From an uncultured bacterium (lineage in GTDB: Bacteria > Omnitrophota > Omnitrophia > Omnitrophales > Abzuiibacteriaceae): a stretch of 64,000 nt of DNA. The notes beneath the pieces are model-generated. The model did no database searches. It saw only the letters and a list, made by a program, of their open reading frames with translations, and had not been told where the DNA came from. Location of the stretch: the NCBI GenBank assembly GCA_964387845.1, contig CAYLXA010000002.1, positions 1 through 64,000 on the forward strand, read 5' to 3'. Of this stretch, positions 1 through 64,000 are shown piece by piece. The translations under genes were made by a program, and so were the position numbers. The first letter of the stretch is position 1, and every line of letters starts with the position of its first letter.

Positions 1-1260
1 CAAGGCTCTCCAAAGCCGGTGTCAATTGGGATGACCTCAATAAACTCAGCAAAGCGGGTGTTAATTGGGATGATTTGAATAAACTCTCTAAGGCCGGGGT
101 CAATTGGCAGGGCATCGAAGCCCTCTCCAAAGGCGGGGTCAATTGGACGGATGTGGGTGTCCTCAGTAAGGCCGGTATCAATTGGGATGATTTAAACAGG
201 CTCTCTAAAACAGGCGTCAATTGGGATGATTTAAAATCCTTATCCCGCGCAGGCGTCAATTGGGACGACCTCAGGTCACTCTCTAAGGCCGGGGTCAATT
301 GGCAGGGCATTGAGACTTTATCAAAAGCCGGTATTAATTGGGAGGGTATTCGAGAGCTTGGTTCGGCCGGGGTCAATTGGGATGATTTAGAGGCGCTTTC
401 AACCGCTGGCGTTAATTGGAGCAGTCTTCAGGCGTTGAGCCTTGCAGGGGTCAATTGGGAAGGGATTGAAACTTTATCAAAGTCCGGGGTCAATTGGGAT
501 GATTTCTCGCAGCTTTCAAAAGCAGGCGTCAATTGGGATGATTTGAAGCTGCTTAGCAGAACCGGAGTCAACTGGGATGATTTGCGCTCACTCTCGAAGT
601 CGGGTGTCAATTGGAGCGATTTAAGTTCGTTTTCTAAAGCAGGGGTCAATTGGGACGATTTAAAATCCCTTTCACGAACCGGAGTTAATTGGAATGATCT
701 CAGCCGGCTATCAGCGTCTGGCGTCAATTGGGATGATTTACGAGGACTGTCGCGCGCCGGTATCAATTGGGACGACTTAAGCACTTTTTCAAAAACCGGG
801 GTTAATTGGGACGATATTCAGTCGCTTTCTAAATCAGGCATTAACTGGAATGATATCAACCGGCTTTCTCAGACAGGTATTAATTGGAGCGGTTTGCAAG
901 CATTGAGTAAGGCGGGCGTTAATTGGGCCGGGATTGACGCCTTGTCCAAGGCTGGTGTCAATTGGGATGATATTAAATCGCTTAGCCAAGCAGGTATTAA
1001 TTGGCTGGATATCTATAATTTGAGCACTTCCGGTATTAATTGGTCCGGTATTTTAACGATGAGCAAAGCAGGTGTTAACTGGACCGATGTGGGCAGCATG
1101 AGTAAGTCCAATGTCAACTGGACGGATCTTGCTCGCATGACGGGCTCTGGTATGAATTGGACTGATTTGAGTGGAAAAACTCAAGCGGGCATTAACTGGA
1201 CCAATATTTTCTCACTGTCGACTTCCGGCGTTAACTGGGCAGAGGTAGCGCAGTTAGGAA
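1..1260 (+). repeat. About 32 tandem copies of a 39-nt (13-aa) in-frame repeat, consensus L-S-K-A-G-V-N-W-D-D-L-K-S.
   Basis: Direct reading: gtcaattgg recurs every 39 nt from position 1 to about 1260. The translated motif GVNW(D/Q/S)(D/G)(L/I)xxLSKA repeats. Confidence 0.9.
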
Positions 1261-2093
1261 GCCGAACGACCAGTATTTTAAATACAACCAATACTATCAA
1301 TACTTTGGTAGGAACAGCAGCCGACAGCACTACCACTAATACGTTGTTTGGACGGCTTAATTTAATCGATGATACGGTCAGCGGATTGGATGTCGATGCG
1401 CTTTCCGAATTGTTGGAAGGTTTGGATACAGAATCTATTGAAGCATTGAAAAATAATGTGGACTCAATCGCAGAGTTGGTTGGAGATTCAAGCGATACCA
1501 GCGCAGAGACACTCTTTGGATCTATCAATGCGGTCAGAAGCGTTGCCGATACGACCGGTATTGAAGAGCTCCTTGGAACGATTACGGACACGAAAGCATC
1601 ATCAACTGTTTTAGGAAAGATTGCAGATGTCCGGGAGACCTTAGATTCGATTGACGGCGTAACAGCCGATCTTAAAACAAAGTTAAAGGATTTGAGTGAT
1701 TCTGTGGGAACTCCGGGCGTTAAGGCCAGCGGATCGGTCCGTGATCAGGTGCAAACTGTCAAAGATAACATTCAAGAAATTCGCTTATACCTAGACAAAA
1801 TTTCAGATCAAGGGAAAGAAAATCTAGAAGTAGCGAAAGAAACGATCAATAGCATGATCGAGAAGTTCAATAAAACCGCGGAAGAATTGGGTTTTGTGGG
1901 TGTTAAATTAGACGAGCTTGGCCAAGGCCAAGAGGCGTTGGGTAACCAGGTTTTTGAAGATAAGCTCGAGGAAATTAAAACCTACGTTGTTGCGCTGCTG
2001 CAGGCCTTAAAACCGACATCGATCGACACCGGCGAAGAGGGCGCGGAGGCTCAAATCCAGCCGGTTGTAGTCGCATCGTTGTCGCAAGAGTAA
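1..2093 (+). CDS. 5'-partial repeat protein (13-aa GVNWDDL tandem repeats plus a helical/coiled-coil C-terminal domain). The frame is open to the window start, so the true start is upstream.
   Basis: The reading frame is open from nt 3. The repeats continue to the window edge. The ORF-track start at 75 is only an internal TTG. The C-terminal 270 aa are non-repetitive, acidic and helical. Confidence 0.8.
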   Translation, partial: RLSKAGVNWDDLNKLSKAGVNWDDLNKLSKAGVNWQGIEALSKGGVNWTDVGVLSKAGINWDDLNRLSKTGVNWDDLKSLSRAGVNWDDLRSLSKAGVNWQGIETLSKAGINWEGIRELGSAGVNWDDLEALSTAGVNWSSLQALSLAGVNWEGIETLSKSGVNWDDFSQLSKAGVNWDDLKLLSRTGVNWDDLRSLSKSGVNWSDLSSFSKAGVNWDDLKSLSRTGVNWNDLSRLSASGVNWDDLRGLSRAGINWDDLSTFSKTGVNWDDIQSLSKSGINWNDINRLSQTGINWSGLQALSKAGVNWAGIDALSKAGVNWDDIKSLSQAGINWLDIYNLSTSGINWSGILTMSKAGVNWTDVGSMSKSNVNWTDLARMTGSGMNWTDLSGKTQAGINWTNIFSLSTSGVNWAEVAQLGSRTTSILNTTNTINTLVGTAADSTTTNTLFGRLNLIDDTVSGLDVDALSELLEGLDTESIEALKNNVDSIAELVGDSSDTSAETLFGSINAVRSVADTTGIEELLGTITDTKASSTVLGKIADVRETLDSIDGVTADLKTKLKDLSDSVGTPGVKASGSVRDQVQTVKDNIQEIRLYLDKISDQGKENLEVAKETINSMIEKFNKTAEELGFVGVKLDELGQGQEALGNQVFEDKLEEIKTYVVALLQALKPTSIDTGEEGAEAQIQPVVVASLSQE

Positions 2094-2168
2094 TTTTGAC
2101 TTTAGACAGATAAAAAGTATCAGTTTTTTATCAGGTTAAGCCGTTAATATAAAGAGTTTTTAACTGTT

Positions 2169-3593
2169 ATGGTTACTTATCCTGGGAAAAGTATGATGCA
2201 TCATCTGGCCCATATCTTTATCAGAGCCGTTCTTTTGTGCAGTCTAGCGCACTGTTTTTTTGTCTCGAGAGCGCACGCAGAAGGCGAAGTTAAGATAAAA
2301 ATTTTAGCCATGAATCCGTCGCCGTCTCAAAAAATAGAATCCCTAGTCCGTCAAAACCTGCCGCCCGAAATCAAGCCGGAGGACGTTGTCGATAACGCCG
2401 GAATGGAAATCAAATTCAATACCGACGAGGGTGTTTATTATGTTTCAAAACAAGTAAACCTTGAACCGAAAGAAGCGGTAACGATCGAGGTTCTTGTCCG
2501 GAATGTCTGGCTTGTTCCTGAGGAACGATTGACAAGATTGAGGGACACCGTTTCAACAACCACCAAATCTCTCGCAAAGACAAAATACGAAAAAACAGCT
2601 CAGCTGCTACAGGACAAGGTTTCCGAGCGGATCGGAACAATTGAGGAGGAGCAGGGGCGCAATATCGGAATCGGTAAACGCATCGAGCTTTACCGCTCTC
2701 ACTTGAAGCAGCTGGATGGCATTGAAAAAGAAGTTCTGTCTATCAGCGCGCTCCGCGAACTTGAGGGTGAGCAAGCGGAGGGTGTTCGAACCGCCAAGCT
2801 TGTCATTTCAGCAGAGAACCCTTCCGATGAGCCGCGCAAAATGACCGTGCGCTCTGATTTGCCAAAAGAAATTACCGCGAACGATGTACTGGACAGGCTT
2901 GATTTCCTGCTTTTGTATGATGAAACGAAGCAAAGGTTTTCAGTCGAGAAGGAAGATCAATTTGAAGCTCGAGAAACGAAGAAATATGAAATCACGCTCC
3001 GGGATGTTTGGTATATTCCCAGGATCGAATTGGAACGCTATAAGGAACAAACCGACAAGCTGGTCGCTCTTTTAAAAGGCAGTGCCTATGAAAATTATGT
3101 AACACAACAAGCCAAAATCATTGACGATACGCTGGTATCGATTGACCAATTGCAAATTGAGGTGCAATCGGCCGAATCTATTCAGGATAGAATCGAAGCA
3201 TTTGCACTCAACAGTGAACGTTTGGGGCTTATTAATAAGAAGGTCAAAGAATTACAGGATTTGCTTTTGGAAGTGCCTATCAAACGGCAAGTCAGTGAAA
3301 TTGAAAAAATTAAGCAAGCTATTAAATCACTGACAAAAGTCATGGATATTATCCGAATGGGTTTTAAGCCAGATTTGTCCACAACGTGGTGGATCATTCT
3401 TGGCATCATTGCGTTCTTGATCGTTCTGTCTACTACGTTTTATGTAACATGGCTGTCGCGCTTAAAGGATGCAAAAGGCGGAGCGAAGGGAGTTAAGAAA
3501 GATAAAAAGGGGACTGCGGCAAAAACACCGGCCGGTCAAGCGCAGAGTACTGCCGCAGCTACTCAACCGGCCGCGGAAGGAAAGCCGGCATGA
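2169..3593 (+). CDS. Exported or membrane-anchored protein. It has an N-terminal signal or anchor, two internal ~90-aa domain repeats, a coiled coil, one C-terminal TM helix and a Lys/Ala-rich tail.
   Basis: N-terminal hydrophobic segment. Paired motifs VRNVWLVPEERL and LRDVWYIPRIEL. TM segment WWIILGIIAFLIVLSTTFYVTWL. The stop overlaps the atpA start (ATGA). Confidence 0.6.
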   Translation: MVTYPGKSMMHHLAHIFIRAVLLCSLAHCFFVSRAHAEGEVKIKILAMNPSPSQKIESLVRQNLPPEIKPEDVVDNAGMEIKFNTDEGVYYVSKQVNLEPKEAVTIEVLVRNVWLVPEERLTRLRDTVSTTTKSLAKTKYEKTAQLLQDKVSERIGTIEEEQGRNIGIGKRIELYRSHLKQLDGIEKEVLSISALRELEGEQAEGVRTAKLVISAENPSDEPRKMTVRSDLPKEITANDVLDRLDFLLLYDETKQRFSVEKEDQFEARETKKYEITLRDVWYIPRIELERYKEQTDKLVALLKGSAYENYVTQQAKIIDDTLVSIDQLQIEVQSAESIQDRIEAFALNSERLGLINKKVKELQDLLLEVPIKRQVSEIEKIKQAIKSLTKVMDIIRMGFKPDLSTTWWIILGIIAFLIVLSTTFYVTWLSRLKDAKGGAKGVKKDKKGTAAKTPAGQAQSTAAATQPAAEGKPA

Positions 3594-5080
3594 GCCAGTT
3601 AAGTTATAAAGAGAATGGGATTGTGAAAGCGCTTAGCGGATGTATTGCCAGCGTCATCAATCTGCAGAATTGCTTTCTAGGGCAATTGGTCAAATTTGGA
3701 TACGGCACAGAAGGAATTATCATGGGTTTTGATACACAATCAGCCCAAGTGCTGATTGTAAAAGAAAATGAGCCAATTACTCCCGGAAACGTAGTGGAGG
3801 CCACGCTAGAGCCCTTTAATATGCCAGTCGGCGACGGATATATAGGAAGGATCGTCAATCCTTTGGGTGAACTTCAGGACGGCCGAGAGGCAGTGAAGCC
3901 GGATAAATATATCCCGTATTTTAACGATGCTCCCGGAATTATGGACCGGGAAGGTTTGAGCGAAACGCTTGAAACCGGTATTAAACTTGTCGACAGCATG
4001 CTGCCGCTGGGCAAAGGCCAGCGGTCATTGATTTTAGGCGATAAAATGACCGGAAAAACGACCGTGCTGACGGACATTATGGTCAACCAAAAGGGCAAGG
4101 ATGTGATTTGTATTTACTGCGCAATCGGCAAACCGCGCTCATCCATGGCCCGCGTTGTTGATCTCTTTAAGGAAAAGGGCTGTTTTGATTACACAATCAT
4201 TCTAACTGCGCCCGCATCCAGCTCCCCGGGGCAGCAGTACCTAGCGCCTTATGCGGCGTGTTCGATCGGTGAGTATTTTATGCACAAAGGAAAACATGTT
4301 TTTGTCGGATTTGACGATTTTACAAAGCATGCATGGGCTTATCGCGAACTGTCTCTGCTGATGCAGGTGCCGCCAGGGCGCGATTCTTACCCGGGAGATA
4401 TTTTTTATTTGCACTCCCGCATGATCGAGCGGGCGGCCAAATTAAACAAACAACTGGGCGGCGGGTCCATGACGTTCATTCCCGTGGTCGAGCTTTTGGA
4501 GGGCGATTTGACAGCTTATGTTCCCACCAACCTGGTTTCAATGACAGACGGACAGATCTTTTTGAGCATGCCGCTTTTTAATGAAGGTTTCCGGCCTGCC
4601 GTCGACGTTGGTTTGTCCGTATCGCGCGTCGGCAGCCGCGTCCAATGGAAATCAACAAAAGCGGTGTCTAAGTCACTTCGTTTGGAGTTCATTCAATATA
4701 AAGAATTGCTCCGCATTAGCAAACTGCAAACAGGCGGACAATCGGACGAGGTTCGGGAAAAGCTTTCTCAAGGAAAAGTTTTACAAGCATTGCTAACCCA
4801 ACCAGCGAACAATCCCGTTCCGCTGGAAGTGCAAATCATGTGCTTCTTTGCAAAAGGGGAGAATTTGCTTAAGGATCTCGAAAAAGATCAAATCAACGAA
4901 CTGCAAACGGGGCTCTGGGATTACTCGAACAGCAATGATTCGGGCCTGATTAAATTAATTCGGGAGAAAAAGGATCTGACGGACGAAATTAAAACCCGTA
5001 TCCGAAATGTGATTAATGCCTATGTGAAGGAAATCAAGGCGCGGACGGTTGTGCCGGTTGATGAAGTCGAGGTTGGCTAG
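3590..5080 (+). CDS. atpA: F-type ATPase alpha subunit (divergent)
   Basis: Walker A GDKMTGKTT. Alpha signature PGRDSYPGDIFYLHSRMIERAAKL. Also TAYVPTNLVSMTDGQIF and VGLSVSRVGS. Confidence 0.85.
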   Translation: MSQLSYKENGIVKALSGCIASVINLQNCFLGQLVKFGYGTEGIIMGFDTQSAQVLIVKENEPITPGNVVEATLEPFNMPVGDGYIGRIVNPLGELQDGREAVKPDKYIPYFNDAPGIMDREGLSETLETGIKLVDSMLPLGKGQRSLILGDKMTGKTTVLTDIMVNQKGKDVICIYCAIGKPRSSMARVVDLFKEKGCFDYTIILTAPASSSPGQQYLAPYAACSIGEYFMHKGKHVFVGFDDFTKHAWAYRELSLLMQVPPGRDSYPGDIFYLHSRMIERAAKLNKQLGGGSMTFIPVVELLEGDLTAYVPTNLVSMTDGQIFLSMPLFNEGFRPAVDVGLSVSRVGSRVQWKSTKAVSKSLRLEFIQYKELLRISKLQTGGQSDEVREKLSQGKVLQALLTQPANNPVPLEVQIMCFFAKGENLLKDLEKDQINELQTGLWDYSNSNDSGLIKLIREKKDLTDEIKTRIRNVINAYVKEIKARTVVPVDEVEVG

Positions 5081-5092
5081 CGAGAGAGTGTT

Positions 5093-5314
5093 ATGCAGCA
5101 GACAATTATTTTAATCGGAATTATGGTGATCGCTGTGTTGGGTCCGGCCATCGTTATTGCAGTTGTTGGATTTGCGACCATTAAAGCGCTTGGCAGGAAC
5201 CCATCAGCTGCACCGAAGATATTTTTGGGAGTTATTTTAATGCTGGTTTTTGCCGAAGCCACATCAATCATTGCGCTTTTGGTCGTGTTTCAATTGTTTA
5301 GCGGCGGCCAATAG
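5093..5314 (+). CDS. atpE: F-type ATPase c subunit (proteolipid)
   Basis: 73-aa two-helix hairpin. Polar loop ALGRNP. Conserved carboxylate in the second helix (FAEATSI). Confidence 0.75.
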   Translation: MQQTIILIGIMVIAVLGPAIVIAVVGFATIKALGRNPSAAPKIFLGVILMLVFAEATSIIALLVVFQLFSGGQ

Positions 5315-5331
5315 AACTCTAAGGAGAGGGT

Positions 5332-6069
5332 ATGTTTATTATTCAATTTATATTACTTCAAGTAATTGTTTTCTCCGGCGTCATTTTTTTCTTAAAAAAA
5401 ATACTCTACGGTGATACGCAAAGCGCCATCAACCGCCTCAACCGAGAATACCAAGATTTGTTGAACAAACAGAAACAGCTTGCTCAGAAAGTTGAGGAGG
5501 CGGAAAAAGAGCTTGTTCTAAAAAAGGAAGAAGCGGTTCAGGTTAAAAATAAGATGACCACGCAGGCAATGGACGAAATTCGCCAACAAAAGGACGAAAC
5601 GGTCATGAAAGCCAAGCAGGAGGCTGAAGAGATTGTTGCAAAGGCAAAAGCAGCTGCGGACAAAAATTATCGGGAGATCGAGAAGCAAGTGAGGGCAAAG
5701 TTGACAGAAAACGCCGCAGACCTCCTGAGGCAATCGATTAGTGAGCGGATCATTAAAGCGACTCACACCGAATTAATTGCCGAATTTTTAGAAAGAGCAA
5801 AAAGCTTTGATCTGACCAATGTTGACCCAAGCATTCAGAAGTTAATGGTGAAAACAGCTCTTCCGCTTACAGCATCGGAAAAAGAAAAAATTAAAATGTT
5901 TGTGAATGAGCGATTGGGCCGGACGCTTGAGCTGGAAGAGGTTGAAGATAAAACACTTATTTCAGGCGTTGTGCTGATGTTTGGAACGCTGTTGATGGAC
6001 GGCAGTATGGTTAATTATATTAAGGAAGCAGAGCTGAAAATTAAACAAACCATCGAAAAGGAAACCTAA
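5332..6069 (+). CDS. ATPase b subunit fused to a delta (OSCP) C-terminal domain
   Basis: N-terminal TM helix plus long charged coiled coil (b-like). C-terminus LGRTLELEEVEDKTLISGVVLMFGTLLMDGSMVNYI resembles the delta-subunit C-terminal domain. Confidence 0.65.
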   Translation: MFIIQFILLQVIVFSGVIFFLKKILYGDTQSAINRLNREYQDLLNKQKQLAQKVEEAEKELVLKKEEAVQVKNKMTTQAMDEIRQQKDETVMKAKQEAEEIVAKAKAAADKNYREIEKQVRAKLTENAADLLRQSISERIIKATHTELIAEFLERAKSFDLTNVDPSIQKLMVKTALPLTASEKEKIKMFVNERLGRTLELEEVEDKTLISGVVLMFGTLLMDGSMVNYIKEAELKIKQTIEKET

Positions 6070-6075
6070 TCCGGC

Positions 6076-6975
6076 ATGGGTAAGGTAGCTCAGATCAAGG
6101 GCGATTTGGATGACGTCGAGGCGCTTCTTGAAATTATTACCATTTTAAAAGACGTTTCCACAAACCGGTTCTTTGCTTTTGCCCAGCAGAAAGACGATTT
6201 GAGCAAATTTCTGGAAATCTTTCTTATTTTCTTTGACATGGTTGCCGGCATTGAAACAACATGCCCGTTGGTACGGAATGAAAATCCGGCAACCGATATC
6301 GTGCTCATCACATCGGAGTCCAGTTTCATGTCACAAATGAATACCAGGGCCTGTAGTGCGGCGCTTGTAGAATTTCAAAAAAATCCAAGCGCAAGAATTG
6401 TTTGTGTGGGGCGCCGGGGTATCGACCGCTGCAAGCAGCTTGGAATGAAGGTGGATAAGTCTTATGAGAACGTGGATTTGGTCGGCCGTTATGAAACTTC
6501 GCTGATGATCCGGGATTATCTCATTGACCGCATCATGACCGGTACGACAGGAAAAGTGATGTGTATTTATATTTGGCCGAAAAGTTTCAGCGTTTTGAAA
6601 CCGCGCGTTGTGCGCTTGCTGCCCGCCACCGAGCTATTGAGCGATCAGGAAGAACAGGCGGCTGGAGAAGGGGAGCAAAAAGATGATAAACCAGTTCAGC
6701 AGGTGAGGGATGTGATTCAGGAGTCGGGAATTGACGGGATCATGAAAGTACTTGCCGACATCTGGGTTTCTTCGCGTCTTTTTGAAATTCTTTCGGATAC
6801 AAAATTGGCTGAAGCAGCTGCGCAATCGCAGCAGTTAGAATCGGCCATGGAAGGTCTTTCAAAAGAAAAGTCAGGATTGATGCTTGGTTTTAAAAAAGCG
6901 GTGCGCGGCGATTTGAATGCTGCGATGCGCGAAGTGTTTACGTCACAAAAAGCCATCAAATCAAGACGGGGATAA
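6076..6975 (+). CDS. atpG: F-type ATPase gamma subunit
   Basis: The C-terminal helix motif AEAAAQSQQLESAMEGLSKEKSGLMLGFKKAVRGDLNAAMREVFTSQ matches the gamma C-terminus. The central ITSE..FMSQMN region is also gamma-like. Confidence 0.7.
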   Translation: MGKVAQIKGDLDDVEALLEIITILKDVSTNRFFAFAQQKDDLSKFLEIFLIFFDMVAGIETTCPLVRNENPATDIVLITSESSFMSQMNTRACSAALVEFQKNPSARIVCVGRRGIDRCKQLGMKVDKSYENVDLVGRYETSLMIRDYLIDRIMTGTTGKVMCIYIWPKSFSVLKPRVVRLLPATELLSDQEEQAAGEGEQKDDKPVQQVRDVIQESGIDGIMKVLADIWVSSRLFEILSDTKLAEAAAQSQQLESAMEGLSKEKSGLMLGFKKAVRGDLNAAMREVFTSQKAIKSRRG

Positions 6976-6979
6976 ATAA

Positions 6980-8386
<1,407 letters not shown>

Positions 8387-8392
8387 GGATAC

Positions 8393-10579
8393 GTGGTGAT
8401 AATTAGTCCTGCAGAAAAAACATCATTTGATGCGCTGGTTAGTTCGGGCATCCTTCAGAAAGACGATCTAGAGAAGGTTGTCAAAGCCGCTGCGCACGAA
8501 AAGCTCTCGCTGTCTGAATTTGTCGTACGCTCCGGCCGGATCAAAGATGCCGAGCTTCCGAATGTTTATGCAAAGTACTTCAAGGTTCCTGCCATTCAAC
8601 TTAAATCGATCGAAACTGACCGTGCCGTTATCGAAAAGGTTCCCGTTAAGTTCTCCAATTATTATAAATTTTTCCCCGTTAAACTGCACAATCACAGGCT
8701 GACAATCGCCATTTCACAACCGATGGATGTCGGTACGCTGGATGAAATCCGGTTAGGGCTTGGGTTTGACATTGATTTCGTTTTCGCTTCAGGGCGTGAT
8801 ATCGAAGAAATGAGCAAGCGTTATTATGGATTAGGTGCCGAGACAGTTGACCGCATCATGATGCAAAAAAGCGGACAAGATTTACCCGCTTCCGCGCACA
8901 TGAGTGCCGCCGTTCAGGTTGAGGACATAGAAAAACTTGCAGAGACCGCATCAGTTGTGCAGCTCGTGAATCAAATTTTCCTGGATGCTTACCGAAAAGG
9001 CGCCAGCGATATTCATATCGAGCCTTACCGAGGCCGTGTTCGGCTGCGGTATAGGATTGACGGTGTTCTGCAGGAAGCGCGTGTGCCGCCCGATTTGATG
9101 CGGTTTTTTATGCCGATTTTGTCACGCATTAAAATCATGGCAAATCTTAATATCGTGGAACGCCGGTTGCCGCAAGATGGCAAGGCGCGCGTCAAGACAC
9201 AGGATCAAACCTTAGATTTACGGATTTCATCGATCCCCACACCGCTTGGCGAGAGCATGGTGGTCCGGATCCTTCCCAGTAAAATGATTCTGAGCTTGGA
9301 AGAACTTGGTTTTGAGGCGGATCATTTGAAGATATTTAAGGACCTGCTCAAGCGGCCCCATGGCGTGATTTTCCTGACAGGCCCGACCGGCAGCGGTAAA
9401 AGCACGACCTTATACTCTGGGTTCAGCTCAATGGATACGATGGTGAAGAAAGTTGTAACCATCGAAGACCCGATTGAGTATGAAATCGACGGAATCACAC
9501 AAGTGCAGGTTATGCCCGAGATCGGCCTCACATTTGCACGCGGTCTCCGGAGCATGCTTCGGCACGATCCGGACGTGATGATGGTCGGCGAAGTCCGGGA
9601 TTTGGAAACGGCCGATATTGCCATTCGGGCGGCTTTGACGGGGCATTTGATTTTATCGACATTGCACACCAACGACGCCGCGAGCGGAATTACGCGCCTG
9701 ATCGACATCGGAGCGCAGCCTTATCTGGTCGCTTCGAGCGTTATCGCTTTTATCGCGCAGCGGCTGGTTAGGGTGATTTGCCCCAACTGCAAGCAAGAGA
9801 ACAAATCTCTTTCGGAAGCAACCCTCAATCTCATCAAATCCGACCTAAATTTGACAGCGGACGATTCAGTTAAAACTTATATCGGAACCGGTTGTGATGA
9901 GTGTAATCAAACAGGATTTCGCGGGCGTGTCGCTGTGCACGAGATCATTCTGATCAATGAAGAAATCCGAAAATTGATCTACACAAAAGCATCGTCAGAG
10001 GAAATTAAGTTGAGGGCTCGCAGCCTCGGCATGAGGACGCTCAGGCAGGATGGATGGAAAAAGGTCTTGAGAGGCATTACGACTGCCAACGAAGTGATGG
10101 AAATTACGCCGGCCGATGAGATTGAAAACAGGGAATTGAAAGAGATGTTTCAAGAGGTTACGATTGCCCAGTCTCCGATCAAGCAGACCGATGAGTTTGT
10201 GGAGCGCAGGCGCTATCCCCGAGCGGTTGTTAAGTTTCCTTTGTCATTCCGCGTCATTGGCCAAGGATCTCCCGCTTCCAAAAGTGCATCGAGCACCGAA
10301 GAATGGGTGGAAGCCGAATCGGAGGATCTGAGTGCCAGCGGACTCATTTTTTCTAGCGCTCAAATCGCACAAATCGGCCAATTGCTCGAGTTTAAGCTAG
10401 AACTCCCCGATCGAAGTCAACCGGTCCAATGCATCGGACGCGTGCTCAGGGTTGAAGAGAGCGATCAAAATATATCCCGAAAGACAGTGGTGTCCTACCG
10501 TGTTTCAGTAACTTTTTTGTCGATTAATAGTGTCGACCGATCAAGAATTGAAGCTTTTTGCCAGGGCCGCGTGTCATGA
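8393..10579 (+). CDS. gspE: GspE/PilB-family secretion/pilus ATPase with a C-terminal PilZ domain
   Basis: Walker A GPTGSGKST. His box. Tetracysteine CPNC..CDEC. C-terminal extension with RRRYPR and DLSASG PilZ motifs. Confidence 0.85.
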   Translation: MVIISPAEKTSFDALVSSGILQKDDLEKVVKAAAHEKLSLSEFVVRSGRIKDAELPNVYAKYFKVPAIQLKSIETDRAVIEKVPVKFSNYYKFFPVKLHNHRLTIAISQPMDVGTLDEIRLGLGFDIDFVFASGRDIEEMSKRYYGLGAETVDRIMMQKSGQDLPASAHMSAAVQVEDIEKLAETASVVQLVNQIFLDAYRKGASDIHIEPYRGRVRLRYRIDGVLQEARVPPDLMRFFMPILSRIKIMANLNIVERRLPQDGKARVKTQDQTLDLRISSIPTPLGESMVVRILPSKMILSLEELGFEADHLKIFKDLLKRPHGVIFLTGPTGSGKSTTLYSGFSSMDTMVKKVVTIEDPIEYEIDGITQVQVMPEIGLTFARGLRSMLRHDPDVMMVGEVRDLETADIAIRAALTGHLILSTLHTNDAASGITRLIDIGAQPYLVASSVIAFIAQRLVRVICPNCKQENKSLSEATLNLIKSDLNLTADDSVKTYIGTGCDECNQTGFRGRVAVHEIILINEEIRKLIYTKASSEEIKLRARSLGMRTLRQDGWKKVLRGITTANEVMEITPADEIENRELKEMFQEVTIAQSPIKQTDEFVERRRYPRAVVKFPLSFRVIGQGSPASKSASSTEEWVEAESEDLSASGLIFSSAQIAQIGQLLEFKLELPDRSQPVQCIGRVLRVEESDQNISRKTVVSYRVSVTFLSINSVDRSRIEAFCQGRVS

Positions 10580-11793
10580 AAAAATTTGTTTATCAAGCCA
10601 AGAAAAAACCCGGTGAATTTGTGAATGGATCATTGATGGCCGATTCGCAAGATGAAGCTATCGACAAGATAAGTGCGCAGGGCTTATTTCCAATTGAAGT
10701 CAAAGAAGAGGTGGCTCAAGAAGTTCCCAGAACAGCGGTGCCGCAAAACTTTTCAAAACGCATACCCTCACGAGACTTGATCATGTTTTACCGGCAAATC
10801 GCCAAAATGACGCAATCCGGCATTCCAATTTTAAGAGCTATTGGTTTTATTTACGACCAATCTACGAAATCGCCCCTGAGACCCGTTTTAGAAAATGTGC
10901 AGACCATGATCGGCCAGGGCGAGAACTTTTCGGGCGCTCTTAGCCGGTACCCGCGCGTATTTTCATCCTTTGATTTAGCTATGATCGCAGCCGGAGAGAG
11001 TGTTGGGAAACTGAATGAATCGCTTTTGCAGCTTGCAAAACACAGGGCCGACCAGCAGGCGCTTTTGTCGCGCGTCCGCGGTGCGTTGGCTTATCCGGCA
11101 TTTATTCTCGTGATGGGTGTTTTGACCGTAAGCTTCATGTTGACGCATGTGATTCCGCAATTTTCACGCTTTTTCGCCGATCTCGGCCAAAATTTACCCA
11201 TTCCGACACAAATTTTGATCGCAATTAGCCAGTGGCTTCAGGCAAACTGGGTTGGGATTGTTGCTATATTGGTTTTTCTATTTTTTTTATTACAGCGGAT
11301 TTTAAAATCTGAGAGCGAAAGGCGGATTTTTGATCGCCTGGTCCTTAAGGTTCCGCAAGTTGGGAATTTGATCTTAAAAGTGGAGATTGCACGATTTAGC
11401 CGATCTCTTGAAATTTTAATCAAGAATAAGATGCAGGCGCTTCAAGCGGTCTCAATCGTGATTCCGATTGTTCAAAATCGCTCCATCCGAGATGAGTTGG
11501 AAAAAAGTCGCCAGCAAATGGAGCAGGGCGGTTATTTGAGCGAAGGCCTAGGGCAATCTGAGGTTTTTCCGAAATTTGTCCATTATCTCATCAGAACGGG
11601 CGAAGAGTCGGGGCGTTTGGATGAAGCGCTTGCCGAAATTGCGGATTGGTACGAATCGGAAATTGATGAAACCGTCAAAGTGACAACCAGTTTAATGGAG
11701 CCCCTTGTTATTTTAGTCGTCGGGTTTATTCTAGGTCTGATCGTTATAGCGGTTTTGATGCCGGTATTTAGCATGAACGCCGCGATTCAATAG
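10576..11793 (+). CDS. gspF: GspF/PilC inner-membrane platform protein
   Basis: GspF-type duplicated cytoplasmic domains and three TM segments. ATG overlaps the gspE stop (ATGA). Confidence 0.85.
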   Translation: MKKFVYQAKKKPGEFVNGSLMADSQDEAIDKISAQGLFPIEVKEEVAQEVPRTAVPQNFSKRIPSRDLIMFYRQIAKMTQSGIPILRAIGFIYDQSTKSPLRPVLENVQTMIGQGENFSGALSRYPRVFSSFDLAMIAAGESVGKLNESLLQLAKHRADQQALLSRVRGALAYPAFILVMGVLTVSFMLTHVIPQFSRFFADLGQNLPIPTQILIAISQWLQANWVGIVAILVFLFFLLQRILKSESERRIFDRLVLKVPQVGNLILKVEIARFSRSLEILIKNKMQALQAVSIVIPIVQNRSIRDELEKSRQQMEQGGYLSEGLGQSEVFPKFVHYLIRTGEESGRLDEALAEIADWYESEIDETVKVTTSLMEPLVILVVGFILGLIVIAVLMPVFSMNAAIQ

Positions 11794-11810
11794 CTAACAG
11801 AGGAATTAAA

Positions 11811-12251
11811 ATGAAACATTATTTTCATCATCAAAAAATGTACCAGCGAGGGTTTTCACTTATCGAAATTCTGCTGGTTGTTGTTATCATCGGAACGCTT
11901 GCCGGCATGATGATTCCGCGGATTACGGGGCGTTCCGAACAGGCCCGCATGGCAGCTGCCAAAGCAGATGTTAACGTTAACATTCCAACGGCGCTAAAAC
12001 TTTACGAACTCGACAATGGGTTTTTTCCGACAACTGATCAGGGTTTGACCGCGCTGTTAAAAAGACCCGATACTCAACCGACACCACAAAACTGGAACGG
12101 GCCGTATCTAGAAAAAATGCCCATCGATCCTTGGGGCAGGCCGTATCATTACAGTTCGCCTGGGGTCAATCGGCCGCACGATTATGACTTATTTTCTTCC
12201 GGCAAAAACGCCGGAAAGGAGAAGGTGGATGATGATATCAAGAACTGGTAG
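11811..12251 (+). CDS. gspG: Major pseudopilin GspG
   Basis: Prepilin N-terminus QRGFSLIEILLVVVIIG. GspG hallmark DPWGRPYHY. Confidence 0.85.
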   Translation: MKHYFHHQKMYQRGFSLIEILLVVVIIGTLAGMMIPRITGRSEQARMAAAKADVNVNIPTALKLYELDNGFFPTTDQGLTALLKRPDTQPTPQNWNGPYLEKMPIDPWGRPYHYSSPGVNRPHDYDLFSSGKNAGKEKVDDDIKNW

Positions 12252-12660
12252 ACGGCGGGCTAGCGCACCTTGTTTAAAATCGCAAACCGGGGTAACTCTG
12301 GTTGAAACCTTGGCAGCCGTTGTCATTTTATCAATCGGGATTGTCGCGGTGTATCAACCGCTTCTACGGTCATTGACGGTGCTGCATGAAATGGATGCCC
12401 GGCTGGAAGCGGACCGGTTGGCATCAGATGAGCTTTGGTTGTTAAAAATGAACCAAACTCGTCTCCAGGCCCTCTCAAAGGCTTCCGAGCAAAGTCAGGC
12501 TGTTGGTGCCGAGCGTGCTTATGCGTACGCAATTGAATCAAAGCCCCTCACAGAAGATAAGGTTTTAAACATGGTTCGTTTAAGGATGGAGTGGAATATC
12601 TCAGGCCGTTTAAAAGGAATTACGCAAACCAGTTATGTTGAAATTCCAAACGCGAATTAA
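12229..12660 (+). CDS. Minor pseudopilin (GspH/I-like)
   Basis: Prepilin-type N-terminus GVTLVETLAAVVILSIG. About 143 aa. The ORF-track start at 12184 overlaps gspG, so the ATG at 12229 is preferred. Confidence 0.65.
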   Translation: MMISRTGRRRASAPCLKSQTGVTLVETLAAVVILSIGIVAVYQPLLRSLTVLHEMDARLEADRLASDELWLLKMNQTRLQALSKASEQSQAVGAERAYAYAIESKPLTEDKVLNMVRLRMEWNISGRLKGITQTSYVEIPNAN

Positions 12661-13258
12661 ACAAACCGCCGGTTTTACCCTAGTGGAAACCATGCTGGCG
12701 GTTCTTATTATTTCAATCGTGAGCGCAGCGCTCTATGGGATTTTTTCCAATGGTGTCCAGGTCTGGCATCGCGCTAGTACTCCGAAGCTAAACTACGAAA
12801 TCCATTTCTTTTTTGAGCAATTAGAAGCGGATCTCCGGAATCTTTTGCCGAACGATCAAACACCTTTCAAGGGACAAAACTATTCTTTTGAATTCTCCTC
12901 ACTGAGCCCGAGCGTAAAAATTGTTAATGCCGCAGAATCGCGCGGCGTGCCGGCCCGCCTTAAGTATGATTTTCACAGTTCAAAACACTCCGTCAGCCGA
13001 ATCGTGAGAGATTATTACAACATTCTGAATAAACAAACCAAGCCGTCGTCAGAGCGAAATTTGCTTCAGGGGATCAGCCGGTGTACGTTTCAATATTTTA
13101 AGAAAGTAAATGAATTACAGGCGCCTTCTTGGAATAATAGCTGGTCAGACCTCTGCGTGCCGAATGCGGTCAAAGCAAGTGTCGAATATATGGAAGCGGG
13201 GCGCCTGCGTGTATTGACCAAAGTAATTCCTATTCCGGCGGGCGGGTGTTTTGTATGA
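12635..13258 (+). CDS. Minor pseudopilin (GspJ-like)
   Basis: Prepilin-type N-terminus AGFTLVETMLAVLIISIV. 207 aa. Confidence 0.65.
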   Translation: MLKFQTRIKQTAGFTLVETMLAVLIISIVSAALYGIFSNGVQVWHRASTPKLNYEIHFFFEQLEADLRNLLPNDQTPFKGQNYSFEFSSLSPSVKIVNAAESRGVPARLKYDFHSSKHSVSRIVRDYYNILNKQTKPSSERNLLQGISRCTFQYFKKVNELQAPSWNNSWSDLCVPNAVKASVEYMEAGRLRVLTKVIPIPAGGCFV

Positions 13259-14760
13259 AACTCCCCGGAACGCCTGCAAGTGGTTTGGGGCTGAAAAAGG
13301 CATCTAAGTCCAGCGAGACCATTTTAATCGAGCTGAGCGACAGCCGTATCAAAATCGTATCTCTCAGCGAATCACAGGGCAATTTAACCGTAGAAAGCGT
13401 TGCGCAAAAATCGGTTGTCGGGCTGTCAGACCAAGATGTTGCGGCATTTATCGCGCAATATTACAAGAAGCAAAATATTAAATCGAAGCAACTGGTTTGC
13501 GCGATACCTTCCGGTTATTTGATTTCCAAAAATGTTGATATGCCTTCCAGTGATCCGGAGGAAATAAAAAAAATAATTGATTTGCAGGCGGGGCGTTATA
13601 CGCCGTATTCGCGCGAGGAAATCGTCATTGATTATCTCTCAAGCAGCAAGCCCGGTCAGCACTACACCAATGTTTTATTAATTATTGTCCATCGTAAAAA
13701 TATTGATCGGCTACTCAAAATCAGCGAACTTGCCGGTCTTGAAGTATCCAGGATTGTCTGCGCATCAGAAGCAATGGCGCTCATTTGCGACCAAGTCCGT
13801 CAGCGCATCCTGCAGAAGAACTCAGCCGTCACAGGGATCCATGTTGCTGAGGAACAGATCGATTTAATATTTTCTGACCAGGGCCAACTTGTTTTTGCGA
13901 GAAGTATTCCGGTCGGATTTCGTCACTTTTCAGCCGGAAAGGAATCGGCAGATGCCGATTTTGCAAAGGAGCTCGACCAATCTTTTTCGGCTTATCAAAG
14001 CCAGGGCATCGGCCAGCCCGTTGAATTGGTTGCTTTTTCTGGCCTTGCCAAACAGTTGGCATCGCTGGAGGGTACGATCAAAAGCTCCGTTCCTTATGCG
14101 TCTGCCAGTTCTCTTGTGTTTGAAATGATACCGGAGGAAAAAGAGTTTCACTTATCAGATGAAGCTTTGGCAGCTTGCAAAAATGATCCGGAGGTATCAT
14201 TTTTTTCGGTTATTGCTTCGGTTTGGATGCTTAAATCACTTAAGCTTGACTTCGTCCCGAAGGAAGTAAAGCTAAGAAAAAAAGTTCAAGAGGGGAGCCG
14301 AGATATTATTGCTTTAGGCGTTCTTTTGATGACCCTTATTTTGTTGATCTGTGTTTTCCTGGGCGTGCAGATTTATCTGAAAAAGGACATCATCAAGCGG
14401 CTTGAATCTATTAATGTGAAGACGTCTGACCAAGCCAAGACCCTCGAGCAGGCTTCCACCAAGAGCCGTGTTCTGCGTAATTTGCTGGATAGCCGCGGAA
14501 AGGGCCTTTATGTTTTTGAGAAAATATCAACGGTGATCGGTGAGGATATTTATTTGGCTAGTTTTAGTTTTGATAAAGACGACATTATTAAATTGGCGGG
14601 CACCGCAGATTCCATGTCGCGTGTTTTTGCATTTGTTACCGAATTGGAAGAATCTCAATATTTTAAGGATGTTAAAACCAATTCAACAAAATCCAGGCGC
14701 CAAGGCCAGCGAGAAGTGGCTGATTTTGAAATCGAGTGTACGTTTTCCGAAGGTATTTAA
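13255..14760 (+). CDS. PilM-PilN fusion / GspL-like assembly protein (cytoplasmic actin-like domain, one TM, periplasmic domain)
   Basis: N-terminal PilM-like region, then TM IIALGVLLMTLILLICVFLGV, then a PilN-like C-terminal domain. ATGA overlap with the upstream gene. Confidence 0.6.
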   Translation: MKLPGTPASGLGLKKASKSSETILIELSDSRIKIVSLSESQGNLTVESVAQKSVVGLSDQDVAAFIAQYYKKQNIKSKQLVCAIPSGYLISKNVDMPSSDPEEIKKIIDLQAGRYTPYSREEIVIDYLSSSKPGQHYTNVLLIIVHRKNIDRLLKISELAGLEVSRIVCASEAMALICDQVRQRILQKNSAVTGIHVAEEQIDLIFSDQGQLVFARSIPVGFRHFSAGKESADADFAKELDQSFSAYQSQGIGQPVELVAFSGLAKQLASLEGTIKSSVPYASASSLVFEMIPEEKEFHLSDEALAACKNDPEVSFFSVIASVWMLKSLKLDFVPKEVKLRKKVQEGSRDIIALGVLLMTLILLICVFLGVQIYLKKDIIKRLESINVKTSDQAKTLEQASTKSRVLRNLLDSRGKGLYVFEKISTVIGEDIYLASFSFDKDDIIKLAGTADSMSRVFAFVTELEESQYFKDVKTNSTKSRRQGQREVADFEIECTFSEGI

Positions 14761-14775
14761 CAAAAAGAAAAACAT

Positions 14776-15411
14776 ATGATTGATGCATTCTATGCAAAGT
14801 TAAAAGGAAGGGAACGAGTACTTTTCGTGGCGGCGGTAAGCTGTGTTGTTATGGTTTTGATGGACCGGCTTGTCATTGGCCCCATTTTGTCACAGATGAA
14901 GCTGATGGATGCCGAGATTTCCGCAAAAACACAGACAGTCCGCCGGAATATGCGAATCCTTTCATTTCGCGATAGTATTTTAAATGATTATTCGCGTTAC
15001 AGCGCCTACTTTGACTCGGTAAATCGAAAACAGGAAGAGATTATTTCCAGACTTCTCAAGGAAATCGAATCAATCGCTGCTCAGAAATCGATCACAATTG
15101 TTAATATTAAGCCCGGTGATGTGCAGGAAAATCCGGTCTTTCATGAGTATAAAACCACCTTGGAATTTTCAGGTAAGCTGTTGGACATACTCGGTTTTAT
15201 GAGCTTGTTGGAAGAATCTGACTATTTGTTCAGAATCACTGAATTTTCGATGACGCCGAAATCAAAGAATTCAGATGTTATGAAGTGCGTCCTCAATGTG
15301 ACCAGAATATTGATGACAGCCGAAAATGTGCCTTCACCGGCGGTAAGCGTGGCGCAGCCGTCTAATGCAGCCGCGCCCGGCGCTTTACCGTTTGGAGGGG
15401 AACCGGCGTGA
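14776..15411 (+). CDS. PilO/GspM-like bitopic assembly protein
   Basis: Single N-terminal TM, a coiled coil and a ferredoxin-like C-terminal region. Position follows the GspL-like gene. Confidence 0.5.
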   Translation: MIDAFYAKLKGRERVLFVAAVSCVVMVLMDRLVIGPILSQMKLMDAEISAKTQTVRRNMRILSFRDSILNDYSRYSAYFDSVNRKQEEIISRLLKEIESIAAQKSITIVNIKPGDVQENPVFHEYKTTLEFSGKLLDILGFMSLLEESDYLFRITEFSMTPKSKNSDVMKCVLNVTRILMTAENVPSPAVSVAQPSNAAAPGALPFGGEPA

Positions 15412-16115
15412 AAATCTTATCTTTTTTTTGCGCTTGGTTGCTTGCCTGGAATGCGGTCTCATGGTGTGAAACCGGCCAAAAACAGAGGGCGCAAGAATTG
15501 TACGGAGAGAGCATCGAACTTCTAAAACAGGAAAAGGTAAGTTTGGCGATTGATTTGTTGTTGGAATCGGTTGAGTTAGATCCTGGCTTTGCACCGTCCT
15601 GGAATGCGCTGGGTTTGGCGTATATGGGCAAGGACGGCTATGCGGCAGATGCCATCGACGCATTTACGCAGTCGCTTGAGCTGAGCCCTGCTCAACCGGA
15701 TGTCTATGCGAACTTAGGCATTGTGCATAGCAGCGACACAAAGGATTATGCTTTGGCAGAAGAATATTTGACTAAAGCGCTTGCGATGGATCCGGAAAAC
15801 CTGCGCGCCAACTTCGGAATGGGCTGGGTCAATTTATGGCACAAACAGGACGGTACAGGGGCGGTTAAATCCTTCAAAAAAGTGCTTAAAAAAGAACCTG
15901 AAAACTTTATGGCGCATTATGGCGTCGGTATGGCTTATTTGGCACAGGACAATCGGGCAATGGCGCTCAAATCAATTTCAATGCTGCGGAAGTTGCGCAA
16001 GAATGATTTGGCAATTCAGCTTGAGTCTCTGATTCAACCTCGCGAGGAAGCCGCAGGGCCTGACGCTTCATTTGGAGCTGATCAATCAAAGGATTTTAAC
16101 TTAGGAAGCTTTTGA
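15408..16115 (+). CDS. TPR-repeat exported protein (PilF/PilW-like pilus-biogenesis TPR protein)
   Basis: Signal peptide plus repeated W-LG-Y-A-P TPR-like units. GTG start overlaps the upstream stop. Confidence 0.6.
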   Translation: MKILSFFCAWLLAWNAVSWCETGQKQRAQELYGESIELLKQEKVSLAIDLLLESVELDPGFAPSWNALGLAYMGKDGYAADAIDAFTQSLELSPAQPDVYANLGIVHSSDTKDYALAEEYLTKALAMDPENLRANFGMGWVNLWHKQDGTGAVKSFKKVLKKEPENFMAHYGVGMAYLAQDNRAMALKSISMLRKLRKNDLAIQLESLIQPREEAAGPDASFGADQSKDFNLGSF

Positions 16116-16120
16116 TCCTG

Positions 16121-16468
16121 TTATTTTGAATCAATCGCTTTCTGGCACTGATACTCCAAAATACCCACGGTTTGCGCAAGCGCTTCGATGCGGGAATTTT
16201 GCTCATTGATATAAATGGTCAGGAATAGGGTTTGCAGCAACAGGAAAGCCAGCAAGCAAAAAAAAGCAAAGTTGCTTGGTAGTGTAAAACCCATCCAGCT
16301 TGAAATTTGAAAAAGCGCCTGGTCAACAATGGAGAAAAAGAGGGCAATAACTGACGTTCCAAGCCACAACACAGAAAATTTAAATGTCATTTTTTGCCGC
16401 CGGATTAAATTAATGACGACCAGCATAATCACTACGGAAACAAAAATTGCCACGGTTCGTGCTTGCAT
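16121..16468 (-). CDS. DUF2304-like small membrane protein (glycosyltransferase-associated)
   Basis: 115 aa with three TM helices. Sits immediately beside a Dpm1-like GT2, as is usual for this family. Confidence 0.5.
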   Translation of the reverse strand: MQARTVAIFVSVVIMLVVINLIRRQKMTFKFSVLWLGTSVIALFFSIVDQALFQISSWMGFTLPSNFAFFCLLAFLLLQTLFLTIYINEQNSRIEALAQTVGILEYQCQKAIDSK

Positions 16469-16480
16469 GAGATATGCTCC

Positions 16481-17188
16481 TTATTTTTTTTCTTTTAAAA
16501 GATCCACCAAAATTGCAAATGTTACTTTTATCATGTAATACAGAGTGGCAAAATAGCGGATTGAAGATACACCGCTTTTTCGTTCGCGCATGTTAACAGG
16601 GACTTCCCCGATACGCGCAGAAAGCCGGTTGGCAATCTTGATTGCTTCCGGCTCAGGGAAATCAATCGGGTAGTAATCTGCAAAATAGGGAATTAGTTTT
16701 TTGCCCGTTGCGCGGAAACCGGATGTGGGGTCGGTTAAATGAATTCCGGTTAAAATACTCAAAAGGTTGGCAAAAAAACGGATCCCAATCCGGCGCGTGA
16801 ACGTAGATTTAAAGTGGGATGACGTGGTTAAGAACCGGCTCCCAATGCAAAGATCCAGCTTGTCGGACAGGACCGGTTCTAGGATTGTGTGCAGAAATGC
16901 CGGATCATGCTGAGCATCGCCGTCAAGCTGAATAACCGCGTCGTATTTTTCTTTTAAGGCAACTTTGTACCCGGTCTGGACGGCGCCGCCAATACCCAGA
17001 TTAAAAGGGTGGGTAACGATTGATGCGCCTCCAGCAACCGCTTCATCGCGAGTTGTGTCTTTAGAGCCGTCATTAATAACAAGCGGCGTATAGGTTGGAT
17101 ATTCACGCTTGATGGTTTGCACTAACTCACGGATTGAGCCGCTTTCGTTATAGGCGGGTATAACAATTAAAACTTTTGGTAGCGACAT
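16481..17188 (-). CDS. GT2 polyprenyl-phosphate sugar synthase (Dpm1-like)
   Basis: VLIVIPAYNE. INDGSKD. LDGDAQHD, a GT-A DxD region. Confidence 0.8.
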   Translation of the reverse strand: MSLPKVLIVIPAYNESGSIRELVQTIKREYPTYTPLVINDGSKDTTRDEAVAGGASIVTHPFNLGIGGAVQTGYKVALKEKYDAVIQLDGDAQHDPAFLHTILEPVLSDKLDLCIGSRFLTTSSHFKSTFTRRIGIRFFANLLSILTGIHLTDPTSGFRATGKKLIPYFADYYPIDFPEPEAIKIANRLSARIGEVPVNMRERKSGVSSIRYFATLYYMIKVTFAILVDLLKEKK

Positions 17189-17253
17189 GCGATTATCTTA
17201 TCGTTGCGCAAGGCCAAGCTCAAGTCAATTCTATCAACGGAAAATTGAACCAC

Positions 17254-19800
17254 ATGCTAGCTGACAAACGATCGATAGGATATTTCATATCCTTTATTTT
17301 GGTTGCCGTATTTTCTCTTCATTTACGGACTGCATGGATCCAAAATCCCGGTCAGGAATCCCGGACAAATGCCAAACAAATGGCAAGCATGCTCGTTCTG
17401 GCGTCTGTACGTGAACAAGTTAAGGCTTCTGTGATTTCCGAAAATCCGGGCCGTGACGCACGGGAAGTTGACCGAATAGTATCGGAGCAGGTTGAAAAAG
17501 TCATTCAGTCAGATAACCGTCAGTTCGAAGAAGCCATTCGAAATGCCGAGACTGAAATTGCGGCGCGGATACAGCAAACCCAAAAAAACCGCCAGCAGCC
17601 CTTTCTCTTGGAGGCAGATCCGTATTATTACTATTACGCTGTCCAGAAAATCGAGGAGGAGGGCTCGCTATTTTTAAACCGAAAAGACGGCCTTTTTTTT
17701 AACCCGCTGAGACTTGCGCCTTCCGGTTCGTGGGATTGGCTGACGCTTCATCCTTATGTTGGATATTTTCTTCACCATTTTTTTAAAATATGGAAGCCGG
17801 ATCAGGTCATGATGGAATCGCTCGGATGGGTCCCGATTTTGTTGTCCATGATCGTTGCGATATTATTTTTTCAGATTTGCCGAATCATGAATTTTGAAGC
17901 GCTCCCTGCATTGCTGGGCGGTTTTGTTTTAATGACGGCGCCCATTTTTATCCAGCGCAGCGCCTTTGGATGGTTTGATACGGATCCTTACAACTATTTA
18001 TTTCCGCTGGCCGTGCTGATGACGCTCATGCTTTGCATCCAAACTAGGTTTCGAGGCGGCTTTGCAGGAGCTCTTGGCGGTTTTTTGACGGGTTTATATG
18101 CATTATTCTGGGCGGGTTGGCCGTTTCTATTGGTTTTGGTTGTGATTGCTAGCGGTTCCATTGTTTTTTTGGAGTGTTGGAGAGTGAAGAAGTTAAATTG
18201 GGCCCCATGTTTTGAATATCTGATTGCGTACCTGTTTTCGTCCATTTTATTTTCATTTGTCTTTATTACGCCAAAGAGCACTATCGATGTTATCTACAAT
18301 GGATTGGTTTTTATTCCAAAATTCTCAGTCTCAACATTCGAAAGCTGGCCAAGCGCATTTCTTACCGTCGGTGAAGCAAAATCAATTTCATTGCAGAAGT
18401 TAATTTTTTTAACAGGGAATTATGTTATTTTTGGGATAGCACTGATAGGATTTATTGCCTCGGGTATTTATTGGTATAGACGGAAAAAAGACAACTCCAG
18501 ATTTTACGAATGGCTTGTAATCGCGTTATTTGCGCTTCCTTTATTTGTTTTATCCATTAAAACCGAGCGTTTTTCTGTCTTGTTTGCTCTCCCGCTTGCA
18601 CTGCTTGTTGCTTTTGGTGCTGAGTGGTTGATGCGCATATCAGCCGTGCTTTTTGGCCGCGCTAAGGATGAGAAGTCTAAAAACTTTGCACCCAAAGCCG
18701 CTGCCCTTGTACTCCTTCTTGCTGTCTTGCCGATGGGGTTTGTGCAAGCCAACATTGTCTCGCGGCAAATATCTCCCATTATGGATCTTGTTTGGTATCA
18801 AGCACTTACAGAAATTAGGGACCAAACACCAGAGAATGCAATTGTTCATAGTTGGTGGCCGCCCGGTTATTTTATTATTTCGGTCGCGCGCCGGAGGGCA
18901 TTGGTGGACGGCGGAACGCAGGAACGCCCGCAATCTTACTGGATCGCTAAGGCATTTTTGTCGTCTGATGAAAGCCAGTCGGCAGGTATTTTGCGCATGT
19001 TGTCCACAAGCGGTAATGAGGCAATGGATTTTTTGCAGGGTAAATCGATGAGCTTGTCAGACGCATCCAATCTAATTCTAGACATCGTCAAGCGCCCACG
19101 ATCGCAAGCATTCGATGTGCTGCCAAACCAATTTACAAAACAGGAAAAATTGAAGCTGCTTGACCTGACGCACGGCGAGAACCCTGCGCCGAGCTATGTA
19201 TTGTTGTATAAAGATCTGATTGATCAAAATTTGGCTGTGACGCTGATGTCCGAATGGGACTTCGAAAAGGCAAAAGCGCTGGAGACTGCAAAACATACCG
19301 GCAAAGAAAAAAAGACCGCGCAATCAAATGCCGAAAACTATATTCAAAACATGTTGCAAGTAACCGGCGGCGTTTTGAAATACTGGCCGCAATCTGAAAT
19401 GAGGCGGCAAGATGGAAAAGTTATCTATTTTCAGAACGGAGTCAGTATTGATCTTGAAAGCGGAGACGCAAAAATTCAATCGCCCGGTGCGGGGCCTAAC
19501 GGAAATTTATTGAGTTTGTTTTATCTTGATGAAGATGCGCTCATCGAGAAAGAAAGCAGCGAGCCCTCGGTTGACGCCTCCGTTTTACTGATCCGTCGAA
19601 ATGATGTGTATGCTTGTGTGGTGGCGGACCGAAAGCTGATTCGTTCCATGATGTTCCGGTGGTATTATTTAGACGGCAAAGGACTCTCGCTATTTAACCT
19701 ATTTACAAAGCAGGACAGTGAAGACGGTAGTAATCGCGTAAGTGTATTCCAGGTGAATTTTGAGTCTGTGCTCGCAGCTGAAACCGAGGTGAAAGCATGA
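17254..19800 (+). CDS. STT3/AglB/PglB-family oligosaccharyltransferase-like membrane protein (variant WWPPG motif)
   Basis: EL1 motif ADPYYYYYA. Later TDPYNY. TVGE (TIXE/SVSE-like) motif. SWWPPGYF after about 13 TM helices. Large C-terminal soluble domain. The ORF-track start at 17176 overlaps the GT2, so the ATG at 17254 is preferred. Confidence 0.65.
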   Translation: MLADKRSIGYFISFILVAVFSLHLRTAWIQNPGQESRTNAKQMASMLVLASVREQVKASVISENPGRDAREVDRIVSEQVEKVIQSDNRQFEEAIRNAETEIAARIQQTQKNRQQPFLLEADPYYYYYAVQKIEEEGSLFLNRKDGLFFNPLRLAPSGSWDWLTLHPYVGYFLHHFFKIWKPDQVMMESLGWVPILLSMIVAILFFQICRIMNFEALPALLGGFVLMTAPIFIQRSAFGWFDTDPYNYLFPLAVLMTLMLCIQTRFRGGFAGALGGFLTGLYALFWAGWPFLLVLVVIASGSIVFLECWRVKKLNWAPCFEYLIAYLFSSILFSFVFITPKSTIDVIYNGLVFIPKFSVSTFESWPSAFLTVGEAKSISLQKLIFLTGNYVIFGIALIGFIASGIYWYRRKKDNSRFYEWLVIALFALPLFVLSIKTERFSVLFALPLALLVAFGAEWLMRISAVLFGRAKDEKSKNFAPKAAALVLLLAVLPMGFVQANIVSRQISPIMDLVWYQALTEIRDQTPENAIVHSWWPPGYFIISVARRRALVDGGTQERPQSYWIAKAFLSSDESQSAGILRMLSTSGNEAMDFLQGKSMSLSDASNLILDIVKRPRSQAFDVLPNQFTKQEKLKLLDLTHGENPAPSYVLLYKDLIDQNLAVTLMSEWDFEKAKALETAKHTGKEKKTAQSNAENYIQNMLQVTGGVLKYWPQSEMRRQDGKVIYFQNGVSIDLESGDAKIQSPGAGPNGNLLSLFYLDEDALIEKESSEPSVDASVLLIRRNDVYACVVADRKLIRSMMFRWYYLDGKGLSLFNLFTKQDSEDGSNRVSVFQVNFESVLAAETEVKA

Positions 19801-20123
19801 GGCAAGCAGGTTTAAAAATATATACGGTTTTTTTGGCGGCTTTTCTCGTTGCACAATCGGGAATTTTGCTAGCCGAAGATCAAATGGCTCAAGATAGCGG
19901 TATCCGAAAATATGGGGTTGTTCACAATATTGCCGATGACCGCAAAGTTGAAAAGGTGGGCGGTATTTACGAGCCTGAGGGATTGGATAAGTATTTGCAA
20001 AGGCGGTTAGACGATGTGACTGCCCGCTTGGATGAATTTTCAGAAAAGTTAAACAAGATTGACCAAAAACTAGAATCCTTGAGTTTGCAGTCGCGAACAG
20101 CGTCCGACGGCGATCATTCATGA
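19797..20123 (+). CDS. Small exported coiled-coil protein
   Basis: Signal peptide followed by a coiled coil. Both start and stop are coupled to neighbours by overlap. Confidence 0.4.
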   Translation: MRQAGLKIYTVFLAAFLVAQSGILLAEDQMAQDSGIRKYGVVHNIADDRKVEKVGGIYEPEGLDKYLQRRLDDVTARLDEFSEKLNKIDQKLESLSLQSRTASDGDHS

Positions 20124-21139
20124 ATCAAGCCCAGTTAAGCGGAAAAAGGGGTAGTATTTTCGTGCTTTGCATGTGGGTTTTGCTTTTACTGAGCATTTTT
20201 TCAATCTCAGTCAGTTATTCAGTTCGCCAAAGGATTAAGGTCGTGGAGCGGCTTGAGACGCGTCAACACTTAAGACGCATTGCCGAGTCAGGTATTCAAA
20301 AGGCAATTTACATTCTGAAATTAGACGACAACGGATATGACGGTTGGTCCGAAGGGTGGTACCAAAATGAAGATGAATTTAAAGACATTGCAATCAACGG
20401 CGGCCGGTTTTCGATTTTTCAAAAATCGTCAGGAGTTATCCGCTACGGAATCACCGATGAGGAGTCGAAAATCAATATCAACTTGGTTGGTTCTCCCGTT
20501 GTTTTTCGGCGTTTGTTTCATGACGGCCTGGGATTAGACGAAACAATATCGAATCAGCTGGCAGAATCCATTCTAGACTGGCGGGACGAAGATGACAATC
20601 CGCGCGGAGCCGGAGCGGAAAGCGCATATTATCAAACGCTAAATCCGCCGTATCGCGCCATGAATTCGGATTTTGCCTCGCTTGACGAACTTCTCTTCAT
20701 TAAAGGGGTCGATCAAGGCGTTTTTAGTCTAATCGCTCCTTATTTGTCTGTTGACAGCACAGGAAAAATCAATTTGAATACGGCGAGCACACCAGTTTTG
20801 CGCGCGATGGGTTTTAGCGAGTCTTTGGCAGGGAAGCTGGTAATGTTCAGATCCGGGCTGGATCAGATTCTTGGAACCAAAGACGATAATGCATTGCAAG
20901 ATTCGCAAGACATTGTCGCAGCGATCGATCAATTCGCATCGTTGACCGGTGATGAGAAAAACAGTCTGAAAGATTTTATAGAATCCGGGCTTTTTACGAT
21001 CAAATCATCATATTTTCAGATTCAAGCGAACGCGCGGCTGGGCAACCGCGGGTCTGAGTTATCGGTAGTCAGCGTGGCTGAAAAGAATGATTCGACGATC
21101 AATATCATAGCCTGGCGTGAAAGTTTTTATGTTGAATAA
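20120..21139 (+). CDS. gspK: Minor pseudopilin GspK
   Basis: Hydrophobic N-terminus GSIFVLCMWVLLLLSIF. GspK-type helix-hairpin-helix motifs KININLV and KINLNTAS. Confidence 0.7.
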   Translation: MNQAQLSGKRGSIFVLCMWVLLLLSIFSISVSYSVRQRIKVVERLETRQHLRRIAESGIQKAIYILKLDDNGYDGWSEGWYQNEDEFKDIAINGGRFSIFQKSSGVIRYGITDEESKININLVGSPVVFRRLFHDGLGLDETISNQLAESILDWRDEDDNPRGAGAESAYYQTLNPPYRAMNSDFASLDELLFIKGVDQGVFSLIAPYLSVDSTGKINLNTASTPVLRAMGFSESLAGKLVMFRSGLDQILGTKDDNALQDSQDIVAAIDQFASLTGDEKNSLKDFIESGLFTIKSSYFQIQANARLGNRGSELSVVSVAEKNDSTINIIAWRESFYVE

Positions 21140-22304
21140 GATTAAAAAATTTTGTAGAACAAATCAACTAGCGATTGCGATACTTTCAGCACTGCTGGTC
21201 TTTTCATTTTTTGCTTCAACAGGAGCAGCCCAGCAAGAGATTGAAATTATCGAGGAGTTAAAGCTGTTTTCGCGCGCGCTCGGCGCAATTTTAGAGGGGT
21301 ATGTCGAGCCTCTGGATGGCCGCAAGATGTTTTATGAGGCTGTAAAGGGTATGATGGGCGCTCTAGACCCATACTCCCAGTTCTTTGATATGGAAAAATA
21401 TGAGCTGCTTAAAATTGAAATGAAGGGCGAATATTCAGGGATTGGCGCCAGGATCGGAATTGTTGATGACATTCCTGTTATCGAGGATATTCAAGCGTCC
21501 AGCGCAGCAGAAAAAGCAGGGCTGCAAATCAAAGATATGATTTTGCAGGCGAATCACGATTGGGTGGTTTCAAAAACCGCACCCCAAGTTTCAGCGCTCC
21601 TACGAGGCGAGGCGGATACGCCGCTTAATTTAACCATCTGGCGCGAATCGACCCAAAAACTTTTTGAAGTTGAAATGAAGCGGGAGAAAATTGAGCTCAA
21701 ATCAGTAAATGATATTCGGATTGTCGGAAAAGCAGTCGGTTATATTCGCATTGATGAGTTTTCGGAAAATACCATAGAGCAATTCGACGCTGCTATTAAA
21801 AACTTGAAAGATAGAGGGATGAAGGCCCTGATTATTGATTTGCGAGGCAATGATGGAGGCTTAATGCCAAAAGCCGTGGAGCTTGCCGAAAGATTTTTAC
21901 CGGAAGGGGCCAAAATCATATCTGTTAAAAGCCGCATCGAGGTCCAAGCTAAGGAATATTTATCATCGGGTTCTAAAACCGAATCTAATTATCCGCTTGT
22001 CGTTTTAGTTAACCAAGCTTCGGCAAGTGCATCCGAGATTTTTTCTGCAGCCATTCAAGATAACAAACGTGGTACTATTATAGGCATGAAAACATTTGGA
22101 AAAGCATCTGTGCAGTCAGTGGTTCCGCTGGATGAAACAACTGCGGTTAAATTGACGACAGCAAGATACGTCAGTCCAGGAGGGCGGGTGATCGATGGTG
22201 TTGGAATTACGCCTGACCAGATCGTGGAAAACGGACCTTCGAGCGAAGCCGGTTCTGATTCACAAGTCCGTACGGCATTAAATTTGTTGAAGGAATATCT
22301 TTAA
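21117..22304 (+). CDS. ctpA: C-terminal processing peptidase (S41, CtpA/Prc) with a PDZ domain
   Basis: PDZ region GIGARIGIVDD. S41 catalytic region LVNQASASASEIFSAAIQDNKRGTIIGMKTFGKASVQ. An alternative ATG at 21129 is possible. Confidence 0.8.
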   Translation: MKVFMLNKIKKFCRTNQLAIAILSALLVFSFFASTGAAQQEIEIIEELKLFSRALGAILEGYVEPLDGRKMFYEAVKGMMGALDPYSQFFDMEKYELLKIEMKGEYSGIGARIGIVDDIPVIEDIQASSAAEKAGLQIKDMILQANHDWVVSKTAPQVSALLRGEADTPLNLTIWRESTQKLFEVEMKREKIELKSVNDIRIVGKAVGYIRIDEFSENTIEQFDAAIKNLKDRGMKALIIDLRGNDGGLMPKAVELAERFLPEGAKIISVKSRIEVQAKEYLSSGSKTESNYPLVVLVNQASASASEIFSAAIQDNKRGTIIGMKTFGKASVQSVVPLDETTAVKLTTARYVSPGGRVIDGVGITPDQIVENGPSSEAGSDSQVRTALNLLKEYL

Positions 22305-22340
22305 CGGTATGATCACAAAATTAAAAGGAGGATCAGTTTC

Positions 22341-22823
22341 ATGAAAACCAGTTGGATAGTGTTGTTTTGCTTGATCTCTATACTTGGAAATTCATGTTCG
22401 CAGGCACCCACATCTTACGAGCAATCAACCGCCGCTTCTGAGGAATCGCCATACGTAGACGCCGAAGTCTTAAATCAGGCCGTCAGCCAAGTACTGGCAT
22501 CTTCAAGCGCGTGGTCGTCGTTTGATTATAATGTCAAATACAAGGTTATCGAGACCATGGTTAATCTGTACAAAATCCGAGAGAACACAGCGATTTTAAA
22601 GTTGCCGTCATTTTATGTGCAGCGGGTCGATGACAGCTTTGCGGAAAATACAGAATTACAGCAATTACCGTTCCCTGAGTTTTTTAAAATTTTGGCGGTG
22701 ATGGAATATGATTTTTATAACGGCGAAAATAAAGACGACTTAGCCAGAGGGTTGTTGGGTGAGCGGATGTATGAATCCAACAAACAGAGGCTGCGCGACC
22801 AGGCAGAGGCAGCCGGTCAGTAA
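22341..22823 (+). CDS. Hypothetical small exported/lipoprotein
   Basis: N-terminal signal with Cys. Good RBS AAGGAGG. Confidence 0.4.
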   Translation: MKTSWIVLFCLISILGNSCSQAPTSYEQSTAASEESPYVDAEVLNQAVSQVLASSSAWSSFDYNVKYKVIETMVNLYKIRENTAILKLPSFYVQRVDDSFAENTELQQLPFPEFFKILAVMEYDFYNGENKDDLARGLLGERMYESNKQRLRDQAEAAGQ

Positions 22824-22844
22824 TAATATTTGCGGGGCTTAACG

Positions 22845-24293
22845 CTAATTTGCTTGGTTACCGCGGAACATGTAAAAGACTTCGAATGAGAAAAGCAGGG
22901 CAATCGCACCTTGATGGGCGAGTAGTCTAGAAAGCGACCATTGAATGTGTGATCGAAGCTCAATTGGCGTGATTTGAAATATAAAGATATAGCTGGCGCT
23001 AATCAATAACACCATAGCCGGAAGCATCCAGAAAAAAGGATTCTGCCGCGAGTGCAATTTTAAAAACGGCAGCAAAATAAGCCCCGCAAAAAACAAAATC
23101 CACAAACTTTTCCACAAAGAAAAATTGATCATAAAAGCTGCAAAGCTCGCCAGGATGTACTGAGTTCTCGGCCAATCAGTCAATATCCTGAGGTAGTCTT
23201 GTGGAGATCGGCTGGACTGCAGATAGACCCCAAAACCGCCGTAGGTGATTTTTAAATAGAAAGTTGTCAGAAGGGGGGCGGTTAACCCGGCTAAATAGCA
23301 AGCGATGAAACGCCCCTTTGTTTTGTGGTCCAATTTTCTGGAAAGTATTGCCAGCAGACAAAAAAGAGCCAGCCAAACATTGAACACAATTCCTTCGTTT
23401 TTTGTCCATGCAGCAAGCCCTGCCAAAAATGCCGAGAGCAATAATAATCGCTTACTTTCCGACCTAAGCGCTTGGATGAGGGTTATAAGGGCGGCGGTAA
23501 ACAGAAATGCCAGCGGGATGTCTGCGTAAAGCGCTGCTGTCCAAGTTTGAAGCGCAGAAAGAGAGACCAGAAAAGCGCCGGCCAAAAGTCCGTACCAGAC
23601 ATGCGAAGTTGAAGCTATATACCAAATCACCAGCAGAATCATCGATAAAAAGAAAGTCAGGTTCACCAGCCCCGGCCAAATAAGCACCTCGCGACCAACC
23701 CAATTCCACCCCCAGGCAACGCTGGCCGGCAGCATGAGCGGGTAATCCGGCAAGCTCCAGACAACAATCAGCGGCGAAAACATGTCACGCCAATGCTCGG
23801 TAGATCTAAAAAGGAATTTTGCTTTTAAATTCCACATATACCGCGCATCCCAGCCACCAACCGGATTCCAGGTGAGGCGCGTCAGTAAAAAATCCAAAAA
23901 ATTAAATAAATAAAATCCGAAAATACATAAGGCAGCTACTGTCAAAAGAATCGTCACCTTGGATTGCTTGCCTGATTTTGGAGGCGCGCTTATTGCTTCG
24001 TTGATTTTGCGTGATCTTACCAGTTGAAAAATTGAAACCACAAGCAGGGCCAGGCAAAGCACAATCATCGAAATGATTGTTGCAGATTTTGCATGAGCTC
24101 CCGCCGTTTCATAACTCCAGAACAAAAGCAAAGAACTTAGCCCAAAACCCAAAGGAAATGCAGTGGAAATAAGAAATAAAAGCCTGAAACGAATTTTTGT
24201 TTGGTGTGTAAATAAAAAAGCTGTCAAAAAACCAGCGAGTCCGGGAAGCAGCAGCGCGGATATGGGCGACATCCATAAAATTTGATGCATCAT
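22845..24293 (-). CDS. Polytopic membrane protein (possible GT-C glycosyltransferase or O-antigen polymerase/ligase-like)
   Basis: About 12 predicted TM helices. No soluble catalytic motif recognised. Confidence 0.4.
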   Translation of the reverse strand: MMHQILWMSPISALLLPGLAGFLTAFLFTHQTKIRFRLLFLISTAFPLGFGLSSLLLFWSYETAGAHAKSATIISMIVLCLALLVVSIFQLVRSRKINEAISAPPKSGKQSKVTILLTVAALCIFGFYLFNFLDFLLTRLTWNPVGGWDARYMWNLKAKFLFRSTEHWRDMFSPLIVVWSLPDYPLMLPASVAWGWNWVGREVLIWPGLVNLTFFLSMILLVIWYIASTSHVWYGLLAGAFLVSLSALQTWTAALYADIPLAFLFTAALITLIQALRSESKRLLLLSAFLAGLAAWTKNEGIVFNVWLALFCLLAILSRKLDHKTKGRFIACYLAGLTAPLLTTFYLKITYGGFGVYLQSSRSPQDYLRILTDWPRTQYILASFAAFMINFSLWKSLWILFFAGLILLPFLKLHSRQNPFFWMLPAMVLLISASYIFIFQITPIELRSHIQWSLSRLLAHQGAIALLFSFEVFYMFRGNQAN

Positions 24294-24718
24294 GCACTCT
24301 TTCGGATAAGGCCTTTTGAATGATTCCAGTCAATGACCCAGCTGTAGCGGATTTCTTCTAATCGCTTTTGTGCGATTTCAGCACTTGAAAAAAATGCAAG
24401 CCCAATCGATTCTCCCGGCTTTGGATTTAAAACCAGTGGGCATAGATAGCTTTGTGCATCATGGTAAAATTTTTCGATTTCCAGATCTTGGCCGAATGGC
24501 TTGTCGGATACAAACGAAATAGCGCCCGAGGATGGCAATAGGGTCTTTAACGGCTTCAACTCAGAACCCGGTACCGGGAAGCCAATGTCAGTTCCGTTTA
24601 AAAGGCTGTGCTTTAGAGCGGTTTCGATCGGCTCTTCTTTGGCAGCTCTGACAAGAAGCATGCTCGCCAAGATCGATATACAGAACAAACTATGCAATAT
24701 CAAACGAAATGATGTCAT
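24290..24718 (-). CDS. Hypothetical exported protein
   Basis: Signal peptide. Start-stop overlap with the flanking genes. Confidence 0.35.
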   Translation of the reverse strand: MTSFRLILHSLFCISILASMLLVRAAKEEPIETALKHSLLNGTDIGFPVPGSELKPLKTLLPSSGAISFVSDKPFGQDLEIEKFYHDAQSYLCPLVLNPKPGESIGLAFFSSAEIAQKRLEEIRYSWVIDWNHSKGLIRKSA

Positions 24719-24739
24719 ATGTATTTAAGTCGCACGTTG

Positions 24740-26404
24740 TTATTGGTAGCGTAAAATGTCAACATCTGTGTCATCAGGGCCGTCAACTTTCAATAGCCAT
24801 GTGTGGCGGTCGTGAAAATAACGAACCAGTTCAGAATCCCGGTCCTGATCGATGCTTCGAGCCCAAACCACTTTTGATTCATTGATATTTGCCAAATTAT
24901 AAACCCATTCCTTAAGGCCTCCAGACCTATTTTCTCCGTAAGTAACGATTACCAAATGTTTGCCGGGCAAAGCGCTCAGCCGCTCTTGAACGCTTGCGCG
25001 CTTACGAGCCCACACAATATCAGCGTCTATGTAATGTAATGCGCGGTAAAATCCCGCACAGAACAGTGTCAAAATGATTAATACGATCCCGTAGACCAAA
25101 ATTTTTCCGCTCGGGCGCTTTTTAAATTTCCAAAGACGAAGAAGGCGTAAACTTTGGACAAAAATCAAAAAAAACAGGCAAACTGCAGGTGCTAAATAAT
25201 GATGAAGCGCTCCCATTGTTGTGAGGATAACCGCGAATAGCACAAAAAAGATCCCGGCTGATAAAAGCATCCAGGGATTTTTTAGCAACCACGGCAGCAT
25301 GAGTAAAATTAAAAAACCCATTACAAAACTGGAAAAATAATTAAAAAAGAGATTCGCGAAACGGTCAAAGTGCATTCTGTAGAAGCGTTCCGGCTCTAAA
25401 AGCGCCATTCGTTTAATGAATTGATAAACCACATGAATCTGTTGCATCTCTTCATATCGGTACCGGGGTGTTTTCGGAAGCGGCTGCCACAGGAAGTGGG
25501 GAACGGCGCTGTATTTTTCTCCGTAAGCCTGGTAGGGGAGTTTAAGCGGATTTTCGGTAATTTTGAAATTATAGTACAGCATAAATAGGCCGGTCAAAAT
25601 AACAATGAGCGCAACGGGTGCCATTGCGCGCAGCCGTTTCTGAAAATGGATTTTCGAATTTTTTTTGGCTAACCAAATTAAAAAAATTGCTGCGCAAGGA
25701 ACGCTGACGATTAAACCTCCCATTGGACGACTGTTGGCAAGAACAGCAAGTCCTAAACCTAAAAGGGCACTGTCTAAAACTCGCGCACTCTGAATGATTC
25801 GCCGCAAAGCTCCAAATAAAAGAGCGCCGCCAAATGCGGGCATCATTCCTCCCCAATAACTTTGCGCCCAATAACCGAAGATTCCTATGCGCGCTACCAT
25901 AATTAACCCACCTAAAAAAGCCCAGCGGGGCGGAACCCATGCTTGCAGCATCCAGCAAAGGGCGGCGCAAGCCAAGGCTGAAGAGATCCATACGCCGACA
26001 ATCGGATGGCCGCCGATCAATTTTCCGAGCGCTAAAATCATTCCCTGCGCCGGGGGATACTTAGACATATAGGTTGGCTCATGAATCACGAAGAAAGTTT
26101 CAAAATGATGCCACAGGGGATGCGTCGGGTTTGTGAGGCGCCCTTGCGAGAAGGTGTCGGCAGCCAAAAGGTAGCTGAATTCATCACCAACCGTTGGGAG
26201 TGGTGTGCCCAAAACTTGGGTTGCAAGAGCGCTGCTGACAAAAGCCAAAAAACCGATTAATGCGACAGCGAGTTTTTGCTGATTTGCAATTTTATTAAAC
26301 CATTGGGAGACCGATTTTAACCGGTCGGTTGCGACTTGGGGGCAAAACAAACTGATCGGGATCAAGCCTGTCAGGAAAACCAGTTCAATGGTTAAGCTTT
26401 GCAT
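24740..26404 (-). CDS. GT-C family membrane glycosyltransferase (ArnT/PMT-like)
   Basis: First periplasmic loop has GDEFSY acidic motif. About 11 TM helices. Adjacent GT2 (ArnC/GtrB-like) partner. Confidence 0.5.
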   Translation of the reverse strand: MQSLTIELVFLTGLIPISLFCPQVATDRLKSVSQWFNKIANQQKLAVALIGFLAFVSSALATQVLGTPLPTVGDEFSYLLAADTFSQGRLTNPTHPLWHHFETFFVIHEPTYMSKYPPAQGMILALGKLIGGHPIVGVWISSALACAALCWMLQAWVPPRWAFLGGLIMVARIGIFGYWAQSYWGGMMPAFGGALLFGALRRIIQSARVLDSALLGLGLAVLANSRPMGGLIVSVPCAAIFLIWLAKKNSKIHFQKRLRAMAPVALIVILTGLFMLYYNFKITENPLKLPYQAYGEKYSAVPHFLWQPLPKTPRYRYEEMQQIHVVYQFIKRMALLEPERFYRMHFDRFANLFFNYFSSFVMGFLILLMLPWLLKNPWMLLSAGIFFVLFAVILTTMGALHHYLAPAVCLFFLIFVQSLRLLRLWKFKKRPSGKILVYGIVLIILTLFCAGFYRALHYIDADIVWARKRASVQERLSALPGKHLVIVTYGENRSGGLKEWVYNLANINESKVVWARSIDQDRDSELVRYFHDRHTWLLKVDGPDDTDVDILRYQ

Positions 26405-26412
26405 AGTAGAAA

Positions 26413-27330
26413 TTATTGGCGGCTGCTTTTAACAATAAGCTCTGCAAGAATTCCGAAGAAAAATGTCTGAAGACCGAATAAAAAACATCCCATAACGGCG
26501 TTGACATGTAAAACGGGTTTTGAAATTAGGGCGTTATGCCACATCCATAACTCTGAGAATAAGATCGCAGAGCCAACAACGATAAACACAAGCCCAATGG
26601 GCGCAAAGACGCGCAGAGGTTTCAGGCTCACGAGCGCCATCAGGATCTGTGCGGTGACGGCCAGTGGATATTTCAGGGTTACAAAAGATTTTCCGGTCTT
26701 TCGGCTTCGGAAAGAAACGGGAACGTGTGCAAACCGCATGCCTTTATGGTAAGCATCTAATAAAAGCTGCTGCGTGTAATTGTAGTCACCAAATAGGCGA
26801 AACCGTTCAAGATAGGCATGATTGAGTGCAATGATTCCGGGCTGACTGTCTCTGACTTGCCAACTAGTAAGGCGACGCATGAGCGCTGTAAAAATATGAT
26901 TTCCAATTTTTCGAATCATGGGCATGTTGTAGGAAATTTTTTGGAAGCGGTTCCCATAGACCACATCGGCCTCATCAGACAAGATGGGCTGGATTAATTT
27001 TTCAATATCGTTCGGATCGTGCTGTAAATCTGCATCAATCTTAACAACAATACCCGCTCCGGCTTGCCGAGCTGCAACCAAACCGGTTCGAACCGCTGCT
27101 CCCAAGCCTTGACGTGTAGGATGAAACAATATTTTATCCGCACCCGTTTCTTGGGCGATGCGCCGCGTTGCATCGGTTGAGCCGTCATCGATAACGTAAA
27201 TAGCGGGTTCCAATTTATGTTTTTTGACTGATTGCAATGCTTGGCGTATACCTTGAATCGTTTCGACAATACTCGCTGCCTCATTGTGGGCAGGGATGAT
27301 GACAACTAGTCTGTTGGATGGTTGGTTCAT
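26413..27330 (-). CDS. GT2 polyprenyl-phosphate glycosyltransferase (ArnC/GtrB-like) with a C-terminal TM pair
   Basis: VVIIPAHNE. IDDGSTD. IDADLQHDP. Two C-terminal TM helices. Confidence 0.8.
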   Translation of the reverse strand: MNQPSNRLVVIIPAHNEAASIVETIQGIRQALQSVKKHKLEPAIYVIDDGSTDATRRIAQETGADKILFHPTRQGLGAAVRTGLVAARQAGAGIVVKIDADLQHDPNDIEKLIQPILSDEADVVYGNRFQKISYNMPMIRKIGNHIFTALMRRLTSWQVRDSQPGIIALNHAYLERFRLFGDYNYTQQLLLDAYHKGMRFAHVPVSFRSRKTGKSFVTLKYPLAVTAQILMALVSLKPLRVFAPIGLVFIVVGSAILFSELWMWHNALISKPVLHVNAVMGCFLFGLQTFFFGILAELIVKSSRQ

Positions 27331-28589
27331 GTCCTATCGTCTCCTTGAAGAAAACAGCCAATTTCTTTGACAATATTATCGGAATTTTGCCGCACATCCC
27401 GAAGTCCTTGATTAATGAGGTTTATCAGGGCTGTGCGGTCTTTACAAGCCTCCTCAAACAGGGGTTTAAACCGCTCAAGAGAGAATTGGTCGCATGGCAG
27501 GTAAAATTTTTCCATCTGAAATTCAGCCAAAACCTCCTCGTACTTGTAATCGCCCCATCCAATCGTGATTGGCGGAACTCCGGTGGCCAGGGAAGAAACC
27601 ATTGCATGAAAACGCGAGACAACATTCAGGTGCATCTGCCCCAGGATAGCGCGCAGGGTGCGCGCATCCAGATCGGCATCTAAATAGTGAAAAGCTACGC
27701 GATTATCGAGCCGCTTTATGATTTCCATGCAAATTTGCCGGTCGTTGTTGTGCAGGCCTGTTTTTAGATCGCGATAGCTGTGGGGAATCAAGACCGGTAG
27801 AAAATCTCTTCGTCCAACATCCTCAATGCAGGCAGCCATGCAACCAATATAATCAAGGTTACGTTTTTTTGATTTCTGGAACACGATGCTGTTGGGCGCG
27901 AAGGCGATTGGTTTTTTGCCTGGATGCTGGCCTAGAAATCGATCCAGATTTGCAATGGCCGGATTTTGATTCACAATTTCCGTATACAAAGGAATTTTCA
28001 TCGAGAATGACAAATCCGGTTGGTAGCTGACACGATTAATGCCAAGACGCCGCACGGCCGAAGCGCTTCGTTTGCCGCGTCCTTGAATACCGGAGGCGTG
28101 CTTGATAACTCGTTCGGCAGCCATCCGGTTGAGCGGTTGATCAAGCGGCCCTATGGTTTGTGAAAGAAATATAATTTTCGCGCCAAGCCAAATGCCGGGA
28201 AGAGCGGCAAGCGCGTTCCACGGAACTTTGTGGAGCATGCTGTCCGCGAAAGTGGTGCCGCCCATCAATAATACGGCGTCTGCTTTTTGCACTGCTTCGA
28301 TTGCTTTCCGCCATTTCTCGGAAACCAGCGACGGCAAGACTTTATTTAAGAGAATCGCAGGCAGGAAGCCAAAAAAGAGATCCAGCGGATGTCCGGGATG
28401 GATGTGTACATCGGGAAATTCGGGAGACAGTTTTTTATCGCGTTCAGGATAATAGCTAAAAACATCGAATGAAACAGGGGTCCCGGCTTTTTGAAAGACA
28501 TCCCTCAGGCCTAAAAACATGCTGACAGAGCCTTTGTTGCCGGACAGCGGTACGGCAAAAGTAGCGAAACGCATTTGTTTATTCATCAC
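27327..28589 (-). CDS. Polysaccharide pyruvyl transferase (WcaK/CsaB family)
   Basis: C-terminal RFHAMVSSLATGVPPITIGW motif typical of PF04230. Context is a polysaccharide locus. Confidence 0.6.
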   Translation of the reverse strand: MMNKQMRFATFAVPLSGNKGSVSMFLGLRDVFQKAGTPVSFDVFSYYPERDKKLSPEFPDVHIHPGHPLDLFFGFLPAILLNKVLPSLVSEKWRKAIEAVQKADAVLLMGGTTFADSMLHKVPWNALAALPGIWLGAKIIFLSQTIGPLDQPLNRMAAERVIKHASGIQGRGKRSASAVRRLGINRVSYQPDLSFSMKIPLYTEIVNQNPAIANLDRFLGQHPGKKPIAFAPNSIVFQKSKKRNLDYIGCMAACIEDVGRRDFLPVLIPHSYRDLKTGLHNNDRQICMEIIKRLDNRVAFHYLDADLDARTLRAILGQMHLNVVSRFHAMVSSLATGVPPITIGWGDYKYEEVLAEFQMEKFYLPCDQFSLERFKPLFEEACKDRTALINLINQGLRDVRQNSDNIVKEIGCFLQGDDRT

Positions 28590-29754
28590 GATTTTTACAA
28601 CCCAGTGTATTGTTTAATAACTTGATGAACGCAATATAAAAGTAGAGGAGCGGCCTTGGAATTAAAAGAAAGAAACGCCGGCCCCAACCGGTTTGACTTA
28701 AGCGGTTGTTGGCCAATAGTAGAAAATATGTCAGAAAACTTCGCAGCCGGAATGTTGCTTCTTTCATTCCCGTTTCCTTGACGGGATAGCCGGCGAGTTT
28801 GCAGGCGTAATAACGGCTTTTCAGATCCCTGGACGGCACCAAGATTCGTTTTTGTGCCTGAAAAATAGACAGCGGATCAATTTTTTCGCAAATGATTGTT
28901 CTTTCGCGCATGGCTCCGGAAAACAAGTCTTCACCGGCCTGTGTCCGGACCAACACGGCCGAATGCTTGATCGGATTTCCGCGGTATGGTGGTATAAAAA
29001 TATCGCCAATGCTGATATCGCTTAAGGCACCCAAATGATCATCGCAGTAGCGGCACATGGCCTTGCCGAATAATCCCAAGCTCCGATAAACATTGAAATC
29101 GCGAAAAGGGAGCAGACGCTCTTTGCCGTCGCGCATTAAAAATCGAACATTGCCTCCGAGATAGCCGCGATCGACCTTCATCGAGCAGATTTCTGATTCC
29201 GGAATTTTCGATTTTCTGAGAACAAACGGAAATAATTCTCTTTCGTTATTATGGCCGCAAAAAAGGCTGATGAGAAGTTTGACGTTTCGGAACCGGGCAT
29301 CCTTTTCCATTCGGCTTCGAAGAATGCTGGTATGGCAGGGGAGCGCACAAATTGCCAGACGTCCCTTGAATGCCGCTATTTCTGACGCGTATTTCTCGAG
29401 CGGGATATTAAAGTAAGCGCTTGATGCAAAATCGTCAACCTCGCGCGGACTGGTCACGATTTTAATTTCGTAATCGAGTTTTTGCTTTGAAAAATCAGAT
29501 CGCGCCAGGACTGCGCCGTCGATTATTTTCCGTTCAAGCGCGAACTTGATCAGCGCGGAAGCAACACCGCCCGAAGCTGCTTTTTGTCTTTTGGATGCAT
29601 CGGCTGCGTAGCCGGCGTAAGCATTCCGAAACGGGCCGAGATAGCTTAGGCGGACGTCACTGCTTTCTCTGAACCCCGACGAAAAGAAGCCTTCTTCATT
29701 GGCTTGAATTTGTTCCATATCAATCCGGTAAGAATACGAACTTGAAATAAGCAA
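28579..29754 (-). CDS. Coenzyme F420 hydrogenase beta-subunit-like (FrhB-family) protein, the usual pyruvyl-transferase partner
   Basis: GGVASALIKFALE N-terminal region. Cys-rich CALPCH and CRYCDD. Adjacent to the pyruvyl transferase. Confidence 0.5.
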   Translation of the reverse strand: MLISSSYSYRIDMEQIQANEEGFFSSGFRESSDVRLSYLGPFRNAYAGYAADASKRQKAASGGVASALIKFALERKIIDGAVLARSDFSKQKLDYEIKIVTSPREVDDFASSAYFNIPLEKYASEIAAFKGRLAICALPCHTSILRSRMEKDARFRNVKLLISLFCGHNNERELFPFVLRKSKIPESEICSMKVDRGYLGGNVRFLMRDGKERLLPFRDFNVYRSLGLFGKAMCRYCDDHLGALSDISIGDIFIPPYRGNPIKHSAVLVRTQAGEDLFSGAMRERTIICEKIDPLSIFQAQKRILVPSRDLKSRYYACKLAGYPVKETGMKEATFRLRSFLTYFLLLANNRLSQTGWGRRFFLLIPRPLLYFYIAFIKLLNNTLGCKNRDE

Positions 29755-30121
29755 TAATTCTAAGCACGAAAATCACGGCAGTTGTCAGACAAACCGACAC
29801 GATAGGATTGACCCCGGCCGCATATACGAAAACGTTAAAAAGGACATTGTCAAAAATTTTAAAGAAAGCAGCTTGCTGGATGTAGCGCGAAAAAGTTTTG
29901 CGGCTAAGCGGGATTCTGAAAGAAATTTTTGAATTAAAAATCCATGCGCCGGGCAGCATGACGATCGTCACAATTGCATAGTTTGCCCAGTTCGCCAAAG
30001 GCGTCCATTGATGAATCAGCGCTACGAGCAGTGTTTTGAGCAAGAAAAAAAGAACGGAGCCGCTCGTGATTAACAGCAGTGTTTTTCCACGTGCCTGATC
30101 GGGGGTGTTATGGGGCATCAT
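29720..30121 (-). CDS. GtrA-family small membrane protein
   Basis: 133 aa with four TM helices. Sits in a polyprenyl-P-sugar context. Confidence 0.55.
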   Translation of the reverse strand: MMPHNTPDQARGKTLLLITSGSVLFFLLKTLLVALIHQWTPLANWANYAIVTIVMLPGAWIFNSKISFRIPLSRKTFSRYIQQAAFFKIFDNVLFNVFVYAAGVNPIVSVCLTTAVIFVLRIIAYFKFVFLPD

Positions 30122-30968
30122 GAGGTTTTGTGCCAGCCTTTTTGAACAGCTTCTTGGCCCAACGGATCAGAGCCGGATGTGTCAGGCTTTTGATAATCCA
30201 AAAAATGGAAGAAACCAGGCGGTTTGAGCGCCACGGATCGGTTGGCCGAGGTTTAAAAACAGTCCCGTGGGGGATAAAAATCTTCGTCTGCTCCGGTTTT
30301 TCTTTGGTGAAGTAATAAAGCTGTATCGATTTCCGGGTCATGGAGTCGGGGCAGTTGAGCGGATCGGGCACGCCATGGTAACCGGTTTCGGTTGATGTAA
30401 AAATAACACATCGGTTAAAAACGGGTAAAATTTTTTGGATGCGCTCGGTGGCTGTTTCGTTCCATAGTTCAAGCGCGCCTCCGTATTCATCTTTCCAGTC
30501 CTTATTCAGGTAGAACAAAAAGTTAATTCTCCGGTACAACTTAAGTTCTGCATGCCAGTTGAAATCCGCATGAAGCGCTAATCGGCCGTCGCGCTTAAAG
30601 TGACGAAGCGCTTGCCCGATATCCGGATCCGGAATCAAATGAGGAATGCCGCTTAATGTTTCCACAAACCGGATAAACTCGGGTTTGTTGAGATATTCGA
30701 GAAGCGAGCGTATGAAAGGGCTCATTTGCGTTTCGGACAGCGATTGATATTTTTGTGTCCTCACGGCAGAGGCGTCGTAATTGATCCACATGTCTTGCTG
30801 AAGGCTTGGGAATTCGGCATGAATTTGCTCTGCTACCGCCGGCGGGAAAAAATCATCAAATATAGCGTGCGGAAACGGTTTTGCCGTTTGGTATGGACCG
30901 GCATTTTCTTTGGCCAGTTGGTCCAAACGATTTGGGTCGCAAAAAGCTAGCGAAGAAGGTGAGTTCAC
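30108..30968 (-). CDS. 2OG-Fe(II) oxygenase superfamily protein
   Basis: LHADFNWH (HxD) and a downstream His in a double-stranded beta-helix-like region. Family assignment is tentative. Confidence 0.45.
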   Translation of the reverse strand: MNSPSSLAFCDPNRLDQLAKENAGPYQTAKPFPHAIFDDFFPPAVAEQIHAEFPSLQQDMWINYDASAVRTQKYQSLSETQMSPFIRSLLEYLNKPEFIRFVETLSGIPHLIPDPDIGQALRHFKRDGRLALHADFNWHAELKLYRRINFLFYLNKDWKDEYGGALELWNETATERIQKILPVFNRCVIFTSTETGYHGVPDPLNCPDSMTRKSIQLYYFTKEKPEQTKIFIPHGTVFKPRPTDPWRSNRLVSSIFWIIKSLTHPALIRWAKKLFKKAGTKPHDAP

Positions 30969-32575
30969 GTTGCAACGCCCCCCTCGCTTCTCTCGAGGCG
31001 TTTCAAAATTCCATAACGTCCCCAGTTTTTGACAACTCTATATTGCGACAAAAATTCAGGCGGAAGATGAAGGTAGGCGATTAATTCGTTAATTTTTTCA
31101 GGCGGAAACTGCGGCTCGCGCTCTGTCAGAATCCAAACCGGTGGATCCTTAACCACAATCTGCTCCCAAACGCTTTCCAACTGTTTGCCCGGAGCGGGGA
31201 CGATTTCTAGGCGTAAATCCCACAAAAATGGAACGCCCCGATAGCTGTCGCGGCCCGTTAAGGCGTTGATGATCTGCAGATTGGTTAGAATCAAAAGAGA
31301 ATCTTCTTTTGGAATTTCGGTTTTAACAAATTCGATCATTGGATTGAGAGCGCGGTCGGGATCCTCGCCGACCAACCAGCCTTCGAAAGGGCCCTTTGTA
31401 AAACTATAAGAAGCAACCGGAAAAAATGCAAATTTCCCCTGAGCTCTGCCAAAAGAGTAGGTTGAAACATAGACGATCTGCCAAACCGAGATACCGATTA
31501 AACAAGTTATGGAAACCGCGTAGAATGTTTTTTCAAAAACATTTCGGTAGTACGCTTTTGATTGATAGAGCAGCATGAAAGCTAGCGCCATCGCGACGCC
31601 ATACAGCGAAATATTGCTCGCCTCGCGAAGAGATCCGGTATTCAGTGTAAAAATGGCTGTTGCGATGATTCCGAAGAAAAGAAAAACAATCCGGAGCCCG
31701 GATTTTCTCAGGTAGAAAAGATTGAGCAGAACAACCAGGAAAGGGACCCAGTAGTGGCTCTTCAGGAAGGTTTCGAAAACAACAAAACGGAGAAGGCGTT
31801 GGGAAGCGCTGGCGCCATACGTCGTGAAAACATTTTCAATCAAAGCAGCCGGTGCCGGAATTAATAGAAATATCAACCCTAACGCGGCAAAAATGCCTGA
31901 TGCGTAACCCAATAAGAGCTTCCCGCTTCGAAAGGAGAGGGCATATAACCCAAACACAAGCAAAAAACATGCTCCGATATTGGTTTTGGTCATAAAAGAA
32001 AGAAGCGCCATCGCGCCGCACCAAAACGTAATCCAAAAAGCCCTGCCGCCTAAATGACCTGCGTCAATTTGGATCAGCAGCCAAACAGCCATAACGCCGA
32101 ACAGAAAAGCGGAGTGGTCATACCAAGGATGCGGAAACCACCAATAAAATCCCACAACGCTCAAAAGAGTGGCGATCAACGTGAGTATCAAAGGCATCCT
32201 GCGCTGCGCTATGAAAAAAGTTGCCGCAGCTACGAGCGAGCTGACAGTGATTAAGTGAGTTAAAATCGCAGATTTTCCGAAACCAAGTAAAAAAAAGAAA
32301 AAGGCATTCATGTAAAGATGAATTGGGCCCGTTGTGTAGATAAAATCAATATAAGGTTTTTGGCCCTTGTAGATTCTCCAGCTGGCGTCTAGAAATGCGC
32401 CATGATCGACCAAATTAAAACCTCGAAATGCAAAATACGCCAGAACGAAAGCGTTGCCCAGAAGGATGAAAGCGAGAATTAGCTTGGCCCTGTTAAGCCG
32501 CGTCGGGTCGTTTTTGGGGGAACCGGCAAGAAAATCAATCGTTTCTGTCAGTTTATTTGCTAAAATATTTATCAA
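30965..32575 (-). CDS. Polytopic membrane protein, GT-C-like (PMT_2/ArnT-like)
   Basis: About 12 TM helices plus a C-terminal soluble ~100 aa. Confidence 0.4.
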   Translation of the reverse strand: MINILANKLTETIDFLAGSPKNDPTRLNRAKLILAFILLGNAFVLAYFAFRGFNLVDHGAFLDASWRIYKGQKPYIDFIYTTGPIHLYMNAFFFFLLGFGKSAILTHLITVSSLVAAATFFIAQRRMPLILTLIATLLSVVGFYWWFPHPWYDHSAFLFGVMAVWLLIQIDAGHLGGRAFWITFWCGAMALLSFMTKTNIGACFLLVFGLYALSFRSGKLLLGYASGIFAALGLIFLLIPAPAALIENVFTTYGASASQRLLRFVVFETFLKSHYWVPFLVVLLNLFYLRKSGLRIVFLFFGIIATAIFTLNTGSLREASNISLYGVAMALAFMLLYQSKAYYRNVFEKTFYAVSITCLIGISVWQIVYVSTYSFGRAQGKFAFFPVASYSFTKGPFEGWLVGEDPDRALNPMIEFVKTEIPKEDSLLILTNLQIINALTGRDSYRGVPFLWDLRLEIVPAPGKQLESVWEQIVVKDPPVWILTEREPQFPPEKINELIAYLHLPPEFLSQYRVVKNWGRYGILKRLERSEGGVAT

Positions 32576-32690
32576 TTTTGGCCGTTACTTTCTAAAGGTT
32601 TTTAGTTTCAAATATCACAAATAGTGTATCGACATTTACAGCTAAAAGATTACCTGATTCTATGATAGTATTTTATACAATCGTCCATTT
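32576..32690. promoter_or_regulatory. AT-rich divergent intergenic region between oppositely oriented glycan gene blocks
   Basis: 115-bp AT-rich spacer with TATACAAT and TATGATAGT -10-like hexamers. Strand switch. Confidence 0.3.
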
Positions 32691-33395
32691 ATGAAAATCA
32701 CCCTCCTGATTATGACCTGGAACGAAATCGATGGAATGCGTGTGATCATGCCTCAGATCAAGAAAGAGTGGTATGACCAGCTCATCGTGGTTGATGGCGG
32801 GTCGACGGACGGAACAATTGAATACGCAAAAGAATGTGGTTACGAAGTATATGTACAGAAACAAAAAGGGTTTCGGCACGCGTATACGGAAGTGATGCCT
32901 TATGTTAAAGGTGATGTCATTGTTACTTTTAGCCCGGACGGTAATTCAATTGCCGAGCTGATTCCGGAGCTTAATAAAAAAATGCGCGAAGGCTACGATA
33001 TGGTCATCGTTTCGCGGTATTTGGGGAAAGCAAAAAGCAAGGATGATGATTTGGTGACGGGATTTGGCAATCGGTTATTTACAGGAACCGTAAATTTGCT
33101 TCATGGCGGGCATTATACGGATGCCATGGTGATCTTTCGCGCTTACCGGAAACAGATCGTTTACGATTTAGATTTAGACAAAGAAGAAAGCTATTCGTTT
33201 CCGGAAAAATTATTCAACACCAAAATCAGCTGGGAGCCGCTTTTGTCTGTTCGCGCTGCGAAGCGTAAATTAAAGGTCTCAGAAATTCCGGGCGACGAGC
33301 CGCCGCGAATCGGCGGCGAGAGAAAACTACAAGTACTTAAGTGGGGCGCGGCCTACTATTACCAATTCATCAGCGAAGTGTTTTGTTGGCGTTAA
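32691..33395 (+). CDS. GT2 glycosyltransferase
   Basis: ITLLIMTWNE. VVDGGSTDGT. Confidence 0.7.
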   Translation: MKITLLIMTWNEIDGMRVIMPQIKKEWYDQLIVVDGGSTDGTIEYAKECGYEVYVQKQKGFRHAYTEVMPYVKGDVIVTFSPDGNSIAELIPELNKKMREGYDMVIVSRYLGKAKSKDDDLVTGFGNRLFTGTVNLLHGGHYTDAMVIFRAYRKQIVYDLDLDKEESYSFPEKLFNTKISWEPLLSVRAAKRKLKVSEIPGDEPPRIGGERKLQVLKWGAAYYYQFISEVFCWR

Positions 33396-33419
33396 ATTAA
33401 CATTGAAGAAAGGAAAAGA

Positions 33420-34355
33420 ATGGCAAAAATCTTGGTAACCGGAGGAGCAGGGTATATCGGATCTGTTTTAGTGCCTACGCTTCTCAAAGAAAAGCATGAA
33501 GTAACCGTGCTTGATAATCTCATGTACCAGCAATCCTCGCTGTTGGATGTTTGTTACGATTCTAATCTCACGGTAGTGCGCGGAGATGCCCGCGATGAAA
33601 AACTGATCGCAGGTCTGGTCAAAACCGTCGATTATATTTTCCCGCTCGCATGTTTGACGGGAGCGCCCCTTTGCGACAAAGATCCTTTCGCGGCCAAAGA
33701 AGTGAACTTAGATGCTATTTTGTTAATTTTAAAACACCGCAGTAAGAATCAGCGCGTAATCTATCCGACGACCAACAGCGGCTACGGAATCGGCCAAAAA
33801 GGAATCCATTGCGATGAAAAAACGCCGCTCAATCCGATTTCGCTCTATGGCAAATTAAAAGTTGAGGCTGAAAAGGCGATTTTGGATTCCGGAAATGCGG
33901 TTACCTTTCGTCTCGCAACGGCGTTCGGCATCAGTCCGCGGATGCGGCTTGATTTGTTGGTGAACGATTTTGTCTACCGAGCGATTAATGACCGTGCTGT
34001 GATTCTTTTTGAAAGTCATTTCAAGCGTAACTATGTCCACGTTCGCGATATTTCGCGAGCATTTGTGCATGCGGTGAATCATTTCGATAAAATGAAAAAC
34101 GAACCGTACAATGTCGGTTTAAGCGACTGCAATTTAAGCAAAAAAGAATTGTGCGATGAAATCAAAAAGCAGGTTCCCAAATTTTATTATGTTGAGTCGG
34201 CAATTGGCGAAGACCCGGATAAACGCGATTACATCGTGAGCAACGAAAAAATCGAGAAAACAGGGTTCAAAACCGAGCATCCGTTGACGGTTGGGATACG
34301 AGAGCTGATCAAGGGGTATCAAGTTATCAAACGGAGTCAATACGGAAACGTTTAA
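33420..34355 (+). CDS. NAD-dependent nucleotide-sugar epimerase/dehydratase (SDR)
   Basis: ILVTGGAGYIGS Rossmann motif. YGKLK catalytic Yxxx K. Confidence 0.8.
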   Translation: MAKILVTGGAGYIGSVLVPTLLKEKHEVTVLDNLMYQQSSLLDVCYDSNLTVVRGDARDEKLIAGLVKTVDYIFPLACLTGAPLCDKDPFAAKEVNLDAILLILKHRSKNQRVIYPTTNSGYGIGQKGIHCDEKTPLNPISLYGKLKVEAEKAILDSGNAVTFRLATAFGISPRMRLDLLVNDFVYRAINDRAVILFESHFKRNYVHVRDISRAFVHAVNHFDKMKNEPYNVGLSDCNLSKKELCDEIKKQVPKFYYVESAIGEDPDKRDYIVSNEKIEKTGFKTEHPLTVGIRELIKGYQVIKRSQYGNV

Positions 34356-35348
34356 ATGGCGAAATCAACTTCACCAAAAAATAAAGAAATTCTAATCTCG
34401 CTTTATAAAGCGATGCTGAAAATCCGCCGTGCGGAGGAAAAAGTGGCGGAACTTTATCCGTCCGACAAAATCCAAAGCCCGATTCATCTATGCATCGGAC
34501 AGGAGGCTATTTCAGCGGGCGTTTGCCTTGCCATGAAACAGTCAGATCATCTTTATGGAACTTATCGCGGCCACGGTGTTTATTTGGCAAAGGGCGGCAG
34601 CATGAAACAAATGTTTGCCGAGTTGTATGCGAAAGACACGGGTTGTGCGGGCGGTCGCGGCGGCTCCATGCATTTGATTGCGCCCGAAGTTGGCTTGATG
34701 GGATGTTCAGCGATTGTGGCCAGTACGATTCCGCTGGCGGTGGGCGATGCGCTTGCCACAAAGATGCGGAAGAAAAATGATGTAACCGTGACTTTTTTTG
34801 GCGACGGTGCTATCGGCGAAGGCGTTTTCTTTGAAAGTTTGAATTTCGCGGCGTTGAAAAAGCTGCCCGTGGTCTTTGTCTGTGAAAATAACAATTACGC
34901 GGTTCATTCGCGCGTCTCAGACCGCCATAAACAAACCGATCTTTATAAGTACGCGCAGCCTTTCGGAGTTCCGTCTAAACGTTTAGATGGCAATGATGCC
35001 TTGTTAGTTTATGAATCAATGTCGGATGCGATTGCAAAAGCACGGAAGGGCAGCGGTCCTATCTTTATTGAATATATGACCTACCGCATTTATGAACATG
35101 TGGGCCCGTCCAAGGATCATAAAGAGGTGTACCGCGAGACAAAAAAGTTAAAAAATGCCGAAAAAAACGATCCTGTCATTCGATTGGGAAAAGAGCTGCG
35201 TCAAAAATACAAGATTCCTGAATCTGTATTTGCTGAATGGGAATCTGAATTACAGAAAGAGGTCGAGAGCGCGGTCCAGTTCGCAGAAAAAAGTCCGGAG
35301 CCCCCAGCTAGCCGTTTGTACGAGCACATCTATTTGGAGAGATCATGA
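34356..35348 (+). CDS. TPP-dependent dehydrogenase E1 alpha subunit (pyruvate/acetoin dehydrogenase E1 family)
   Basis: HLCIGQEA. YRGHG. GGRGGSMH. TPP motif GDGAIGEG..N. Confidence 0.8.
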   Translation: MAKSTSPKNKEILISLYKAMLKIRRAEEKVAELYPSDKIQSPIHLCIGQEAISAGVCLAMKQSDHLYGTYRGHGVYLAKGGSMKQMFAELYAKDTGCAGGRGGSMHLIAPEVGLMGCSAIVASTIPLAVGDALATKMRKKNDVTVTFFGDGAIGEGVFFESLNFAALKKLPVVFVCENNNYAVHSRVSDRHKQTDLYKYAQPFGVPSKRLDGNDALLVYESMSDAIAKARKGSGPIFIEYMTYRIYEHVGPSKDHKEVYRETKKLKNAEKNDPVIRLGKELRQKYKIPESVFAEWESELQKEVESAVQFAEKSPEPPASRLYEHIYLERS

Positions 35349-36376
35349 GCATTATCAGCTACGGCGAAGCCAATAAACAGGCGCTGACACTGGCGATGGA
35401 ACGCGACCCGAGCGTTTTCTTGATGGGAATCGGTGTAGATGACCACAAGGCCATTTTCGGTAGCGTGCGCGGCATGGTCGAACAGTTCGGCAAAGAGCGT
35501 ATTTTTGATACGCCGATTGCGGAGAGCGGGATGACGGGAATCGCGATTGGCGCCGCGCTAAACGGTATGCGGCCTGTCCATATTCATATCCGCGCCGACT
35601 TTTTATATTTGGCGATGGACCAGCTTTTTAATATTGCAGCGAAGTGGCATGCGATGTTTGGCGGAAAAATGAGCGTTCCGATTGTGATTCGCGCCGTGAT
35701 CGGCCGCAGCTGGGGGCAGGGTGCGCAGCATTCCCAAAGCCCTCAGGCCATGATTGCCCACGTTCCGGGTATTAAATTAGTAATGCCGACCACAGCGTAT
35801 GACGTGAAGGGCTTGCTGCTCAAAGCAATTACCGATCCAAATCCGGTGGTGATGATTGAACATCGCCTGCTTTACGACATTAAAGGAGAGGTGCCGGATG
35901 GTTATTATGAAATTCCATTCGGAAAGGGTGTTGTAAGACGAACCGGAAAGGATGTTACGATTGTCGCAACTTCCTATATGGTTGTTGAGGCATTGAAAGC
36001 TGCCGAATTTTTAACGAATCAGGGAATTGAGGTCGAGATCATTGACCCGCTTACACTGGTTCCGCTGGATGAAGAATTGATTCTGCGATCAGTTCAAAAA
36101 ACCGGCAGAATGCTGGTTGCGGATACCGGCTGGACCAATTGTGGCGTGAGCGCTGAAATTTCCGCGCGTGTTGCAGATCTCGGTTTTTCGTCACTCAAAG
36201 GCCCGATTCGCCGGCTCGGCATGGCGCCCACTGCTTGTCCGGTCAGCAAAGCCCTTGAAAACGCCTTTTATCCAAACGCTAAAACGATTGTCCAGCAAGT
36301 TTGCGAAATGTTGGGCGAGGCGGTTCCAAATGTAGAAGTCCCGCTTTTGGAAAGCAAATTCAAAGGGCCGTTTTAA
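35345..36376 (+). CDS. TPP-dependent dehydrogenase E1 beta subunit (transketolase-like)
   Basis: FGKERIFDTPIAESGMTGIAIGAALNGMRPV typical of E1 beta. ATGA coupling to E1 alpha. Confidence 0.8.
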   Translation: MSIISYGEANKQALTLAMERDPSVFLMGIGVDDHKAIFGSVRGMVEQFGKERIFDTPIAESGMTGIAIGAALNGMRPVHIHIRADFLYLAMDQLFNIAAKWHAMFGGKMSVPIVIRAVIGRSWGQGAQHSQSPQAMIAHVPGIKLVMPTTAYDVKGLLLKAITDPNPVVMIEHRLLYDIKGEVPDGYYEIPFGKGVVRRTGKDVTIVATSYMVVEALKAAEFLTNQGIEVEIIDPLTLVPLDEELILRSVQKTGRMLVADTGWTNCGVSAEISARVADLGFSSLKGPIRRLGMAPTACPVSKALENAFYPNAKTIVQQVCEMLGEAVPNVEVPLLESKFKGPF

Positions 36377-37560
36377 TGATTAAATATCATTTAGCTAAAG
36401 ACACAATTGATGAAAAAGATATTCAGGCACTGATTGAGTGGCTTAAATCCTACCCACGGCTCACGAAAGCAAATCTCACGCTTCAATTTGAAGAGCGGTG
36501 GAGCAAATGGCTTGGAAAGAAATATTCAACCTTCTGCAATTCCGGCTCATCCGCAAATTTGTTGATGTATTACGCGCTGCTAAGTTCCAAAAAGCTTAAA
36601 AATAAAAAAGTCGTCGTACCGACTGTTGGATGGGTGACCACCATTGCGCCTGCCATTCAATTCGGCTTTGAGCCGATCATGTGTGAAGCTGATCCCGACA
36701 CTTTTGGCCTTGATTTGGGTCATCTGGAAAAACTTCTCAAGAAGCACAATCCCGGCACGGTAGTGTTGGTACAGGTGCTCGGCGTTCCTCATAAAATGGA
36801 CGAAATTTTGGCGCTTAAGAAAAAATACGACTTCTATTTGTTGGAAGATGCCTGCGCTTCAATCGGTTCCACATATCACGGTAAAAAAATTGGGCAGTTC
36901 GGTGATATGGCAAGCTTTTCGTTCTATTTTGGACATCAAATGTCAACCATCGAAGGCGGTATGGTATCGACGGACAATAAAGAGTTTCAGGATTTATTAT
37001 TGATGCTTCGAAGCCATGGCTGGAGCAAGGATTTAGACGCAAAGACTCATGATGCGCTCGTTGAGCAATATAAAATTGATGACTTTCATACGCCCTTTGT
37101 TTTTTATGAGCCGGGGTTCAATTTGCGCTCAACCGACCTCAACGCATTTCTGGGGCTTCGGCAATTGGACAAGCTCGATTGGATGATTTCGCGGCGTGAT
37201 GAAAATCATAAGCTCTATTATAAACTCTTGGCAAATCAGTTTTACGCTCAGAAATATGCGGATCCAAAAGCAAATGTTTCAAGTATCTCATTTGGTGCTT
37301 TGGCCGCTGATCCGGAAGAGCGGCGCAAGGTCGTGAAGGCTTTGGTGCAGAACGGGATTGAAACCCGGATTTTTTCGGCAGGAAATCTAGGTTTGCATCC
37401 GTTTTGGTATAACCGATACGGAAAAGCGAGCTTTCCGGTTGCCGATAAAGTACACCATTGCGGATTTTTCCTTCCAAATCATCCGTCGCTTGCGACGAAA
37501 GATGTTGAATTTGTGGCGCAGGTAACCTTGGATGCGGTATGCACGGGAAAATCCTCGTAA
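36376..37560 (+). CDS. DegT/DnrJ-family PLP enzyme of the 3-dehydratase type (ColD/E1-like, His replaces the PLP lysine)
   Basis: FSFYFGHQMSTIEGG has His where aminotransferases have Lys, as in ColD/AscC. TAATG overlap start at 36376. The ORF-track 5' extension was rejected. Confidence 0.65.
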   Translation: MIKYHLAKDTIDEKDIQALIEWLKSYPRLTKANLTLQFEERWSKWLGKKYSTFCNSGSSANLLMYYALLSSKKLKNKKVVVPTVGWVTTIAPAIQFGFEPIMCEADPDTFGLDLGHLEKLLKKHNPGTVVLVQVLGVPHKMDEILALKKKYDFYLLEDACASIGSTYHGKKIGQFGDMASFSFYFGHQMSTIEGGMVSTDNKEFQDLLLMLRSHGWSKDLDAKTHDALVEQYKIDDFHTPFVFYEPGFNLRSTDLNAFLGLRQLDKLDWMISRRDENHKLYYKLLANQFYAQKYADPKANVSSISFGALAADPEERRKVVKALVQNGIETRIFSAGNLGLHPFWYNRYGKASFPVADKVHHCGFFLPNHPSLATKDVEFVAQVTLDAVCTGKSS

Positions 37561-38468
37561 CCGGCGGCACAGGTCTTTTGGGATCAGCGCTTCAAAAGCA
37601 GTGTCCGGATGCGGTTTATGTTGGAAGTAAAGATTATGACTTGAGACGGTTTGATGAGGCTGAGAGGATGTTTGGCGAAATAAAACCAACCCGCGTGATT
37701 CATCTTGCGGCCAATGTGGGTGGGGTGAAGAAAAACGCGGAGCAAAATGCCACACTTTTCTCGGACAATGTTTTAATCAACACCAATGTGATTGAGGCTG
37801 CAATTCAAGGCGGTGTTAAGCGGTTGATTTCAATTTTATCCAGCTGTTGTTTTAAAATTTATCCGGACAAGCCGTCAACAGAGAGCGATTTGCATGAAGG
37901 TGCGCCGTTTGCCGGCAATTTGGGCTATGGTTATGCAAAGCGAATGCTGGACATCCATAGCCGCTTAGCGTGGGAGCAGCATCGGCTGCAGTTTTCATCG
38001 ATCACTCCAGCGACAATGTATGGGCTTAACGATAACTGGGATCTAGAAAGCGGACATGTGGTGGCTGCGTTAATCCGCCGGACGTTTATAGCGAAAGAAA
38101 GGGGCGAGCCGTTGACTGTTTGGGGAAGTGGAAATGCTGTCCGCCAATTTGTCTTAGCAGATGATGTCGCGAGGCTGCTTTTAGAGGAGATTGATACGTT
38201 TGATGGCCCCGACAATATGATCGTAGCACCGGATTCGGGTGTCTCGATACGCGATTTAACAAGCATGATCGCGGAGCTGATGAATTTTAAAGGAGAAATT
38301 ATTTTTGACCAGTCGAAACCGGAGGGACAATTAAAGAGAGTGTTGATCAGTGAGAAATTTAAAAAGCGGTATCCCGAATTTAGCTTTACACCGCTTCGCA
38401 GCGGCTTAAAAATGACCATTGATTGGTTTCTCAAAAACTATAAAACAGCAAGGGTTTTGAAGGTGTGA
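37539..38468 (+). CDS. NAD(P)-dependent nucleotide-sugar epimerase/reductase, GDP-L-fucose synthase (Fcl/ColC)-like
   Basis: ILVTGGTGLLGSAL. SSCCFKIYP. YGYAK. Follows the ColD-like gene. Confidence 0.7.
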   Translation: MHGKILVTGGTGLLGSALQKQCPDAVYVGSKDYDLRRFDEAERMFGEIKPTRVIHLAANVGGVKKNAEQNATLFSDNVLINTNVIEAAIQGGVKRLISILSSCCFKIYPDKPSTESDLHEGAPFAGNLGYGYAKRMLDIHSRLAWEQHRLQFSSITPATMYGLNDNWDLESGHVVAALIRRTFIAKERGEPLTVWGSGNAVRQFVLADDVARLLLEEIDTFDGPDNMIVAPDSGVSIRDLTSMIAELMNFKGEIIFDQSKPEGQLKRVLISEKFKKRYPEFSFTPLRSGLKMTIDWFLKNYKTARVLKV

Positions 38469-38469
38469 C

Positions 38470-39516
38470 ATGATTATTAGCCGAACCCCTTTTCGTGTTT
38501 CTTTTTTAGGCGGCGGAACCGATTACCCCGGTTGGTACCGTGAGCATGGCGGAGCCGTGTTGGCGACAACCATTGATAAGTACTGCTATATTACTTGCCG
38601 CTATCTACCCCCATTTTTTGAGCATAAAAGCCGCATCATGTATTCCAAAATCGAGTGCGTTCAGTCCAATAAAGACATCGAACATCCCTCTGTGCGGGAA
38701 ACTTTGAAATATATGAATATCCAAGAGGGGATTGAGATTCATCACGACGGCGATTTGCCTGCCCGCGCCGGTTTGGGATCAAGCTCTGCTTTTACAGTGG
38801 GATTATTGAACGCGCTTTATGGCCTTAAGCGTAAAATGTCGTCTAAAGAAGATTTGGCAAAGGAAGCGATTCATGTGGAAAGAGATCTCCTGAGCGAGAA
38901 TGTGGGATCTCAAGATCAGGTACAGTCGTCGTTTGGCGGTTTGAATCACATTGAATTCCTCAAAAACGGACAATTTAACGTTTTTCCGATTGTTTTGAAG
39001 CATGAGCGCCTTCAAAGTTTTCAAGATCATCTTTTGCTGTATTTTACGGGTTTCTCGCGTTTTGCTTCAGACATTGCAAAAGAGCAAATTGATTCGATTG
39101 CGAAAAAACAAAATGAGCTTAAAGCGATGGGGCAAATGGTTGGTGAAGGCCTCAAGATTCTTACGGGTGACGCAAGCTTGTTGGAATTTGGAAAATTGCT
39201 GCATGAAAGCTGGACATTGAAGCGGAATTTGACTAACCGGATTTCAACACCTGCCATTGATCAAATTTATGAAGAAGCGCGGAGGGCAGGCGCCGTGGGC
39301 GGAAAGCTGCTCGGGGCCGGCGGGGGCGGTTTCGTTCTTTTGCTGGTTGAGCCCGGTAAACAGCAAAAAGTAAAGGATGTGCTGCAAAAATTATTGCTGG
39401 TCCCGTTTCAATTCGAAAACACGGGAACGCAGGTTGTTTTTTACCGCCCTCCCAAGGAAAGTACCGAAATGAGTTGGTTTAAGTTCCAAAAGGAGCGGGA
39501 AGCTTCGCAAAAGTGA
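38470..39516 (+). CDS. GHMP sugar kinase (HddA-like D-glycero-D-manno-heptose 7-phosphate kinase family)
   Basis: PFRVSFLGGGTDYP N-terminus. GHMP motif PARAGLGSSSA. C-terminal GAGGGGF. Confidence 0.7.
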   Translation: MIISRTPFRVSFLGGGTDYPGWYREHGGAVLATTIDKYCYITCRYLPPFFEHKSRIMYSKIECVQSNKDIEHPSVRETLKYMNIQEGIEIHHDGDLPARAGLGSSSAFTVGLLNALYGLKRKMSSKEDLAKEAIHVERDLLSENVGSQDQVQSSFGGLNHIEFLKNGQFNVFPIVLKHERLQSFQDHLLLYFTGFSRFASDIAKEQIDSIAKKQNELKAMGQMVGEGLKILTGDASLLEFGKLLHESWTLKRNLTNRISTPAIDQIYEEARRAGAVGGKLLGAGGGGFVLLLVEPGKQQKVKDVLQKLLLVPFQFENTGTQVVFYRPPKESTEMSWFKFQKEREASQK

Positions 39517-40238
39517 ACAAACGCCTGACCGATCCAGCACACATTGACGTGTTAATTATTTGCGGAGGGCTGGGGACGCGCCTCCGTTCTGTCGAGCCCG
39601 ATGCGCCCAAAGGCATGGTTGTTATTGAAGGAAAACCGTTTCTTGAAATTCTGATTGATCATTTGCGTCATTCCGGTTTTCGGCGTTTTATTCTCTGCAC
39701 CGGTTACGGCGCCAAACGTTTTCGGCAGCATTTTGAAGCGGCCAAACAGTCAGAAATTATATTTTCCGAAGAAGTAAAGCCGCTGGGCACGGCCGGAGCT
39801 GTCAAGCAAGCCGAAAAACTCATAAGCAGCGATCAGCAGTTGGTGTTAAATGGCGATTCTTTGTGCTTGGCGGATTGGCAGGAGCTATTACGCTTTCATG
39901 CATCGCATCAGGGGTTGGCAACGCTTTTGGTAACTCAGGACCGAGAGCGAACGGATGTGGGCGGAATCAAGTTTGATCACAACTTCGGCGTAACGCAATT
40001 TAAAGAAAAGGAAAAAGAATCGACCCCATATATTAATGCGGGTATTTATATTTTTGAGCGCCGGTTATTGGAATTGATTCCGAAAAATCAAAAAATTTCT
40101 TTGGAGGAACAAATTTTTCCAAAGCTGAACGAAACCCAACTGTTTGCTTGCGTATCATTAGCAACTGTGTATGATATTGGAACGCCCGAACGTTTAGAGA
40201 AATTTAAACAACTTTATTCTGCAGGAAAATTCAATTAA
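39513..40238 (+). CDS. Sugar-1-phosphate nucleotidyltransferase (HddC/mannose-1-P guanylyltransferase-like)
   Basis: ICGGLGTRLR nucleotidyltransferase motif. About 240 aa. Coupled to the kinase. Confidence 0.7.
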   Translation: MNKRLTDPAHIDVLIICGGLGTRLRSVEPDAPKGMVVIEGKPFLEILIDHLRHSGFRRFILCTGYGAKRFRQHFEAAKQSEIIFSEEVKPLGTAGAVKQAEKLISSDQQLVLNGDSLCLADWQELLRFHASHQGLATLLVTQDRERTDVGGIKFDHNFGVTQFKEKEKESTPYINAGIYIFERRLLELIPKNQKISLEEQIFPKLNETQLFACVSLATVYDIGTPERLEKFKQLYSAGKFN

Positions 40239-40243
40239 ACGAT

Positions 40244-41794
40244 ATGGTTAATACAAAAAATAAACTTGATGTCTTGCTCATTAATCCTGGCAATTTGATC
40301 CAGGTTTACCAAACGCTGGGACTCAATATTTCTGCTATCGAGCCGCCGGTTTGGTCCGGGTTGATGGCCACTTTCGTTCGGCGCAAAGGCTGTTCCGTTC
40401 AAATTCTGGATGCTAACGCCGAGAATCTGACCCCTGCTCAAACTGCGCAAAAAGCGCTTGAGTTGAAGCCGCTTCTGATCGCTGTTGTTGTTTACGGACA
40501 TCAACCGTCGGCTTCGACGCAAATTATGCCGGCGGCAAGTTCAATTTGCTCCGCGATTAAGGCGCAAGACCCAAGCCAAAAGGTGTTTTTGGTTGGCGGG
40601 CATGTCTCGGCGCTGCCTGATCGGACGCTGAGCGAGGAAAGTGCAGATTTTGTGTCGAGCGGCGAGGGGCCGCACACGCTTTTAGAGTTAATTGAGGCGC
40701 TGAAAGCCGGCGGCTCCGAAAATTTAAAGAAGGTTCGCGGATTACTTTATAAAGAAAACGGGAAAATTCAGTTCAACGCACCGGCACCACTCGTCAAAAA
40801 CTTGGATGAAGAAATGCCTGAAATGGCCTGGGATCTTTTGCCTATGGAAAAATACCGGGCGCACAACTGGCATTGTTTCGGTCATTTAGATAAACGCGCG
40901 CCTTATGCTTCGTTTTATACCACGCTCGGGTGTCCGTATCACTGCACTTTTTGTTGTATTCAGTCGCCTTACAAAACCGGAGAAAAAGAGTCTGGTTTGA
41001 AGGAGGAGATTAACAGCTATCGCTTCTGGAATCCCAAAACGGTTGTCGATCAAATCGGAAAATTAGTCAACGAATACGGAGTCCGCAATATTAAGATCGC
41101 AGACGAGATGTTTGTTCTCAATGCGCGTCATGTATTTGGTATTTGCGATTTGATCATTGAGCGCGGTTATGATTTGAATATTTGGGCGTATGCACGCATT
41201 GACACAATTAAGGACAATATGCTGGACAAATTAAAGCGTGCGGGTGTGAACTGGCTCGCGTTTGGCATCGAGTCGGGTAGCGAGCGTGTCCGAGATAATG
41301 TGGACAAAGCGTTTGACCAAGAGGACATTCGCAAAGTAATTCAAAAAGTGAAAGATGCTGGTATTAACATCATCGGAAATTATATCTTCGGGCTACCGGA
41401 AGATGATATGAATTCAATGAAAGCCACTCTGGATTTAGCGCTCGAACTTAATTGCGAATTTACCAACTTTTATTGCGCGATGGCGTATCCCGGGTCTCCT
41501 TTGTATCAGCAGGCTATCCGTGAAAAATGGGCATTACCAAAAGCCTGGAGCGGTTATTCTCAGCATTCGGTCGATATGCTTCCGCTTGCCACAAAACACC
41601 TCCCGGCTTCTGACGTTATTCGGTTTAGAGACCAGGCATTTGAGGTTTATTTTAAATCACCTAAATATTTAGAGATGGTGCGCCAAAAATTCGGCGAAGA
41701 AACTTTAAAACATATCCAGGCAATGCTTTCACATCAGCTTAAACGACAATTCGTTTCTTCAAGCACGTCAAAAACCTCATCGCAAAAGAGTTGA
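40244..41794 (+). CDS. Cobalamin-binding radical SAM enzyme (class B, probable sugar C-methyltransferase)
   Basis: N-terminal B12-binding-like domain. Radical SAM cysteine cluster GCPYHCTFCC. Confidence 0.7.
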   Translation: MVNTKNKLDVLLINPGNLIQVYQTLGLNISAIEPPVWSGLMATFVRRKGCSVQILDANAENLTPAQTAQKALELKPLLIAVVVYGHQPSASTQIMPAASSICSAIKAQDPSQKVFLVGGHVSALPDRTLSEESADFVSSGEGPHTLLELIEALKAGGSENLKKVRGLLYKENGKIQFNAPAPLVKNLDEEMPEMAWDLLPMEKYRAHNWHCFGHLDKRAPYASFYTTLGCPYHCTFCCIQSPYKTGEKESGLKEEINSYRFWNPKTVVDQIGKLVNEYGVRNIKIADEMFVLNARHVFGICDLIIERGYDLNIWAYARIDTIKDNMLDKLKRAGVNWLAFGIESGSERVRDNVDKAFDQEDIRKVIQKVKDAGINIIGNYIFGLPEDDMNSMKATLDLALELNCEFTNFYCAMAYPGSPLYQQAIREKWALPKAWSGYSQHSVDMLPLATKHLPASDVIRFRDQAFEVYFKSPKYLEMVRQKFGEETLKHIQAMLSHQLKRQFVSSSTSKTSSQKS

Positions 41795-42978
41795 CTCAGT
41801 CGCGATCAACGCAGAAGCAATGGATAGTTATCGGCGGCGGCATTATTGGCACCGCGGTTGCCCTGGCTCTTGCTAAGCGCAAAGCTGGCTCAATCTTAAT
41901 TCTAGAGAAAGAATCTTCGCTCGGGCTTCATCAAAGCGGTCGCAACAGCGGTGTCATTCATTCCGGGATTAATCAAAAACCCGGAAGTTTGAAAGCAAAA
42001 ATGTGCGTTGAGGGCAGCCGGCGCTTGCGAGAATATTGCAGACAGCGGCGGATTGTGATGAATGAATGTGGGACTTTAGTGATTGCGCGTCATGCCGAAG
42101 AGCTGGCAACCCTAGACCGTCTTTTAAAAATGGGTGTCGAGTGCGGCGTTGAGGGGTTGATGTTAATCGGCCGCGATGAATTGATTGAGCGGGAACCGAT
42201 TGCCAAAGGCGATAGTGCTCTTCTGTCTCCCTCAGGCGCAACCGTTGATTCTGAAATGCTCCTCAAATCTCTTGCGCAAGATGCGCGCGAGGTCGGTGTT
42301 GAGTATAAAATGGTCCATCGCGTTTTAAAAATCGAAGGAAATACGGTCTATACCAACCAAGGGAGTTTCAACGCCGAATACATCATTAATTGTGCGGGGC
42401 TTTATGCAGATGAAATTGCGCATATGATGAACGCAGGGAGAGGTTATCGGATTATTCCATTTCGCGGCGAGTATATGGAAGTCAAAAATTGCGATGTGAA
42501 ATCAATGGTTTATCAGGCTCCTGATCTCCGGTTTCCGTTTTTGAGCATTCATTTAACCCGGGAAACGGACGGAAGAGTGCTTGCCGGGCCTAGCGCAGTT
42601 TTGGCGTTTGGCAGGGAAGCATATGAGAAGGAATGGGATTGGCGTGAAATGGGCCGCATGTTTACTAGTATGCAATTTTTACGGATGGTTATCAGACCAG
42701 AGTTTGTGCAGCTAGCTTCCGAGAATTTGAAAACATCGCTATCAGCAAATAGTTTTTTGGAGCAGATTCAGTCTCTGGTTGCAGGTGTAACGCAAGAACA
42801 GATTGTGCCGCATCGGGCCGGAATCCGAGCTCAGATGGTGGATCAAAGCGGTAAATTGGTTGATGATATTTTGGTGGAACATCAACCGTCGGCAACGCAT
42901 GTGCTGAATGCAGTATCTCCCGGAATGACGTGCAGTCTGGCATTTGCAGACTATTTAGCGGGGCAAATTTTAAATTAG
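41791..42978 (+). CDS. FAD-dependent oxidoreductase (DAO/LhgO family)
   Basis: IVIGGGIIGTAVALAL dinucleotide motif. Coupled to the radical SAM gene. Confidence 0.7.
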   Translation: MTQSRSTQKQWIVIGGGIIGTAVALALAKRKAGSILILEKESSLGLHQSGRNSGVIHSGINQKPGSLKAKMCVEGSRRLREYCRQRRIVMNECGTLVIARHAEELATLDRLLKMGVECGVEGLMLIGRDELIEREPIAKGDSALLSPSGATVDSEMLLKSLAQDAREVGVEYKMVHRVLKIEGNTVYTNQGSFNAEYIINCAGLYADEIAHMMNAGRGYRIIPFRGEYMEVKNCDVKSMVYQAPDLRFPFLSIHLTRETDGRVLAGPSAVLAFGREAYEKEWDWREMGRMFTSMQFLRMVIRPEFVQLASENLKTSLSANSFLEQIQSLVAGVTQEQIVPHRAGIRAQMVDQSGKLVDDILVEHQPSATHVLNAVSPGMTCSLAFADYLAGQILN

Positions 42979-42993
42979 TGAGATAGTTAACGA

Positions 42994-43968
42994 GTGGCTT
43001 GTATGAAAAAAATTTTAATCTGCGGCGGAACTGGTTTTATCGGCAGGAATTTGGTTGAGTATTTTGTCAAAAAACCAGATTTTGAAGTTTACGCAACTTG
43101 TTACAAGCGTCGTTCTCCCTTAATTCCAAAGGCTAAATTTAAGCGTATTGATTTAACAAATGTTGTGCAAGTTCAAGAAATTGTGAAGGGGATGGATGTT
43201 GTGGTTCAAGCCGCTGCCACAACCTCCGGCGTAAAGGATACGATTGAGGCGCCTTATGTGCACGTTACAGATAACGCCGTAATGAACTCCTTGATTTTTC
43301 GAGCGTGTTTCGAGCAAAAGGTGAAACACGTGATCTTTTTAAGCTGTACCGTGATGTATCCGAATCAGGAGGCGCCAGTTTCGGAAGAAGATATGAATTA
43401 TCAAATTACGGATAATTATTTTGGTGTCGGTTGGACAAAAGTTTACCTCGAGAAAATGAGCCAATTTTATTCGCGAATCGGAAGTGCTAAATATACCGCG
43501 ATTCGGCATTCCAATATTTACGGCCCTTATGATAAGTATGATCTTGAAAAATCACACGTTTTTGGCGCAACGGTTGCGAAAGTTGAAACTGCCAAGGACG
43601 GCAAAGTTGTGGTCTGGGGCACGGGCGCCCAAGAGCGCGATCTTTTATATGTGGATGACCTGTCCCGGTTTATTGATTTGGCAATTGAAAAGCAAACTGA
43701 AAAGTTTGAGCTGGTTAATGTTGGTTACGGAAAAAGCATTTCAATTGCTAATCTGGTCCAGTTGATTATTGACCGCTCCAAAAAGAATTTAAAGATTGAG
43801 TATGATCATTTAAAGCCTTCGGTTAACTTCAAGTTGGTTCTGAATATCGACCGCGCAAAGCGCATTTTTGGCTGGGAGCCGCAGGTGCCGCTTGAAGAAG
43901 GAATTGAAAGGAGTCTTGCGTGGTATCGAAAACATATTCAACCAATGTCTGCCGAAAAGATTAAATGA
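42994..43968 (+). CDS. NAD-dependent nucleotide-sugar epimerase/dehydratase (SDR)
   Basis: ILICGGTGFIGRNL. YxxxK in YLEKMSQ. Confidence 0.75.
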   Translation: MACMKKILICGGTGFIGRNLVEYFVKKPDFEVYATCYKRRSPLIPKAKFKRIDLTNVVQVQEIVKGMDVVVQAAATTSGVKDTIEAPYVHVTDNAVMNSLIFRACFEQKVKHVIFLSCTVMYPNQEAPVSEEDMNYQITDNYFGVGWTKVYLEKMSQFYSRIGSAKYTAIRHSNIYGPYDKYDLEKSHVFGATVAKVETAKDGKVVVWGTGAQERDLLYVDDLSRFIDLAIEKQTEKFELVNVGYGKSISIANLVQLIIDRSKKNLKIEYDHLKPSVNFKLVLNIDRAKRIFGWEPQVPLEEGIERSLAWYRKHIQPMSAEKIK

Positions 43969-46019
43969 AAAGCAAATTAATTTGCGCTGCCGTATTAGTG
44001 GCGCTGATTGTGATTTCATTTTACACCTACCGCTCCGGTGTCATTTCCGTGCCTCGCTCCGATCACTATGGGTTTATGGCGGAGAGGGAATACGCAGTTT
44101 CGGATACCGAGTTTTTGTTGAAGCAGTTGGTCTATAACCGGACCCGCGTCATCGCAAAGGGTGATTCTTTTTTGTTCAGGCCCGGAATGACCGGCACGCT
44201 CGCGCTTTTGGATATTTTTTTTCGGCATAATTTGTATGCGCTTGGCGCTTTCAGTATCCTCGCGCATGCTTTGACGGCTTTTTCATTGTTCTTATTGCTG
44301 AGTTTGTTTTTAAGGCGCTCTTTTGCGTTTATCCTATCCGTTGTATTTGCCACGCATCTGGCAGGTTTTGAAATGGTTTTTTGGCGCCATATCAGTCCTT
44401 ACATGTTTTGCCTGGTTTTTGTAGGATTGGCATTGTACGCGCTTGGCCGCTGGCTTCAGCCGCCCGAAAATCGAAATTGGCTTTTATTATTTTCATTCTG
44501 CCTTTTTTTATCTTCACTATTTCACGAAGTTGTTTTGCCGGCGATGGTTATCTTCTGTCTTTTATTTTTAGTTCTGCATTTTCAAAATCAATCAACGAAT
44601 CCATCTTATTTTAAATCATTGTCAATCGCGTGCCTGGTCCCGCTGGCTGCTAATTTGCTGCTCAACGTCGCTGGCCGGATCGCTTTTAGCAGCCAGGCCA
44701 ACCTGTTATTGAGTGATGCGGCGCAACCGGCAAGCGTTGCTTACGCCTCAAAATTTTTAAGCCACGCGGTTTACGTCGGGGGCCTGATTATCACTGCCTT
44801 TTTGGCGCCGAGCATCATTCGTTTCTCATTTATTAATTTGGATTTTCGGGCGGAGTGGGACTTTCTCAAAATTCCAGCGCCTGTTTTTTACACCGCCGGT
44901 TTTATTTTTCTTACATTGATCGCAGGGGCGTTAATTTATCTATATATTTTCAGAAAAAAGCTCGGTCAGCGACAGCTTTTTCCGATTTTTGCATTCGCGG
45001 GAATATTTTTGATTGTCACTTTTTTGGGACTAACGGTCGGGAGGGCCATTCCGCGCTCAATCGGTTATTTGAAAAACTCCACCTATTATTTCTATCTAAC
45101 CAATTACGCCCTTACAATCATCGTTGCTATGGGCTTGAGAAAAATCAGCAGCTTACCGTATAAAAATTTAAAAATCGGATTAGTGTTTTTCCTGCTCTGT
45201 GTTGCCGGTTATCAGATTAAAAGCGGTATTGCGGGAATCGAAAAGGCAATCAATGCTCGAGGTGATTACGATAAACAAATCGCTTCCAAAACACTCCGGG
45301 TTTGGTCAGAATTAAGCAAGCATCCGGAATATTGCTATGGTGGGACCGGGGCCGAAAGAGTTTCAAGCTTTGTGCCCAATGTTCTGCTGTACCGAAGGTC
45401 ATGCAATGCTTTCCCGGACAAAATCCCGCTCTATTTGCTCGAAAACGAAAAACGCGAACTTTGGTTTATGCAGTTGATTCCTGAGCAGATTGATCAGCAG
45501 GCCTATCGTTATGGGCAGATCAATAATGAGGGGCAAGCCGAGTTTTCCGCTCAATCAACCGATAACCAGCTCAGTTTTAGCGGTTTTTCTCTTAGCAATG
45601 CCGTCCATCATCCTATTTATTACGGCGCCCGGCTTCATGGGGGATTTGTCGGAGGTTTGGTATTTAACTATCACGACCCCGCCAATTTTTCAATCTTAGT
45701 GGCAAATGAACGTTACACTTATGTGCAATTTAACGAGAATGGAAACCCCTCGGAACCGTCGTATGTGGCGCAGCAGATTTTAGATCCGATCGCTTTTGAT
45801 TTGTCGATTCGGAGAATCGGCGGCAGGTATGTTGTATTCTATAACCGGACTTTGCTTGCAGTGATCAATGATGCTGTTTCCGAGGGACGAGTGGGGCTTT
45901 ATCGGAAGCCCCGTCATTCAGCAGGCGAGTATTTTACCGACGTGGTCTTGATTGATGCTTCAGAGGCCAAACAATCGCAGATGGGTGCTTTTGAACCTGT
46001 TTTTCAATTTCAATTTTAG
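43965..46019 (+). CDS. Polytopic membrane protein with a ~280-aa C-terminal soluble domain (glycan-assembly protein, family unassigned)
   Basis: About 11 TM helices followed by a soluble domain. Lies in the glycan locus. Confidence 0.4.
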   Translation: MKSKLICAAVLVALIVISFYTYRSGVISVPRSDHYGFMAEREYAVSDTEFLLKQLVYNRTRVIAKGDSFLFRPGMTGTLALLDIFFRHNLYALGAFSILAHALTAFSLFLLLSLFLRRSFAFILSVVFATHLAGFEMVFWRHISPYMFCLVFVGLALYALGRWLQPPENRNWLLLFSFCLFLSSLFHEVVLPAMVIFCLLFLVLHFQNQSTNPSYFKSLSIACLVPLAANLLLNVAGRIAFSSQANLLLSDAAQPASVAYASKFLSHAVYVGGLIITAFLAPSIIRFSFINLDFRAEWDFLKIPAPVFYTAGFIFLTLIAGALIYLYIFRKKLGQRQLFPIFAFAGIFLIVTFLGLTVGRAIPRSIGYLKNSTYYFYLTNYALTIIVAMGLRKISSLPYKNLKIGLVFFLLCVAGYQIKSGIAGIEKAINARGDYDKQIASKTLRVWSELSKHPEYCYGGTGAERVSSFVPNVLLYRRSCNAFPDKIPLYLLENEKRELWFMQLIPEQIDQQAYRYGQINNEGQAEFSAQSTDNQLSFSGFSLSNAVHHPIYYGARLHGGFVGGLVFNYHDPANFSILVANERYTYVQFNENGNPSEPSYVAQQILDPIAFDLSIRRIGGRYVVFYNRTLLAVINDAVSEGRVGLYRKPRHSAGEYFTDVVLIDASEAKQSQMGAFEPVFQFQF

Positions 46020-46034
46020 TTATGCGGTAGTGAG

Positions 46035-47963
46035 GTGTGTGTGATGATTTTGTTTCCGGTTTTATTATTTGCGGCTTTGGTTCTGATTTTAAACGGCCAT
46101 CCGCAATTTCGAGTCAATGAACGCGATGATTGGCGTTATCAAACGGGTCTTGCATTTGTTGTGACGGGCGTCATCGCGGTTGCTGCGATTGAAGTGTTGA
46201 GCGTTTTTTCTGCGCTTACACAAAAAACCGTTGGCGTGACATGGGGAGCGCTGCTGTGCGTTGCTCTGTCTGTTTGGTTTTTTGGTTATCGAAAAACTCA
46301 GATCCTGCCTTCGATTTCCGGTTTTTCAGGTTTATTCTTAGGGCTTTTGTCCGGGATTTTTTTCCTCGTAATTATTACGAGCGTTGTTGCTCTTTTGGCT
46401 CCGCCCAATACATGGGATTCGCTGACGTATCACATGAGCCGGGTCGCGCATTGGGTCCAAAATAGAAGTGTCGGACACTATCCAACCAACATTTTAAGGC
46501 AATTGTATCATGCGCCAGGAGCCGAATTTATGATCTTGCAAGCCCAGCTCTTGAGCGGAGGCGACCGCTTTGCCAATATGATTCAATGGAGTTTTTATAT
46601 CGGCTGTGTTCTCACCAGTTCTTTGCTGACAAAGCAATTTGGATTTGACCGGTGGGCACAGCTGCTGACCGCGGTTTTTGCGTCAACGCTCCCGATGGCG
46701 ATTTTACAGGCTTCAAGCACGCAAAACGATCTGGCAGCCTCGTTCTGGCTTCTTGCAGCAGTTGTGTTTCTTCTGAGGCTGCAGAATCAATTTAATTGGA
46801 CAGATGCGTGCGGTGCCGGTGCCGGTATTGGGCTTGCGTTTCTGACAAAATCACTATCCTATGTTTACATTATTCCGTTCATAGCGTGGTTTGCTTGGGC
46901 TTGCGTCAGAAACAGGCAGTGGGGAAAGTTGTCAAAAACTGCGGCGTTAATTGCTGCGCTGGTTATCGTGATTAATCTGGGCCACTGGTCGCGCAATTTC
47001 GTACTTTTCCATCATCCGCTAGGGCCAATAAAAACAATAGATTTAACCAACGAGAAATTCGGCGTCCGGCCCGTGTTGTCTAACATAATTCGGGGCGCTG
47101 CCTCGCACGCGAGCTTTCCGATCATTGGTATTAACCACGAGCTGACCAAATGGATTTATGCGTTCCACCGTTCGCTTGGCATGGATGCCAATGATCCGAA
47201 GACAACCTATGATCCTAATTTTGGAAAATTTCAAATCCGTCCGCTTCACGCCCATGAAGATTCAGCGAGCAACCCCATTCATTTTTGGCTGATTGTGATT
47301 TGCGGGATTATTGCGCTGCGCAGGCGCGAGACTCGAAAAGAGCCAAAATTTATATTTTATCTTGCATCGGTCATTGCTGCCTTCCTGCTAATTTGCATTA
47401 TTTTCAAGTGGCAAGTGTGGATCAGCCGTTTGCAGCTGCCTCTTTTCTTTTTTTGGGCACCTGTGGCGGGTTCAGTGCTGTCTTTGATGAAAGCAAAAAG
47501 CGTATCTGGCGCAGTTGCCGTTTTTTTGCTGGTCAGCTCACTTTATTCAGCTTTCTTTAATTTTTCTCGGAGTTTTTTTAAGTGGCCTTTTGTTGACAAT
47601 ATGCCGCCCACTGTTTTTGAAGCAGGACGTGACATGCTGTATATGAATAACGGGGCTAACATTGTGAAGCTTTCATATTTACTTGCAACAAAACATATTG
47701 AATCGAAGCGCTATAAGAATGTCGGACTTATTGTTCATGAGGATGACTGGGAATATCCGTACTGGGCGATACTGCAAGCCAATCGGAATGCGATCCGGAT
47801 TGAACATATAGAAGTGGCGAATATATCGAGTAAAATAAAAAGAAAGCCTTTTCGGCCGGATGTTGTTATTGCATCAAAGCCAACGGATGGGCAAATCCGA
47901 CGCTATGAAGCCGAGTATGGTTCCGGCGAACAGATGGGAATTTTGTGGGTTTTTGGCCGGTAG
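46035..47963 (+). CDS. Polytopic membrane protein, GT-C-like, with a C-terminal soluble domain
   Basis: About 12 TM helices. Early loop PPNTWDSLTYH with acidic residues. C-terminal ~180-aa soluble region. Confidence 0.4.
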   Translation: MCVMILFPVLLFAALVLILNGHPQFRVNERDDWRYQTGLAFVVTGVIAVAAIEVLSVFSALTQKTVGVTWGALLCVALSVWFFGYRKTQILPSISGFSGLFLGLLSGIFFLVIITSVVALLAPPNTWDSLTYHMSRVAHWVQNRSVGHYPTNILRQLYHAPGAEFMILQAQLLSGGDRFANMIQWSFYIGCVLTSSLLTKQFGFDRWAQLLTAVFASTLPMAILQASSTQNDLAASFWLLAAVVFLLRLQNQFNWTDACGAGAGIGLAFLTKSLSYVYIIPFIAWFAWACVRNRQWGKLSKTAALIAALVIVINLGHWSRNFVLFHHPLGPIKTIDLTNEKFGVRPVLSNIIRGAASHASFPIIGINHELTKWIYAFHRSLGMDANDPKTTYDPNFGKFQIRPLHAHEDSASNPIHFWLIVICGIIALRRRETRKEPKFIFYLASVIAAFLLICIIFKWQVWISRLQLPLFFFWAPVAGSVLSLMKAKSVSGAVAVFLLVSSLYSAFFNFSRSFFKWPFVDNMPPTVFEAGRDMLYMNNGANIVKLSYLLATKHIESKRYKNVGLIVHEDDWEYPYWAILQANRNAIRIEHIEVANISSKIKRKPFRPDVVIASKPTDGQIRRYEAEYGSGEQMGILWVFGR

Positions 47964-48031
47964 GTAGCTTTTTGCCTTTACCGGAGCAGTGAAATTGCCG
48001 ATAAAAATAGCTAAATTTAAGGAGTTTTTTC

Positions 48032-49042
48032 ATGATTCAAATCGGTGTAATCGGATGCGGGCAATGGGGGCCTAACCATATCCGCAATTTTACCAACTTA
48101 GAAGATAGCCGCGTGGCTGCCTGTTCCGATTTAGACTCAGTACGTTTAACCGCCATGTCAAAGCTTGTGAAGGGTATTGAAACCACGCGGAATTACCGAG
48201 ACATTCTCCACAACCCGCGCATTGACGCAGTGGTGATCTCCACTCCGGCTGCGCTTCATTACAAGATTGCGAAAGAAAGCCTATTAGCGGGCAAGGACGT
48301 GCTCTGCGAAAAACCGCTTTGCACCAAAGTTAGCGATGCGATCAAGCTGACGGAGCTTGCAAAAAAGCTCAAAAGAGTGTTGATGGTCGGGCATGTTTTT
48401 GTATTCAATCCGGGTATCCGAAAGTTAAAAGAACTGATTCAGAAGAAAAAATGCGGGCGCGTATATTATTTACATTCTGAACGGACCAACCTTGGGCCGT
48501 TCCGGCGCGATGTGAATGCAGTGTGGGATTTGGCCTGCCACGACGTTTATATTTTTAATTACTTACTGAATAGTTTTCCGATCGAGGTTACCGCGCGCGG
48601 AGGAAAGTATCTTCAGAGCAAAATCGAAGACGTTGCCTTTATATCGATGACTTATCCGAGCGGTGTTTTGGTGAACATCCATGTCAGCTGGCTGGATCCC
48701 AAAAAAATCAGGCAAATTACCGTCGTTGGAAATAAATCCATGATTACCTGGGATGATTTGGACAATGTCGGCCCGATTAAAATTTACGATAGCCAGGTTG
48801 TGCACAAGTATTACTACGAAACTTTCGGTGAATTTGCGCTGTTGGCGAGGGAAGGTGATATCACGATTCCTAAAATCGCGCTGCAGGAACCTTTAAAGAT
48901 CCAAGATTCCCATTTTTTGGAATGCGTTCAGAAAAGAAAGCAGCCCGCGGCGGATGGTGTTGCCGGTATCCAAACGGTAAAGGTGCTTACGGCCATTCAG
49001 AAATCTCTGGCAAAGCGGGGCAATCCGGTACGCGTCGGATGA
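48032..49042 (+). CDS. Gfo/Idh/MocA-family NAD(P)-dependent sugar oxidoreductase
   Basis: IGVIGCGQWG. EKPL motif (DVLCEKPL). Confidence 0.8.
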   Translation: MIQIGVIGCGQWGPNHIRNFTNLEDSRVAACSDLDSVRLTAMSKLVKGIETTRNYRDILHNPRIDAVVISTPAALHYKIAKESLLAGKDVLCEKPLCTKVSDAIKLTELAKKLKRVLMVGHVFVFNPGIRKLKELIQKKKCGRVYYLHSERTNLGPFRRDVNAVWDLACHDVYIFNYLLNSFPIEVTARGGKYLQSKIEDVAFISMTYPSGVLVNIHVSWLDPKKIRQITVVGNKSMITWDDLDNVGPIKIYDSQVVHKYYYETFGEFALLAREGDITIPKIALQEPLKIQDSHFLECVQKRKQPAADGVAGIQTVKVLTAIQKSLAKRGNPVRVG

Positions 49043-49776
49043 AAGCGCTCATCATTGCGTGTGCCTATAATGAAGGTGTCAAATTTGAAGCCACGTGCGA
49101 TCGAATCGCGGCTTTTCTGAAAAAACGTGATAAAAGCCGTGTCGTAATTGACGTTCTTGTTATCGATGATGCTTCGAGCGATTCCGCGCCTAAGCAATCG
49201 GCATCCAAGCACGGATTCCCGTATTTACGAAATGAAAAGAGAAGCGGTATCGGTTTCTCAATTCGGCGCGGCTATGAATTTGGTATTCAAAAACAGTACG
49301 ATATCTTGATCACAATCGCGGGAAACAACAAGGACAATCCCGATGAATTGGATCAATTGATTGAACCCATTGTCAGCGGGAAAGCGGATTTTGTCCAAGG
49401 ATCCCGGTATTTGGCGGGCGGAAATTATGGTAACATGCCGTTTTATCGGCTTATTACGACACGCTATGTCCATCCTTGGCTATTTTCTTTGGTGGCGGGC
49501 AGGCGGATTACGGATACAACTAACGGTTTCCGGGCCGTGAAAAACTCAGTTTTGAAAGATGTTCGGATTGATTTGCGGCAAGACTGGTTGGATCATTACG
49601 AACTGGAACCCTATTTATTCTGCCGTGCAATACGGTTGGGTTTTCGTATTGCAGAGGTTCCGGTGACCAAGATTTATCCTGACAGAAAGTTAGGTTATTC
49701 TAAAATGGCTCCCATCACGGGTTGGTGGAGTATTTTGAGGCCTCTGGTGTATCTATTTTTTAATTTAAAAAAATAA
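49039..49776 (+). CDS. GT2 glycosyltransferase (Dpm1-like)
   Basis: ALIIACAYNE. VIDDASSD. ATGA overlap start at 49039. The ORF-track 5' extension was rejected. Confidence 0.7.
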   Translation: MKALIIACAYNEGVKFEATCDRIAAFLKKRDKSRVVIDVLVIDDASSDSAPKQSASKHGFPYLRNEKRSGIGFSIRRGYEFGIQKQYDILITIAGNNKDNPDELDQLIEPIVSGKADFVQGSRYLAGGNYGNMPFYRLITTRYVHPWLFSLVAGRRITDTTNGFRAVKNSVLKDVRIDLRQDWLDHYELEPYLFCRAIRLGFRIAEVPVTKIYPDRKLGYSKMAPITGWWSILRPLVYLFFNLKK

Positions 49777-52700
49777 ATGATTTCCGAAACTACTTCGCCT
49801 TTACCTAATATTAAAACATCGATGAGACCTCGCACGCTGAGCTTGCTCGTCCTATCATTTTTCTTTGTGTCCGGCGCCTGCGGCTTAATGTATCAAGTCG
49901 TGTGGCTTCGGGTGATGGGCCTCGTTTTTGGAAACACGACCTATGCCACCAGTGCGGTACTGTCGGGTTACATGGCGGGATTGGGGCTGGGAGCGCTGTG
50001 CTTCGGCAAGTGGATTGACAAGCCGTCAGCAGGAGATCCGGTTAAGCTTTATGGAATTATGGAGGGCGGAGTCGGAGCTTACGCGCTTTTGACGCCGTTT
50101 ATTTGGTATTTCATCGATTGGATCAACATCGTTTTTTACCGCGCCTTTAATCCCGAATTTCTTCAATTCAGTCTATTCAAATTTGCAGTGTCATTTGTGT
50201 TTTTGTTCATTCCGACATTTTTGATGGGCGGCACGCTGCCGGTGTTAAGCAAATTTTATATAGAGCATCGCGATCAGATTGCGCACAAGGTGGGGATTTT
50301 ATATGCGCTCAATACGGCAGGCGCCGTGCTAGGCGTGATTTTCAGCGGTTTTTTTTGTTTGTATTATTTTGGCGTATGGCAAACCACGGTTTTGACAGCC
50401 GTTCTTAACCTTTTGATTTTTGCCGCATGCTGGTTCTGGATTAAGGGGAATGCTGCGGGCGCTAGCGCTTTGCCGCCCGAAATCGCCGTTCAAGAACTGC
50501 CGGCTCCATCAAAATCGCAGCCAAATGCGTACTATACGACGCTGCTTGTTTTATTTGGGATTTCCGGCGGCGTTTCCATGATGTATGAAATCGGATGGAC
50601 GCGCATACTCGCCATTGTCGTCGGAAGCTCTATCTACGCATTTTCGGTAATGCTGTCGACGTTTCTATTGGGCATCGCCCTCGGCAGCTTTTTGTTCAGC
50701 TGGCTCTCCAAGCGGATCAAAATCGACCTATCCATTTTTGCCACCTTGCAAGCCGCCACTGCATTATTTGCTTTTTTGGGCATGAATCAATTTGAAGAAA
50801 TGCCATACCGCTTTTTAAAGCTCTATCACTGGTCTAAGCACACACCGTTTTTAATCGAGCTTGGAAGATTCGCGCTTTGTACAATCGTTATGCTGGGCCC
50901 GACCATTTGCATCGGCGCCATGTTTGCTTGCTTTATTCATTTGTATCATCAGCAAGAGCGTTTGGGGGGCGATATTGGCACGGCTTATTTTGCGAATACT
51001 GTGGGGACTATTTTTGGTTCGGCGCTGACCGGCTTTTTGATTATCCCAATCCTGGGAATTTACAAAACACTCATGGCCGCCGCCGGATTAAATGCCGCGA
51101 TCGGCGCGATTGCGTTTATGATGAGTTTGCCTAACCGGCAACTCAGGCGGACAATTGCTTTTTCCGTCGTGTTTGTTTTTACTTGGGTTGGTGCTAGCCT
51201 AGCGCGCCCGTGGAATAAATCAGTAATCACAAGCGGGGCGGTGGTTCGTCCGAACATGCATAACGCCAATTCGCAAGAAGAGTTTATCCGGTCTATGGAA
51301 AACCGGCTTAATCTGTTCTATAAGGAAGGGACGAGCGCAACGGTCAGCGTTAACCGAGTGCGCGATGTTATTTCACTCGCAGTGAATGGAAAAACAGATG
51401 CCTCTAACGGAACCGACGCGTTCAATCAATTTTTGCTTGGCCACTTGCCGATGCTGTTAAATCCGGATGCGCAAAAGGTACTTACCATCGGCCTGGGAAG
51501 CGGTTCGACGGTTGCCGCAGTCGCGTCTTACGCGGTCAAACAGATTGATTGCGTCGAACTGGAAGCTGCCGTGGTTGAGGGCGCCAGATTTTTTTCGGAA
51601 CTGAATCGAAATGTGCTAAACGACCCCAGGCTTCGCATGATTGTGAATGACGGCCGCAATTACTTAAAAATCAATCCTACGCTGTATGATGTCATCATTT
51701 CCGAACCTTCAAATCCATGGATGGCCGGTGTCGCTAATTTGTTTTCGCGCGAGCATTACGAAACAATGAAAGCGCGTCTCGCGCCGCAGGGGATCGTGTG
51801 CCAATGGCTTCACGCTTACAGCATGTCCGATCAGGATATGCGTATGATTATTCGAACATTCACGCTGGTATTTCCAAATACAAGTCTATGGACATCGAAT
51901 TATCCTGACCTGCTTCTGCTCGGGTCGAATGAACCGATTGAAATAGATTATCTCGAATTAAAAAAATCCTTTAACCGTCCGGAGGTTTTACAGGATTTTG
52001 AACCCTACGGAATTAAAACAGCGGATGGTTTTCTAGGCGCTTTTTGGCTGGATGACGAAGCGTTGCGTAGTTTTTCCGAAGGAGCCCGAATCAACAGCGA
52101 TAATTACCCCTACCTAGAATTTTCGGCACCGCGCCATTTGTATGACGATACGGTGAGCAGTAATTATCATTTAATCAACGCTTTTGCGTCGAAGCAGTAT
52201 CCAAAAATTAAAAACCTGAATCCTCCGATTGATCAAAATATTGAGTTTCATGTCAATATTGCCAGAAGCAACTTTTACCGGAAAATATACGGGAGGGTCC
52301 AAAGCGAACTTGACTTCATCAAAGAGCTGGATCCTAAAAACCCGGACTTGATCGAAATTTTGGGAATGGTTCAGTATGAGATGGGGAACTTTACAGACGC
52401 AGAGCGGCTGTTATCTGAATCTTTGATTCAAAATCCTGATTCACCCGAAACCCACTTCTACTTTGGATTGATCCAGCAAAGGAAGAAGCGCCACGAAAAT
52501 GCGATATTTTCTTTTGGTGAAGCGATACAGCTCGATTCGCGTGCCGCTAAGTATTACATAGCGCTGGGTGATTCATTGATGGAAATGAATGCGTTTGTCT
52601 CTGCGGTTGATGCTTTTGATCAGGCTTTGATTTATTCGCCTGCCAAGTTTGACTTATTGATTCGGAAGGCTTCCGCTCTCAGCCGTATTGTGCCGATCAA

Positions 52701-53001
52701 CGAGCAAATCAGATTTACGGAAGAGTTGCTTGAAATGTACCCGAAACATGTGGCGCTTTATGAAATGTTGGGAAATCTTTATCAAAATAACCATCAGCGC
52801 GATGACGCGGAAAAAATTTATTTAAGGATGATTCAAGAGTTTCCCCTGGAGCCCAACAGTTATTTGCAGCTCGGCATTTTATACGGCAAGACGGGCTCAA
52901 TGATGAAAGCAAAAGAGCAGCTCAAGAAGGCTGTACGCTATGATCCGGAACTGTTAAAAAACCCTGAAATTCAAAAAGTACTTCAGTATAAAGGTGCCTA
53001 A
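49777..53001 (+). CDS. Fused membrane domain / spermidine-synthase-like domain / C-terminal TPR repeats (1074 aa)
   Basis: About 12-14 TM helices. SpeE-like GLGSGSTV and DVIISEPSNPW. C-terminal TPR-like repeats. Confidence 0.7.
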   Translation: MISETTSPLPNIKTSMRPRTLSLLVLSFFFVSGACGLMYQVVWLRVMGLVFGNTTYATSAVLSGYMAGLGLGALCFGKWIDKPSAGDPVKLYGIMEGGVGAYALLTPFIWYFIDWINIVFYRAFNPEFLQFSLFKFAVSFVFLFIPTFLMGGTLPVLSKFYIEHRDQIAHKVGILYALNTAGAVLGVIFSGFFCLYYFGVWQTTVLTAVLNLLIFAACWFWIKGNAAGASALPPEIAVQELPAPSKSQPNAYYTTLLVLFGISGGVSMMYEIGWTRILAIVVGSSIYAFSVMLSTFLLGIALGSFLFSWLSKRIKIDLSIFATLQAATALFAFLGMNQFEEMPYRFLKLYHWSKHTPFLIELGRFALCTIVMLGPTICIGAMFACFIHLYHQQERLGGDIGTAYFANTVGTIFGSALTGFLIIPILGIYKTLMAAAGLNAAIGAIAFMMSLPNRQLRRTIAFSVVFVFTWVGASLARPWNKSVITSGAVVRPNMHNANSQEEFIRSMENRLNLFYKEGTSATVSVNRVRDVISLAVNGKTDASNGTDAFNQFLLGHLPMLLNPDAQKVLTIGLGSGSTVAAVASYAVKQIDCVELEAAVVEGARFFSELNRNVLNDPRLRMIVNDGRNYLKINPTLYDVIISEPSNPWMAGVANLFSREHYETMKARLAPQGIVCQWLHAYSMSDQDMRMIIRTFTLVFPNTSLWTSNYPDLLLLGSNEPIEIDYLELKKSFNRPEVLQDFEPYGIKTADGFLGAFWLDDEALRSFSEGARINSDNYPYLEFSAPRHLYDDTVSSNYHLINAFASKQYPKIKNLNPPIDQNIEFHVNIARSNFYRKIYGRVQSELDFIKELDPKNPDLIEILGMVQYEMGNFTDAERLLSESLIQNPDSPETHFYFGLIQQRKKRHENAIFSFGEAIQLDSRAAKYYIALGDSLMEMNAFVSAVDAFDQALIYSPAKFDLLIRKASALSRIVPINEQIRFTEELLEMYPKHVALYEMLGNLYQNNHQRDDAEKIYLRMIQEFPLEPNSYLQLGILYGKTGSMMKAKEQLKKAVRYDPELLKNPEIQKVLQYKGA

Positions 53002-53954
53002 TGGAAAAGTTTAACTATGCGCTGAGTGTTATCGTCCCATTTTTCAATGAAGAACAATCATTGCCGGGAATTATAAAAGGTGCGCAAGCAGTTTTGAGCC
53101 ATTTTTCACAGCAAAGCGAAATCATTTTTGTAGATGACGGCAGTGCGGATGCGGGTATTCAGATTGTCAAAAATGAGGCCAAATCAGATAAGCGTATTAA
53201 ATTGGTAGCGTTCAAAAAAAATTTCGGGCAGACCGCTGCCTGGGCTGCCGGTATTGATCATGCCAAGGGTGACGTTATTGCATTTTTGGATGCGGATTTA
53301 CAAAATGACCCGGCAGACATTCTGATGCTTGCAAAAAAACTTGGCGAAGGTTTTGATGTTATCAGTGGCTGGCGGAAGGACAGAAAGGATAGTCTCTTAA
53401 CGAGGCGCATTCCGTCACAGATCGCAAACTGGCTGATTTCAACCGTTACGGGTGTGCATTTGCATGACTACGGATGCTCTTTGAAGCTCTATCGCGCCGA
53501 AATTTTACGCGGCGTAAAGCTTTATGGAGAAATGCACCGCTTTCTGCCTGCTTACGCGGCTTGGGAAGGTGCGCGGATCACTGAAGTAATCGTCAATCAC
53601 CAAGAGCGGCGGCACGGTGTAAGTAAATACGGATTAGGAAGAATTTCAAAAGTAATCCTGGATCTCACGACCGTTTCTTTTCTGGGCGGTTTTGCGACAA
53701 AGCCTATTTATTTCTTCGGGCGGCTCGGTTTTGTGCTATTCCTTCTTGGTTTGGCGACCTTAGGCCTAGTGGCTTATCGTGTTTTGATTTTACAAAATAA
53801 AGAAGCAACGCCTGCGGTCTTTATGATGGTCGTATTTTTCATCTCTTCAATTCAGCTGATTTTAATGGGGTTGCTTGCTGAAATGGTGATGCGGGTTTAT
53901 CACCAAGGCCAGGAGAGGCCGGTTTATCGGATTTCAGAAAAAATCAATTTTTAA
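53001..53954 (+). CDS. GT2 polyprenyl-phosphate glycosyltransferase (ArnC/GtrB-like) with C-terminal TM helices
   Basis: LSVIVPFFNE. VDDGSAD. LDADLQNDP. Two C-terminal TMs. Confidence 0.8.
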   Translation: MEKFNYALSVIVPFFNEEQSLPGIIKGAQAVLSHFSQQSEIIFVDDGSADAGIQIVKNEAKSDKRIKLVAFKKNFGQTAAWAAGIDHAKGDVIAFLDADLQNDPADILMLAKKLGEGFDVISGWRKDRKDSLLTRRIPSQIANWLISTVTGVHLHDYGCSLKLYRAEILRGVKLYGEMHRFLPAYAAWEGARITEVIVNHQERRHGVSKYGLGRISKVILDLTTVSFLGGFATKPIYFFGRLGFVLFLLGLATLGLVAYRVLILQNKEATPAVFMMVVFFISSIQLILMGLLAEMVMRVYHQGQERPVYRISEKINF

Positions 53955-53973
53955 TTATCGCTAGGGCTTCACC

Positions 53974-55875
53974 GTGTGCGGAATCTACGGTTTTATCCAC
54001 CTGTCACAAAATTCCAAAATAGACGCAGGAATCTTAAATCAAATGAGCGGCTCGCTCAGGCATCGCGGGCCAGACGGGGAAGGCGCCTGGGTTGATGGTG
54101 CTGTCGCGTTTGGTCACCGGCGTCTGAAAATCATCGATTTAAGCGATAATGCCCGTCAGCCCATGTCTAACCGGGACGGCAGTATATGGATAACGTTTAA
54201 CGGAGAGATTTATAATTATCAAGATCATATTTCAGCGTTAAAGCAGAAGGGGTATCAATTTAAATCTACCTCAGACACTGAGATTATTTTGCACCTCTAC
54301 GAAGAGCATGGAATTGATTGCTTGAAGCACCTAAACGGGATGTTTGCGTTCGCGATTTGGGACAAGCGCAAAAACGAAGGGTATTTGGTCCGGGACCGTT
54401 TGGGTATTAAACCCCTCCATTATATCGAAGTGAACCGTAAGCTCATTTTTGCATCCGAAATCAAAGCAATTCTGAAGCATCCGGATGTAAGCCGTGAAGT
54501 TGATTTTCAATCGCTCGGTCAATATCTCAGTTTTGACTATGTTCCCGCGCCGAATACGATTTTGAGAAACGTTAAAAAGTTGGAGCCGGGACACTGCCTT
54601 AAGATCAAGCAAGGTTCCGTAGAGAGCATTCAATATTGGTCAGTTTCATATTCCGATCCAATAGAAAAAAAATCCGCAGCTGAATACGCGGAAGCCTTGC
54701 TGGATGTATTAAAAAGATCGGTGCGCCGTCATTTGATCTCCGATGTGCCGCTGGGGGCTTTTTTGAGCGGCGGAATTGACTCAAGTTCAATTTGTGTGCT
54801 GATGCGCGAACTTGGTGTTTCGAAAATCAAAACTTTTCATATCGGATTTGAAGAAGAATCCTTTGACGAAACGAAGTATGCGCGGCAAGTAGCGGCATAC
54901 CTGGGCACGGAGCATCATTCTGAAATTTTATCGGTCACAAAAGCGCGGGATTTGATTCCCGATATGATGGACTTTTTGGATGAGCCTTTTGGGGACGCTT
55001 CGTTTCTTCCAACCCTGCTACTATCCCAATTTACAAAAAAGCATGTGACAGTTTCGCTTAGCGGTGATGGTGGCGATGAAATTTTTGCCGGGTACCCAAC
55101 TTACCAAGCGCATTCGGTTGCTCGTAGTCTTGGCTGGATCCCGAAGTCCGTCTGGCAGCTGATGCGCGGCCTGACATCGCAGCTGCCTGTTTCAGACGAG
55201 AATTTAAGCACCGATTATAAGCTAAAAAAGTTTATCGATGGGATGGAGGAAGAGAATATGATTGCACGGCATTATCGGTGGTTGGGATCTTTTGATCCGA
55301 AAAGCCAGGCCGACTTGCTGTCAGCAGATGTTTGCGCTGCTTTGGGCGCTTTTGATCCGTATCAAATTGCAAAGGAATACGGTAGTGTAACTCGTCCGGA
55401 AGATTGGCTGGGCCGCCTTTTACATTGTGATCAAAGGTTTTATTTACAGGACAATATGCTGGTCAAGATTGACCGCGCAACGATGGCTGCGTCTCTGGAG
55501 GGAAGGGTCCCGTTTTTGGATCATGAAGTGGTTGAATTTGCAACCAAACTGCCGTCAAATTTGAAGTTGAACGGCCTGATAACCAAATACATTCTGAAGA
55601 AAACCATGAAACATCATCTTCCGGATGCCATCATCAACCGGAAGAAAAAGGGTTTTGGAATTCCTGTCGCCAAGTGGTTCAAAGCCGAGTTGAAGCCATT
55701 TTTGAAAGCAATATTTGAGCCGGCCAAAATTAAGCGTGAGGGATTCTTAAATCCGGCAGCCGTATCAAAATTATTAAGCGAGCATTTTGAAGGGAAGTTC
55801 GATCATAGAAAACAAATCTATACACTGCTTAATTTTGAACTTTGGCTTGAGCGGTATATTAGAAAATCGGACTAA
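53974..55875 (+). CDS. asnB: Asparagine synthase (glutamine-hydrolysing) family amidotransferase (AsnB/WbpS-like)
   Basis: N-terminal MCGI nucleophile. SGGIDSS PP-loop. Confidence 0.85.
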   Translation: MCGIYGFIHLSQNSKIDAGILNQMSGSLRHRGPDGEGAWVDGAVAFGHRRLKIIDLSDNARQPMSNRDGSIWITFNGEIYNYQDHISALKQKGYQFKSTSDTEIILHLYEEHGIDCLKHLNGMFAFAIWDKRKNEGYLVRDRLGIKPLHYIEVNRKLIFASEIKAILKHPDVSREVDFQSLGQYLSFDYVPAPNTILRNVKKLEPGHCLKIKQGSVESIQYWSVSYSDPIEKKSAAEYAEALLDVLKRSVRRHLISDVPLGAFLSGGIDSSSICVLMRELGVSKIKTFHIGFEEESFDETKYARQVAAYLGTEHHSEILSVTKARDLIPDMMDFLDEPFGDASFLPTLLLSQFTKKHVTVSLSGDGGDEIFAGYPTYQAHSVARSLGWIPKSVWQLMRGLTSQLPVSDENLSTDYKLKKFIDGMEEENMIARHYRWLGSFDPKSQADLLSADVCAALGAFDPYQIAKEYGSVTRPEDWLGRLLHCDQRFYLQDNMLVKIDRATMAASLEGRVPFLDHEVVEFATKLPSNLKLNGLITKYILKKTMKHHLPDAIINRKKKGFGIPVAKWFKAELKPFLKAIFEPAKIKREGFLNPAAVSKLLSEHFEGKFDHRKQIYTLLNFELWLERYIRKSD

Positions 55876-57812
55876 GTTTTCCGAAACGAAGCTGTTGTAA
55901 CGGAATCGTAAAACACCATCAAGATCTCATCAATCGGGATATCGGCCGTCAACTTAGGGTTCAAAATTTCAAATCGACCGTCCGTAACATTAACGAAACC
56001 AAAAGGCGCGATTTCACGGCTTGGCGCGGCAACCTGAACATAAACTTCGTAAATTCCGTCCGGAAATCCATCCCCTTGAATCAAATACCCCTCCTGCGTT
56101 AAACCGCTTTTTGCCGCTGCCTTTGGAAGCGATTCAGAGAAAAATTCATAACCAGTTTCATCTGCTATTCGGGGTTTTGCTGATAGCCGATAGGTATTAA
56201 CCTGCTCAATCAAAAGAGGTGCCTGTGTTTTGGGAATAGATTCCGTGATATAGAGCGTCGGATCACGATTAATAATAATCACATCGCCTTTTTTAATGAA
56301 TTGGTAAGAGCCGGGCCCTAAAACCAGTGGCTCGCTGGGGTTGTTGGCACGTTGCGGTAAATACGTCGTGATGGGCAGGTGATAGACTGGTTTTCCGGTA
56401 TAAAATTCGATCGCGTTACCGTAGAAGTGGTAGATGTATGTGACTTTATCGTTGATGTCAAAAACATAATCTTTGGGATGAATGGTATAGTAAGGCCCGA
56501 CCCAAAAAATACTAGAATTTTGAGACAAGCTTTTTGCGGCCTTGCTGATCTTGCCTGAAAAATCGTTCGAATAAACGGGATCGGCGAATTTTATGCACTC
56601 TGAAAATCCTTTCTGAAGAGGCGAGAAGGCAAACACAAAGCACAGCATGCCCGCAAAAGCATTCTTGATTTGATCCGATTTGATTCTGAGAGCTATAAAT
56701 TGAATAATTGCCAATGCGCCTTTCAGCGTGAAATAAAACACGGGCGGAAAGAGCGGAAACAAATAACGAGCTTCTCTGACGGCAATTACATAAGTTTGAA
56801 ATAGAAAAAAGGCAAAAAACCAAATGATGAAAAATAGTGACAATGGCCGCCTGTCCTTCGCTGACAGAAAAATCCCACCAACAAAAAGGAGATGGAGCGG
56901 AAAAGGAATCGATTTTAATAAAAATACATAGTTCCAGTTCGGGTTTTCCCAGCCTGTATTTTTTTGATACTGCGCAATCAGGTCTTGGACGAATTTCAGA
57001 ATTGACGAGTGCCATGGTGCTAAATCCAAAAGCGTATAGAGCAGGCCGGCCAGTAAGAAATAAACCGTAACCGGCACGATGAATAAAGCGATTAATTTCA
57101 CAAGCAAACCTACTTGTCGAGGCTTGCCCGTGCTCTTGATTTGAAAAACACGGTTAATGATTTCGTAGATAAGAAAAACGCCGAATAGAAACGGAATTAA
57201 GTTGTAGCGGATCCCGATTGCAAACATAGTCAAAATTCCAGCACTCCACAAAAAACCGGCATTTCCGGAGTTTTGACTCTTCCAATATAAATAAAATGCA
57301 GCCGAAGTGAATAAGGTGGCCGCAATGTCTTCTTTGGCAAACGGAGCATAGTGAATTAAGAGCGTATTGCCGGCCAGAAATAGAGTTCCGAGCAGCGCTT
57401 CGGTTTTACCAAATTCAAACCGCAAGAACTTGAAAAACACGAAAAGCAAAAGCAAGAACAAAGCAACGCAGGTCAGATGGACGGTTATCAGCGAGAAGTC
57501 GGGGCTTTGTGCCCATTGCTCTAAAATAAAGATCGGAGAAAGAAGGATCGGAAAAATAAAAGGTCTTTTCCAATAATAAGTCAGCGATTCATCCAATGTC
57601 GCAATTTTTCGGGCGTTGACCAGGGTTTCATAGGCGTCAAAAAAGTCAATTCTAAGGTGAAGCGCAACCCAAAATAGGTATAAGCCGAGAGCGACCAATA
57701 AGGAAACGATAATGAAGTTGATTTTGCTTCGAATGCGGTCTGTAAACGGGAGTGTTGCTTCAGGCAAGTTCAATCGGTGTACCTTTGCTGTTTTCGAAGC
57801 GCTAATCGACAA
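55872..57812 (-). CDS. GT-C-like polytopic membrane protein with a C-terminal periplasmic domain (ArnT/PMT_2-like)
   Basis: About 13 TM helices plus a ~200-aa C-terminal soluble domain. Confidence 0.45.
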   Translation of the reverse strand: MSISASKTAKVHRLNLPEATLPFTDRIRSKINFIIVSLLVALGLYLFWVALHLRIDFFDAYETLVNARKIATLDESLTYYWKRPFIFPILLSPIFILEQWAQSPDFSLITVHLTCVALFLLLLFVFFKFLRFEFGKTEALLGTLFLAGNTLLIHYAPFAKEDIAATLFTSAAFYLYWKSQNSGNAGFLWSAGILTMFAIGIRYNLIPFLFGVFLIYEIINRVFQIKSTGKPRQVGLLVKLIALFIVPVTVYFLLAGLLYTLLDLAPWHSSILKFVQDLIAQYQKNTGWENPNWNYVFLLKSIPFPLHLLFVGGIFLSAKDRRPLSLFFIIWFFAFFLFQTYVIAVREARYLFPLFPPVFYFTLKGALAIIQFIALRIKSDQIKNAFAGMLCFVFAFSPLQKGFSECIKFADPVYSNDFSGKISKAAKSLSQNSSIFWVGPYYTIHPKDYVFDINDKVTYIYHFYGNAIEFYTGKPVYHLPITTYLPQRANNPSEPLVLGPGSYQFIKKGDVIIINRDPTLYITESIPKTQAPLLIEQVNTYRLSAKPRIADETGYEFFSESLPKAAAKSGLTQEGYLIQGDGFPDGIYEVYVQVAAPSREIAPFGFVNVTDGRFEILNPKLTADIPIDEILMVFYDSVTTASFRKT

Positions 57813-58956
57813 CGACGACTTTTGCCGGAGGGAACCCGTTAAATGCGGCTACGGCACTGGCAGCCGAATAAGCTCCGATATTCTTGACGTAAATCACATT
57901 ACCGACGTCAAGCTCCGGAAGTTCCTCGCTGGCTGAAATCGTATCAAATGAATCGCAAGTCGGGCCGGCAAGCGTGCTTAAAAACCTTTGACCGCGGCGG
58001 AGAGTTTTGAATTCGTACTTGCAGTGATCAAAAACAATGCCCGAGAAATCCTGATAAATCCCATCATTCAAATAATAGTAATTTTTGTTATTCCGGAATG
58101 TGCGCCCCACGACTTCAGTCACTAAAATTCCTGCGGGGCCCACCAAAAAACGGCCCGGCTCAGCCATGAATTTCACGTCTTTATCAAACAAACGCTTCAT
58201 TTCGGTTTTGATGGCGCGCGCCATATTTTCGAATGTTGCGTGCTGGTCGTTGTCAAAGTGGCGGATCGGAAAACCGCCGCCGATATCAACCGTATTAAGA
58301 TAGATTCCTTCACGTTTTAATTCCTTGAAAATCGCCGACGTGACTTCGAGGGCTTGGACGTAGTTGCCGGTATTGGTGCACTGAGAGCCGACGTGAAAAC
58401 AGATGCCGGCTGGTGTTAAGCCGAGCTGTTTCGCTTTTTTCAGCAGGAAAGTGGCCTGATCGGGATCGGCGCCGAATTTGAGCGATAATTCGACTATGCT
58501 GCCCAAATTCGCGACCTTGATTCTTAGTAATACTTTGGCTCGCGGGCAATATTTGGCAATTTTGTATAGCTCGGGCTCATTGTCGAAAACGGTAAATTTT
58601 ACGCGGCAGGCACGCGCAAGCTTTAAATCCTCGGCAGATTTAATCGGATTGGCGAAGATGACTTGATCGGGCGAAGCGCCGAGGTCAATCACAGTCTTCA
58701 TTTCGGCTGCGCTCGCAACGTCAAATTTGGTGTTCAGCCGCAAAAATGTTTTGATGATTTCGGGGTTTGGATTGGCTTTGATCGCGTAATAAATCTGGAC
58801 CTGCGGCAGGTGTTTCTTGAAAAGCTGGTATTGCCTAATCAAAATACTGCGCTTGATCAGCATAAAAGGTGTCGAATGCTTCTTCAGAGATTTTCGGATC
58901 AGCGTTTCGACACCGTTCCCGGAAATTTGAGCTGTCTTGGTTAGGGTAGCGGGCAT
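57802..58956 (-). CDS. Ornithine decarboxylase (PLP fold-type III, eukaryotic-like ODC family)
   Basis: YAIKANPN (PLP Lys). HVGSQCT. DIGGGFP. GPTCDSFD. FNGF. All are ODC hallmarks. Confidence 0.75.
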   Translation of the reverse strand: MPATLTKTAQISGNGVETLIRKSLKKHSTPFMLIKRSILIRQYQLFKKHLPQVQIYYAIKANPNPEIIKTFLRLNTKFDVASAAEMKTVIDLGASPDQVIFANPIKSAEDLKLARACRVKFTVFDNEPELYKIAKYCPRAKVLLRIKVANLGSIVELSLKFGADPDQATFLLKKAKQLGLTPAGICFHVGSQCTNTGNYVQALEVTSAIFKELKREGIYLNTVDIGGGFPIRHFDNDQHATFENMARAIKTEMKRLFDKDVKFMAEPGRFLVGPAGILVTEVVGRTFRNNKNYYYLNDGIYQDFSGIVFDHCKYEFKTLRRGQRFLSTLAGPTCDSFDTISASEELPELDVGNVIYVKNIGAYSAASAVAAFNGFPPAKVVVVD

Positions 58957-58963
58957 CTAGGGA

Positions 58964-60415
58964 TCAACGGACCAAAAAGGTGTTGAACTGCCATGTCTCA
59001 TGCTCGGTCGGAATGTGGCCGTTTGTGTTTCGGAAAAGGCGAAATAAATTTTTCACAGGTGTCCAATCAACCGGCTGAGAAATAAAAGGCCCCAAGTAAG
59101 GCCTTGCGACTTTCATGATTTCATCATGGGGCAGGTCATCCGGAACGCAAACGCCTTCAGACGGATTCGCCATCATCCACATCACCGCCGCAAGCACCGA
59201 GCAAGCGACTTGAAGGGTGGTTGCATTTTGATGGGGTGCCAAGCGGCGAGCCTCTTCGATATCCAGCAAGCTTCCGGTCCACCAGGATTTGAAATCATGG
59301 CCCATGAGCAATACACCGAGTTCGTCGCGCCCGCTCACGATGTCGTCATTCAGGATGCGCTGCTTGCTTTGCAGGTCGAACTGGCGCATTTCAAGCTCAA
59401 TCAATGAATTCATCGCTGCATCGCAAGGACAGTAGGCATAGTGGACGGTAGGGCGGTAAACCGGCTTATCATCCTCCCAAACGGTTAAATAATCGGAAAT
59501 GGTGAATGCTTCACCGTGACGCACAACCATTCCCACAATCTCACCGCTCGGAACCCAGGAGCGAACCCACGTTTTAATACCGGGGCGGGCAAGGCAAATT
59601 TGATTACCGGGGCCTGATAAATGATAGTGCGCATCGGGCGGGAGGTTCATTTCGTGGGTTCCCCAGCCCATTTCGGCGGGTGCAATACCTTCTTCGCGAA
59701 AGCCTTCGACGCTCCAGGTGTTTACAAATTCATTCACTTCTTTTGGTTTGCGCGTAATCTGCGAATCGCGTTCACTGATATGAATGGTTTTCACGCCGCA
59801 AAGCTGCGCTAGCTTGGCGTATTGTTTATGGCGAAGGGCTTTTTGAATGTCCTTCAGCCGTGTTCGGGATTCCTTGGCTTTTGTTTTAAGGATTTTTTCA
59901 GCAATATCCTGAAGCGCTATTTTCGTGAAATGGGAAACGAGTCCGGGATTGGCGCCGTGATCCACAACCGCGCTCGGGCCCTTGTTGTTTTCCCAGCTAT
60001 TGATCAGCTTTCGGATCGCCATTTGGCGGACATAAAGGGTAAGCTCGGTCGGGTGCTGTTCTGTGCCTCCAAAATAAGGGTCCCAAAGCTCAACGGAAGT
60101 GTTGATGTAATTGACGCCGTTTTGATGGCACCAATTGAGAATTTCGACCGTGTCGATGTTGTAGGCCAAATCAACGATCATATCGCCCTGGCCGACAAAT
60201 TGTTTCAGGATCTTGGCGTAATTATCTTTTGTAATTTCTTTTTGTGTGTACTTAACGCCTTTGGCGAGAACGTCTTTTACGTGGCGCCGATTGTCGATCA
60301 TGTCCATGATCGTGATTTTTTCGGTCGGCATTTCGATGTGTTTCAAAAACAAAGGCAGTGTGCATTGCGAAACAGAGCCGCAGCCAATCACTAATAATTT
60401 TCCGTTAAATTTCAT
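58964..60415 (-). CDS. hss: Homospermidine synthase (saccharopine dehydrogenase-like family)
   Basis: LLVIGCGSVSQCTLPLF. GANPGLVSHF. HISERDSQ. FVNTWSVEGF. GWGTHE. Matches the recalled bacterial Hss pattern. Confidence 0.65.
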   Translation of the reverse strand: MKFNGKLLVIGCGSVSQCTLPLFLKHIEMPTEKITIMDMIDNRRHVKDVLAKGVKYTQKEITKDNYAKILKQFVGQGDMIVDLAYNIDTVEILNWCHQNGVNYINTSVELWDPYFGGTEQHPTELTLYVRQMAIRKLINSWENNKGPSAVVDHGANPGLVSHFTKIALQDIAEKILKTKAKESRTRLKDIQKALRHKQYAKLAQLCGVKTIHISERDSQITRKPKEVNEFVNTWSVEGFREEGIAPAEMGWGTHEMNLPPDAHYHLSGPGNQICLARPGIKTWVRSWVPSGEIVGMVVRHGEAFTISDYLTVWEDDKPVYRPTVHYAYCPCDAAMNSLIELEMRQFDLQSKQRILNDDIVSGRDELGVLLMGHDFKSWWTGSLLDIEEARRLAPHQNATTLQVACSVLAAVMWMMANPSEGVCVPDDLPHDEIMKVARPYLGPFISQPVDWTPVKNLFRLFRNTNGHIPTEHETWQFNTFLVR

Positions 60416-60564
60416 TATGTTCTCCGGTTTTGCTTACAGAAATGTATTCTATACAAGTTGCTGTGCACTGCAAGAAAAAAATGAGGTTTTTACGCATATT
60501 TTGCTTTTTGGGAAATCTAGATGTTTGATTGAACAGGGAATCAAATTTTGATAAGATTTTGGTC

Positions 60565-62232
60565 ATGAAAATAAATCAAAATATCCGAATCGGTATCGGA
60601 CAGATCAATCCGACAGTAGGCGACTTTGACGGCAACCGCGAAAAAATTATCGCGCAGATCAAAAAAGCAAATGCCGAAGGCGTTGACCTGCTTGTTTTTC
60701 CCGAATTGTCGGTCTGCGGTTATCCGGTTTGGGATTTGGCAAACAAAAAACAATTTATTGATGCCGGCAAAGACTCTCTGAAAAAAATTACGCAAGCAAC
60801 GAAGGGAATGCGTTTGCATGCGGTGGTTGGCTTTATTGATGACGGGAGCGCCAAAAGCGGAAAATCGCGCAACGCGCTTGCCGTGATTTCAAACGGTAAA
60901 ATCATTCAGACGCATGACAAAGTTTTGCTTCCGACCTATGACGTTTTTTTGGAGCAGATTTATTTCGAATCCGGCGAATCCTACCATCTTTTTAAGTTGA
61001 AAAATATGAAGGCCGGAACGAGTATTTGCGAAGATCTCTGGGACGATTTGTATCCTTTAAAACCCACTCGACAAATTAAGAGAAAAGGCGCAGACCTTCT
61101 TATTAATATATCTGCGTCGCCTTTTCACCGGAATGTGGCACGGATTCGTCATGATTTAATCGCCCGCAAAGCAAAAAAGAATAAGCTCTGGATTATCTAT
61201 GCAAATCAAGTTGGGAGCCAGGATGACCTGGTTTTTGATGGCCGGAGTTTAATCGCAAATCCAAAAGGCGAAATTGTATTTCAGGCACCAGCATTCCAGG
61301 AGGGCCTTTTTATCGCTGAAATAGGCCCAGAATCGAAAAAGCAGGCCAAATCTGACCCGAACCAGGTTGATGACATGTATCGGGCGCTAGTGCTCGGAAT
61401 TCGCGATTATATGCGGAAGAACCGGTTTGCGAAGGCAGTGATCGGTATGAGCGGAGGCATTGATTCAGCGCTCGTAGCAACGCTCGCGTGCGATGCAATC
61501 GGAGCGTCAAACGTTTTAGGCGTCACCATGCCGGGCGAATATTCCAGCACCGGAAGCTACGAAGATTCCGAGAAATTGGCAAAGAACCTCGGATTTGAAA
61601 TCCGGAAGCAGCCGATCACGCCGATGTACAAAAATTTTATCGAAACAGCGATCGAGCAAAAAAATAAGCGCGGCATCTCGGCGGTCGAAAAAGACAAAAT
61701 TACATTGGCCATGGAAAATTTGCAGGCGCGCCTCCGGGCGCTGCAGCTCATGTACATTTCAAATGATGAGAACCGGCTTTTACTTTCGACCGGCAACAAG
61801 TCTGAGCTTGCGATGGGTTATTGCACGCTCTATGGTGACATGTGCGGCGGTTTGTGTGTTTTGGGCGATGTTTACAAAACCGATGTGTACAAAATTGCGC
61901 GCTACCGGAATTCGGTATCTCGCGTGATTCCGGACGCTATTTTGGATAAGGCGCCGTCGGCTGAATTGCGTCCAAACCAAAAAGATCAGGATTCTTTGCC
62001 GCCCTACGAGGCATTAGACAAAATTCTGGAGTTTTATATTGAAAAAAATTTAAGCAAGACGCAAATTGCGCAAAAGTTGAAAGCCGAAAAGGTTTCTCTT
62101 GAATTTATTGCCGACATTTTACAAAAAGTGAACCGTAATGAATATAAACGCCGGCAAACGCCGCCGCTGATCCGCGTAACCGAAAAAGCGTGGTTTGGGA
62201 GGCGAATGCCGATTACCAACCAATTTGGGTGA
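60565..62232 (+). CDS. nadE: Glutamine-dependent NAD+ synthetase (nitrilase domain plus NadE domain)
   Basis: CN-hydrolase N-terminal domain. PP-loop IGMSGGIDSA. Preferred ATG at 60565, with a TTG alternative at 60529. Confidence 0.85.
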   Translation: MKINQNIRIGIGQINPTVGDFDGNREKIIAQIKKANAEGVDLLVFPELSVCGYPVWDLANKKQFIDAGKDSLKKITQATKGMRLHAVVGFIDDGSAKSGKSRNALAVISNGKIIQTHDKVLLPTYDVFLEQIYFESGESYHLFKLKNMKAGTSICEDLWDDLYPLKPTRQIKRKGADLLINISASPFHRNVARIRHDLIARKAKKNKLWIIYANQVGSQDDLVFDGRSLIANPKGEIVFQAPAFQEGLFIAEIGPESKKQAKSDPNQVDDMYRALVLGIRDYMRKNRFAKAVIGMSGGIDSALVATLACDAIGASNVLGVTMPGEYSSTGSYEDSEKLAKNLGFEIRKQPITPMYKNFIETAIEQKNKRGISAVEKDKITLAMENLQARLRALQLMYISNDENRLLLSTGNKSELAMGYCTLYGDMCGGLCVLGDVYKTDVYKIARYRNSVSRVIPDAILDKAPSAELRPNQKDQDSLPPYEALDKILEFYIEKNLSKTQIAQKLKAEKVSLEFIADILQKVNRNEYKRRQTPPLIRVTEKAWFGRRMPITNQFG

Positions 62233-62235
62233 CCC

Positions 62236-62724
62236 ATGAGCGAAAACTTTGTCTACTTTGCCGATACGAGAGCCGGAACATTCAAACTGGTTGCTACAAA
62301 CCGAGGATTGCTGTCGATTGATTTTCCAAAAAAAGGCACGGAACGCCGCACTCGAAAACTTCCGGTTGCAGTGAAGAAAAATTGCAAAATAGCCGAAAAG
62401 TGGCTCATACAGTACTTTCGGTCAAGCGCGCGCGCAGCTAGGTTGCCCAAGATCGATGACGAACGTTGGTCGACGGCACGTAAGCGTATGACAAAAGAAC
62501 TTTTCAAAATTAAAAGCGGCAAAACGCATTCATATCAGGAGCTCGCAAAATCTTGCGGGATTCCCAAAGGCCCGCGCGCTATCGGGCAGCTTTTAGGTTC
62601 AAATCCGCTACCGGTTCTCGTTCCGTGCCACAGAATATTAAGATCGGACGGGCAGTTGGGCGGATTCAGCGGCGGACTTGAGTGGAAAAAGAAGTTGCTG
62701 CGGCACGAGCGTGTATTAAAATAA
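62236..62724 (+). CDS. ogt: Methylated-DNA-protein-cysteine methyltransferase (MGMT/Ogt family)
   Basis: Active-site VPCHRIL. Confidence 0.75.
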   Translation: MSENFVYFADTRAGTFKLVATNRGLLSIDFPKKGTERRTRKLPVAVKKNCKIAEKWLIQYFRSSARAARLPKIDDERWSTARKRMTKELFKIKSGKTHSYQELAKSCGIPKGPRAIGQLLGSNPLPVLVPCHRILRSDGQLGGFSGGLEWKKKLLRHERVLK

Positions 62725-62762
62725 GCTTTCATAGTTAACCCTAAACTTACGCGAGGAAGTTT

Positions 62763-63134
62763 TTGAGACCCCAGCAGTTGGTTTTGGCAGCCGAGCAGGC
62801 CGCTGACGATAAAAAGGCCGAAAATCCGGTTGTCTTAGACCTTCGGAAATCAACGGCCGCTGCCTCCTATTTTTTGATCGTCAATGGTACCTCCGATCGT
62901 CATGCGCGTACGATTGCCGAAAATGTGATCGACGAGCTCGGCAAGAAGGGCGTCAAAGCCTGGCATACAGAAGGTATGCGGGAAGGCCGTTGGATTTTGA
63001 TCGATTTCGTGGATTTGGTGGTGCATGTGTTTCATCACGAAACAAGACGGTTTTATGACCTCGAACGGCTTTGGGGAAAACCTGTAAAACCTGCGGCCCC
63101 GAAAAGGAAAAAGAGAAGTGCGAGAAAGCGTTAA
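62763..63134 (+). CDS. rsfS: Ribosomal silencing factor RsfS (Iojap family)
   Basis: PVVLDLRK..YFLIVNGTSDRHARTIAENV..WILIDFVDLVVHVFHHETRRFYDLERLW. Confidence 0.8.
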   Translation: MRPQQLVLAAEQAADDKKAENPVVLDLRKSTAAASYFLIVNGTSDRHARTIAENVIDELGKKGVKAWHTEGMREGRWILIDFVDLVVHVFHHETRRFYDLERLWGKPVKPAAPKRKKRSARKR

Positions 63135-64000
63135 ATCCCTCGTTGATTCGATTTTACCGGCCCTAGCTCAGAAAATCGATTACGCCATTCCGCCCGGCTT
63201 CGCTTACGATATCGAAGTTCCCAAAAACAAAGCGTTCGGCGATTTTTCCGTTAATTCTGCAATGAAGCTAGCAAAACTTGCCGGCAAAAATCCGCGCCAA
63301 ATCGCAACAGCCACAAAAGAGATTATCGATGCGCAGGCATCTTCGTTTCCTTTCCTGAAAAAAGTGCAAGTGGATGGGCCCGGCTTTATTAATTTTTTCC
63401 TCACCGAAGTTTCCCGTGCAGACATTCTGACGCAGATCCAAAAACTGAATGAACATTTCGGCGAATCTGATTTCGGAAAAGGCGAGAAAGTCATTATCGA
63501 ATTCGTGAGCGCCAATCCCACGGGGCCTCTCACGATTGCTCACGGCCGGCAAGCCGCGGTTGGCGATACGCTTGCCAATATCATGAAAGCTGCCGGGTTT
63601 AAAGTCCATAAAGAGTTTTATTTAAACGACGCCGGCCGGCAGGTTGATCTTTTGGGACAAAGCGTGATCGCGCGCTTGGCACAAAAGGACGTACCGGAGG
63701 ACGGTTATCACGGCCATTACGTCATCGATTTAGCCAAGGAAGCGGCGGCGGCCGTCAAAAATCAAGAGCCTGCAAAAATCAAGGATTTCGCGGTTGAGCG
63801 GATGCTTACGCAAATTAAAAATGATCTGAAGGCGCTTGGGGTTCAATTTGACGAATATTTCAGGGAATCTTCGCTTTATCAAAAATCAATCGACGCAGCG
63901 CTTGCCAAATTAAAGAAGGCGAATCATTTATTTGATGCAGAGGGCGCCACGTGGTTTCGTTCGACCGATTTTGGCGATGATAAAGACCGGGTTTTGAAGC
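63118..64000 (+). CDS. argS: Arginyl-tRNA synthetase, 3'-partial (runs off the window)
   Basis: GTG start at 63118. EFVSANPTGPLTIAHGR (class I HIGH region, ArgS type). NDAGRQVD. Not in the ORF track because no stop codon lies in the window. Confidence 0.8.
   Translation, partial: MRESVKSLVDSILPALAQKIDYAIPPGFAYDIEVPKNKAFGDFSVNSAMKLAKLAGKNPRQIATATKEIIDAQASSFPFLKKVQVDGPGFINFFLTEVSRADILTQIQKLNEHFGESDFGKGEKVIIEFVSANPTGPLTIAHGRQAAVGDTLANIMKAAGFKVHKEFYLNDAGRQVDLLGQSVIARLAQKDVPEDGYHGHYVIDLAKEAAAAVKNQEPAKIKDFAVERMLTQIKNDLKALGVQFDEYFRESSLYQKSIDAALAKLKKANHLFDAEGATWFRSTDFGDDKDRVLK

What the first reader, a model, noticed from the sequence alone, without database searches (positions are those of the whole stretch)
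1..2093. Giant protein built from about 32 near-identical 13-aa GVNWDDL tandem repeats, sitting upstream of the ATPase/secretion locus
A 39-nt unit repeats in frame at least 32 times up to the window edge, so more copies probably lie upstream. Identity is very high even at the nucleotide level. Each unit carries an invariant Trp and the G-V/I-N-W core. The repeats end abruptly in a 270-aa acidic helical domain. I do not recognise this repeat class. It is not a pentapeptide, LRR, choline-binding or RHS/YD repeat. The low nucleotide divergence implies recent expansion or concerted evolution, and it permits copy-number variation by slippage or recombination. It could be a surface fibre, adhesin, or a substrate or scaffold of the adjacent machinery.
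Basis: seen in the sequence. Interest (0 to 1): 0.75.

Follow-up and report, generated by a model that had tools for sequence, protein, structure and literature searches.

The report
Undescribed 13-residue repeat fibre protein, Omnitrophota
The window opens inside a real gene made of strictly 13-residue Trp-containing repeats; the family is undescribed and almost confined to Omnitrophota bacteria, always sits inside the same secretion-plus-rotary-ATPase gene cluster, and ranges from about 870 to more than 16,000 residues, so it is most likely a length-variable exported fibre of that machine.

Summary
The repeat array is real. There are 32 in-frame 13-aa units with no indel, Asn-Trp is invariant, and a 279-aa acidic helical C-terminal domain follows. 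The units are not near-identical: mean nucleotide identity is 57%, so recent expansion is not supported for the visible part.

No Pfam, NCBIfam or PDB family fits. An exhaustive profile search of 1.84 billion proteins found only 499 hits.

Relatives are almost all from Candidatus Omnitrophota. In about 60 independent contigs the gene holds one fixed position: secretin, TPR, FGE-like genes (not in every locus), REPEAT PROTEIN, a bitopic membrane protein, an F-type ATPase with no a subunit in the operon, then T2SS GspE/F/G.

Full-length relatives have a Sec signal peptide, a variable beta-rich N-terminus, 20 to about 1,200 repeats, and a conserved C-terminal domain. Sizes run from 868 aa to a called gene of 16,204 aa. 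Assemblies usually break inside the array, as at this window's edge.

AlphaFold predicts one short helix per unit, but at low confidence, so the fold is unresolved.

Best reading: an exported, length-variable fibre (tether or adhesin) that belongs to, or is secreted by, this machine. The locus is published; the repeat protein is not.

The parts
1..2093 (+). 3' part (696 codons + stop, frame 3) of the repeat-protein gene; the 5' end lies beyond the window edge
   Evidence: homologues
6..1253 (+). Array of 32 complete 13-aa (39-nt) units, consensus LSKAGVNWDDLxS; Asn-Trp invariant, no indel
   Evidence: family consensus [LM][ST]x[ATS]G[IV]NWxD[ILF]xx over 3,942 units in 55 loci
1254..2090 (+). 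Conserved C-terminal helical acidic domain (279 aa, net charge -26) with internal (S/T)xxTLFGxI motifs; its tail ...QPVVVASLSQE is a variant of the family's terminal motif VV(I/V)K(T/S)W(F/Y)E
2169..3593 (+). Always-adjacent partner gene (474 aa): signal peptide, two tandem beta-rich modules each followed by a coiled coil, a C-terminal TM helix (aa 401-430) and a basic cytoplasmic tail. No known family. Its stop overlaps the start of the alpha subunit gene
3590..5080 (+). F1 ATPase alpha subunit
5093..5314 (+). F-type ATPase c subunit (73 aa, two TM helices, loop GRNP, Glu in TM2)
5332..6069 (+). b/delta (OSCP) fusion subunit
6076..6975 (+). F1 gamma subunit
6983..8386 (+). F1 beta subunit
8393..10579 (+). 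GspE/PilB-type ATPase with an N-terminal MshEN domain and a C-terminal PilZ domain
10558..11793 (+). GspF platform protein
11811..12251 (+). Major pseudopilin GspG (NCBIfam equivalog, 147.7 bits against a cutoff of 88.85)
12184..13258 (+). Two minor pseudopilins (N_methyl; T2SSJ-like)
13246..16115 (+). PilM-PilN fusion, PilO-like protein and TPR protein (assembly platform)
20120..21139 (+). GspK-like minor pseudopilin (124.9 bits against a cutoff of 130)

Best explanation
The ORF is the C-terminal 696 residues of a Sec-exported, non-enzymatic fibrous protein found almost only in Candidatus Omnitrophota. Full-length relatives have four parts. First comes a cleavable signal peptide. Second is a variable, beta-rich N-terminal region of 300 to 1,550 aa, which carries Ig_Rha78A_N domains in the large forms. 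Third is an uninterrupted array of 13-residue units, from about 20 up to about 1,200 copies. Fourth is a conserved 150-310-aa helical acidic C-terminal domain ending in a VV(I/V)K(T/S)W(F/Y)E motif.

Inferred structure: each unit most likely forms one short capped helix. Asn7 would be the N-cap, Asp10 the capping-box partner, Val6 and Leu11 the hydrophobic staple, and Gly5 the C-cap, with the Trp packing against neighbouring units. The array would then be a thin, regular rod whose length scales with copy number.

The gene is a fixed member of one operon-like cluster: secretin, TPR, FGE-like genes (not in every locus), this gene, a bitopic inner-membrane protein, an F-type ATPase with no a subunit in the operon, then GspE/F/G and pseudopilins.

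Inferred mechanism: the protein crosses the inner membrane by Sec. Its conserved C-terminal domain docks on the machine, probably on the neighbouring bitopic protein. The repeat rod and the variable N-terminal tip are put outside the cell through the type II secretion apparatus, where they act as a length-tunable tether or adhesin for contact with host or prey cells.

Shown here: the repeat anatomy, the taxonomic restriction, the synteny, the signal peptides, the size range, and the lack of any known family. Inferred: the fold, the extracellular location, the docking and the adhesive role.
For: Anatomy: 32 units with exact 13-aa spacing. Up to 255 and 232 consecutive units without one indel are seen at the two ends of a 16,204-aa gene. 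At least 205 uninterrupted units occur in four other genomes.

Family: the named homologues are all Omnitrophota. In the pattern scan of 185,579 species genomes, most multi-copy hits are titled Omnitrophota or 'uncultured Planctomycetales/Planctomycetia' MAGs. Only 499 of 1.84 billion representative proteins match at E<=1e-3.

Synteny: three gene-called contigs; about 20 loci downstream and about 20 upstream by tblastn; 20 of 20 metagenome loci with at least 1 kb upstream of the partner gene; L150. Locus L082 keeps the repeat protein, the partner gene and GspE/F but has no ATPase, which ties the protein to the secretion system rather than to the ATPase.

Export: signal peptides of the form AxA|Q(Y/I)xGGS in more than 15 full N-termini.

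Secretion machine: GspG passes its equivalog cutoff, with GspK, GspE, GspF and a secretin present.

Local helix: both AlphaFold runs place a 9-residue helix at W8 to K3 of every unit. The conserved positions match textbook helix-capping motifs (own knowledge: capping box, hydrophobic staple, Schellman glycine). The hydrophobic moment in that segment is 0.49 at 100 degrees against 0.25 at 170 degrees.

Polarity: the N-terminal region varies (300 versus 1,550 aa). The C-terminal domain and the three or four units next to it are conserved (sequences). This is the pattern expected for a conserved anchor and a variable tip.
Against: No localisation or expression data exist for this protein in the material I could read. 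The window lacks the N-terminus, so the signal peptide is known only from relatives.

AlphaFold confidence for the array is low (pLDDT 40-55 in one run, 42 in the other), so the helical reading could be wrong. An invariant Asn and Gly with strict unit length are also hallmarks of beta-solenoids. Hydrophobic periodicity is ambiguous: the strongest harmonic is 2.6 residues on the Kyte-Doolittle scale and 3.25 on the Eisenberg scale.

T2SS substrates normally fold in the periplasm before export. It is unclear how a rod of hundreds to about 1,200 units would do that.

The role of the ATPase is unexplained by a plain adhesin model.
Confidence: 0.45

Rival explanations
1. Periplasmic or envelope structural element that is not secreted. 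After Sec export the protein stays between the membranes. Anchored by its C-terminal domain to the bitopic neighbour, it would act as a scaffold, spacer, belt or coat component of the secretion/ATPase machine or of the cell envelope.
For: There is a signal peptide but no outer-membrane anchor, sortase, T1SS or T9SS signal. The partner protein has a large periplasmic coiled-coil portion. Very long forms are hard to reconcile with T2SS export of folded cargo.
Against: A rod of 200 to 1,200 units would far exceed the periplasmic width unless it wrapped around the cell. The variable N-terminal Ig-like region looks like a ligand-facing tip. The gene sits between the secretin and the pseudopilin genes.
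Confidence: 0.2
2. Multivalent glycan or cell-wall binding array. Each unit would offer its invariant Trp, Asn and Asp as a carbohydrate-binding site, in the way aromatic residues act in choline-binding or clostridial CROP repeats. The array would be an avidity device for host envelope polymers rather than an inert stalk.
For: Trp and Asn are invariant and Asp10 is conserved at about 76% per unit. Looser xNW repeats occur in other signal-peptide-bearing multidomain proteins that also carry Glug, CARDB, InlB-B-like or peptidase domains. Omnitrophota are inferred to attach to other cells (PMC10066038).
Against: If the units are capped helices, then Asn, Asp and Trp have structural roles. There is no similarity to any carbohydrate-binding family. 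No ligand is known.
Confidence: 0.15
3. Mechanical load of the F-type ATPase. ATP-driven rotation of the c-ring, in an operon with no a subunit, would be passed through the bitopic neighbour to the fibre. The fibre would be reeled, rotated or stepped, by analogy with the F1-like ATPase that powers the surface 'legs' of Mycoplasma mobile.
For: The order repeat gene, partner gene, alpha is fixed, and in the window the partner gene's stop overlaps the alpha start. The c subunit keeps its loop and a TM2 Glu, yet no a subunit is encoded in the operon. Seymour et al. proposed a motility or attachment role for this ATPase.
Against: L082 keeps the repeat and partner genes without any ATPase. Alpha and beta score above the ordinary atpA/atpD cutoffs and below the gliding-ATPase cutoffs. 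The rest of the genome was not examined for an a subunit. No physical link has been shown.
Confidence: 0.1
4. Artefact: a collapsed or mis-assembled repeat, or non-coding satellite DNA that happens to be open.
For: The array touches the window edge, and most related contigs end inside their arrays.
Against: Units are 41-82% identical, so they cannot collapse. The frame stays open for 697 codons here and for 16,204 in a relative. Conservation is at residue level with varied codons. More than 70 independent assemblies share the same domain order.
Confidence: 0.01

Closest known systems
'Symbiotic' F-type ATPase / type-4a-pilus loci of Omnitrophota (Seymour et al. 2023, Nat Microbiol, PMC10066038)
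   Same: This is the same locus. F-type alpha, gamma, beta and b/delta genes sit next to GspE/F/pilin genes, in the same phylum.
   Different: The words 'repeat', 'hypothetical' and 'sulfatase' do not occur in the paper's main text, so the repeat protein, its bitopic partner and the FGE-like genes appear not to be described there. Here the pilin-like system scores as a T2SS, with GspG above its equivalog cutoff.
Giant proteins of Omnitrophota (Archaeovorins, dockerin-type; West-Roberts et al. 2023 bioRxiv 10.1101/2023.11.21.568195; 2026 bioRxiv 10.64898/2026.06.07.730766)
   Same: Same phylum, very large size in some members, adjacency to T2SS-like genes, and a proposed adhesion role.
   Different: Those proteins are mosaics of Pfam domains (HEAT, GT, dockerin, TSP3, WD, TPR). 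This one is a single 13-aa unit with no Pfam model. It also sits inside the secretion locus rather than after it.
Repeat-extender adhesins of Gram-negative bacteria (LapA, SiiE, MpIBP and other RTX/BIg adhesins; own knowledge)
   Same: Same logic: specialised end domains joined by a tandem-repeat stalk whose copy number sets its length.
   Different: Their repeats are beta-sandwich Ig-like domains of about 100 aa. They use a C-terminal T1SS signal and have no Sec signal peptide. No sequence similarity was found.
Short aromatic solenoid repeats (choline-binding CW_binding_1, clostridial CROPs; own knowledge)
   Same: Short tandem units, each with a conserved aromatic residue, building elongated extracellular modules.
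   Different: Those units are about 20 aa and form beta-hairpins. There is no Pfam hit here, the period here is 13, and the local prediction is helical.
Lysostaphin N-terminal 13-aa repeats (Pfam PF25533)
   Same: Same 13-residue period. This is the only Pfam model that gives a notable score (55.7 bits, E 5.7e-15).
   Different: The score is below the gathering cutoff of 60, with no individually significant stretch. Relatives score 27-32 bits. The match is best explained by shared period and composition.
Mycoplasma mobile gliding machinery (F1-like ATPase plus huge surface proteins such as Gli349; own knowledge, and cited in PMC10066038)
   Same: An F1-type ATPase is genetically linked to a very large surface protein in a host-attached bacterium.
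   Different: There is no homology between the surface proteins. The alpha and beta subunits here fall below the MMOB1660/1670 cutoffs. A c subunit and a T2SS are present here. The organism is diderm.

Membership tests
Pfam Lysostaphin_N (PF25533) | Whole-protein score at or above the gathering cutoff (60 bits) | tested here: not met
   55.7 bits with 0 individually significant stretches. Relatives score 31.9, 26.8 and 27.0 bits.
   None is listed for the window protein or for five relatives.
Any family with a solved structure | Sequence or profile match to a PDB chain, or a Foldseek match of the model | tested here: not met
   phmmer best E 0.95. Profile best E 0.06, coiled-coil noise only. 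Foldseek has no hit below E 0.1, and the model is low-confidence in the array.
Type II secretion exoprotein | N-terminal Sec-type signal peptide | tested here: met
   Seen by eye in more than 15 full-length relatives (n-region, h-region, AxA|Q). It cannot be tested for the window copy, whose N-terminus lies off the window.
Type II secretion exoprotein | Encoded with a T2SS (GspD/E/F/G/K) | tested here: met
   GspG 147.7 bits against a cutoff of 88.85; GspK 124.9 against 130; GspE and GspF present; a secretin lies upstream in relatives.
Type II secretion exoprotein | T2SS-dependent appearance outside the cell | not testable with these tools
   Needs experiment.
Omnitrophota F-type ATPase/T4aP locus (Seymour 2023) | F-type ATPase genes within 10 kb of pilus/T2SS genes, in Omnitrophota | tested here: met
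   Window 3590-8386 lies next to 8393-16115. The relatives are Omnitrophota.
Omnitrophota F-type ATPase/T4aP locus (Seymour 2023) | Alpha subunit groups with Mycoplasma type-2/3 ATPases rather than with ordinary AtpA | tested here: inconclusive
   No tree was built. By HMM score, alpha passes the atpA cutoff (520.8 against 484.45) and is below glide_MMOB1660 (399.7 against 600).
RTX/BIg repeat adhesins | Ig-like repeats of about 100 aa, a T1SS C-terminal signal, no Sec signal | tested here: not met
   Units are 13 aa; a Sec signal is present in relatives; there are no Big or RTX Pfam hits in the array.
Omnitrophota Archaeovorin / dockerin-type giants | HEAT/GT/TPR or dockerin/TSP3 domain content, at least 30,000 aa | tested here: not met
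   None of these domains is found. The largest member seen is 16,204 aa.
Alpha-helical solenoid (structural class) | Confidently predicted or solved stack of helices | tested here: inconclusive
   There is one helix per unit in both models, but at pLDDT 40-55 and 42. The periodicity test is ambiguous.

The most novel reading that the evidence does not exclude
The 13-residue unit is a new solenoid fold that builds rods up to roughly a micrometre long. The rod would be the working element of a new envelope machine: an F-type rotary ATPase with no a subunit in its operon, coupled through the bitopic neighbour protein to a type II secretion apparatus, reels, rotates or extends the fibre to capture host or prey cells.
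Probability: 0.1. Interest if true: 0.9.

Novelty: new variant of a known kind. Interest (0 to 1): 0.66.

Why it matters
Omnitrophota are widespread ultrasmall bacteria thought to live on other cells, and how they attach is unknown. This work adds three things.

First, it puts a conserved and previously unremarked protein at the centre of their published ATPase/pilus locus. That gives the locus a candidate working part (fibre plus membrane partner) that can be tested by proteomics, cryo-ET and expression.

Second, it defines a repeat class with no model in Pfam, NCBIfam or the PDB. The class keeps an exact 13-residue register over hundreds of units, which makes it an attractive target for structural work and for protein design.

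Third, it explains a recurrent assembly break in Omnitrophota genomes, and it shows that gene lengths of 0.9 to more than 16 kaa arise from one unit.

Tried and rejected
1. Finding the window's own contig to read the missing 5' end failed. I tried exact-protein look-ups of three window genes, megablast against all fetched loci and a 50-mer scan of metagenome contigs. The copy number of this particular gene stays unknown.

I replaced these with a hand-made periodic DNA pattern and a four-sequence alignment.

3. The second AlphaFold job used 12 units with an in-register alignment of repeat blocks. It was meant to raise confidence but gave pLDDT 42. The other fold-search libraries were not used because the models are too weak.

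4. Beta-solenoid reading: not excluded. I judge it less likely because each 13-residue unit carries 4-5 bulky hydrophobic residues including Trp, which is hard to fit in so tight a coil (own reasoning), and because both models are helical.

5. GldK/PorK-like ring idea for the upstream FGE-sulfatase-domain genes: they share the Pfam family only, and there is no NCBIfam GldK/GldJ/PorK hit. Dropped to a passing note.

6. N-glycosylation of the invariant Asn by the STT3 encoded in the locus: N-W-S/T sequons occur in only 28% of the window's units and in 0-80% of units elsewhere. Asn invariance is therefore not explained by glycosylation. Kept only as a lead.

7. A universal two-unit (hairpin) super-period: not found. 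Only lineage-specific 6-unit and 9-unit super-repeats appear.

8. Kizina et al. 2022 (V. archaeovorus proteome) is not held in the library, so expression evidence could not be checked.
Full report
OBSERVATION. The window opens inside an ORF in frame 3 (nt 3..2093, + strand) that has no start in the window. Cutting the translation at each Trp gives 32 complete units of exactly 13 residues (nt 6..1253) with no insertion or deletion. Asn7 and Trp8 are present in 32/32 units, Gly5 in 31/32 and Val/Ile6 in 31/32. The consensus is LSKAGVNWDDLxS. The first codon of the window belongs to a preceding unit, so the array runs off the edge. After unit 32 the sequence changes abruptly to a 279-aa tail with net charge -26.

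Mean pairwise identity between units is 57% at nucleotide level and 54% at protein level, and adjacent units are 41-82% identical. Tandem Repeats Finder recognises only two short stretches. Codons for the conserved Gly and Leu vary between units, so conservation acts on the protein.

NO KNOWN FAMILY. Pfam gives only sub-threshold hits. The best is Lysostaphin_N, another 13-residue repeat, at 55.7 bits against a cutoff of 60 with no significant individual stretch. Relatives score 27-32 bits on that model. NCBIfam, PDB sequence search, PDB profile search and Foldseek give nothing meaningful. An exhaustive HMM search of 1.84 billion representative proteins, using a profile of 12 in-register units, finds only 499 proteins at E<=1e-3 and 34 at E<=1e-30. 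The family is rare.

WHO HAS IT. All named homologues come from Candidatus Omnitrophota. I scanned one genome per species (185,579 species) for four AAYTGG motifs spaced 39 nt apart. Most of the multi-copy stretches are from genomes titled Omnitrophota or 'uncultured Planctomycetales/Planctomycetia' MAGs. A few multi-copy hits are short contigs binned elsewhere, and the single-match loci look like chance.

ARCHITECTURE AND SIZE. Full-length relatives share one layout. P0004 is 868 aa, P0003 is 900 aa and P0039 is 2,809 aa.
- A signal peptide with an AxA|Q(Y/I)xGGS junction.
- A beta-rich N-terminal region, about 300 aa in the small forms and about 1,550 aa with Ig_Rha78A_N domains in P0039.
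- The 13-aa array.
- A helical C-terminal domain that ends in VV(I/V)K(T/S)W(F/Y)E.

The window's tail (...QPVVVASLSQE) is a variant of that ending, and it is identical in the nearest relative, L122.

Copy number varies enormously. Complete genes carry about 20-33 units. Many contigs carry at least 100-163 units plus the C-terminal domain. Four genomes have whole 8-kb stretches, at least 205 units, open at both ends; one of these is a complete 3.36-Mb chromosome. In metagenome contig Ga0163146_10000109 the called gene product is 16,204 aa. Its first 10 kb holds 255 Asn-Trp pairs and its last 9.9 kb holds 232, all spaced by exactly 13 residues, followed by the usual C-terminal domain. A 582-aa N-terminal ORF is separated from it by one frameshift. 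Over 3,942 units in 55 loci the consensus is [LM][ST]x[ATS]G[IV]NWxD[ILF]xx.

So 'giant' is true of the family. It is unknowable for the window's copy, because its contig was not found in any collection.

ASSEMBLY BEHAVIOUR. In about 18 of 20 metagenome loci the array ORF runs into the contig end, 1-7 kb (mostly 2-4 kb) upstream of the partner gene. The window looks the same, with the partner gene starting at nt 2169. The window edge is therefore probably a contig end inside the array. The array is not a collapse artefact, because the units are too different.

ARRAY EVOLUTION. Within arrays, mean unit identity is 53-68% at nucleotide level everywhere I measured. Some lineages show 6-unit or 9-unit super-repeats. 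There is no universal two-unit period. Between the window and its nearest relative (L122, partner gene 75% identical), the last 10 or so units pair one-to-one, while upstream units do not, and L122 shows block duplications. The three or four units nearest the C-terminus (...M(T/S)GxG(M/V)NW(T/S)D...) are recognisable by eye even in distant homologues (sequences). The array is old at its C-terminal end and turns over further upstream.

CONTEXT. The downstream genes in the window are as follows.
- A 474-aa protein of no known family. It has a signal peptide, two tandem beta-rich modules each followed by a coiled coil, a C-terminal TM helix and a basic tail.
- F1 alpha, a c subunit, a b/delta fusion, gamma and beta.
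- GspE carrying MshEN and PilZ domains, then GspF.
- GspG, above its equivalog cutoff, followed by minor pseudopilins.
- A PilM-N fusion, PilO, a TPR protein and, further on, GspK.

No a subunit is encoded in this operon, either here or in three gene-called relatives.

The same order recurs widely. The order is repeat C-terminus, partner, alpha, (epsilon), c, b/delta, gamma, beta, GspE, GspF. It appears in about 20 genome loci, and in 20 of 20 metagenome loci that have upstream sequence. Upstream of the repeat gene, about 20 loci show secretin and TPR followed, in most of them, by one or two FGE-sulfatase-domain genes, then the repeat N-terminus. One locus (L082) keeps the repeat gene, the partner gene and GspE/F but has no ATPase.

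Seymour et al. 2023 already described the F-type ATPase/type-4a-pilus co-location in Omnitrophota and proposed a role in attachment or motility. The words 'repeat', 'hypothetical' and 'sulfatase' do not occur in the main text of that paper. Two preprints on Omnitrophota giant proteins describe other, Pfam-rich architectures.

FOLD. AlphaFold on the 696-aa fragment with 24 homologues gives mean pLDDT 57.6. The C-terminal domain forms long helices at pLDDT 70-90. Every repeat unit is modelled as a 9-residue helix (W8 to K3 of the next unit) plus a 4-residue linker (A-G-V-N), but at pLDDT of only 40-55. A second run on 12 units with an in-register block alignment again gives local helices, at pLDDT 42.

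The conserved positions fit textbook helix capping (my own knowledge). Asn7 would be the N-cap, Asp10 the N3 capping-box residue, Val6 and Leu11 the hydrophobic staple, and Gly5 the C-cap. Hydrophobic periodicity is not decisive.

I favour one capped helix per unit, stacked into an elongated rod. The tertiary fold is unresolved, and a beta-solenoid is not excluded.

INTERPRETATION. The evidence consists of Sec signal peptides, the absence of any enzymatic domain, a variable N-terminal tip region, a copy-number-variable and strictly periodic stalk, a conserved C-terminal domain, a fixed position between the secretin and the T2SS inner-membrane genes, and retention with the T2SS when the ATPase is absent. 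Together these point most economically to an exported fibre that belongs to, or is secreted by, this T2SS. It would probably be anchored through its C-terminal domain, possibly on the bitopic neighbour, and used as a length-tunable tether or adhesin. The location, the docking and the function are inferences.

Three rivals remain: a non-secreted envelope scaffold, a multivalent glycan-binding array, and a fibre mechanically driven by the ATPase.

VERDICT. The repeat array is a real, rare and undescribed repeat class. It is a conserved core gene of a published but mechanistically opaque Omnitrophota locus, and some members are true giants. Its functional guess is reasonable and is now better grounded.

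Noticed in passing
window 3590-8386: The F-type ATPase operon has the order alpha, c, b/delta fusion, gamma, beta, with no a subunit and, here, no epsilon. The c subunit keeps the GRNP loop and a Glu in TM2. Alpha and beta score above the ordinary atpA/atpD NCBIfam cutoffs and below the Mycoplasma gliding-ATPase cutoffs. Whether an a subunit is encoded elsewhere in the genome is unknown.
   Followed up: partly
window 8393-10579: The GspE/PilB-type ATPase carries both an N-terminal MshEN domain and a C-terminal PilZ domain. Both are known c-di-GMP-binding modules (own knowledge), which suggests that c-di-GMP controls the machine. L002 has the same fusion; L001 lacks the PilZ domain.
   Followed up: no
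window 16121-19800 and about 21000-58000: An STT3/PglB-type oligosaccharyltransferase (17176-19800), a GT2 and a DUF2304 gene lie inside the T2SS gene set. A glycan-synthesis island of about 35 kb follows, with GT2s, epimerases, DegT, nucleotidyltransferase, pyruvyl transferase and two PMT-like GT-C enzymes (46035-47963 and 55872-57812). 28% of the window's repeat units carry an N-W-S/T sequon, and 0-80% do in other arrays. Glycosylation of the fibre is therefore possible but untested.
   Followed up: partly
L150 10001-21749 and L135 1-9863 (contig Ga0163146_10000109): A 16,204-aa called gene is made almost entirely of the 13-aa unit and shows a 6-unit super-repeat. It is preceded by a 582-aa ORF holding the signal peptide and N-terminal domain, separated from it by a single frameshift. 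Either this is an assembly error or the gene is genuinely split.
   Followed up: partly
L082 (JAYSWD010000059.1) 3-5148: A variant locus in which the repeat protein and its partner gene are followed directly by GspE and GspF, with no F-type ATPase genes.
   Followed up: no
L001 6796-9991 and about 15 other loci: One or two FGE-sulfatase-domain genes of about 520-550 aa sit between the TPR gene and the repeat gene; some loci, such as L150, lack them. This is the same Pfam family as the ring lipoproteins GldK/PorK of type IX secretion (own knowledge), but there is no NCBIfam GldK/GldJ hit. Their role is unknown.
   Followed up: partly
window 2169-3593 (alignment A3): The partner protein is an internal duplication. 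There are two copies of a module ...AVNPS...LPxE...D...YD...PKExK...V(R/K)DVWxI..., each followed by a coiled coil. Asn, Pro, Asp and Trp are invariant at matching positions in both copies. No family or structure matches.
   Followed up: partly
P0002-P0006, P0038, P0039 (relatives): Many arrays contain one conserved 'punctuation' where two Asn-Trp pairs are only 6 residues apart (...NW(D/S)ExINWDNL...). The window's 32 visible units contain none, so if this gene has one it lies upstream.
   Followed up: no
P0025-P0037 (distant hits): Looser (G)(V/I)NW motifs with irregular spacing of 12-17 residues occur in other signal-peptide-bearing multidomain proteins. Some look to me like phage tail fibres (own impression, not tested), and their source organisms are mostly unnamed. 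They may be distant cousins of the strict 13-aa unit.
   Followed up: no

Follow-up and report, generated by a model that had tools for sequence, protein, structure and literature searches.

A two-module periplasmic membrane protein most likely ties a giant repeat protein to an unusual F-type ATPase machine in Omnitrophota

Introduction

The gliding motor of Mycoplasma mobile pairs an F1-type ATPase, which is proposed to power the surface machine, with large surface proteins. Omnitrophota are ultra-small bacteria, probably predators or parasites, and to our knowledge no attachment or attack machinery has been described for them.

The closest described locus is that of Seymour et al. [quoted passage not shown] The same text likens the enzyme to the type 2 and type 3 ATPases of Mycoplasma, and both have been proposed to power a surface machine (PMC10066038). 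The 64,000-nucleotide stretch of Omnitrophota DNA analysed here, referred to as the window, contains a locus of the same type, with the alpha and beta genes lying within 10 kb of type-IV-filament genes, and its layout of alpha and beta next to such genes is shared by 44 related loci.

Earlier work had noticed giant proteins, genes for pili or secretion and a 'non-respiratory' F-type ATPase in each other's neighborhood, and the subject of the present work, a protein that we call X, is encoded by the gene that links them: some lineages have it fused to the giant protein, in others it carries a c-di-GMP synthase domain, and in nearly all it leads the ATPase operon. While the locus type is already published, the X family, its fold and its GGDEF-bearing and fused variants were not found in the literature searched, and neither was the retention of a c-ring and stalk in a cluster that has no gene for subunit a. 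In its accessible portion the paper of Seymour et al. makes no mention of X, of a missing subunit a, of the c-ring and b/delta fusion, of GGDEF variants or of fusions (PMC10066038). No mention of X was found in the giant-gene preprint or in the 2026 complete-genome preprint, and a search for F-type ATPases that lack subunit a and are linked to secretion produced nothing beyond Seymour 2023.

Results

The X gene and the topology of its product. The open reading frame of X is genuine and specifies a protein of 474 amino acids, with M9 and M10 as alternatives to a start codon that is uncertain. The coordinates of the gene, of the parts of its product and of the neighboring genes are collected in Table 1. 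The TGA stop codon of X (3591-3593) overlaps the ATG of the alpha gene (3590-3592) in an ATGA junction, as a reading of the sequence alone had it. Such a 4-nt overlap is present in only 7-8 of the 37 loci compared, and in most of the loci that are without it the spacer between X and alpha is at most about 20 nt.

Table 1. Features of the window that are discussed in the text (positions in nucleotides of the window)
Feature	Position	Strand	Basis or remark
Upstream repeat-protein gene, 3' part	1..2093	+	frame 3 open from base 1
X (subject of study)	2169..3593	+	474-aa type-I membrane protein
X signal peptide, aa 1-37	2169..2279	+	hydropathy and sequence; predicted cleavage after AHA
X module 1: beta-sandwich aa 41-111 and three-helix bundle aa 118-204	2289..2780	+	AlphaFold2
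X module 2: beta-sandwich aa 208-278 and helical bundle/connecting helix aa 285-396	2790..3356	+	AlphaFold2
X transmembrane helix, aa 403-436	3375..3476	+	hydropathy, AlphaFold2, family motif PDLSTTWWIILGIIAFL..FYVTW
X cytoplasmic tail, 38 aa	3477..3590	+	basic, Ala/Pro-rich, disordered; pLDDT <50
F1 alpha subunit	3590..5080	+	Pfam/NCBIfam; Walker A GDKMTGKT intact
c subunit	5093..5314	+	GRNPSAAPKI loop, invariant Glu in FAEA
b/delta fusion, peripheral stalk	5332..6069	+	Pfam/NCBIfam
gamma subunit	6076..6975	+	Pfam/NCBIfam
F1 beta subunit	6983..8386	+	Pfam/NCBIfam; catalytic motifs intact
GspE/PilB-type ATPase with C-terminal PilZ	8393..10579	+	motifs RRRYPR, DLSASG
GspF, GspG, two further pseudopilins, PilM-PilN fusion, PilO-like	10558..15411	+	
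GspK-like pseudopilin	20120..21139	+	

Hydropathy analysis gives only two hydrophobic segments, at residues 13-34 and 401-430. The first terminates in AHA/EGE, which is typical of a signal-peptidase site, and in the homologues the same position is occupied by small-x-small residues followed by acidic ones. In the homologue alignment the transmembrane (TM) helix is the best-conserved non-structural segment of the protein, with a conserved face whose residues (F416, F424, W428 and L432) recur at a spacing of about 4, and with no conserved Arg or other buried polar residue. The tail contains 7 Lys and Arg against 2 Asp and Glu, for a net charge of +5, along with 11 Ala and 3 Pro, and throughout the clade to which the window's X belongs it is disordered and 30-40 residues long; the tail of the window's X has no recognisable output domain. 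These features show a Sec-exported, periplasm-facing, bitopic type-I inner-membrane protein with a short basic cytoplasmic tail. The sequence-only reading had proposed a periplasmic protein with a hydrophobic N-terminal signal, a single C-terminal TM helix and a Lys/Ala/Pro-rich tail, and all of this stands: the signal is a cleavable peptide with its AHA site, the helix is placed by both hydropathy and the structural model, the tail has the composition given above, and the predicted topology, that of a bitopic protein, supports the periplasmic placement.

An internal duplication and a new ectodomain. The two halves of X align by BLASTP with E 1e-11 and 27% identity over 152 residues, and HHalign comparison of the two repeat sub-alignments gives a probability of 99.8% (E 9.8e-30, 153 columns), so that module 2 is a paralogue of module 1. 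An AlphaFold2 model, calculated with 43 homologues (pLDDT 86.3, pTM 0.70), orders the chain as signal peptide, first beta domain, helices, second beta domain, helices, TM helix and tail, with the limits listed in Table 1. In this model the repeat unit is about 170 residues long, with a beta-sandwich of six to seven strands preceding a three-helix bundle, and the two beta domains are separated by about 90 residues and hence non-adjacent. Module 1 retains the motifs NPS, LPxE and (D/N)VW in the homologue alignment. Two paralogous domains of about 90 residues, followed by some 150 residues of coiled coil, had been read from the sequence. The paralogy is upheld by the HHalign comparison, but the size and adjacency of the domains are not, given the longer unit and the distance between the beta domains, and the coiled coil is contradicted by the model, in which the helical parts form bundles and not one long coiled coil.

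Searches with X against Pfam and NCBIfam returned no family, with nothing better than E 0.01 and none of the matches ATPase-related, and a sequence-profile search of the PDB gave chance matches only. Comparison of the model with the PDB by Foldseek yielded no relative (best E 0.025, TM-score 0.14), fold matches were of a generic kind only, and neither the sequence-profile nor the fold searches recognised a ligand-binding fold or, among secretion and pilus proteins, a match to T2SSC, PilN, PilO or PilP. Thus in Pfam, NCBIfam, the PDB and Foldseek no assignment to a known unrelated family emerges. The statement that X has the architecture of no canonical F-type subunit is likewise confirmed, there being no match in Pfam or NCBIfam to the a, b, delta, epsilon or AtpI families, unlike the situation for the five other ATPase genes of the window, which all match subunit families. 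The ectodomain of X, in which a beta-sandwich is joined to a three-helix bundle, represents a new extracytoplasmic domain family with no counterpart in Pfam or the PDB.

Several specific identities were considered and rejected. The label FliL, attached by JGI to one homologue, has no Pfam match behind it, and the corresponding PDB profile match (E 0.31) extends over the TM helix and tail only. A divergent subunit a would have five or six TM helices and a conserved Arg directed at the c-ring, as compared with the one TM helix of X and its lack of a conserved Arg, while a second peripheral stalk is at odds with the location of most of X on the periplasmic side. GspC and PilP were set aside because X matches neither and carries its TM helix at the wrong terminus.

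The X family and its GGDEF-bearing members. A word-indexed search finds 70 homologues of 416-496 residues, and an exhaustive profile search extends the family to 959 cluster representatives, of which 816 reach E <= 1e-10. All named homologues come from Candidatus Omnitrophica/Omnitrophota; X is a real protein family of this phylum for which no description was found in the literature. Many relatives are longer, at 600-690 residues, and append a GGDEF domain to a signal peptide, a pair of modules and a TM motif that correspond to those of X; the X profile recovers them at E 1e-48 to 1e-77. Their TM motif, which is shared with the fused relatives described below, reads TTWKII..FLG as compared with TTWWIILGIIAFL in X. 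Since the GGDEF and RxxD motifs are both kept, the GGDEF domains look active, as far as can be judged from sequence motifs. Two GGDEF genes, at loci that we number L037 and L039 and that were found with a single GGDEF protein as query, were examined in context and both occupy the slot of X ahead of the ATPase genes. In X itself there is no match to a GGDEF domain, and only the 38-residue tail is present where the relatives carry one.

Single-module forms of X occur in the most divergent clusters (L034 and L036). In a rough neighbor-joining tree, which has no support values, the clade of the window's X comprises short forms only, without GGDEF, and in the remainder of the family GGDEF, short and fused forms are mixed. 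X is best read as a GGDEF-less member of a receptor-like family and not as a plain ATPase subunit.

Gene order around X. The genomic context of X-family genes was compared in 46 loci, and in 44 of these F-type ATPase genes lie immediately downstream. The cluster runs from a giant or repeat protein through X and the F-type ATPase genes to GspE, GspF, GspG and further pseudopilins, the ATPase set consisting of alpha, usually epsilon, c, a b/delta fusion, gamma and beta, with a second alpha in some loci. Two loci are of particular value. At L024 the repeat protein, X, GspE and GspF are present, with X directly 5' of GspE, and the ATPase genes are absent, which speaks for independence of X from the ATPase. 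At L045, the most distant member sampled, an X paralogue is found in a DUF58/VWA/BatA operon. The linkage of X to a divergent ATPase, which the sequence-only reading had put forward for a synteny search, is very strong and the opposite of the routine separation from ATPase genes that would have counted against that reading. That reading had also placed X in the position usually taken by atpI, atpB or other accessory genes; here the association with the ATPase holds (44/46), but a plain accessory subunit does not, because the GGDEF relatives, the giant-protein fusions, L024 and L045 together make such an assignment too narrow.

A number of variations were noted in the course of this comparison. 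Two alpha-type paralogues are found beside beta in the more distant clusters L037, L039, L042, L043 and L044. At L029 (5495-5725), L030 (6839-7060) and L041 (13604-13840) the c gene is succeeded by an additional, divergent c-like gene, the copy at L029 being without the carboxylate, and at L008 (3025-4854) alpha and epsilon are apparently fused in one reading frame of 605 aa. The GspE gene of L039 (12595-14463) is located within the ATPase set, between c and b/delta, and a transposase fragment lies just 5' of the X-GGDEF gene of the same locus. A 624-aa, membrane-protein-like ORF is inserted between gamma and beta at L034 (14569-16443). Genes for a secretin, a TPR protein and one or two proteins with an FGE-sulfatase domain recur 5' of the giant protein at L039, L041, L042 and L044, and at L044 an FGE-sulfatase gene is also found between epsilon and c.

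The upstream protein and its fusions to X. The protein encoded upstream of X in the window contains approximately 33 copies of a 13-residue GVNWDDL-type repeat, with a period of 39 nt, followed by a helical C-terminal domain of about 200-240 residues (positions ~1365-2090). At 33 loci the upstream protein ends in this domain, including cases in which the rest of its chain is dissimilar. In relatives the upstream gene exceeds 2500-3500 aa, and in many assemblies the contigs end inside it.

Four proteins of 1167-2029 aa (P0118, P0129, P0136 and P0123) are fusions, each of which begins with a signal peptide and a large extracellular portion and has X modules, a TM helix and a short tail at its C-terminal end. 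In three of them, P0118, P0129 and P0136, the upstream-type C-terminal domain directly precedes X module 1. P0118 occupies the exact syntenic slot of X, the order at its locus being secretin, TPR, two FGE-sulfatases, the fusion protein, epsilon, c, b/delta, alpha, alpha', gamma, beta and GspE/F/G. In the rough neighbor-joining tree the fusions are confined to the more distant half of the X family, outside the clade of the window. Fusion of the X modules to the giant protein constitutes Rosetta-stone evidence that X and the upstream protein are one functional unit.

The ATPase operon. The alpha and beta subunits of the window pass the canonical atpA and atpD models with 521 and 528 bits, above cut-off, and score 270-416 bits against the MSC_0619/0618 and MMOB1660/1670 models, for which the cut-offs are 520-850. 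The best model for the b/delta fusion is alt_F1F0_F0_B, at 59.6 bits with a cut-off of 224.7. The c subunit is near-invariant across lineages in which the X proteins are only 40-50% identical, keeping both the RNP loop and the F[AT]EA carboxylate, and its Glu is invariant in about 35 loci. No gene for subunit a was found in the 64-kb window or in L001-L041 by phmmer and motif regular expressions, a weak test in that the phmmer query, run against the ORFs of the window and of these loci, was an approximate E. coli AtpB sequence. An epsilon gene is absent from the window. In the KO table of Seymour et al., as accessible, one species cluster is listed with KOs for alpha, beta and V-type subunits and with none for a, b or c (PMC10066038). 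Only the C-terminal part of delta is retained in the b/delta fusion of the window, and alpha begins about 20 residues into the canonical model.

The secretion apparatus and other genes of the window. The beta gene stops at 8386 and GspE begins at 8393. The PilZ domain of GspE, with its RxxxR and [DN]xSxxG motifs, is intact in 27 of 28 loci, the window included. MshEN was considered as a c-di-GMP site and set aside, as the Pfam match is to the general N1E domain and the first motif is without Arg. The PilM-PilN fusion (13246-14760) is a single protein of 504 aa with a GspL-like arrangement. The interval 16121-19800 encodes an STT3/PglB-type oligosaccharyltransferase of 874 aa, between the PilO/TPR genes and GspK, together with a GT2 glycosyltransferase and a DUF2304 protein on the opposite strand; the presence of the oligosaccharyltransferase in the cluster hints at glycosylation of the pilins or of the giant protein. 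Further along, ORFs of 482, 142, 554, 536 and 684 aa in the intervals 22845-26404 (-), 30965-32575 (-) and 43965-46019 (+) have no Pfam match and lie amid polysaccharide and glycosylation genes, and a protein of 1074 aa (49777-53001), with a spermidine-synthase-like domain and C-terminal TPR repeats, is encoded near genes for ornithine/arginine decarboxylase and saccharopine dehydrogenase.

Discussion

X most likely ties the giant protein to an unusual ATPase machine that is without subunit a, its proton-channel subunit. Our preferred explanation, for which we consider the case to be evenly balanced, is that X serves as the inner-membrane base of the giant or repeat protein in the Omnitrophota supercluster, anchoring it beside the ATPase and the GspE/F platform. 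The fusions, in combination with the topology, make X the membrane-proximal, membrane-anchored end of the giant-protein unit. [quoted passage not shown] In the GGDEF-bearing relatives the X module may signal through c-di-GMP to the PilZ domain of GspE, and in the clade of the window this GGDEF output would have been lost while the anchoring or scaffolding role was kept.

The main rival, compatible with the base-module explanation in that the two are not mutually exclusive, makes X an integral ATPase subunit that replaces subunit a. The TM helix would pack against the c-ring and b/delta as a stator, and the periplasmic domain would hold it firm against structures in the periplasm, allowing ATP-driven rotation of the c-ring to perform work. 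The overlap with alpha and the very high conservation of the TM helix are just as compatible with an integral ATPase subunit: X stands first in the operon, and no other non-structural segment is as well conserved as its helix, one face of which is kept at a spacing of ~4 residues. Also in favor are the failure to find a subunit a gene in the window or L001-L041, the near-invariant c subunit with its Glu kept and, in the accessible KO table, the species cluster for which KOs of alpha, beta and V-type subunits are listed but none of subunit a (Seymour et al., PMC10066038). However, a single helix with no conserved Arg or buried polar residue offers nothing for an ion path, the same TM motif is found in GGDEF enzymes and in giant-protein fusions, and L024 has X without any ATPase gene. 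On balance we regard replacement of subunit a by X as unlikely.

According to a second rival X is a degenerate periplasmic receptor, a sensor of the diguanylate-cyclase type that has lost its GGDEF domain, senses a periplasmic or surface cue and regulates the secretion or pilus machine with no structural role. An ectodomain and TM helix in common with active-looking GGDEF proteins, the conserved PilZ domain on GspE and a two-module extracytoplasmic architecture resembling that of sensor proteins all speak for this. It is difficult, however, to see a route for the signal through the disordered tail of 30-40 residues in the window's clade, no ligand-binding fold was recognised, and the giant-protein fusions favor a structural link; a purely sensory X is in our estimation rather improbable. 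Finally, a role for X in alignment or connection within the T2SS/T4P-like apparatus, joining the inner-membrane platform to the secretin in the manner of GspC or PilP, is very improbable, for although X invariably shares its cluster with GspE/F/G, directly precedes GspE in L024 and has a periplasm-facing beta-sandwich as do GspC HR and PilP, it has no sequence or fold match to T2SSC, PilP, PilO or PilN, its TM helix is C-terminal and not N-terminal, and separate genes exist for PilM-PilN and PilO in the window and for T2SSC in L041.

A more ambitious proposal, a long shot, makes X the transmembrane coupler of a new kind of surface machine, with a rotary ATPase that lacks subunit a passing force or torque to a giant extracellular repeat protein. 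Were this so, F1, gamma, the Glu-bearing c-ring and the b/delta stalk would hydrolyse ATP, the giant protein would emerge beside the T2SS-like apparatus, and the assembly, controlled by c-di-GMP, would correspond in a diderm to the gliding motor of Mycoplasma mobile. The locus yields a list of parts, and of contacts open to testing, of a machine in which a rotary ATPase may serve a purpose other than ion transport.

Comparison with known systems

With the receptor-type diguanylate cyclases of the family, the Omnitrophota proteins of 600-690 aa, X has in common the ectodomain, the TM helix and the predicted topology; it differs from such cyclases in lacking GGDEF and in having an ectodomain that falls outside the sensor families described in Pfam and the PDB. 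A resemblance to the N-ATPase operon is suggested by the b/delta fusion, which scores best against alt_F1F0_F0_B, yet the score is below cut-off (59.6 < 224.7 bits), and the window is without AtpQ, AtpR and subunit a and has a different gene order. The Mycoplasma type 2 and type 3 clusters are like the window in that an F1-type ATPase is encoded with large surface proteins and not with a complete Fo. In contrast to those clusters, the window has c, b/delta and gamma, its alpha and beta subunits are canonical by HMM and score below the Mycoplasma cut-offs, and the Omnitrophota organism possesses a T2SS-like apparatus with a secretin.

What the first reader, a model, noticed from the sequence alone, without database searches (positions are those of the whole stretch)
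8393..10579. GspE/PilB secretion ATPase fused to a C-terminal PilZ c-di-GMP receptor domain
The complete GspE core ends at about residue 560. It has the Walker A box, the His box and the CPNC..CDEC zinc motif. A ~165-aa extension then carries both PilZ signature motifs in the correct spacing. RRRYPR (RxxxR) is followed about 28 residues later by DLSASG (DxSxxG). This would put pseudopilus or pilus assembly under direct c-di-GMP control through a fused receptor, rather than through the N-terminal MshEN-type site.
Basis: seen in the sequence. Interest (0 to 1): 0.7.

Follow-up and report, generated by a model that had tools for sequence, protein, structure and literature searches.

The report
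Pilus-motor ATPase with fused c-di-GMP sensor
This gene encodes the motor ATPase of a secretion/pilus-like machine with a PilZ c-di-GMP sensor domain fused to its tail, an arrangement shared by a whole clade of uncultured Omnitrophota bacteria whose ATPases have lost the usual N-terminal c-di-GMP site, so the signal input appears to have moved from one end of the protein to the other.

Summary
ORF 8393..10579 (+) encodes a 728-aa protein with an MshEN-fold N-domain, a complete GspE/PilB ATPase core, a disordered linker and a canonical PilZ domain (Pfam 44-48 bits against a cutoff of 22.5).

- **PilZ site:** the predicted fold matches solved c-di-GMP-bound PilZ domains. R606, R610 and G650 are invariant in 116 homologues, and S647 is present in 114.
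- **Not a one-off:** 62 of 81 related ATPases carry the extension, all with the PilZ motif pair. They come mostly from Omnitrophota-labelled genomes, including two single-cell genomes.
- **MshEN site:** none of the fused proteins keeps the MshEN c-di-GMP motif (0-1 of 4 key Gly/Gln residues). Of 19 unfused relatives, 15 keep at least 3.
- **One event:** a single tree split separates the two classes, so this is a clade-wide receptor swap.

The gene sits in a conserved cluster: giant gene, F-ATP synthase, E-PilZ, GspF, GspG, minor pseudopilins, PilMN, an STT3 glycosyltransferase, GspK. I found no paper describing this cis fusion, although databases already record the Pfam architecture.

It is a new variant of a known kind, and c-di-GMP binding remains untested.

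The parts
8393..10579 (+). Whole gene: MshEN-like N-domain + GspE/PilB-type ATPase + linker + PilZ (728 aa, stop included)
   Evidence: ORF; domains; full-length AlphaFold model has mean pLDDT 89 and pTM 0.72.
8393..8836 (+). N-terminal MshEN-fold domain (residues 1-148); the scaffold is retained but the ligand site is degenerate
   Evidence: Pfam MshEN 49 bits. Hits the PilB/PilF/MshE/XpsE N-domains in the PDB, down to E 2.6e-14. Four N-terminal helices (6-18, 23-35, 40-46, 55-63) are predicted at pLDDT 87-96.
8420..8491 (+). Degenerate MshEN motif 1 (residues 10-33, TSFDALVSSGILQKDDLEKVVKAA; consensus RLGxxLLxxGLLxxxxLxxxLxxQ)
   Evidence: Register taken from the alignments to Thermus PilF and Geobacter PilB and from MAFFT. 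R becomes T, L becomes S, G becomes F and Q becomes A.
8507..8578 (+). Degenerate MshEN motif 2 (residues 39-62, SLSEFVVRSGRIKDAELPNVYAKY), 5 residues after motif 1 as in MshE
   Evidence: R becomes S, G becomes S and Q becomes Y. The motif definition is from PMC5013675.
8939..10099 (+). T2SSE (GspE/PilB) ATPase core, residues 183-569
   Evidence: Pfam 425 bits. Foldseek finds Geobacter PilB 5TSH (48% identity, TM 0.91-0.94), Thermus PilF, and Vibrio GspE/EpsE at 43-44%.
9380..9406 (+). Walker A, GPTGSGKST (residues 330-338)
   Evidence: invariant in 116 homologues.
9779..9790 (+). First half of the tetracysteine zinc motif, CPNC (residues 463-466)
   Evidence: C463 and C466 are invariant.
9893..9904 (+). 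Second half of the tetracysteine zinc motif, CDEC (residues 501-504)
   Evidence: C501 and C504 are invariant.
10100..10201 (+). Flexible linker (residues 570-603), variable in length and sequence across the family
   Evidence: pLDDT is below 50 for residues 590-602 and for the corresponding region of the domain model. The stretch between residue 569 and R606, which this part spans almost entirely, is 27-84 aa across the family, median 43.
10202..10564 (+). PilZ domain (residues 604-724): beta-barrel plus C-terminal helix
   Evidence: Pfam PF07238; AlphaFold model; the top 26 Foldseek hits against the PDB are all PilZ domains.
10208..10222 (+). RxxxR motif (R606-R610, RRYPR), preceded by R605
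   Evidence: R606 and R610 are invariant in 116/116; position 605 is R or K in 104/116. Aligns to RRQYVR of 5VX6.
10325..10342 (+). [D/N]xSxxG motif (D645-G650, DLSASG)
   Evidence: D or N at 645 in 109/116, S647 in 114/116, G650 in 116/116. Aligns to NISAGG of 5VX6.
10576..11793 (+). GspF-type platform protein. Its ATG overlaps the ATPase stop codon (ATGA at 10576-10579), which suggests translational coupling
   Evidence: Sequence; Pfam T2SSF; NCBIfam GspF is the best hit at 355 bits, below the 424 cutoff.
11811..12251 (+). Major pseudopilin of GspG type
   Evidence: Pfam T2SSG + N_methyl. The NCBIfam GspG equivalog passes, 147.7 against a cutoff of 88.85.
12184..16115 (+). Rest of the assembly operon: two minor pseudopilins (one GspJ-like), a PilM-PilN fusion (504 aa), a PilO-like protein and a TPR protein
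20120..21139 (+). GspK-type minor pseudopilin
   Evidence: Pfam T2SSK_1st; NCBIfam GspK 124.9 bits, just below the 130 cutoff.

Best explanation
The gene encodes the assembly (extension) ATPase of a T2SS-like type IV filament machine.

**Shown by sequence and structure prediction**
- The protein is a GspE/PilB-type hexameric-motor subunit. A canonical PilZ domain is tethered to its C-terminus by a disordered linker of about 30-40 residues.
[quoted passage not shown] - This combination defines one clade of ATPases, found mostly in Omnitrophota.

**Inferred**
- c-di-GMP binds across the RxxxR loop and the [D/N]xSxxG strand. It probably binds as an intercalated dimer, because an extra Arg/Lys precedes RxxxR; that rule comes from my own knowledge of PP4397 versus VCA0042.
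- Binding orders the linker and docks or releases the PilZ barrel against the motor (the N1/N2 domains or a neighbouring subunit), or against the PilM-PilN platform.
- In this way the second-messenger level gates pseudopilus or pilus polymerisation.
- The closest in-cis precedent is BcsA, where a C-terminal PilZ relieves autoinhibition on ligand binding. By that analogy, and because c-di-GMP promotes extension in MshE-type systems, activation is somewhat more likely than inhibition. I put this at roughly 60:40; it is inference only.
- The PilZ domain functionally replaces the ancestral MshEN site, so this is a receptor swap within one protein.
For: - **Architecture:** Pfam and NCBIfam domains; the full-length model at pLDDT 89, with low-confidence linkers only at 162-173, 590-602 and a PilZ loop at 628-635.
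- **PilZ identity:** an HMM hit above the cutoff over the whole model. The family profile hits c-di-GMP-bound YpfA/MotI with both motifs in register. The top 26 Foldseek matches are all PilZ domains, prob 1.00, most solved with c-di-GMP.
- **Purifying selection on the ligand site:** R606, R610 and G650 are invariant, S647 is present in 114/116 and D/N645 in 109/116, while the domain as a whole is only 25-40% identical between members.
- **Fusion is real:** 116 of the top 120 homologues carry PF07238. All 62 extended ATPases in independent assemblies have the motif pair, including two single-cell genomes, L020 and L044.
- **MshEN site lost:** 0 of 120 match the relaxed motif. Of 60 fused proteins, 52 have 0 of 4 key Gly/Gln residues and 8 have 1, whereas 15 of 19 unfused relatives have at least 3. 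The same motif is readily detected in stand-alone MshEN proteins and unfused ATPases of the same lineage but in 0 of 62 fused ATPases.
- **Functional context:** the ATPase stop overlaps the GspF start. The operon contains GspG, minor pseudopilins, PilMN, PilO-like and GspK and is conserved in relatives at about 50% identity.
- **Precedents:** MshEN-type c-di-GMP control of extension ATPases, and PilZ binding to the PilB N-domain in trans.
Against: - No binding or activity data exist for any member.
- A PilZ fold alone does not guarantee binding; P. aeruginosa PilZ does not bind.
- No GGDEF, EAL or HD-GYP gene was found in the 64-kb window or in about 1 Mb of relatives' flanks. c-di-GMP turnover in these organisms therefore rests on the literature (GGDEF domains in Omnitrophota giant proteins).
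- The fusion and the MshEN-site loss are separated from the unfused state by a single tree split. Their association is one evolutionary event, not repeated independent evidence.
- Most unfused relatives lack Arg at motif position 1, so their own binding competence is also unproven.
- In MshE and PilB2, c-di-GMP changes in-vitro ATPase rates little or not at all. The regulated step may therefore not be catalysis.
- The direction of regulation is unknown.
Confidence: 0.7

Rival explanations
1. c-di-GMP binds the fused PilZ, but the output is recruitment or localisation rather than control of the motor's catalysis. For example, it could be ligand-dependent docking of the ATPase onto the PilM-PilN/GspF platform, or capture of a partner such as the stand-alone MshEN proteins encoded next door in many relatives.
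For: - In MshE and PilB2, c-di-GMP barely changes ATPase rates in vitro.
- In Xanthomonas, PilZ/FimX control the polar localisation of PilB.
- The conserved C-terminal helix (DRxRIExFC; F708, L709 and R716 are nearly invariant) looks like a partner surface.
- 16 of 62 fused loci encode a small intact-motif MshEN protein directly upstream.
Against: - This window and its subclade have no stand-alone MshEN gene nearby, so such a partner cannot be general.
- Nothing in the sequence distinguishes this from allosteric control, and the two are not mutually exclusive.
Confidence: 0.25
2. The PilZ domain is a ligand-independent adaptor, like the type II PilZ proteins of Xanthomonas and Pseudomonas that bind PilB without binding c-di-GMP. 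It has simply become covalently attached.
For: - PilZ-PilB complexes that do not involve c-di-GMP binding by PilZ are well documented.
- A PilZ fold does not always predict binding.
Against: - Those adaptors lack the RxxxR loop and have a rearranged barrel. Here RxxxR and [D/N]xSxxG are invariant or nearly so over a clade whose PilZ domains share only 25-40% identity.
- The structural neighbours are the ligand-binding PilZ domains, not the Xanthomonas type. 3DSG and 4F48 reach only E 1.3-1.9 in the profile search, and 3PH1 ranks 50th in the fold search.
Confidence: 0.08
3. Both ends bind: the degenerate MshEN-fold N-domain still binds c-di-GMP or another nucleotide through a diverged site, so the protein is a dual receptor.
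For: - The four-helix MshEN_N scaffold, its hydrophobic positions and the 5-residue spacer are all retained and confidently modelled.
- MshEN binding is largely hydrophobic.
- 8 of 60 fused proteins keep one of the four key residues.
Against: - Arg9-equivalent, Gly and Gln contacts are replaced in both motifs. Mutating the conserved residues lowers affinity more than 10-fold in MshE, and R9 is required for binding.
- None of 120 homologues matches the relaxed motif.
Confidence: 0.07
4. The fusion is an artefact: a mis-assembly, a missed stop or frameshift, or a chimeric contig joining an ATPase gene to a separate pilZ gene.
For: None found.
Against: - The frame is uninterrupted for 2,187 nt.
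- The same architecture is seen in more than 100 independent assemblies from NCBI, JGI, ENA and Logan.
- It is also seen in 58 species-representative genomes, including two single-cell genomes.
- The flanking gene order is conserved.
Confidence: 0.01

Closest known systems
MshE-type c-di-GMP-binding extension ATPases (V. cholerae MshE, P. aeruginosa PA14_29490, M. xanthus PilB, C. perfringens PilB2, T. thermophilus PilF)
   Same: Same ATPase family and the same N-terminal MshEN fold. The second messenger is sensed directly by the motor protein of a type IV filament machine.
   Different: In those proteins the ligand is bound by two RLG...Q motifs in the N-domain. Here those contacts are gone and a PilZ domain is appended at the opposite end. 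None of the characterised proteins has a C-terminal extension; the ATPases compared in PMC4624772 were 469-562 aa.
PilB-PilZ-FimX complex of Xanthomonas citri (PDB 7LKM/7LKN/7LKO; PMC8389850)
   Same: A PilZ-fold protein acts physically on a PilB-type motor and links it to c-di-GMP signalling. One PilZ binds per PilB subunit, which is what a fusion enforces.
   Different: There PilZ is a separate protein that lacks the binding motifs, and c-di-GMP is sensed by the EAL domain of FimX. Here PilZ is in cis, canonical, and has its ligand motifs intact, and no FimX-like gene is nearby.
BcsA cellulose synthase C-terminal PilZ (PDB 4P00/4HG6)
   Same: A canonical PilZ fused in cis to the C-terminus of the enzyme it regulates; it is among the structural matches of the domain. 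It offers a worked example of how ligand binding at RxxxR can release an enzyme (my own knowledge of the Morgan et al. 2014 mechanism).
   Different: The output domain is a membrane glycosyltransferase, not a soluble hexameric AAA-like motor. No gating-loop equivalent is evident.
YcgR/MotI (YpfA) flagellar brake or clutch PilZ proteins
   Same: Closest solved PilZ domains by profile and by fold (5VX6, 5Y6G). They are c-di-GMP-dependent regulators of a motility motor.
   Different: They are stand-alone two-domain proteins (PilZN + PilZ) that act in trans on flagellar stator or rotor parts. Identity is only 15-18%.

Membership tests
PilZ domain (PF07238), canonical c-di-GMP-binding class | Match to the family HMM above the gathering threshold over most of the model | tested here: met
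   44.2-47.8 bits against a cutoff of 22.5, covering model positions 1-101 of 102. 116 of 120 homologues carry the precomputed hit.
PilZ domain (PF07238), canonical c-di-GMP-binding class | RxxxR motif in the flexible N-terminal loop | tested here: met
   R606 and R610 are present and invariant in 116/116. They align to RRQYVR of c-di-GMP-bound 5VX6.
PilZ domain (PF07238), canonical c-di-GMP-binding class | [D/N]xSxxG motif on the barrel | tested here: met
   DLSASG at 645-650. S647 is present in 114/116, G650 in 116/116 and D/N at 645 in 109/116. It aligns to NISAGG of 5VX6.
PilZ domain (PF07238), canonical c-di-GMP-binding class | Six-stranded beta-barrel followed by a C-terminal helix | tested here: met
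   The AlphaFold model has six strands and helix 141-155 (domain numbering), with pLDDT above 90 in the barrel. The top 26 PDB fold matches are all PilZ domains.
PilZ domain (PF07238), canonical c-di-GMP-binding class | Measured binding of c-di-GMP | not testable with these tools
   Needs ITC, DRaCALA or MST on purified protein.
GspE/PilB-type assembly ATPase (PF00437 T2SSE) | T2SSE HMM plus Walker A, Asp box, Walker B and His box | tested here: met
   425 bits; motifs at 330, 358, 395 and 416; structural match to PilB, PilF and GspE.
GspE/PilB-type assembly ATPase (PF00437 T2SSE) | Tetracysteine zinc-binding motif typical of extension ATPases | tested here: met
   CPNC 463-466 and CDEC 501-504; all four Cys are invariant.
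T2SS GspE proper (NCBIfam TIGR02533 equivalog) | Score above the curated equivalog cutoff | tested here: not met
   559.2 bits against a cutoff of 630.25.
T4aP PilB proper (NCBIfam TIGR02538 equivalog) | Score above the curated equivalog cutoff | tested here: not met
   566.9 bits against a cutoff of 675.65. The core is nevertheless closest to Geobacter PilB, at 48% identity.
Classical type II secretion system | Operon with GspF, the major pseudopilin GspG and minor pseudopilins including GspK | tested here: met
   The GspG equivalog passes (147.7 against 88.85). GspF and GspK are the best hits just under their cutoffs, and a GspJ-like pilin is present.
Classical type II secretion system | Outer-membrane secretin GspD and prepilin peptidase GspO in the locus | tested here: not met
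   No Secretin or Peptidase_A24 hit among the main (non-nested) window ORFs of 150 aa or more scanned with Pfam, nor within 10 kb in L001, L003 or L004. These genes may lie elsewhere in the genome.
MshEN c-di-GMP receptor domain (PF05157 with binding motifs) | MshEN fold: four-helix N-subdomain plus C-subdomain | tested here: met
   Pfam 49 bits; PDB hits to the PilB, PilF, MshE and XpsE N-domains; helices modelled at pLDDT 87-96.
MshEN c-di-GMP receptor domain (PF05157 with binding motifs) | [quoted passage not shown] | tested here: not met
   The spacing and hydrophobic positions are kept, but R/L-G/Q are replaced in both motifs. 0 of 120 homologues match the relaxed published motif. 52 of 60 fused proteins have 0 of 4 key residues.
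Type II (non-binding) PilZ adaptors of Xanthomonas/Pseudomonas (XAC1133, PA2960) | Loss of the RxxxR loop and a rearranged, incomplete barrel; acts only as a protein adaptor | tested here: not met
   RxxxR is present and invariant and the barrel is complete. These adaptors are only marginal matches.

The most novel reading that the evidence does not exclude
The PilZ-fused ATPase is the c-di-GMP checkpoint of a dedicated, apparently secretin-less type IV filament machine. This machine is genetically locked to an Omnitrophota giant gene and to the F-ATP synthase operon. The signal would be made locally by GGDEF domains carried on the giant protein. It would be read by two receptors, the cis PilZ and, in many lineages, a stand-alone MshEN protein encoded just upstream. 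Deployment of the giant surface protein, or attachment to prey or host, would then be switched by a private second-messenger circuit.
Probability: 0.12. Interest if true: 0.8.

Novelty: new variant of a known kind. Interest (0 to 1): 0.55.

Why it matters
Two routes are described for coupling c-di-GMP to type IV filament motors. One is direct binding by the N-terminal MshEN domain. The other is indirect, through a non-binding PilZ plus FimX acting in trans.

This clade shows a third route: a ligand-competent PilZ fused in cis, with the MshEN site lost from the same polypeptide.

- **Evidence that PilZ acts on these motors.** The fusion is natural 'Rosetta-stone' evidence of this, and an example of one receptor replacing another within a single protein.
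- **A handle for structural work.** The fusion fixes the stoichiometry at one PilZ per motor subunit. That could make it easier to work out how PilZ domains control hexameric motors, which is still unresolved for PilB-PilZ.
- **A lead into Omnitrophota biology.** The phylum is almost entirely uncultured and includes proposed predators or epibionts. The fusion points to c-di-GMP as a regulator of a conserved giant-gene-linked surface machine.
- **Annotation.** Current names for these proteins ('TadA', 'GspE', 'T2SS/T4P/T4SS family') do not mention the receptor domain.

Tried and rejected
- **phmmer of the C-terminal 169 aa against PDB sequences** found nothing. A family profile was needed.
- **The search for homologous proteins with the PilZ domain alone** returned no scored hit.
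The full-length protein was used instead. That biases the survey towards close relatives, so the fusion's presence outside this clade was not tested.
- **The exhaustive representative search with the PilZ domain** was less informative than hoped. At 50% clustering the fusion family collapses into a few clusters. Four of the six top short hits I looked up lie on contigs under 3 kb and one has no contig on record, so these are probably gene fragments.
- **Regex scans for GGDEF, EAL and HD-GYP** in the window and in about 1 Mb of relatives' flanks gave only spurious hits.
- **My first ORF extractor** missed about 20 loci because its Walker A pattern was too strict. A Biopython tree run timed out. 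Both were redone.
- **Two apparent outliers** (L083 at '979 aa', L068 at '631 aa') were artefacts of reading through a stop codon and were corrected.
- **A defence-system or phage origin** was not pursued, because nothing in the context suggests either.
- **Promoter and terminator scans** around the operon were no better than shuffled controls.
Full report
**1. The observation**

- A GAGGA Shine-Dalgarno-like sequence overlaps the stop codon of the upstream atpD gene. A second GTG at 8396 gives the 727-aa form held in public collections (P0001, 100% identical).
- Pfam finds T2SSE (residues 183-569, 425 bits), MshEN (63-148, 49 bits) and PilZ PF07238 (604-724, covering model positions 1-101 of 102). 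PilZ scores 44.2 bits in the whole protein and 47.8 bits on the isolated C-terminus, against a gathering cutoff of 22.5.
- Translation of the exact coordinates confirms Walker A GPTGSGKST (330-338), the Asp box, Walker B, the His box, CPNC (463-466), CDEC (501-504), RRYPR (606-610) and DLSASG (645-650).
- The corrections are small. The core ends at about 569-572, the extension is about 157 aa, and the two PilZ motifs are 34 residues apart rather than about 28.

**2. Is the C-terminal domain a real, ligand-competent PilZ?**

- A single-sequence search of PDB sequences found nothing.
- A profile of 25 family C-termini hits the c-di-GMP-binding PilZ of B. subtilis YpfA/MotI (5VX6, E 6.8e-5). RRQYVR aligns on the family's RRxYxR and NISAGG on its D/NxSAxG.
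- An AlphaFold model of residues 573-728, built from 120 sequences, has mean pLDDT 80.5. The barrel is above 90, and it shows six strands and a C-terminal helix.
- The 26 best Foldseek matches in the PDB are all PilZ domains, most solved with c-di-GMP: MotI, YcgR, Alg44, MrkH, BcsA, PP4397, MapZ, VCA0042.
- Across 116 full-length homologues only 48-80% identical overall, whose PilZ domains (measured on the 120-sequence set) are mostly 25-40% identical to the window's, the ligand site is held fixed:
  - R606, R610 and G650 are invariant.
  - S647 and A648 are present in 114/116.
  - Position 645 is D or N in 109/116.
  - The residue before RxxxR is R or K in 104/116.
- The non-binding Xanthomonas/Pseudomonas type of PilZ lacks the RxxxR loop and is only a marginal match.

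**3. The N-terminal domain**

- The protein has the MshEN fold. It hits the N-domains of Geobacter, Myxococcus and Thermus PilB/PilF, V. cholerae MshE (5HTL) and XpsE. Its four N-terminal helices are modelled at pLDDT 87-96.
[quoted passage not shown] Arg9 is required for binding, Gly and Gln contact the ligand directly, and mutating any conserved hydrophobic residue lowers affinity more than 10-fold.
- In this protein the register and spacing are kept (residues 10-33 and 39-62), but the sequences read TSF...A and SLS...Y.
- None of the 120 nearest homologues matches even the relaxed search motif from that paper.

**4. Survey and the receptor swap**

- Of the 120 best hits among 5.8 billion proteins, 116 carry PF07238 + PF05157 + PF00437. 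The named ones are nearly all 'Candidatus Omnitrophica/Omnitrophota'.
- A scan of one genome per GTDB species returned 80 loci. With three metagenome loci and the window, 81 complete ATPases could be classified:
  - 62 are extended (682-775 aa). All 62 have RxxxR...[D/N]x[S/G/C]xxG, and 58 have the strict Ser.
  - 19 are unextended (565-582 aa) and have no PilZ.
- I read the four key MshEN ligand residues (Gly3 and Gln24 of each motif) in alignment register:
  - Fused proteins (60 with a complete N-terminus): 52 have none and 8 have one.
  - Unfused proteins: 15 of 19 have at least three and 10 have all four.
- A stringent tandem-motif pattern finds the site in 9 of 19 unfused ATPases and in many small neighbouring proteins of the same lineage, but in 0 of 62 fused ATPases. 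So the motif is detectable in this lineage when it is present.
- The Fisher p-value (about 7e-13) must not be over-read. On a neighbour-joining tree of the ATPase core alone (residues 66-570), one bipartition separates all 60 fused from all 19 unfused sequences. The fusion and the loss of the site are therefore a single clade-level event. They have nonetheless been maintained while core identity fell to 51%.
- Submitter labels of the 58 fused species genomes are:
  - about 41 Omnitrophota/Omnitrophica;
  - 13 Planctomycetota-type or PVC;
  - 2 unnamed;
  - 1 Eisenbacteria;
  - 1 Deltaproteobacteria.
- The non-Omnitrophota labels may be placeholder or mis-binned names, which I could not check.
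- Two of the fused genomes are single-cell genomes (L020, L044).

**5. Context**

- The ATPase stop overlaps the ATG of a GspF-type gene (ATGA).
- Downstream lie:
  - a GspG-type major pseudopilin (the equivalog passes);
  - two minor pseudopilins;
  - a PilM-PilN fusion;
  - a PilO-like protein;
  - a TPR protein;
  - an STT3-family oligosaccharyltransferase;
  - GspK;
  - an S41 protease.
- Upstream is an F-type ATP synthase set: alpha, a b/delta fusion, gamma, and a beta subunit that passes the atpD equivalog. Before that come a conserved 474-aa protein of no known family and the 3' end of a giant gene.
- This whole order recurs in relatives about 50% identical, next to genes of 8,495 and 6,247 codons. 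AtpD is upstream in 54 of 62 fused loci.
- No secretin or prepilin peptidase is present among the window's main (non-nested) ORFs of 150 aa or more.
- Neither the GspE nor the PilB equivalog model reaches its cutoff. The core is structurally nearest to Geobacter PilB, at 48% identity, against 43-44% for the V. cholerae EpsE ATPase core (1P9R/1P9W) and 32-37% for the longer GspE entries.
- 'T2SS-like type IV filament system' is the honest label.

**6. Mechanism**

- **Shown:** the architecture, the intact PilZ site, the degenerate MshEN site, a disordered and length-variable linker (27-84 aa), and operon coupling.
- **Inferred:**
  - c-di-GMP binds the PilZ loop and barrel.
  - Binding orders the tether and changes how the barrel sits against the motor or platform.
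  - This gates filament assembly.
- **Precedents:**
  - MshE-type ATPases, where c-di-GMP is needed for pilus extension.
  - PilZ bound one-to-one to the PilB N-domain in Xanthomonas.
  - The cis PilZ of BcsA (a structural match; the mechanism is from my own knowledge).
- **Direction and target:** the direction of control and the regulated step are open. In-vitro ATPase effects of c-di-GMP are small in the known systems, so a recruitment or localisation output is a serious alternative.

**7. What is known**

- I found no description of this cis fusion in these sources:
  - the PilZ structural review;
  - a PilZ sequence-similarity-network study;
  - the MshEN paper;
  - the 2024 review of PilB cofactors;
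  - the PilB-PilZ-FimX paper.
- Searches on fusion-type terms and on Omnitrophota/Omnitrophica with PilZ also found nothing.
- A preprint on Omnitrophota giant genes notes T2SS-like loci and separate pilZ genes near giant genes, and GGDEF domains inside giant proteins, but not this protein.
- The architecture is visible in precomputed Pfam annotation, so it is 'in the databases' though apparently not discussed. The library searched excludes most subscription-journal papers, so a prior mention cannot be ruled out.

**8. Verdict**

The finding is a new variant of a known kind, c-di-GMP-sensing filament motors, and it is clade-wide rather than unique. Binding and regulatory output remain to be shown experimentally.

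Noticed in passing
window 1-2093 (+): The first ORF is open to the left edge of the window. It is 39-52% identical over its whole length to the C-terminal end of an 8,495-aa giant protein in a relative (L001). It contains 13-residue LSKAGVNWDDLNK-type repeats. The window therefore starts inside the 3' end of an Omnitrophota giant gene.
   Followed up: partly
window 2169-3593 (+): A 474-aa protein with no Pfam or NCBIfam hit. It is conserved (40-52% identity) at the same position, between the giant gene and atpA, in L001, L004, L006-L012 and L016. Function unknown.
   Followed up: partly
window 3590-8386 (+): F-type ATP synthase genes (alpha, a b/delta fusion, gamma, beta) run straight into the ATPase-PilZ gene, with only 6 nt between the atpD stop and the GTG. 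The atp-to-pseudopilus-operon junction is conserved: AtpD is upstream in 54 of 62 fused loci. In close relatives the gene order is unusual (alpha, epsilon, c, b/delta, gamma, beta). In the window, only about 250 nt separate alpha from b/delta.
   Followed up: partly
window 16121-19800 (both strands): An STT3/PglB/AglB-family oligosaccharyltransferase (874 aa, + strand) sits inside the pseudopilin operon, between the TPR gene and GspK. A GT2 glycosyltransferase and a DUF2304 protein lie on the opposite strand just before it. The same arrangement is seen in L001, and partly in L004. It raises the possibility that the pseudopilins or secreted substrates are N-glycosylated.
   Followed up: no
L003:9009-10000; also L013, L014, L020, L021, L022, L024, L025, L026, L030, L031, L043, L047, L057, L058, L061 just upstream of the ATPase: In 16 of 62 fused loci (a few more by tblastn), one or two small stand-alone MshEN proteins (140-190 aa) are encoded immediately upstream of the PilZ-fused ATPase. 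They carry intact tandem [R/K]hGEIL...EQ / hLG...SEQ motifs. The window and its closest subclade have none nearby. This suggests a second c-di-GMP receptor acting in trans in many lineages.
   Followed up: partly
window 13246-14760 (+): PilM and PilN are fused into one 504-aa protein. This arrangement resembles GspL of classical T2SS (that resemblance is from my own knowledge). The fusion is conserved in L001, L003 and L004.
   Followed up: no
window 22800-57800: Most of the rest of the window is a large glycan-biosynthesis region:
- several GT2 glycosyltransferases;
- a pyruvyl transferase;
- epimerases and dehydratases;
- a DegT aminotransferase;
- a nucleotidyl transferase;
- a GHMP kinase;
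- a B12-radical SAM enzyme;
- two PMT-family mannosyltransferase-like membrane proteins;
- an asparagine synthase.

No secretin, prepilin peptidase or c-di-GMP turnover enzyme was found.
   Followed up: partly
window 49777-53001 (+): A 1,074-aa protein combines a spermine/spermidine synthase-like domain with a long C-terminal TPR array. Ornithine/arginine decarboxylase and saccharopine dehydrogenase-like genes lie nearby (57802-60415, minus strand), which hints at a polyamine module.
   Followed up: no
L057:12380-14569: A 729-aa protein downstream of a fused locus carries an intact tandem MshEN motif at residue 285, that is, internally. It may be a multi-MshEN PilF-like ATPase or another architecture.
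   Followed up: no
L007 and L009 (both from MAG JACPXL01): One Omnitrophota MAG holds two separate PilZ-fused ATPase genes (55-56% identical to the window protein) on different contigs, so the fused gene can be paralogous within a genome.
   Followed up: no

Follow-up and report, generated by a model that had tools for sequence, protein, structure and literature searches.

Positions 8,393 to 21,139 of the 64,000-nucleotide stretch of DNA analysed here (the window) carry a real T2SS-like filament gene cluster of an uncultured Omnitrophota bacterium. Pfam and NCBIfam confirm the gene content given in a preliminary description (E, F, G, two minor pseudopilins, PilM-PilN, a PilO/GspM-like protein, a TPR protein, and K). 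This cluster makes up the filament part of what has been published as the "symbiotic F-type ATPase/T4aP locus," a same-strand locus of ~22 kb that is specific to Omnitrophota. Its limits had been drawn too narrowly at 8393 and 21139, overlooking the co-operonic F-type ATPase genes that are the published hallmark of this locus type (PMC10066038); through these genes the unit continues upstream to the window start, and at its other end it takes in the genes for an S41 protease (21129-22304) and for a 160-aa protein (22341-22823). The locus begins with a repeat protein and a coiled-coil membrane protein, followed by the F-type alpha, c, b/delta, gamma, and beta subunits and a T2SS/T4aP-hybrid machine, and in the window's clade it ends with a glycosylation module, gspK, the protease, and a small protein. 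As a whole, the reading we prefer, a hybrid pseudopilus machine with a dedicated glycosylation module and with peptidase and secretin supplied in trans, has about an even chance of being right. The genes are as follows.

1..2093, plus: repeat protein; ORF truncated by the window start, frame open from base 3
2169..3593, plus: 474-aa bitopic coiled-coil membrane protein, transmembrane (TM) segments at both ends
3590..5080, plus: F-type ATPase alpha; Pfam ATP-synt_ab, NCBIfam atpA 520.8 bits (cutoff 484.45)
5093..5314, plus: F-type c subunit, 73 aa; Pfam ATP-synt_C 36.5 bits (cutoff 24)
5332..6069, plus: b/delta fusion stator subunit; Pfam OSCP, ATP-synt_B below cutoff, N-terminal TM helix
6076..6975, plus: F-type gamma; Pfam ATP-synt 65.7 bits, family alignment
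6983..8386, plus: F-type beta; Pfam, NCBIfam atpD 527.6 bits (cutoff 462.85)
8393..10579, plus: assembly ATPase (gspE); MshEN, T2SSE (E = 2e-127), and C-terminal PilZ
10576..11793, plus: GspF/PilC platform protein; Pfam T2SSF, NCBIfam GspF 355 versus PilC 276 bits
11811..12251, plus: major pseudopilin GspG; T2SSG, NCBIfam GspG equivalog 147.7 bits (cutoff 88.85)
12229..12660, plus: minor pseudopilin, GspI/PilV-like; N_methyl, leader G↓VTLVE (arrow, cleavage), weak PilV and GspI matches
12635..13258, plus: minor pseudopilin, GspJ-like; N_methyl, T2SSJ 26.4 bits (cutoff 28), leader G↓FTLVE
13255..14760, plus: PilM-PilN fusion, 501 aa; Pfam PilM_2 and PilN
14776..15411, plus: PilO/GspM-like bitopic protein, a weak assignment; Pfam PilO 21.4 bits (cutoff 22)
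15408..16115, plus: TPR protein with signal peptide (secreted); weak PilW and Tgl matches, far under cutoff
16121..16468, minus: DUF2304 small membrane protein; Pfam 75.7 bits, GacJ/Rv3632-type GT2 partner
16481..17188, minus: GT2 enzyme; Pfam Glycos_transf_2, best NCBIfam matches PpgS and AglJ, under cutoffs
17254..19800, plus: STT3-family GT-C glycosyltransferase; Pfam STT3 83.7 bits and STT3-PglB_core
19797..20123, plus: secreted 108-aa protein; conserved core GGIYEPEGLDKY and coiled coil, orthologs in type A loci
20120..21139, plus: GspK minor pseudopilin; T2SSK_1st 76 bits, NCBIfam GspK 124.9 bits (cutoff 130), PDB GspK matches
21129..22304, plus: S41 C-terminal processing protease with PDZ domain, kept after gspK
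22341..22823, plus: 160-aa protein with hydrophobic N terminus; conserved AVMEYDFYNG motif, orthologs in related loci

Gene identities, folds, motifs, and conserved synteny are directly established, and the cluster is far beyond chance because of the E-values and the synteny kept across >120 related loci. Thirty-two loci (type A) have an identical order, including the DUF2304, GT2, STT3, 108-aa, K, S41, and 160-aa genes; among the 30 that reach the TPR gene, the GT2 and DUF2304 pair is present in 26 and STT3 in 25. This exact order, with gspK displaced 3' of the glycosylation genes, is common to ~30 Omnitrophota species, and in types B and C gspK lies between J and the PilM-PilN fusion. Type C loci have a convergent arrangement in which the STT3-like gene adjoins the cluster, accompanied by the TPR gene and by either an S41 or a trypsin-like protease; the TPR gene shares the distribution of the STT3-like gene, occurring in types A and C, and none was detected in type B. 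F-type ATPase genes lie directly upstream of the filament genes in all three types. We note that promoter and terminator scans gave background levels only, which counts against the preferred reading.

The repeat protein, the conserved first gene of the locus, has ~35 copies of a 13-aa unit, LSKAGVNWDDLxx (39-nt tandem repeats), and then a coiled-coil tail; its orthologs upstream of the ATPase genes are at least 1,800 to 1,900 aa (L093, L104, L105, and L122). The 474-aa membrane protein has no Pfam or NCBIfam match and keeps its place between the repeat protein and F-alpha in ~20 loci. The alpha subunit is of the "symbiotic," non-respiratory type and also has a weaker NCBIfam MMOB1660 match, and the NCBIfam matches of the c subunit (subunit C) and the b/delta fusion (alternate F1F0 subunit B) fall under their cutoffs. 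No subunit a was found among the ATPase genes of the locus, although the c subunit is there. The beta stop codon is 6 nt before gspE. At the other end of the locus, neither the 108-aa protein (Pfam, NCBIfam) nor the 160-aa protein has a family match; the latter is a possible lipoprotein, and its gene is the last conserved one of the type A locus. Further downstream in the window is a large glycan-biosynthesis region with additional GT-C enzymes.

The machine mixes T2SS and T4aP components and is not an ordinary T2SS; the earlier label of T2SS-like is borne out for this type IV filament system. The T2SS-type parts are the pseudopilins and GspF; GspG has the leader G↓FSLIE and the previously reported motif DPWGRPYHY, it scores above the equivalog cutoff, and its top PDB matches are all T2SS GspG proteins. 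The ATPase and the PilM/N/O platform are more T4aP-like. The ATPase scores 566.9 bits with NCBIfam PilB versus 559.2 with GspE, both under cutoff, and its nearest solved structures are PilB (459 bits versus 382 for GspE); the PilZ motifs RxxxR and DxSxxG are present in 44 of 46 orthologs. Pfam, an AF2 model (pLDDT 84.6), and Foldseek bear out the proposed PilM-PilN fusion with GspL-like topology, comprising an actin-like domain in the cytoplasm, a TM helix with a long coiled coil, and a ferredoxin-like domain in the periplasm; Foldseek ranks PilM highest (E = 1e-17 to 4e-20), and the cytoplasmic domains of GspL/EpsL follow at ~1e-10. The PilO/GspM-like gene comes after the fusion in all loci. 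GspH is absent, which, like the T4aP resemblance of the ATPase and platform, is a point against the preferred reading.

The preliminary description reported no GspD, GspC, or PilD/GspO in the 64 kb, and we find the same: no sizeable ORF of the window has a Pfam Secretin or Peptidase_A24 match, and phmmer, queried with GspD, HofQ, GspO, and GspC of E. coli, gave no match among the window's ORFs of 70 aa or more. That no secretin, GspC/PilP, or prepilin peptidase can be linked to this genome counts against the preferred reading. Among ~1.7 Mb of related loci there is no prepilin peptidase and only one secretin, which is unlinked; in >120 related loci neither function is ever encoded inside the cluster, and GspC and PilP are absent. 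There is no PilT in the window, as only one T2SSE-family ATPase is present there. The prepilin leader cleavage sites, which it had been suggested to check, are canonical (G↓F(T/S)L(I/V)E conserved), and the peptidase is thus almost certainly encoded elsewhere; Legionella offers a precedent for secretin and pilD genes that are unlinked. A monoderm-like envelope, offered earlier as one account of the missing secretin, is unlikely because secretins occur elsewhere in the phylum: RcpA and gspD secretins are known from separate loci in Omnitrophota (papers including PMC10066038), and a stand-alone mini-secretin family is counted among them, with a TonB-dependent outer-membrane receptor adjoining a mini-secretin on a metagenome contig.

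The glycosylation genes do lie inside the cluster, but to call the operon interrupted is misleading, as the architecture is conserved in ~30 species; the STT3-like gene, which adjoins the cluster in the second, convergent architecture too, belongs to the system's neighbourhood and is not an insertion accident. Their GC is uniform (0.446-0.449 versus 0.449-0.481 in adjoining segments). Aligned to human STT3A, the STT3-like enzyme keeps the catalytic motifs EADPY, FDTDPY, and TVGE, and its WWPPG aligns to WWDYG. Of the 26 locus orthologs, 25 have WWPPG, as do 64 of the 70 homologs from databases; most other members have WWxPG, and WWD is found in none of the 121 motif-bearing representatives (of 129 new ones) of the family. 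The AF2 model (pLDDT 87.9) has PglB, AglB, and STT3 as its best Foldseek matches. Genes of this subfamily adjoin the filament cluster in each of the loci examined and do so in two independent arrangements, and a word-indexed search found no close homologs outside the family.

The GT2 enzyme probably synthesises a polyprenyl-phosphate sugar, as enzymes of the GacI/PpgS/AglJ type do. Feeding of a GT-C enzyme by a GT2 and DUF2304 pair is experimentally established for GacI/GacJ/GacL and PpgS/Rv3632, and the STT3-like enzyme and its GacI/GacJ-like pair are predicted to form a periplasmic glycosylation module. Gene context makes a protein the likely acceptor; no acceptor site was identified for the enzyme, and no flippase for the module. 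The only candidate, the Pro-rich loop in GspG, was rejected as a glycosylation site, the loop being ancestral to GspG generally. Several observations here weigh against the preferred reading: the minus-strand pair is separated from the genes upstream by a 5-nt gap, which complicates the transcript structure, the STT3-like gene has no such pair next to it in type C loci or in L015, and the sole tie between enzyme and filament is conserved neighbourhood.

In the mechanism we propose, a PilB-like hexameric ATPase, whose C-terminal PilZ domain presumably allows gating by c-di-GMP, would drive the GspF platform to polymerise the GspG-type pseudopilin beneath a GspI-J-K tip, with the PilM-PilN fusion (the GspL equivalent) and the PilO/GspM-like protein connecting the ATPase to the periplasmic side. 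Prepilins would be cleaved by a peptidase encoded elsewhere, and outer-membrane passage, if any, would use a secretin also encoded elsewhere. The GT2 and DUF2304 pair would make a polyprenyl-phosphate sugar, and the STT3-family GT-C enzyme, which is without the Asp responsible for recognising the +2 Ser/Thr of N-X-S/T, may move that sugar in the periplasm onto a component or cargo of the machine.

The published reading is a surface type IVa-like pilus that serves host or prey attachment or movement in concert with the F-type ATPase next to it; Seymour et al. place these loci in the T4aP class and suggest roles in attachment and motility (PMC10066038). We consider such a pilus a serious contender but a doubtful one. 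An ATPase nearest to solved PilB, a platform that is PilM/PilN/PilO-like in sequence and fold, and the lack of GspC would suit it, yet the major subunit is an unambiguous GspG, the cap is GspK-type, GspF outscores PilC, and PilT, PilY1, PilP, and PilQ are found neither in the window nor in related loci. Taken together, the set of pilins and the absence of PilT favour a T2SS-type pseudopilus over a retractile T4a pilus.

It is unlikely that this is an ordinary T2SS whose gspD, gspC, and gspO lie elsewhere on the chromosome, with the glycosylation genes as unrelated envelope-glycan passengers. Legionella scatters its T2SS genes over five loci and shares pilD with pilus genes, gspD homologs occur in Omnitrophota, and glycosylation genes abound nearby, including the downstream glycan region and its GT-C enzymes; arguing against it are the STT3-like subfamily, which adjoins the cluster in all loci examined and gave no close homologs outside its family in the word-indexed search, the unusual mosaic (PilM-PilN for GspL, a PilB-like ATPase with MshEN and PilZ, and no GspH), and an F-type ATPase co-operon without T2SS precedent. 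Still less probable is a secretin-independent periplasmic filament that stays inside the outer membrane and serves a different mechanical or envelope function, perhaps one coupled to the subunit-a-less F-type rotary ATPase. The tight coupling of the filament genes in one operon to an F-type ATPase with c and without a is consistent with it, as is the lack of secretin, GspC, and PilP from >120 loci, but absence from the locus is not absence from the genome, and the phylum has secretins.

The preferred hybrid pseudopilus machine can be set against several known systems. Omnitrophota are reported to carry the alpha and beta genes of an F-type ATPase no more than 10 kb away from type IV filament genes (Seymour et al. 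2023, PMC10066038), and TXSScan-based work assigns these loci to T4aP (PMC10066038); our locus matches in phylum and in both gene sets, with a gap of 6 nt in the window. We found no published account of the GspG/GspK set, the PilM-PilN fusion, the PilZ-tagged ATPase, c without a, or the STT3-like/GT2/DUF2304 module, and a full-text literature search for STT3 together with Omnitroph* returned nothing. As in proteobacterial T2SS (Gsp/Pul/Eps/Xcp), there are GspE, F, and G, minor pseudopilins I, J, and K, the GspG calcium-loop motif DPWG.PY, and no retraction ATPase; unlike them, the locus has no GspC, GspD, GspH, or GspO, a full-size PilM domain fused to PilN takes the place of GspL, the ATPase carries MshEN and PilZ, and F-type ATPase and glycosylation genes are co-operonic. 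With the type IVa pilus machine (PilB/C/M/N/O/P/Q) it shares a PilB-like ATPase with an MshEN N-domain and the PilM, PilN, and PilO folds and gene order, but it differs in its GspG-type rather than PilA-type major subunit, in the fusion of PilM and PilN, and in lacking PilT, PilP, PilQ, and PilY1. The Legionella pneumophila Lsp T2SS likewise has a pseudopilin cluster without secretin and peptidase, its peptidase being shared with another filament system; the Lsp parts are all known and canonical, whereas the unlinked parts of the Omnitrophota locus are predicted.

The STT3-like enzyme resembles STT3/AglB/PglB in its GT-C fold (TM-score up to 0.66-0.67 normalised to PglB), its EL1 Asp, DxD, and TIXE-like Glu motifs, and its periplasmic C-terminal domain, and differs from them in having WWPPG for WWDYG throughout the family and a polyprenyl-monophosphate sugar synthase pair, not a lipid-linked oligosaccharide pathway, as its genomic partner. 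As analogies, AglB in archaea attaches glycans to type IV pilins and archaellins, and Dol-P-Man is used by DPY19. The module is like GacI/GacJ/GacL and PpgS/Rv3632/Rv3779 in that a GT2, a DUF2304 protein, and an integral-membrane GT-C enzyme are encoded together, although the Omnitrophota GT-C enzyme is of the STT3 family.

We hold with about even confidence that the flagged cluster (8393-21139) codes for a T2SS/T4aP-hybrid pseudopilus machine, gated by c-di-GMP and situated within a known F-ATPase/filament locus of Omnitrophota, with a dedicated STT3-family glycosylation module in the clade of the window and with a peptidase, and probably a secretin, supplied from elsewhere. The gene list of the preliminary description, including the GspG motif, is borne out by an ORF map and by Pfam and NCBIfam scans, with every gene at the coordinates it reported; it overlooked the F-type ATPase genes immediately upstream. 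The leader cleavage sites that it proposed to check are canonical, with G↓F(T/S)L(I/V)E kept in the G, I, and J prepilins. The features are as follows.

1-2093, plus: repeat protein, its ORF cut by the window start; the 13-aa unit LSKAGVNWDDLxx recurs about 35 times in tandem (a 39-nt period in the DNA), ahead of a coiled-coil tail
2169-3593, plus: bitopic coiled-coil protein of 474 aa whose C-terminal tail is Lys-rich; no family match; kept between the repeat protein and F-type alpha in about 20 loci
3590-5080, plus: F-type alpha
5093-5314, plus: c subunit, 73 aa (Pfam ATP-synt_C)
Between c and beta, plus: b/delta fusion and gamma
6983-8386, plus: F-type beta, ending 6 nt before gspE
8393-10579, plus: GspE, the assembly ATPase (MshEN, T2SSE, and C-terminal PilZ)
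10576-11793, plus: GspF (Pfam T2SSF; NCBIfam GspF 355 bits versus PilC 276)
11811-12251, plus: GspG (Pfam T2SSG; NCBIfam equivalog 147.7 bits, cutoff 88.85); leader G↓FSLIE, motif DPWGRPYHY
12229-12660, plus: minor pseudopilin, GspI/PilV-like (N_methyl; weak GspI match)
12635-13258, plus: minor pseudopilin, GspJ-like (N_methyl; weak GspJ match)
13255-14760, plus: PilM-PilN fusion (PilM_2 and PilN within one 501-aa protein)
14776-15411, plus: PilO (weak Pfam match)
15408-16115, plus: secreted TPR protein
16121-16468, minus: DUF2304 protein (Pfam)
16481-17188, minus: GT2 glycosyltransferase (Pfam)
17254-19800, plus: STT3-like protein
19797-20123, plus: secreted 108-aa protein
20120-21139, plus: GspK (T2SSK_1st 76 bits; GspK matches in PDB)

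The E, F, and G components of a T2SS are all present in the window cluster (Pfam/NCBIfam), with Pfam T2SSE, T2SSF, and T2SSG all matched, the GspG score above its NCBIfam equivalog cutoff, and the GspE and GspF scores below theirs. The I, J, and K components of a T2SS tip are also present, with I and J assigned from N_methyl and weak GspI/GspJ matches. The initial reading of the cluster as T2SS-like holds; GspG, GspK, and GspF are T2SS-type (NCBIfam, and PDB for GspG and GspK), and the parts together form a T2SS/T4aP mosaic. The assembly ATPase scores equally with the PilB (567 bits) and GspE (559 bits) NCBIfam models, and the solved structures nearest to it are PilB. The model of the PilM-PilN fusion (pLDDT 84.6) has a complete PilM actin-like domain, and Foldseek matches this cytoplasmic domain to PilM at E = 1e-17 to 4e-20 and to EpsL/GspL at about 1e-10. 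A long transmembrane and coiled-coil helix and then a ferredoxin-like domain follow, a layout that amounts to the GspL topology because the PilM-PilN complex is regarded as the GspL orthologue; hhalign found no significant match when the fusion profile was compared with E. coli GspL and HofM as single sequences. Judged by this predicted structure, the fusion is probably the T4aP-type part of the mosaic. Among components of the type IVa alignment complex, M and N are present but fused, O is weak, and P and Q were not found (phmmer). GspH, GspC, PilP, PilT, and PilY1 are all absent from the cluster; only three small prepilin genes accompany K, and E. coli GspH matches G and I orthologs only (phmmer). 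The PilA-type major pilin and PilT of type IVa pili are likewise missing, as the major subunit is GspG and the 64-kb window has no second T2SSE-family ATPase (Pfam), and therefore no PilT. T2SS pseudopilins on a T4aP-type platform, with PilM and PilN already fused as in GspL, would represent an intermediate that bears on the origin of T2SS from T4a pili.

The PilZ motifs RxxxR and DxSxxG are present in 44 of 46 orthologs of the assembly ATPase, and the MshEN motifs, as judged by eye, are without the key Arg and Gln. Because of this loss, the PilZ domain is more likely to be the c-di-GMP sensor, and it is through this domain of the ATPase that c-di-GMP would gate the machine.

The preliminary description also noted that a secretin, GspC, and PilD/GspO are missing within 64 kb, and we found the same using Pfam Secretin and Peptidase_A24 and phmmer with GspD, HofQ, GspO, and GspC, none of which gave a match. 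We extended the search from the window to about 125 related loci, together about 1.7 Mb and about 4,800 ORFs: neither the 64-kb window nor the clusters of these loci encode a GspD secretin or GspC, and across the same set there is no match to E. coli GspO and no A24 motif. On the strength of these searches, the absence of secretin and peptidase is real at the level of the cluster and is phylum-wide. The sole match to E. coli GspD/HofQ across the related loci is a 279-aa mini-secretin in locus L067 (19959-20798), which we rejected as a cluster component, as it is 8 kb downstream with housekeeping genes between and has no homolog in the other loci. Its family numbers 26 clusters (250 to 282 aa, Secretin_N plus Secretin), and the organism names that sources supply for it are all Omnitrophota; another member, on metagenome contig L088 (10001-10831), follows four small unannotated ORFs and has a TonB-dependent receptor nearby. 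RcpA secretins have been reported in Omnitrophota, as has gspD in a different Omnitrophota secretion locus. A monoderm-like envelope, which had been offered as one explanation for the missing secretin, is unlikely given these RcpA and gspD secretins, the mini-secretins, and the TonB-dependent receptor in the phylum. Functional T2SS genes are scattered in Legionella, where pilD is shared, and from the conserved leaders of G, I, and J we infer that these prepilins are processed by a peptidase encoded elsewhere. PilQ, PilD, and secretins go unmentioned in the supplements of Seymour et al. 2023 (PMC10066038).

The locus type is widespread in the phylum. Homologs of the PilM-PilN fusion number 205; each is about 500 aa long and carries both domains, and wherever a source supplies a name it is Candidatus Omnitrophica or Omnitrophota. 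A scan of species-representative genomes yielded 80 loci, essentially all Omnitrophota. ORFs were called in all loci and compared with the window proteins, giving three gene orders. Type A (32 loci; PilM-PilN 37 to 47% identical to that of the window) has the order of the window: TPR, DUF2304 (minus), GT2 (minus), STT3, the 108-aa gene, the displaced gspK, S41, and a 160-aa gene. Among the 30 type A loci that reach the TPR gene, GT2 plus DUF2304 are present in 26 and STT3 in 25, and most of the others end at a contig edge. Type B (47 loci) runs gamma, beta, a small MshEN-only ORF (e.g., L068 2084-2539), E, F, a 288-aa ORF (e.g., L058 6527-7393), G, I, J, K, PilM-PilN, O, and then housekeeping genes, and none of the 47 has TPR or STT3. 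The 288-aa ORF, conserved between gspF and gspG, was considered as a prepilin peptidase and was rejected, as Pfam identifies it as Peptidase_MA_2. In type C (L072 and L084 to L086) K is in its canonical place and O is followed by a TPR gene and then a convergent STT3-like gene with a protease (S41 or trypsin-like); none of these four loci has the GT2-DUF2304 pair beside the STT3-like gene.

The STT3-like gene therefore accompanies the filament cluster in two independent arrangements, types A and C. Glycosylation genes do lie between the TPR gene and gspK, as the preliminary description observed, but the "interrupted" operon is not a disruption, because the type A loci share this order and the arrangement is a conserved feature. 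GC content is even across these genes in the window. In a rough NJ tree of PilM-PilN, type A forms a clade and type C is basal to type B, a topology which suggests that the STT3 association may be old and was lost once. We note further gene sets in some type B loci. The ORF after pilO in L067 (12039-12608) has EF-hand/dockerin-like calcium-binding motifs, with counterparts in L058 and L042 that have no family match; L034, L043, and L062 carry a second filament set directly downstream (about 13.4 to 20.9 kb) with a pilin, three PilB/PilT-like ATPases, and PilC; and L065 has a second E-F-J-K-PilM-PilN set (12057-19673).

The upstream genes place the cluster in a published context. Clusters described as "type-4a pilus" lie beside a non-respiratory, "symbiotic" F-type ATPase in Omnitrophota, no more than 10 kb apart in 57 of 66 contigs, and host-cell attachment or motility has been proposed for them (Seymour et al. 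2023, PMC10066038). The window arrangement is exactly this one. Its F-type genes include alpha, beta, gamma, b, delta, and c (Pfam/NCBIfam), with no epsilon in the window; some relatives have an epsilon, which is N-domain-only. In the stretch from the repeat protein to gspE, subunit a is missing both from the window and from L089, L093, L104, L105, and L122, and a c-ring without subunit a makes 3590-8386 (plus) a puzzling set. A further 43 loci came from a metagenome scan that started from the gamma subunit, and in these the order is giant 13-aa-repeat protein, bitopic coiled-coil protein, alpha, epsilon in some, c, b/delta, gamma, beta, and gspE. Orthologs of the repeat protein are at least 1,800 to 1,900 aa and always 5' of the F-ATPase genes, and many metagenome contigs stop at about this gene.

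The GT2 and DUF2304 genes adjoin the divergent STT3-like gene, with 65 nt between start codons. Pfam identifies the GT2 and the adjacent DUF2304 protein; the GT2 is putatively of the polyprenyl-phosphate kind, and its best NCBIfam matches, both below cutoffs, are PpgS (91 bits) and AglJ. The DUF2304 proteins GacJ and Rv3632 are activating partners of polyprenyl-phosphate HexNAc synthases, and such pairs supply their product to a GT-C enzyme that works outside the membrane. By analogy, GT2, DUF2304, and the STT3-family transferase may constitute a three-component periplasmic glycosylation module. Promoter and terminator scans were at the shuffle background. Downstream of the cluster (22845-26404, minus) lie three genes for proteins without a Pfam match, two of them multi-TM (482 and 554 aa) and one of 142 aa; the 482-aa protein shows a weak similarity to the LA_3751/LA_3752 family of putative glycosyltransferases, and type A loci keep it as a convergent neighbor. 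Beyond these is a large glycan-biosynthesis region (26413-57812) with several GT2 genes, a pyruvyl transferase, FrhB-like, DegT aminotransferase, and B12-radical SAM genes, two PMT_2 GT-C genes, and a 1,074-aa spermidine-synthase/TPR protein.

A bolder reading joins the repeat protein, the subunit-a-less F-type ATPase, the hybrid filament genes, and the STT3-like module in one machine. Such a machine would form a new type IV filament class, confined to Omnitrophota and working without a secretin of its own. The STT3-family enzyme would glycosylate the filament subunits or the cargo, using a polyprenyl-monophosphate sugar with an acceptor rule other than N-X-S/T, and the rotary ATPase would be coupled to filament assembly or movement; we regard this whole reading as improbable. 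The F-ATPase/filament locus type itself is already published. In the literature searched we did not find the pseudopilin identity, the PilM-PilN fusion, the PilZ-tagged ATPase, the c subunit without subunit a, or, above all, a WWD-less STT3 subfamily tied to filament genes. The Omnitrophota are ultra-small, and their way of life is presumed to be predatory or symbiotic. The locus is a phylum-wide candidate for host contact, and its true composition matters for any model of the Omnitrophota lifestyle.

The STT3-like enzyme has a GT-C fold with a multi-TM region and a periplasmic domain, and its Pfam STT3 match is above the cutoff. In a Foldseek comparison of its AF2 model (pLDDT 87.9, pTM 0.84) with the PDB, the best 19 matches are PglB, AglB, or STT3, each at full length, and the next are the C-terminal domain of PglB and the C-mannosyltransferase DPY19. 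Aligned to human STT3A, its EADPY, FDTD, and SWWPPGY correspond to EFDPY, YDNE, and SWWDYGY, and its TVGE corresponds to TIXE/SVSE. The catalytic acidic residues (the EL1 Asp, DxD/DxE, and the EL5 TIXE/SVSE Glu) are kept, and the family alignment shows no variation at D122, D242, D244, or E374. WWD is the universally cited sequon-reading motif, and the Asp of WWDYG binds the +2 Ser/Thr of the N-X-S/T sequon. WWPPG takes its place in 25 of 26 locus orthologs and in 64 of 70 close database homologs; of the remaining six homologs, five carry WWSPG, WWAPG, or WWTSG, and one, a partial sequence, is without WWxxG. WWD is absent from all 26 locus orthologs, all 70 database homologs, and the 121 motif-bearing sequences among the 129 top new representatives; the closest protein outside the family (E = 1e-24) carries WWDYG. 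From these motifs, the acceptor rule of the transferase is likely to be other than N-X-S/T.

One candidate acceptor was considered and rejected. A Pro-rich GspG loop (KPTTxPxPxNWNGPY) is three residues longer in all STT3-linked GspG and is absent from type B GspG; the loop is ancestral rather than an adaptation because that of E. coli GspG is equally long, and a single loss can explain the pattern on the rough NJ tree.

The STT3-like profile has 1,222 matches at E ≤ 1e-30 among 1.84 billion representatives, and these define a large, filament-linked STT3 subfamily with the catalytic machinery kept and the sequon-reading motif lost, whose acceptor would test how STT3 enzymes choose their substrates. 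The family shares its fold and catalytic acids with STT3, AglB, and PglB, but differs from them in having WWPPG/WWxPG in place of WWDYG.
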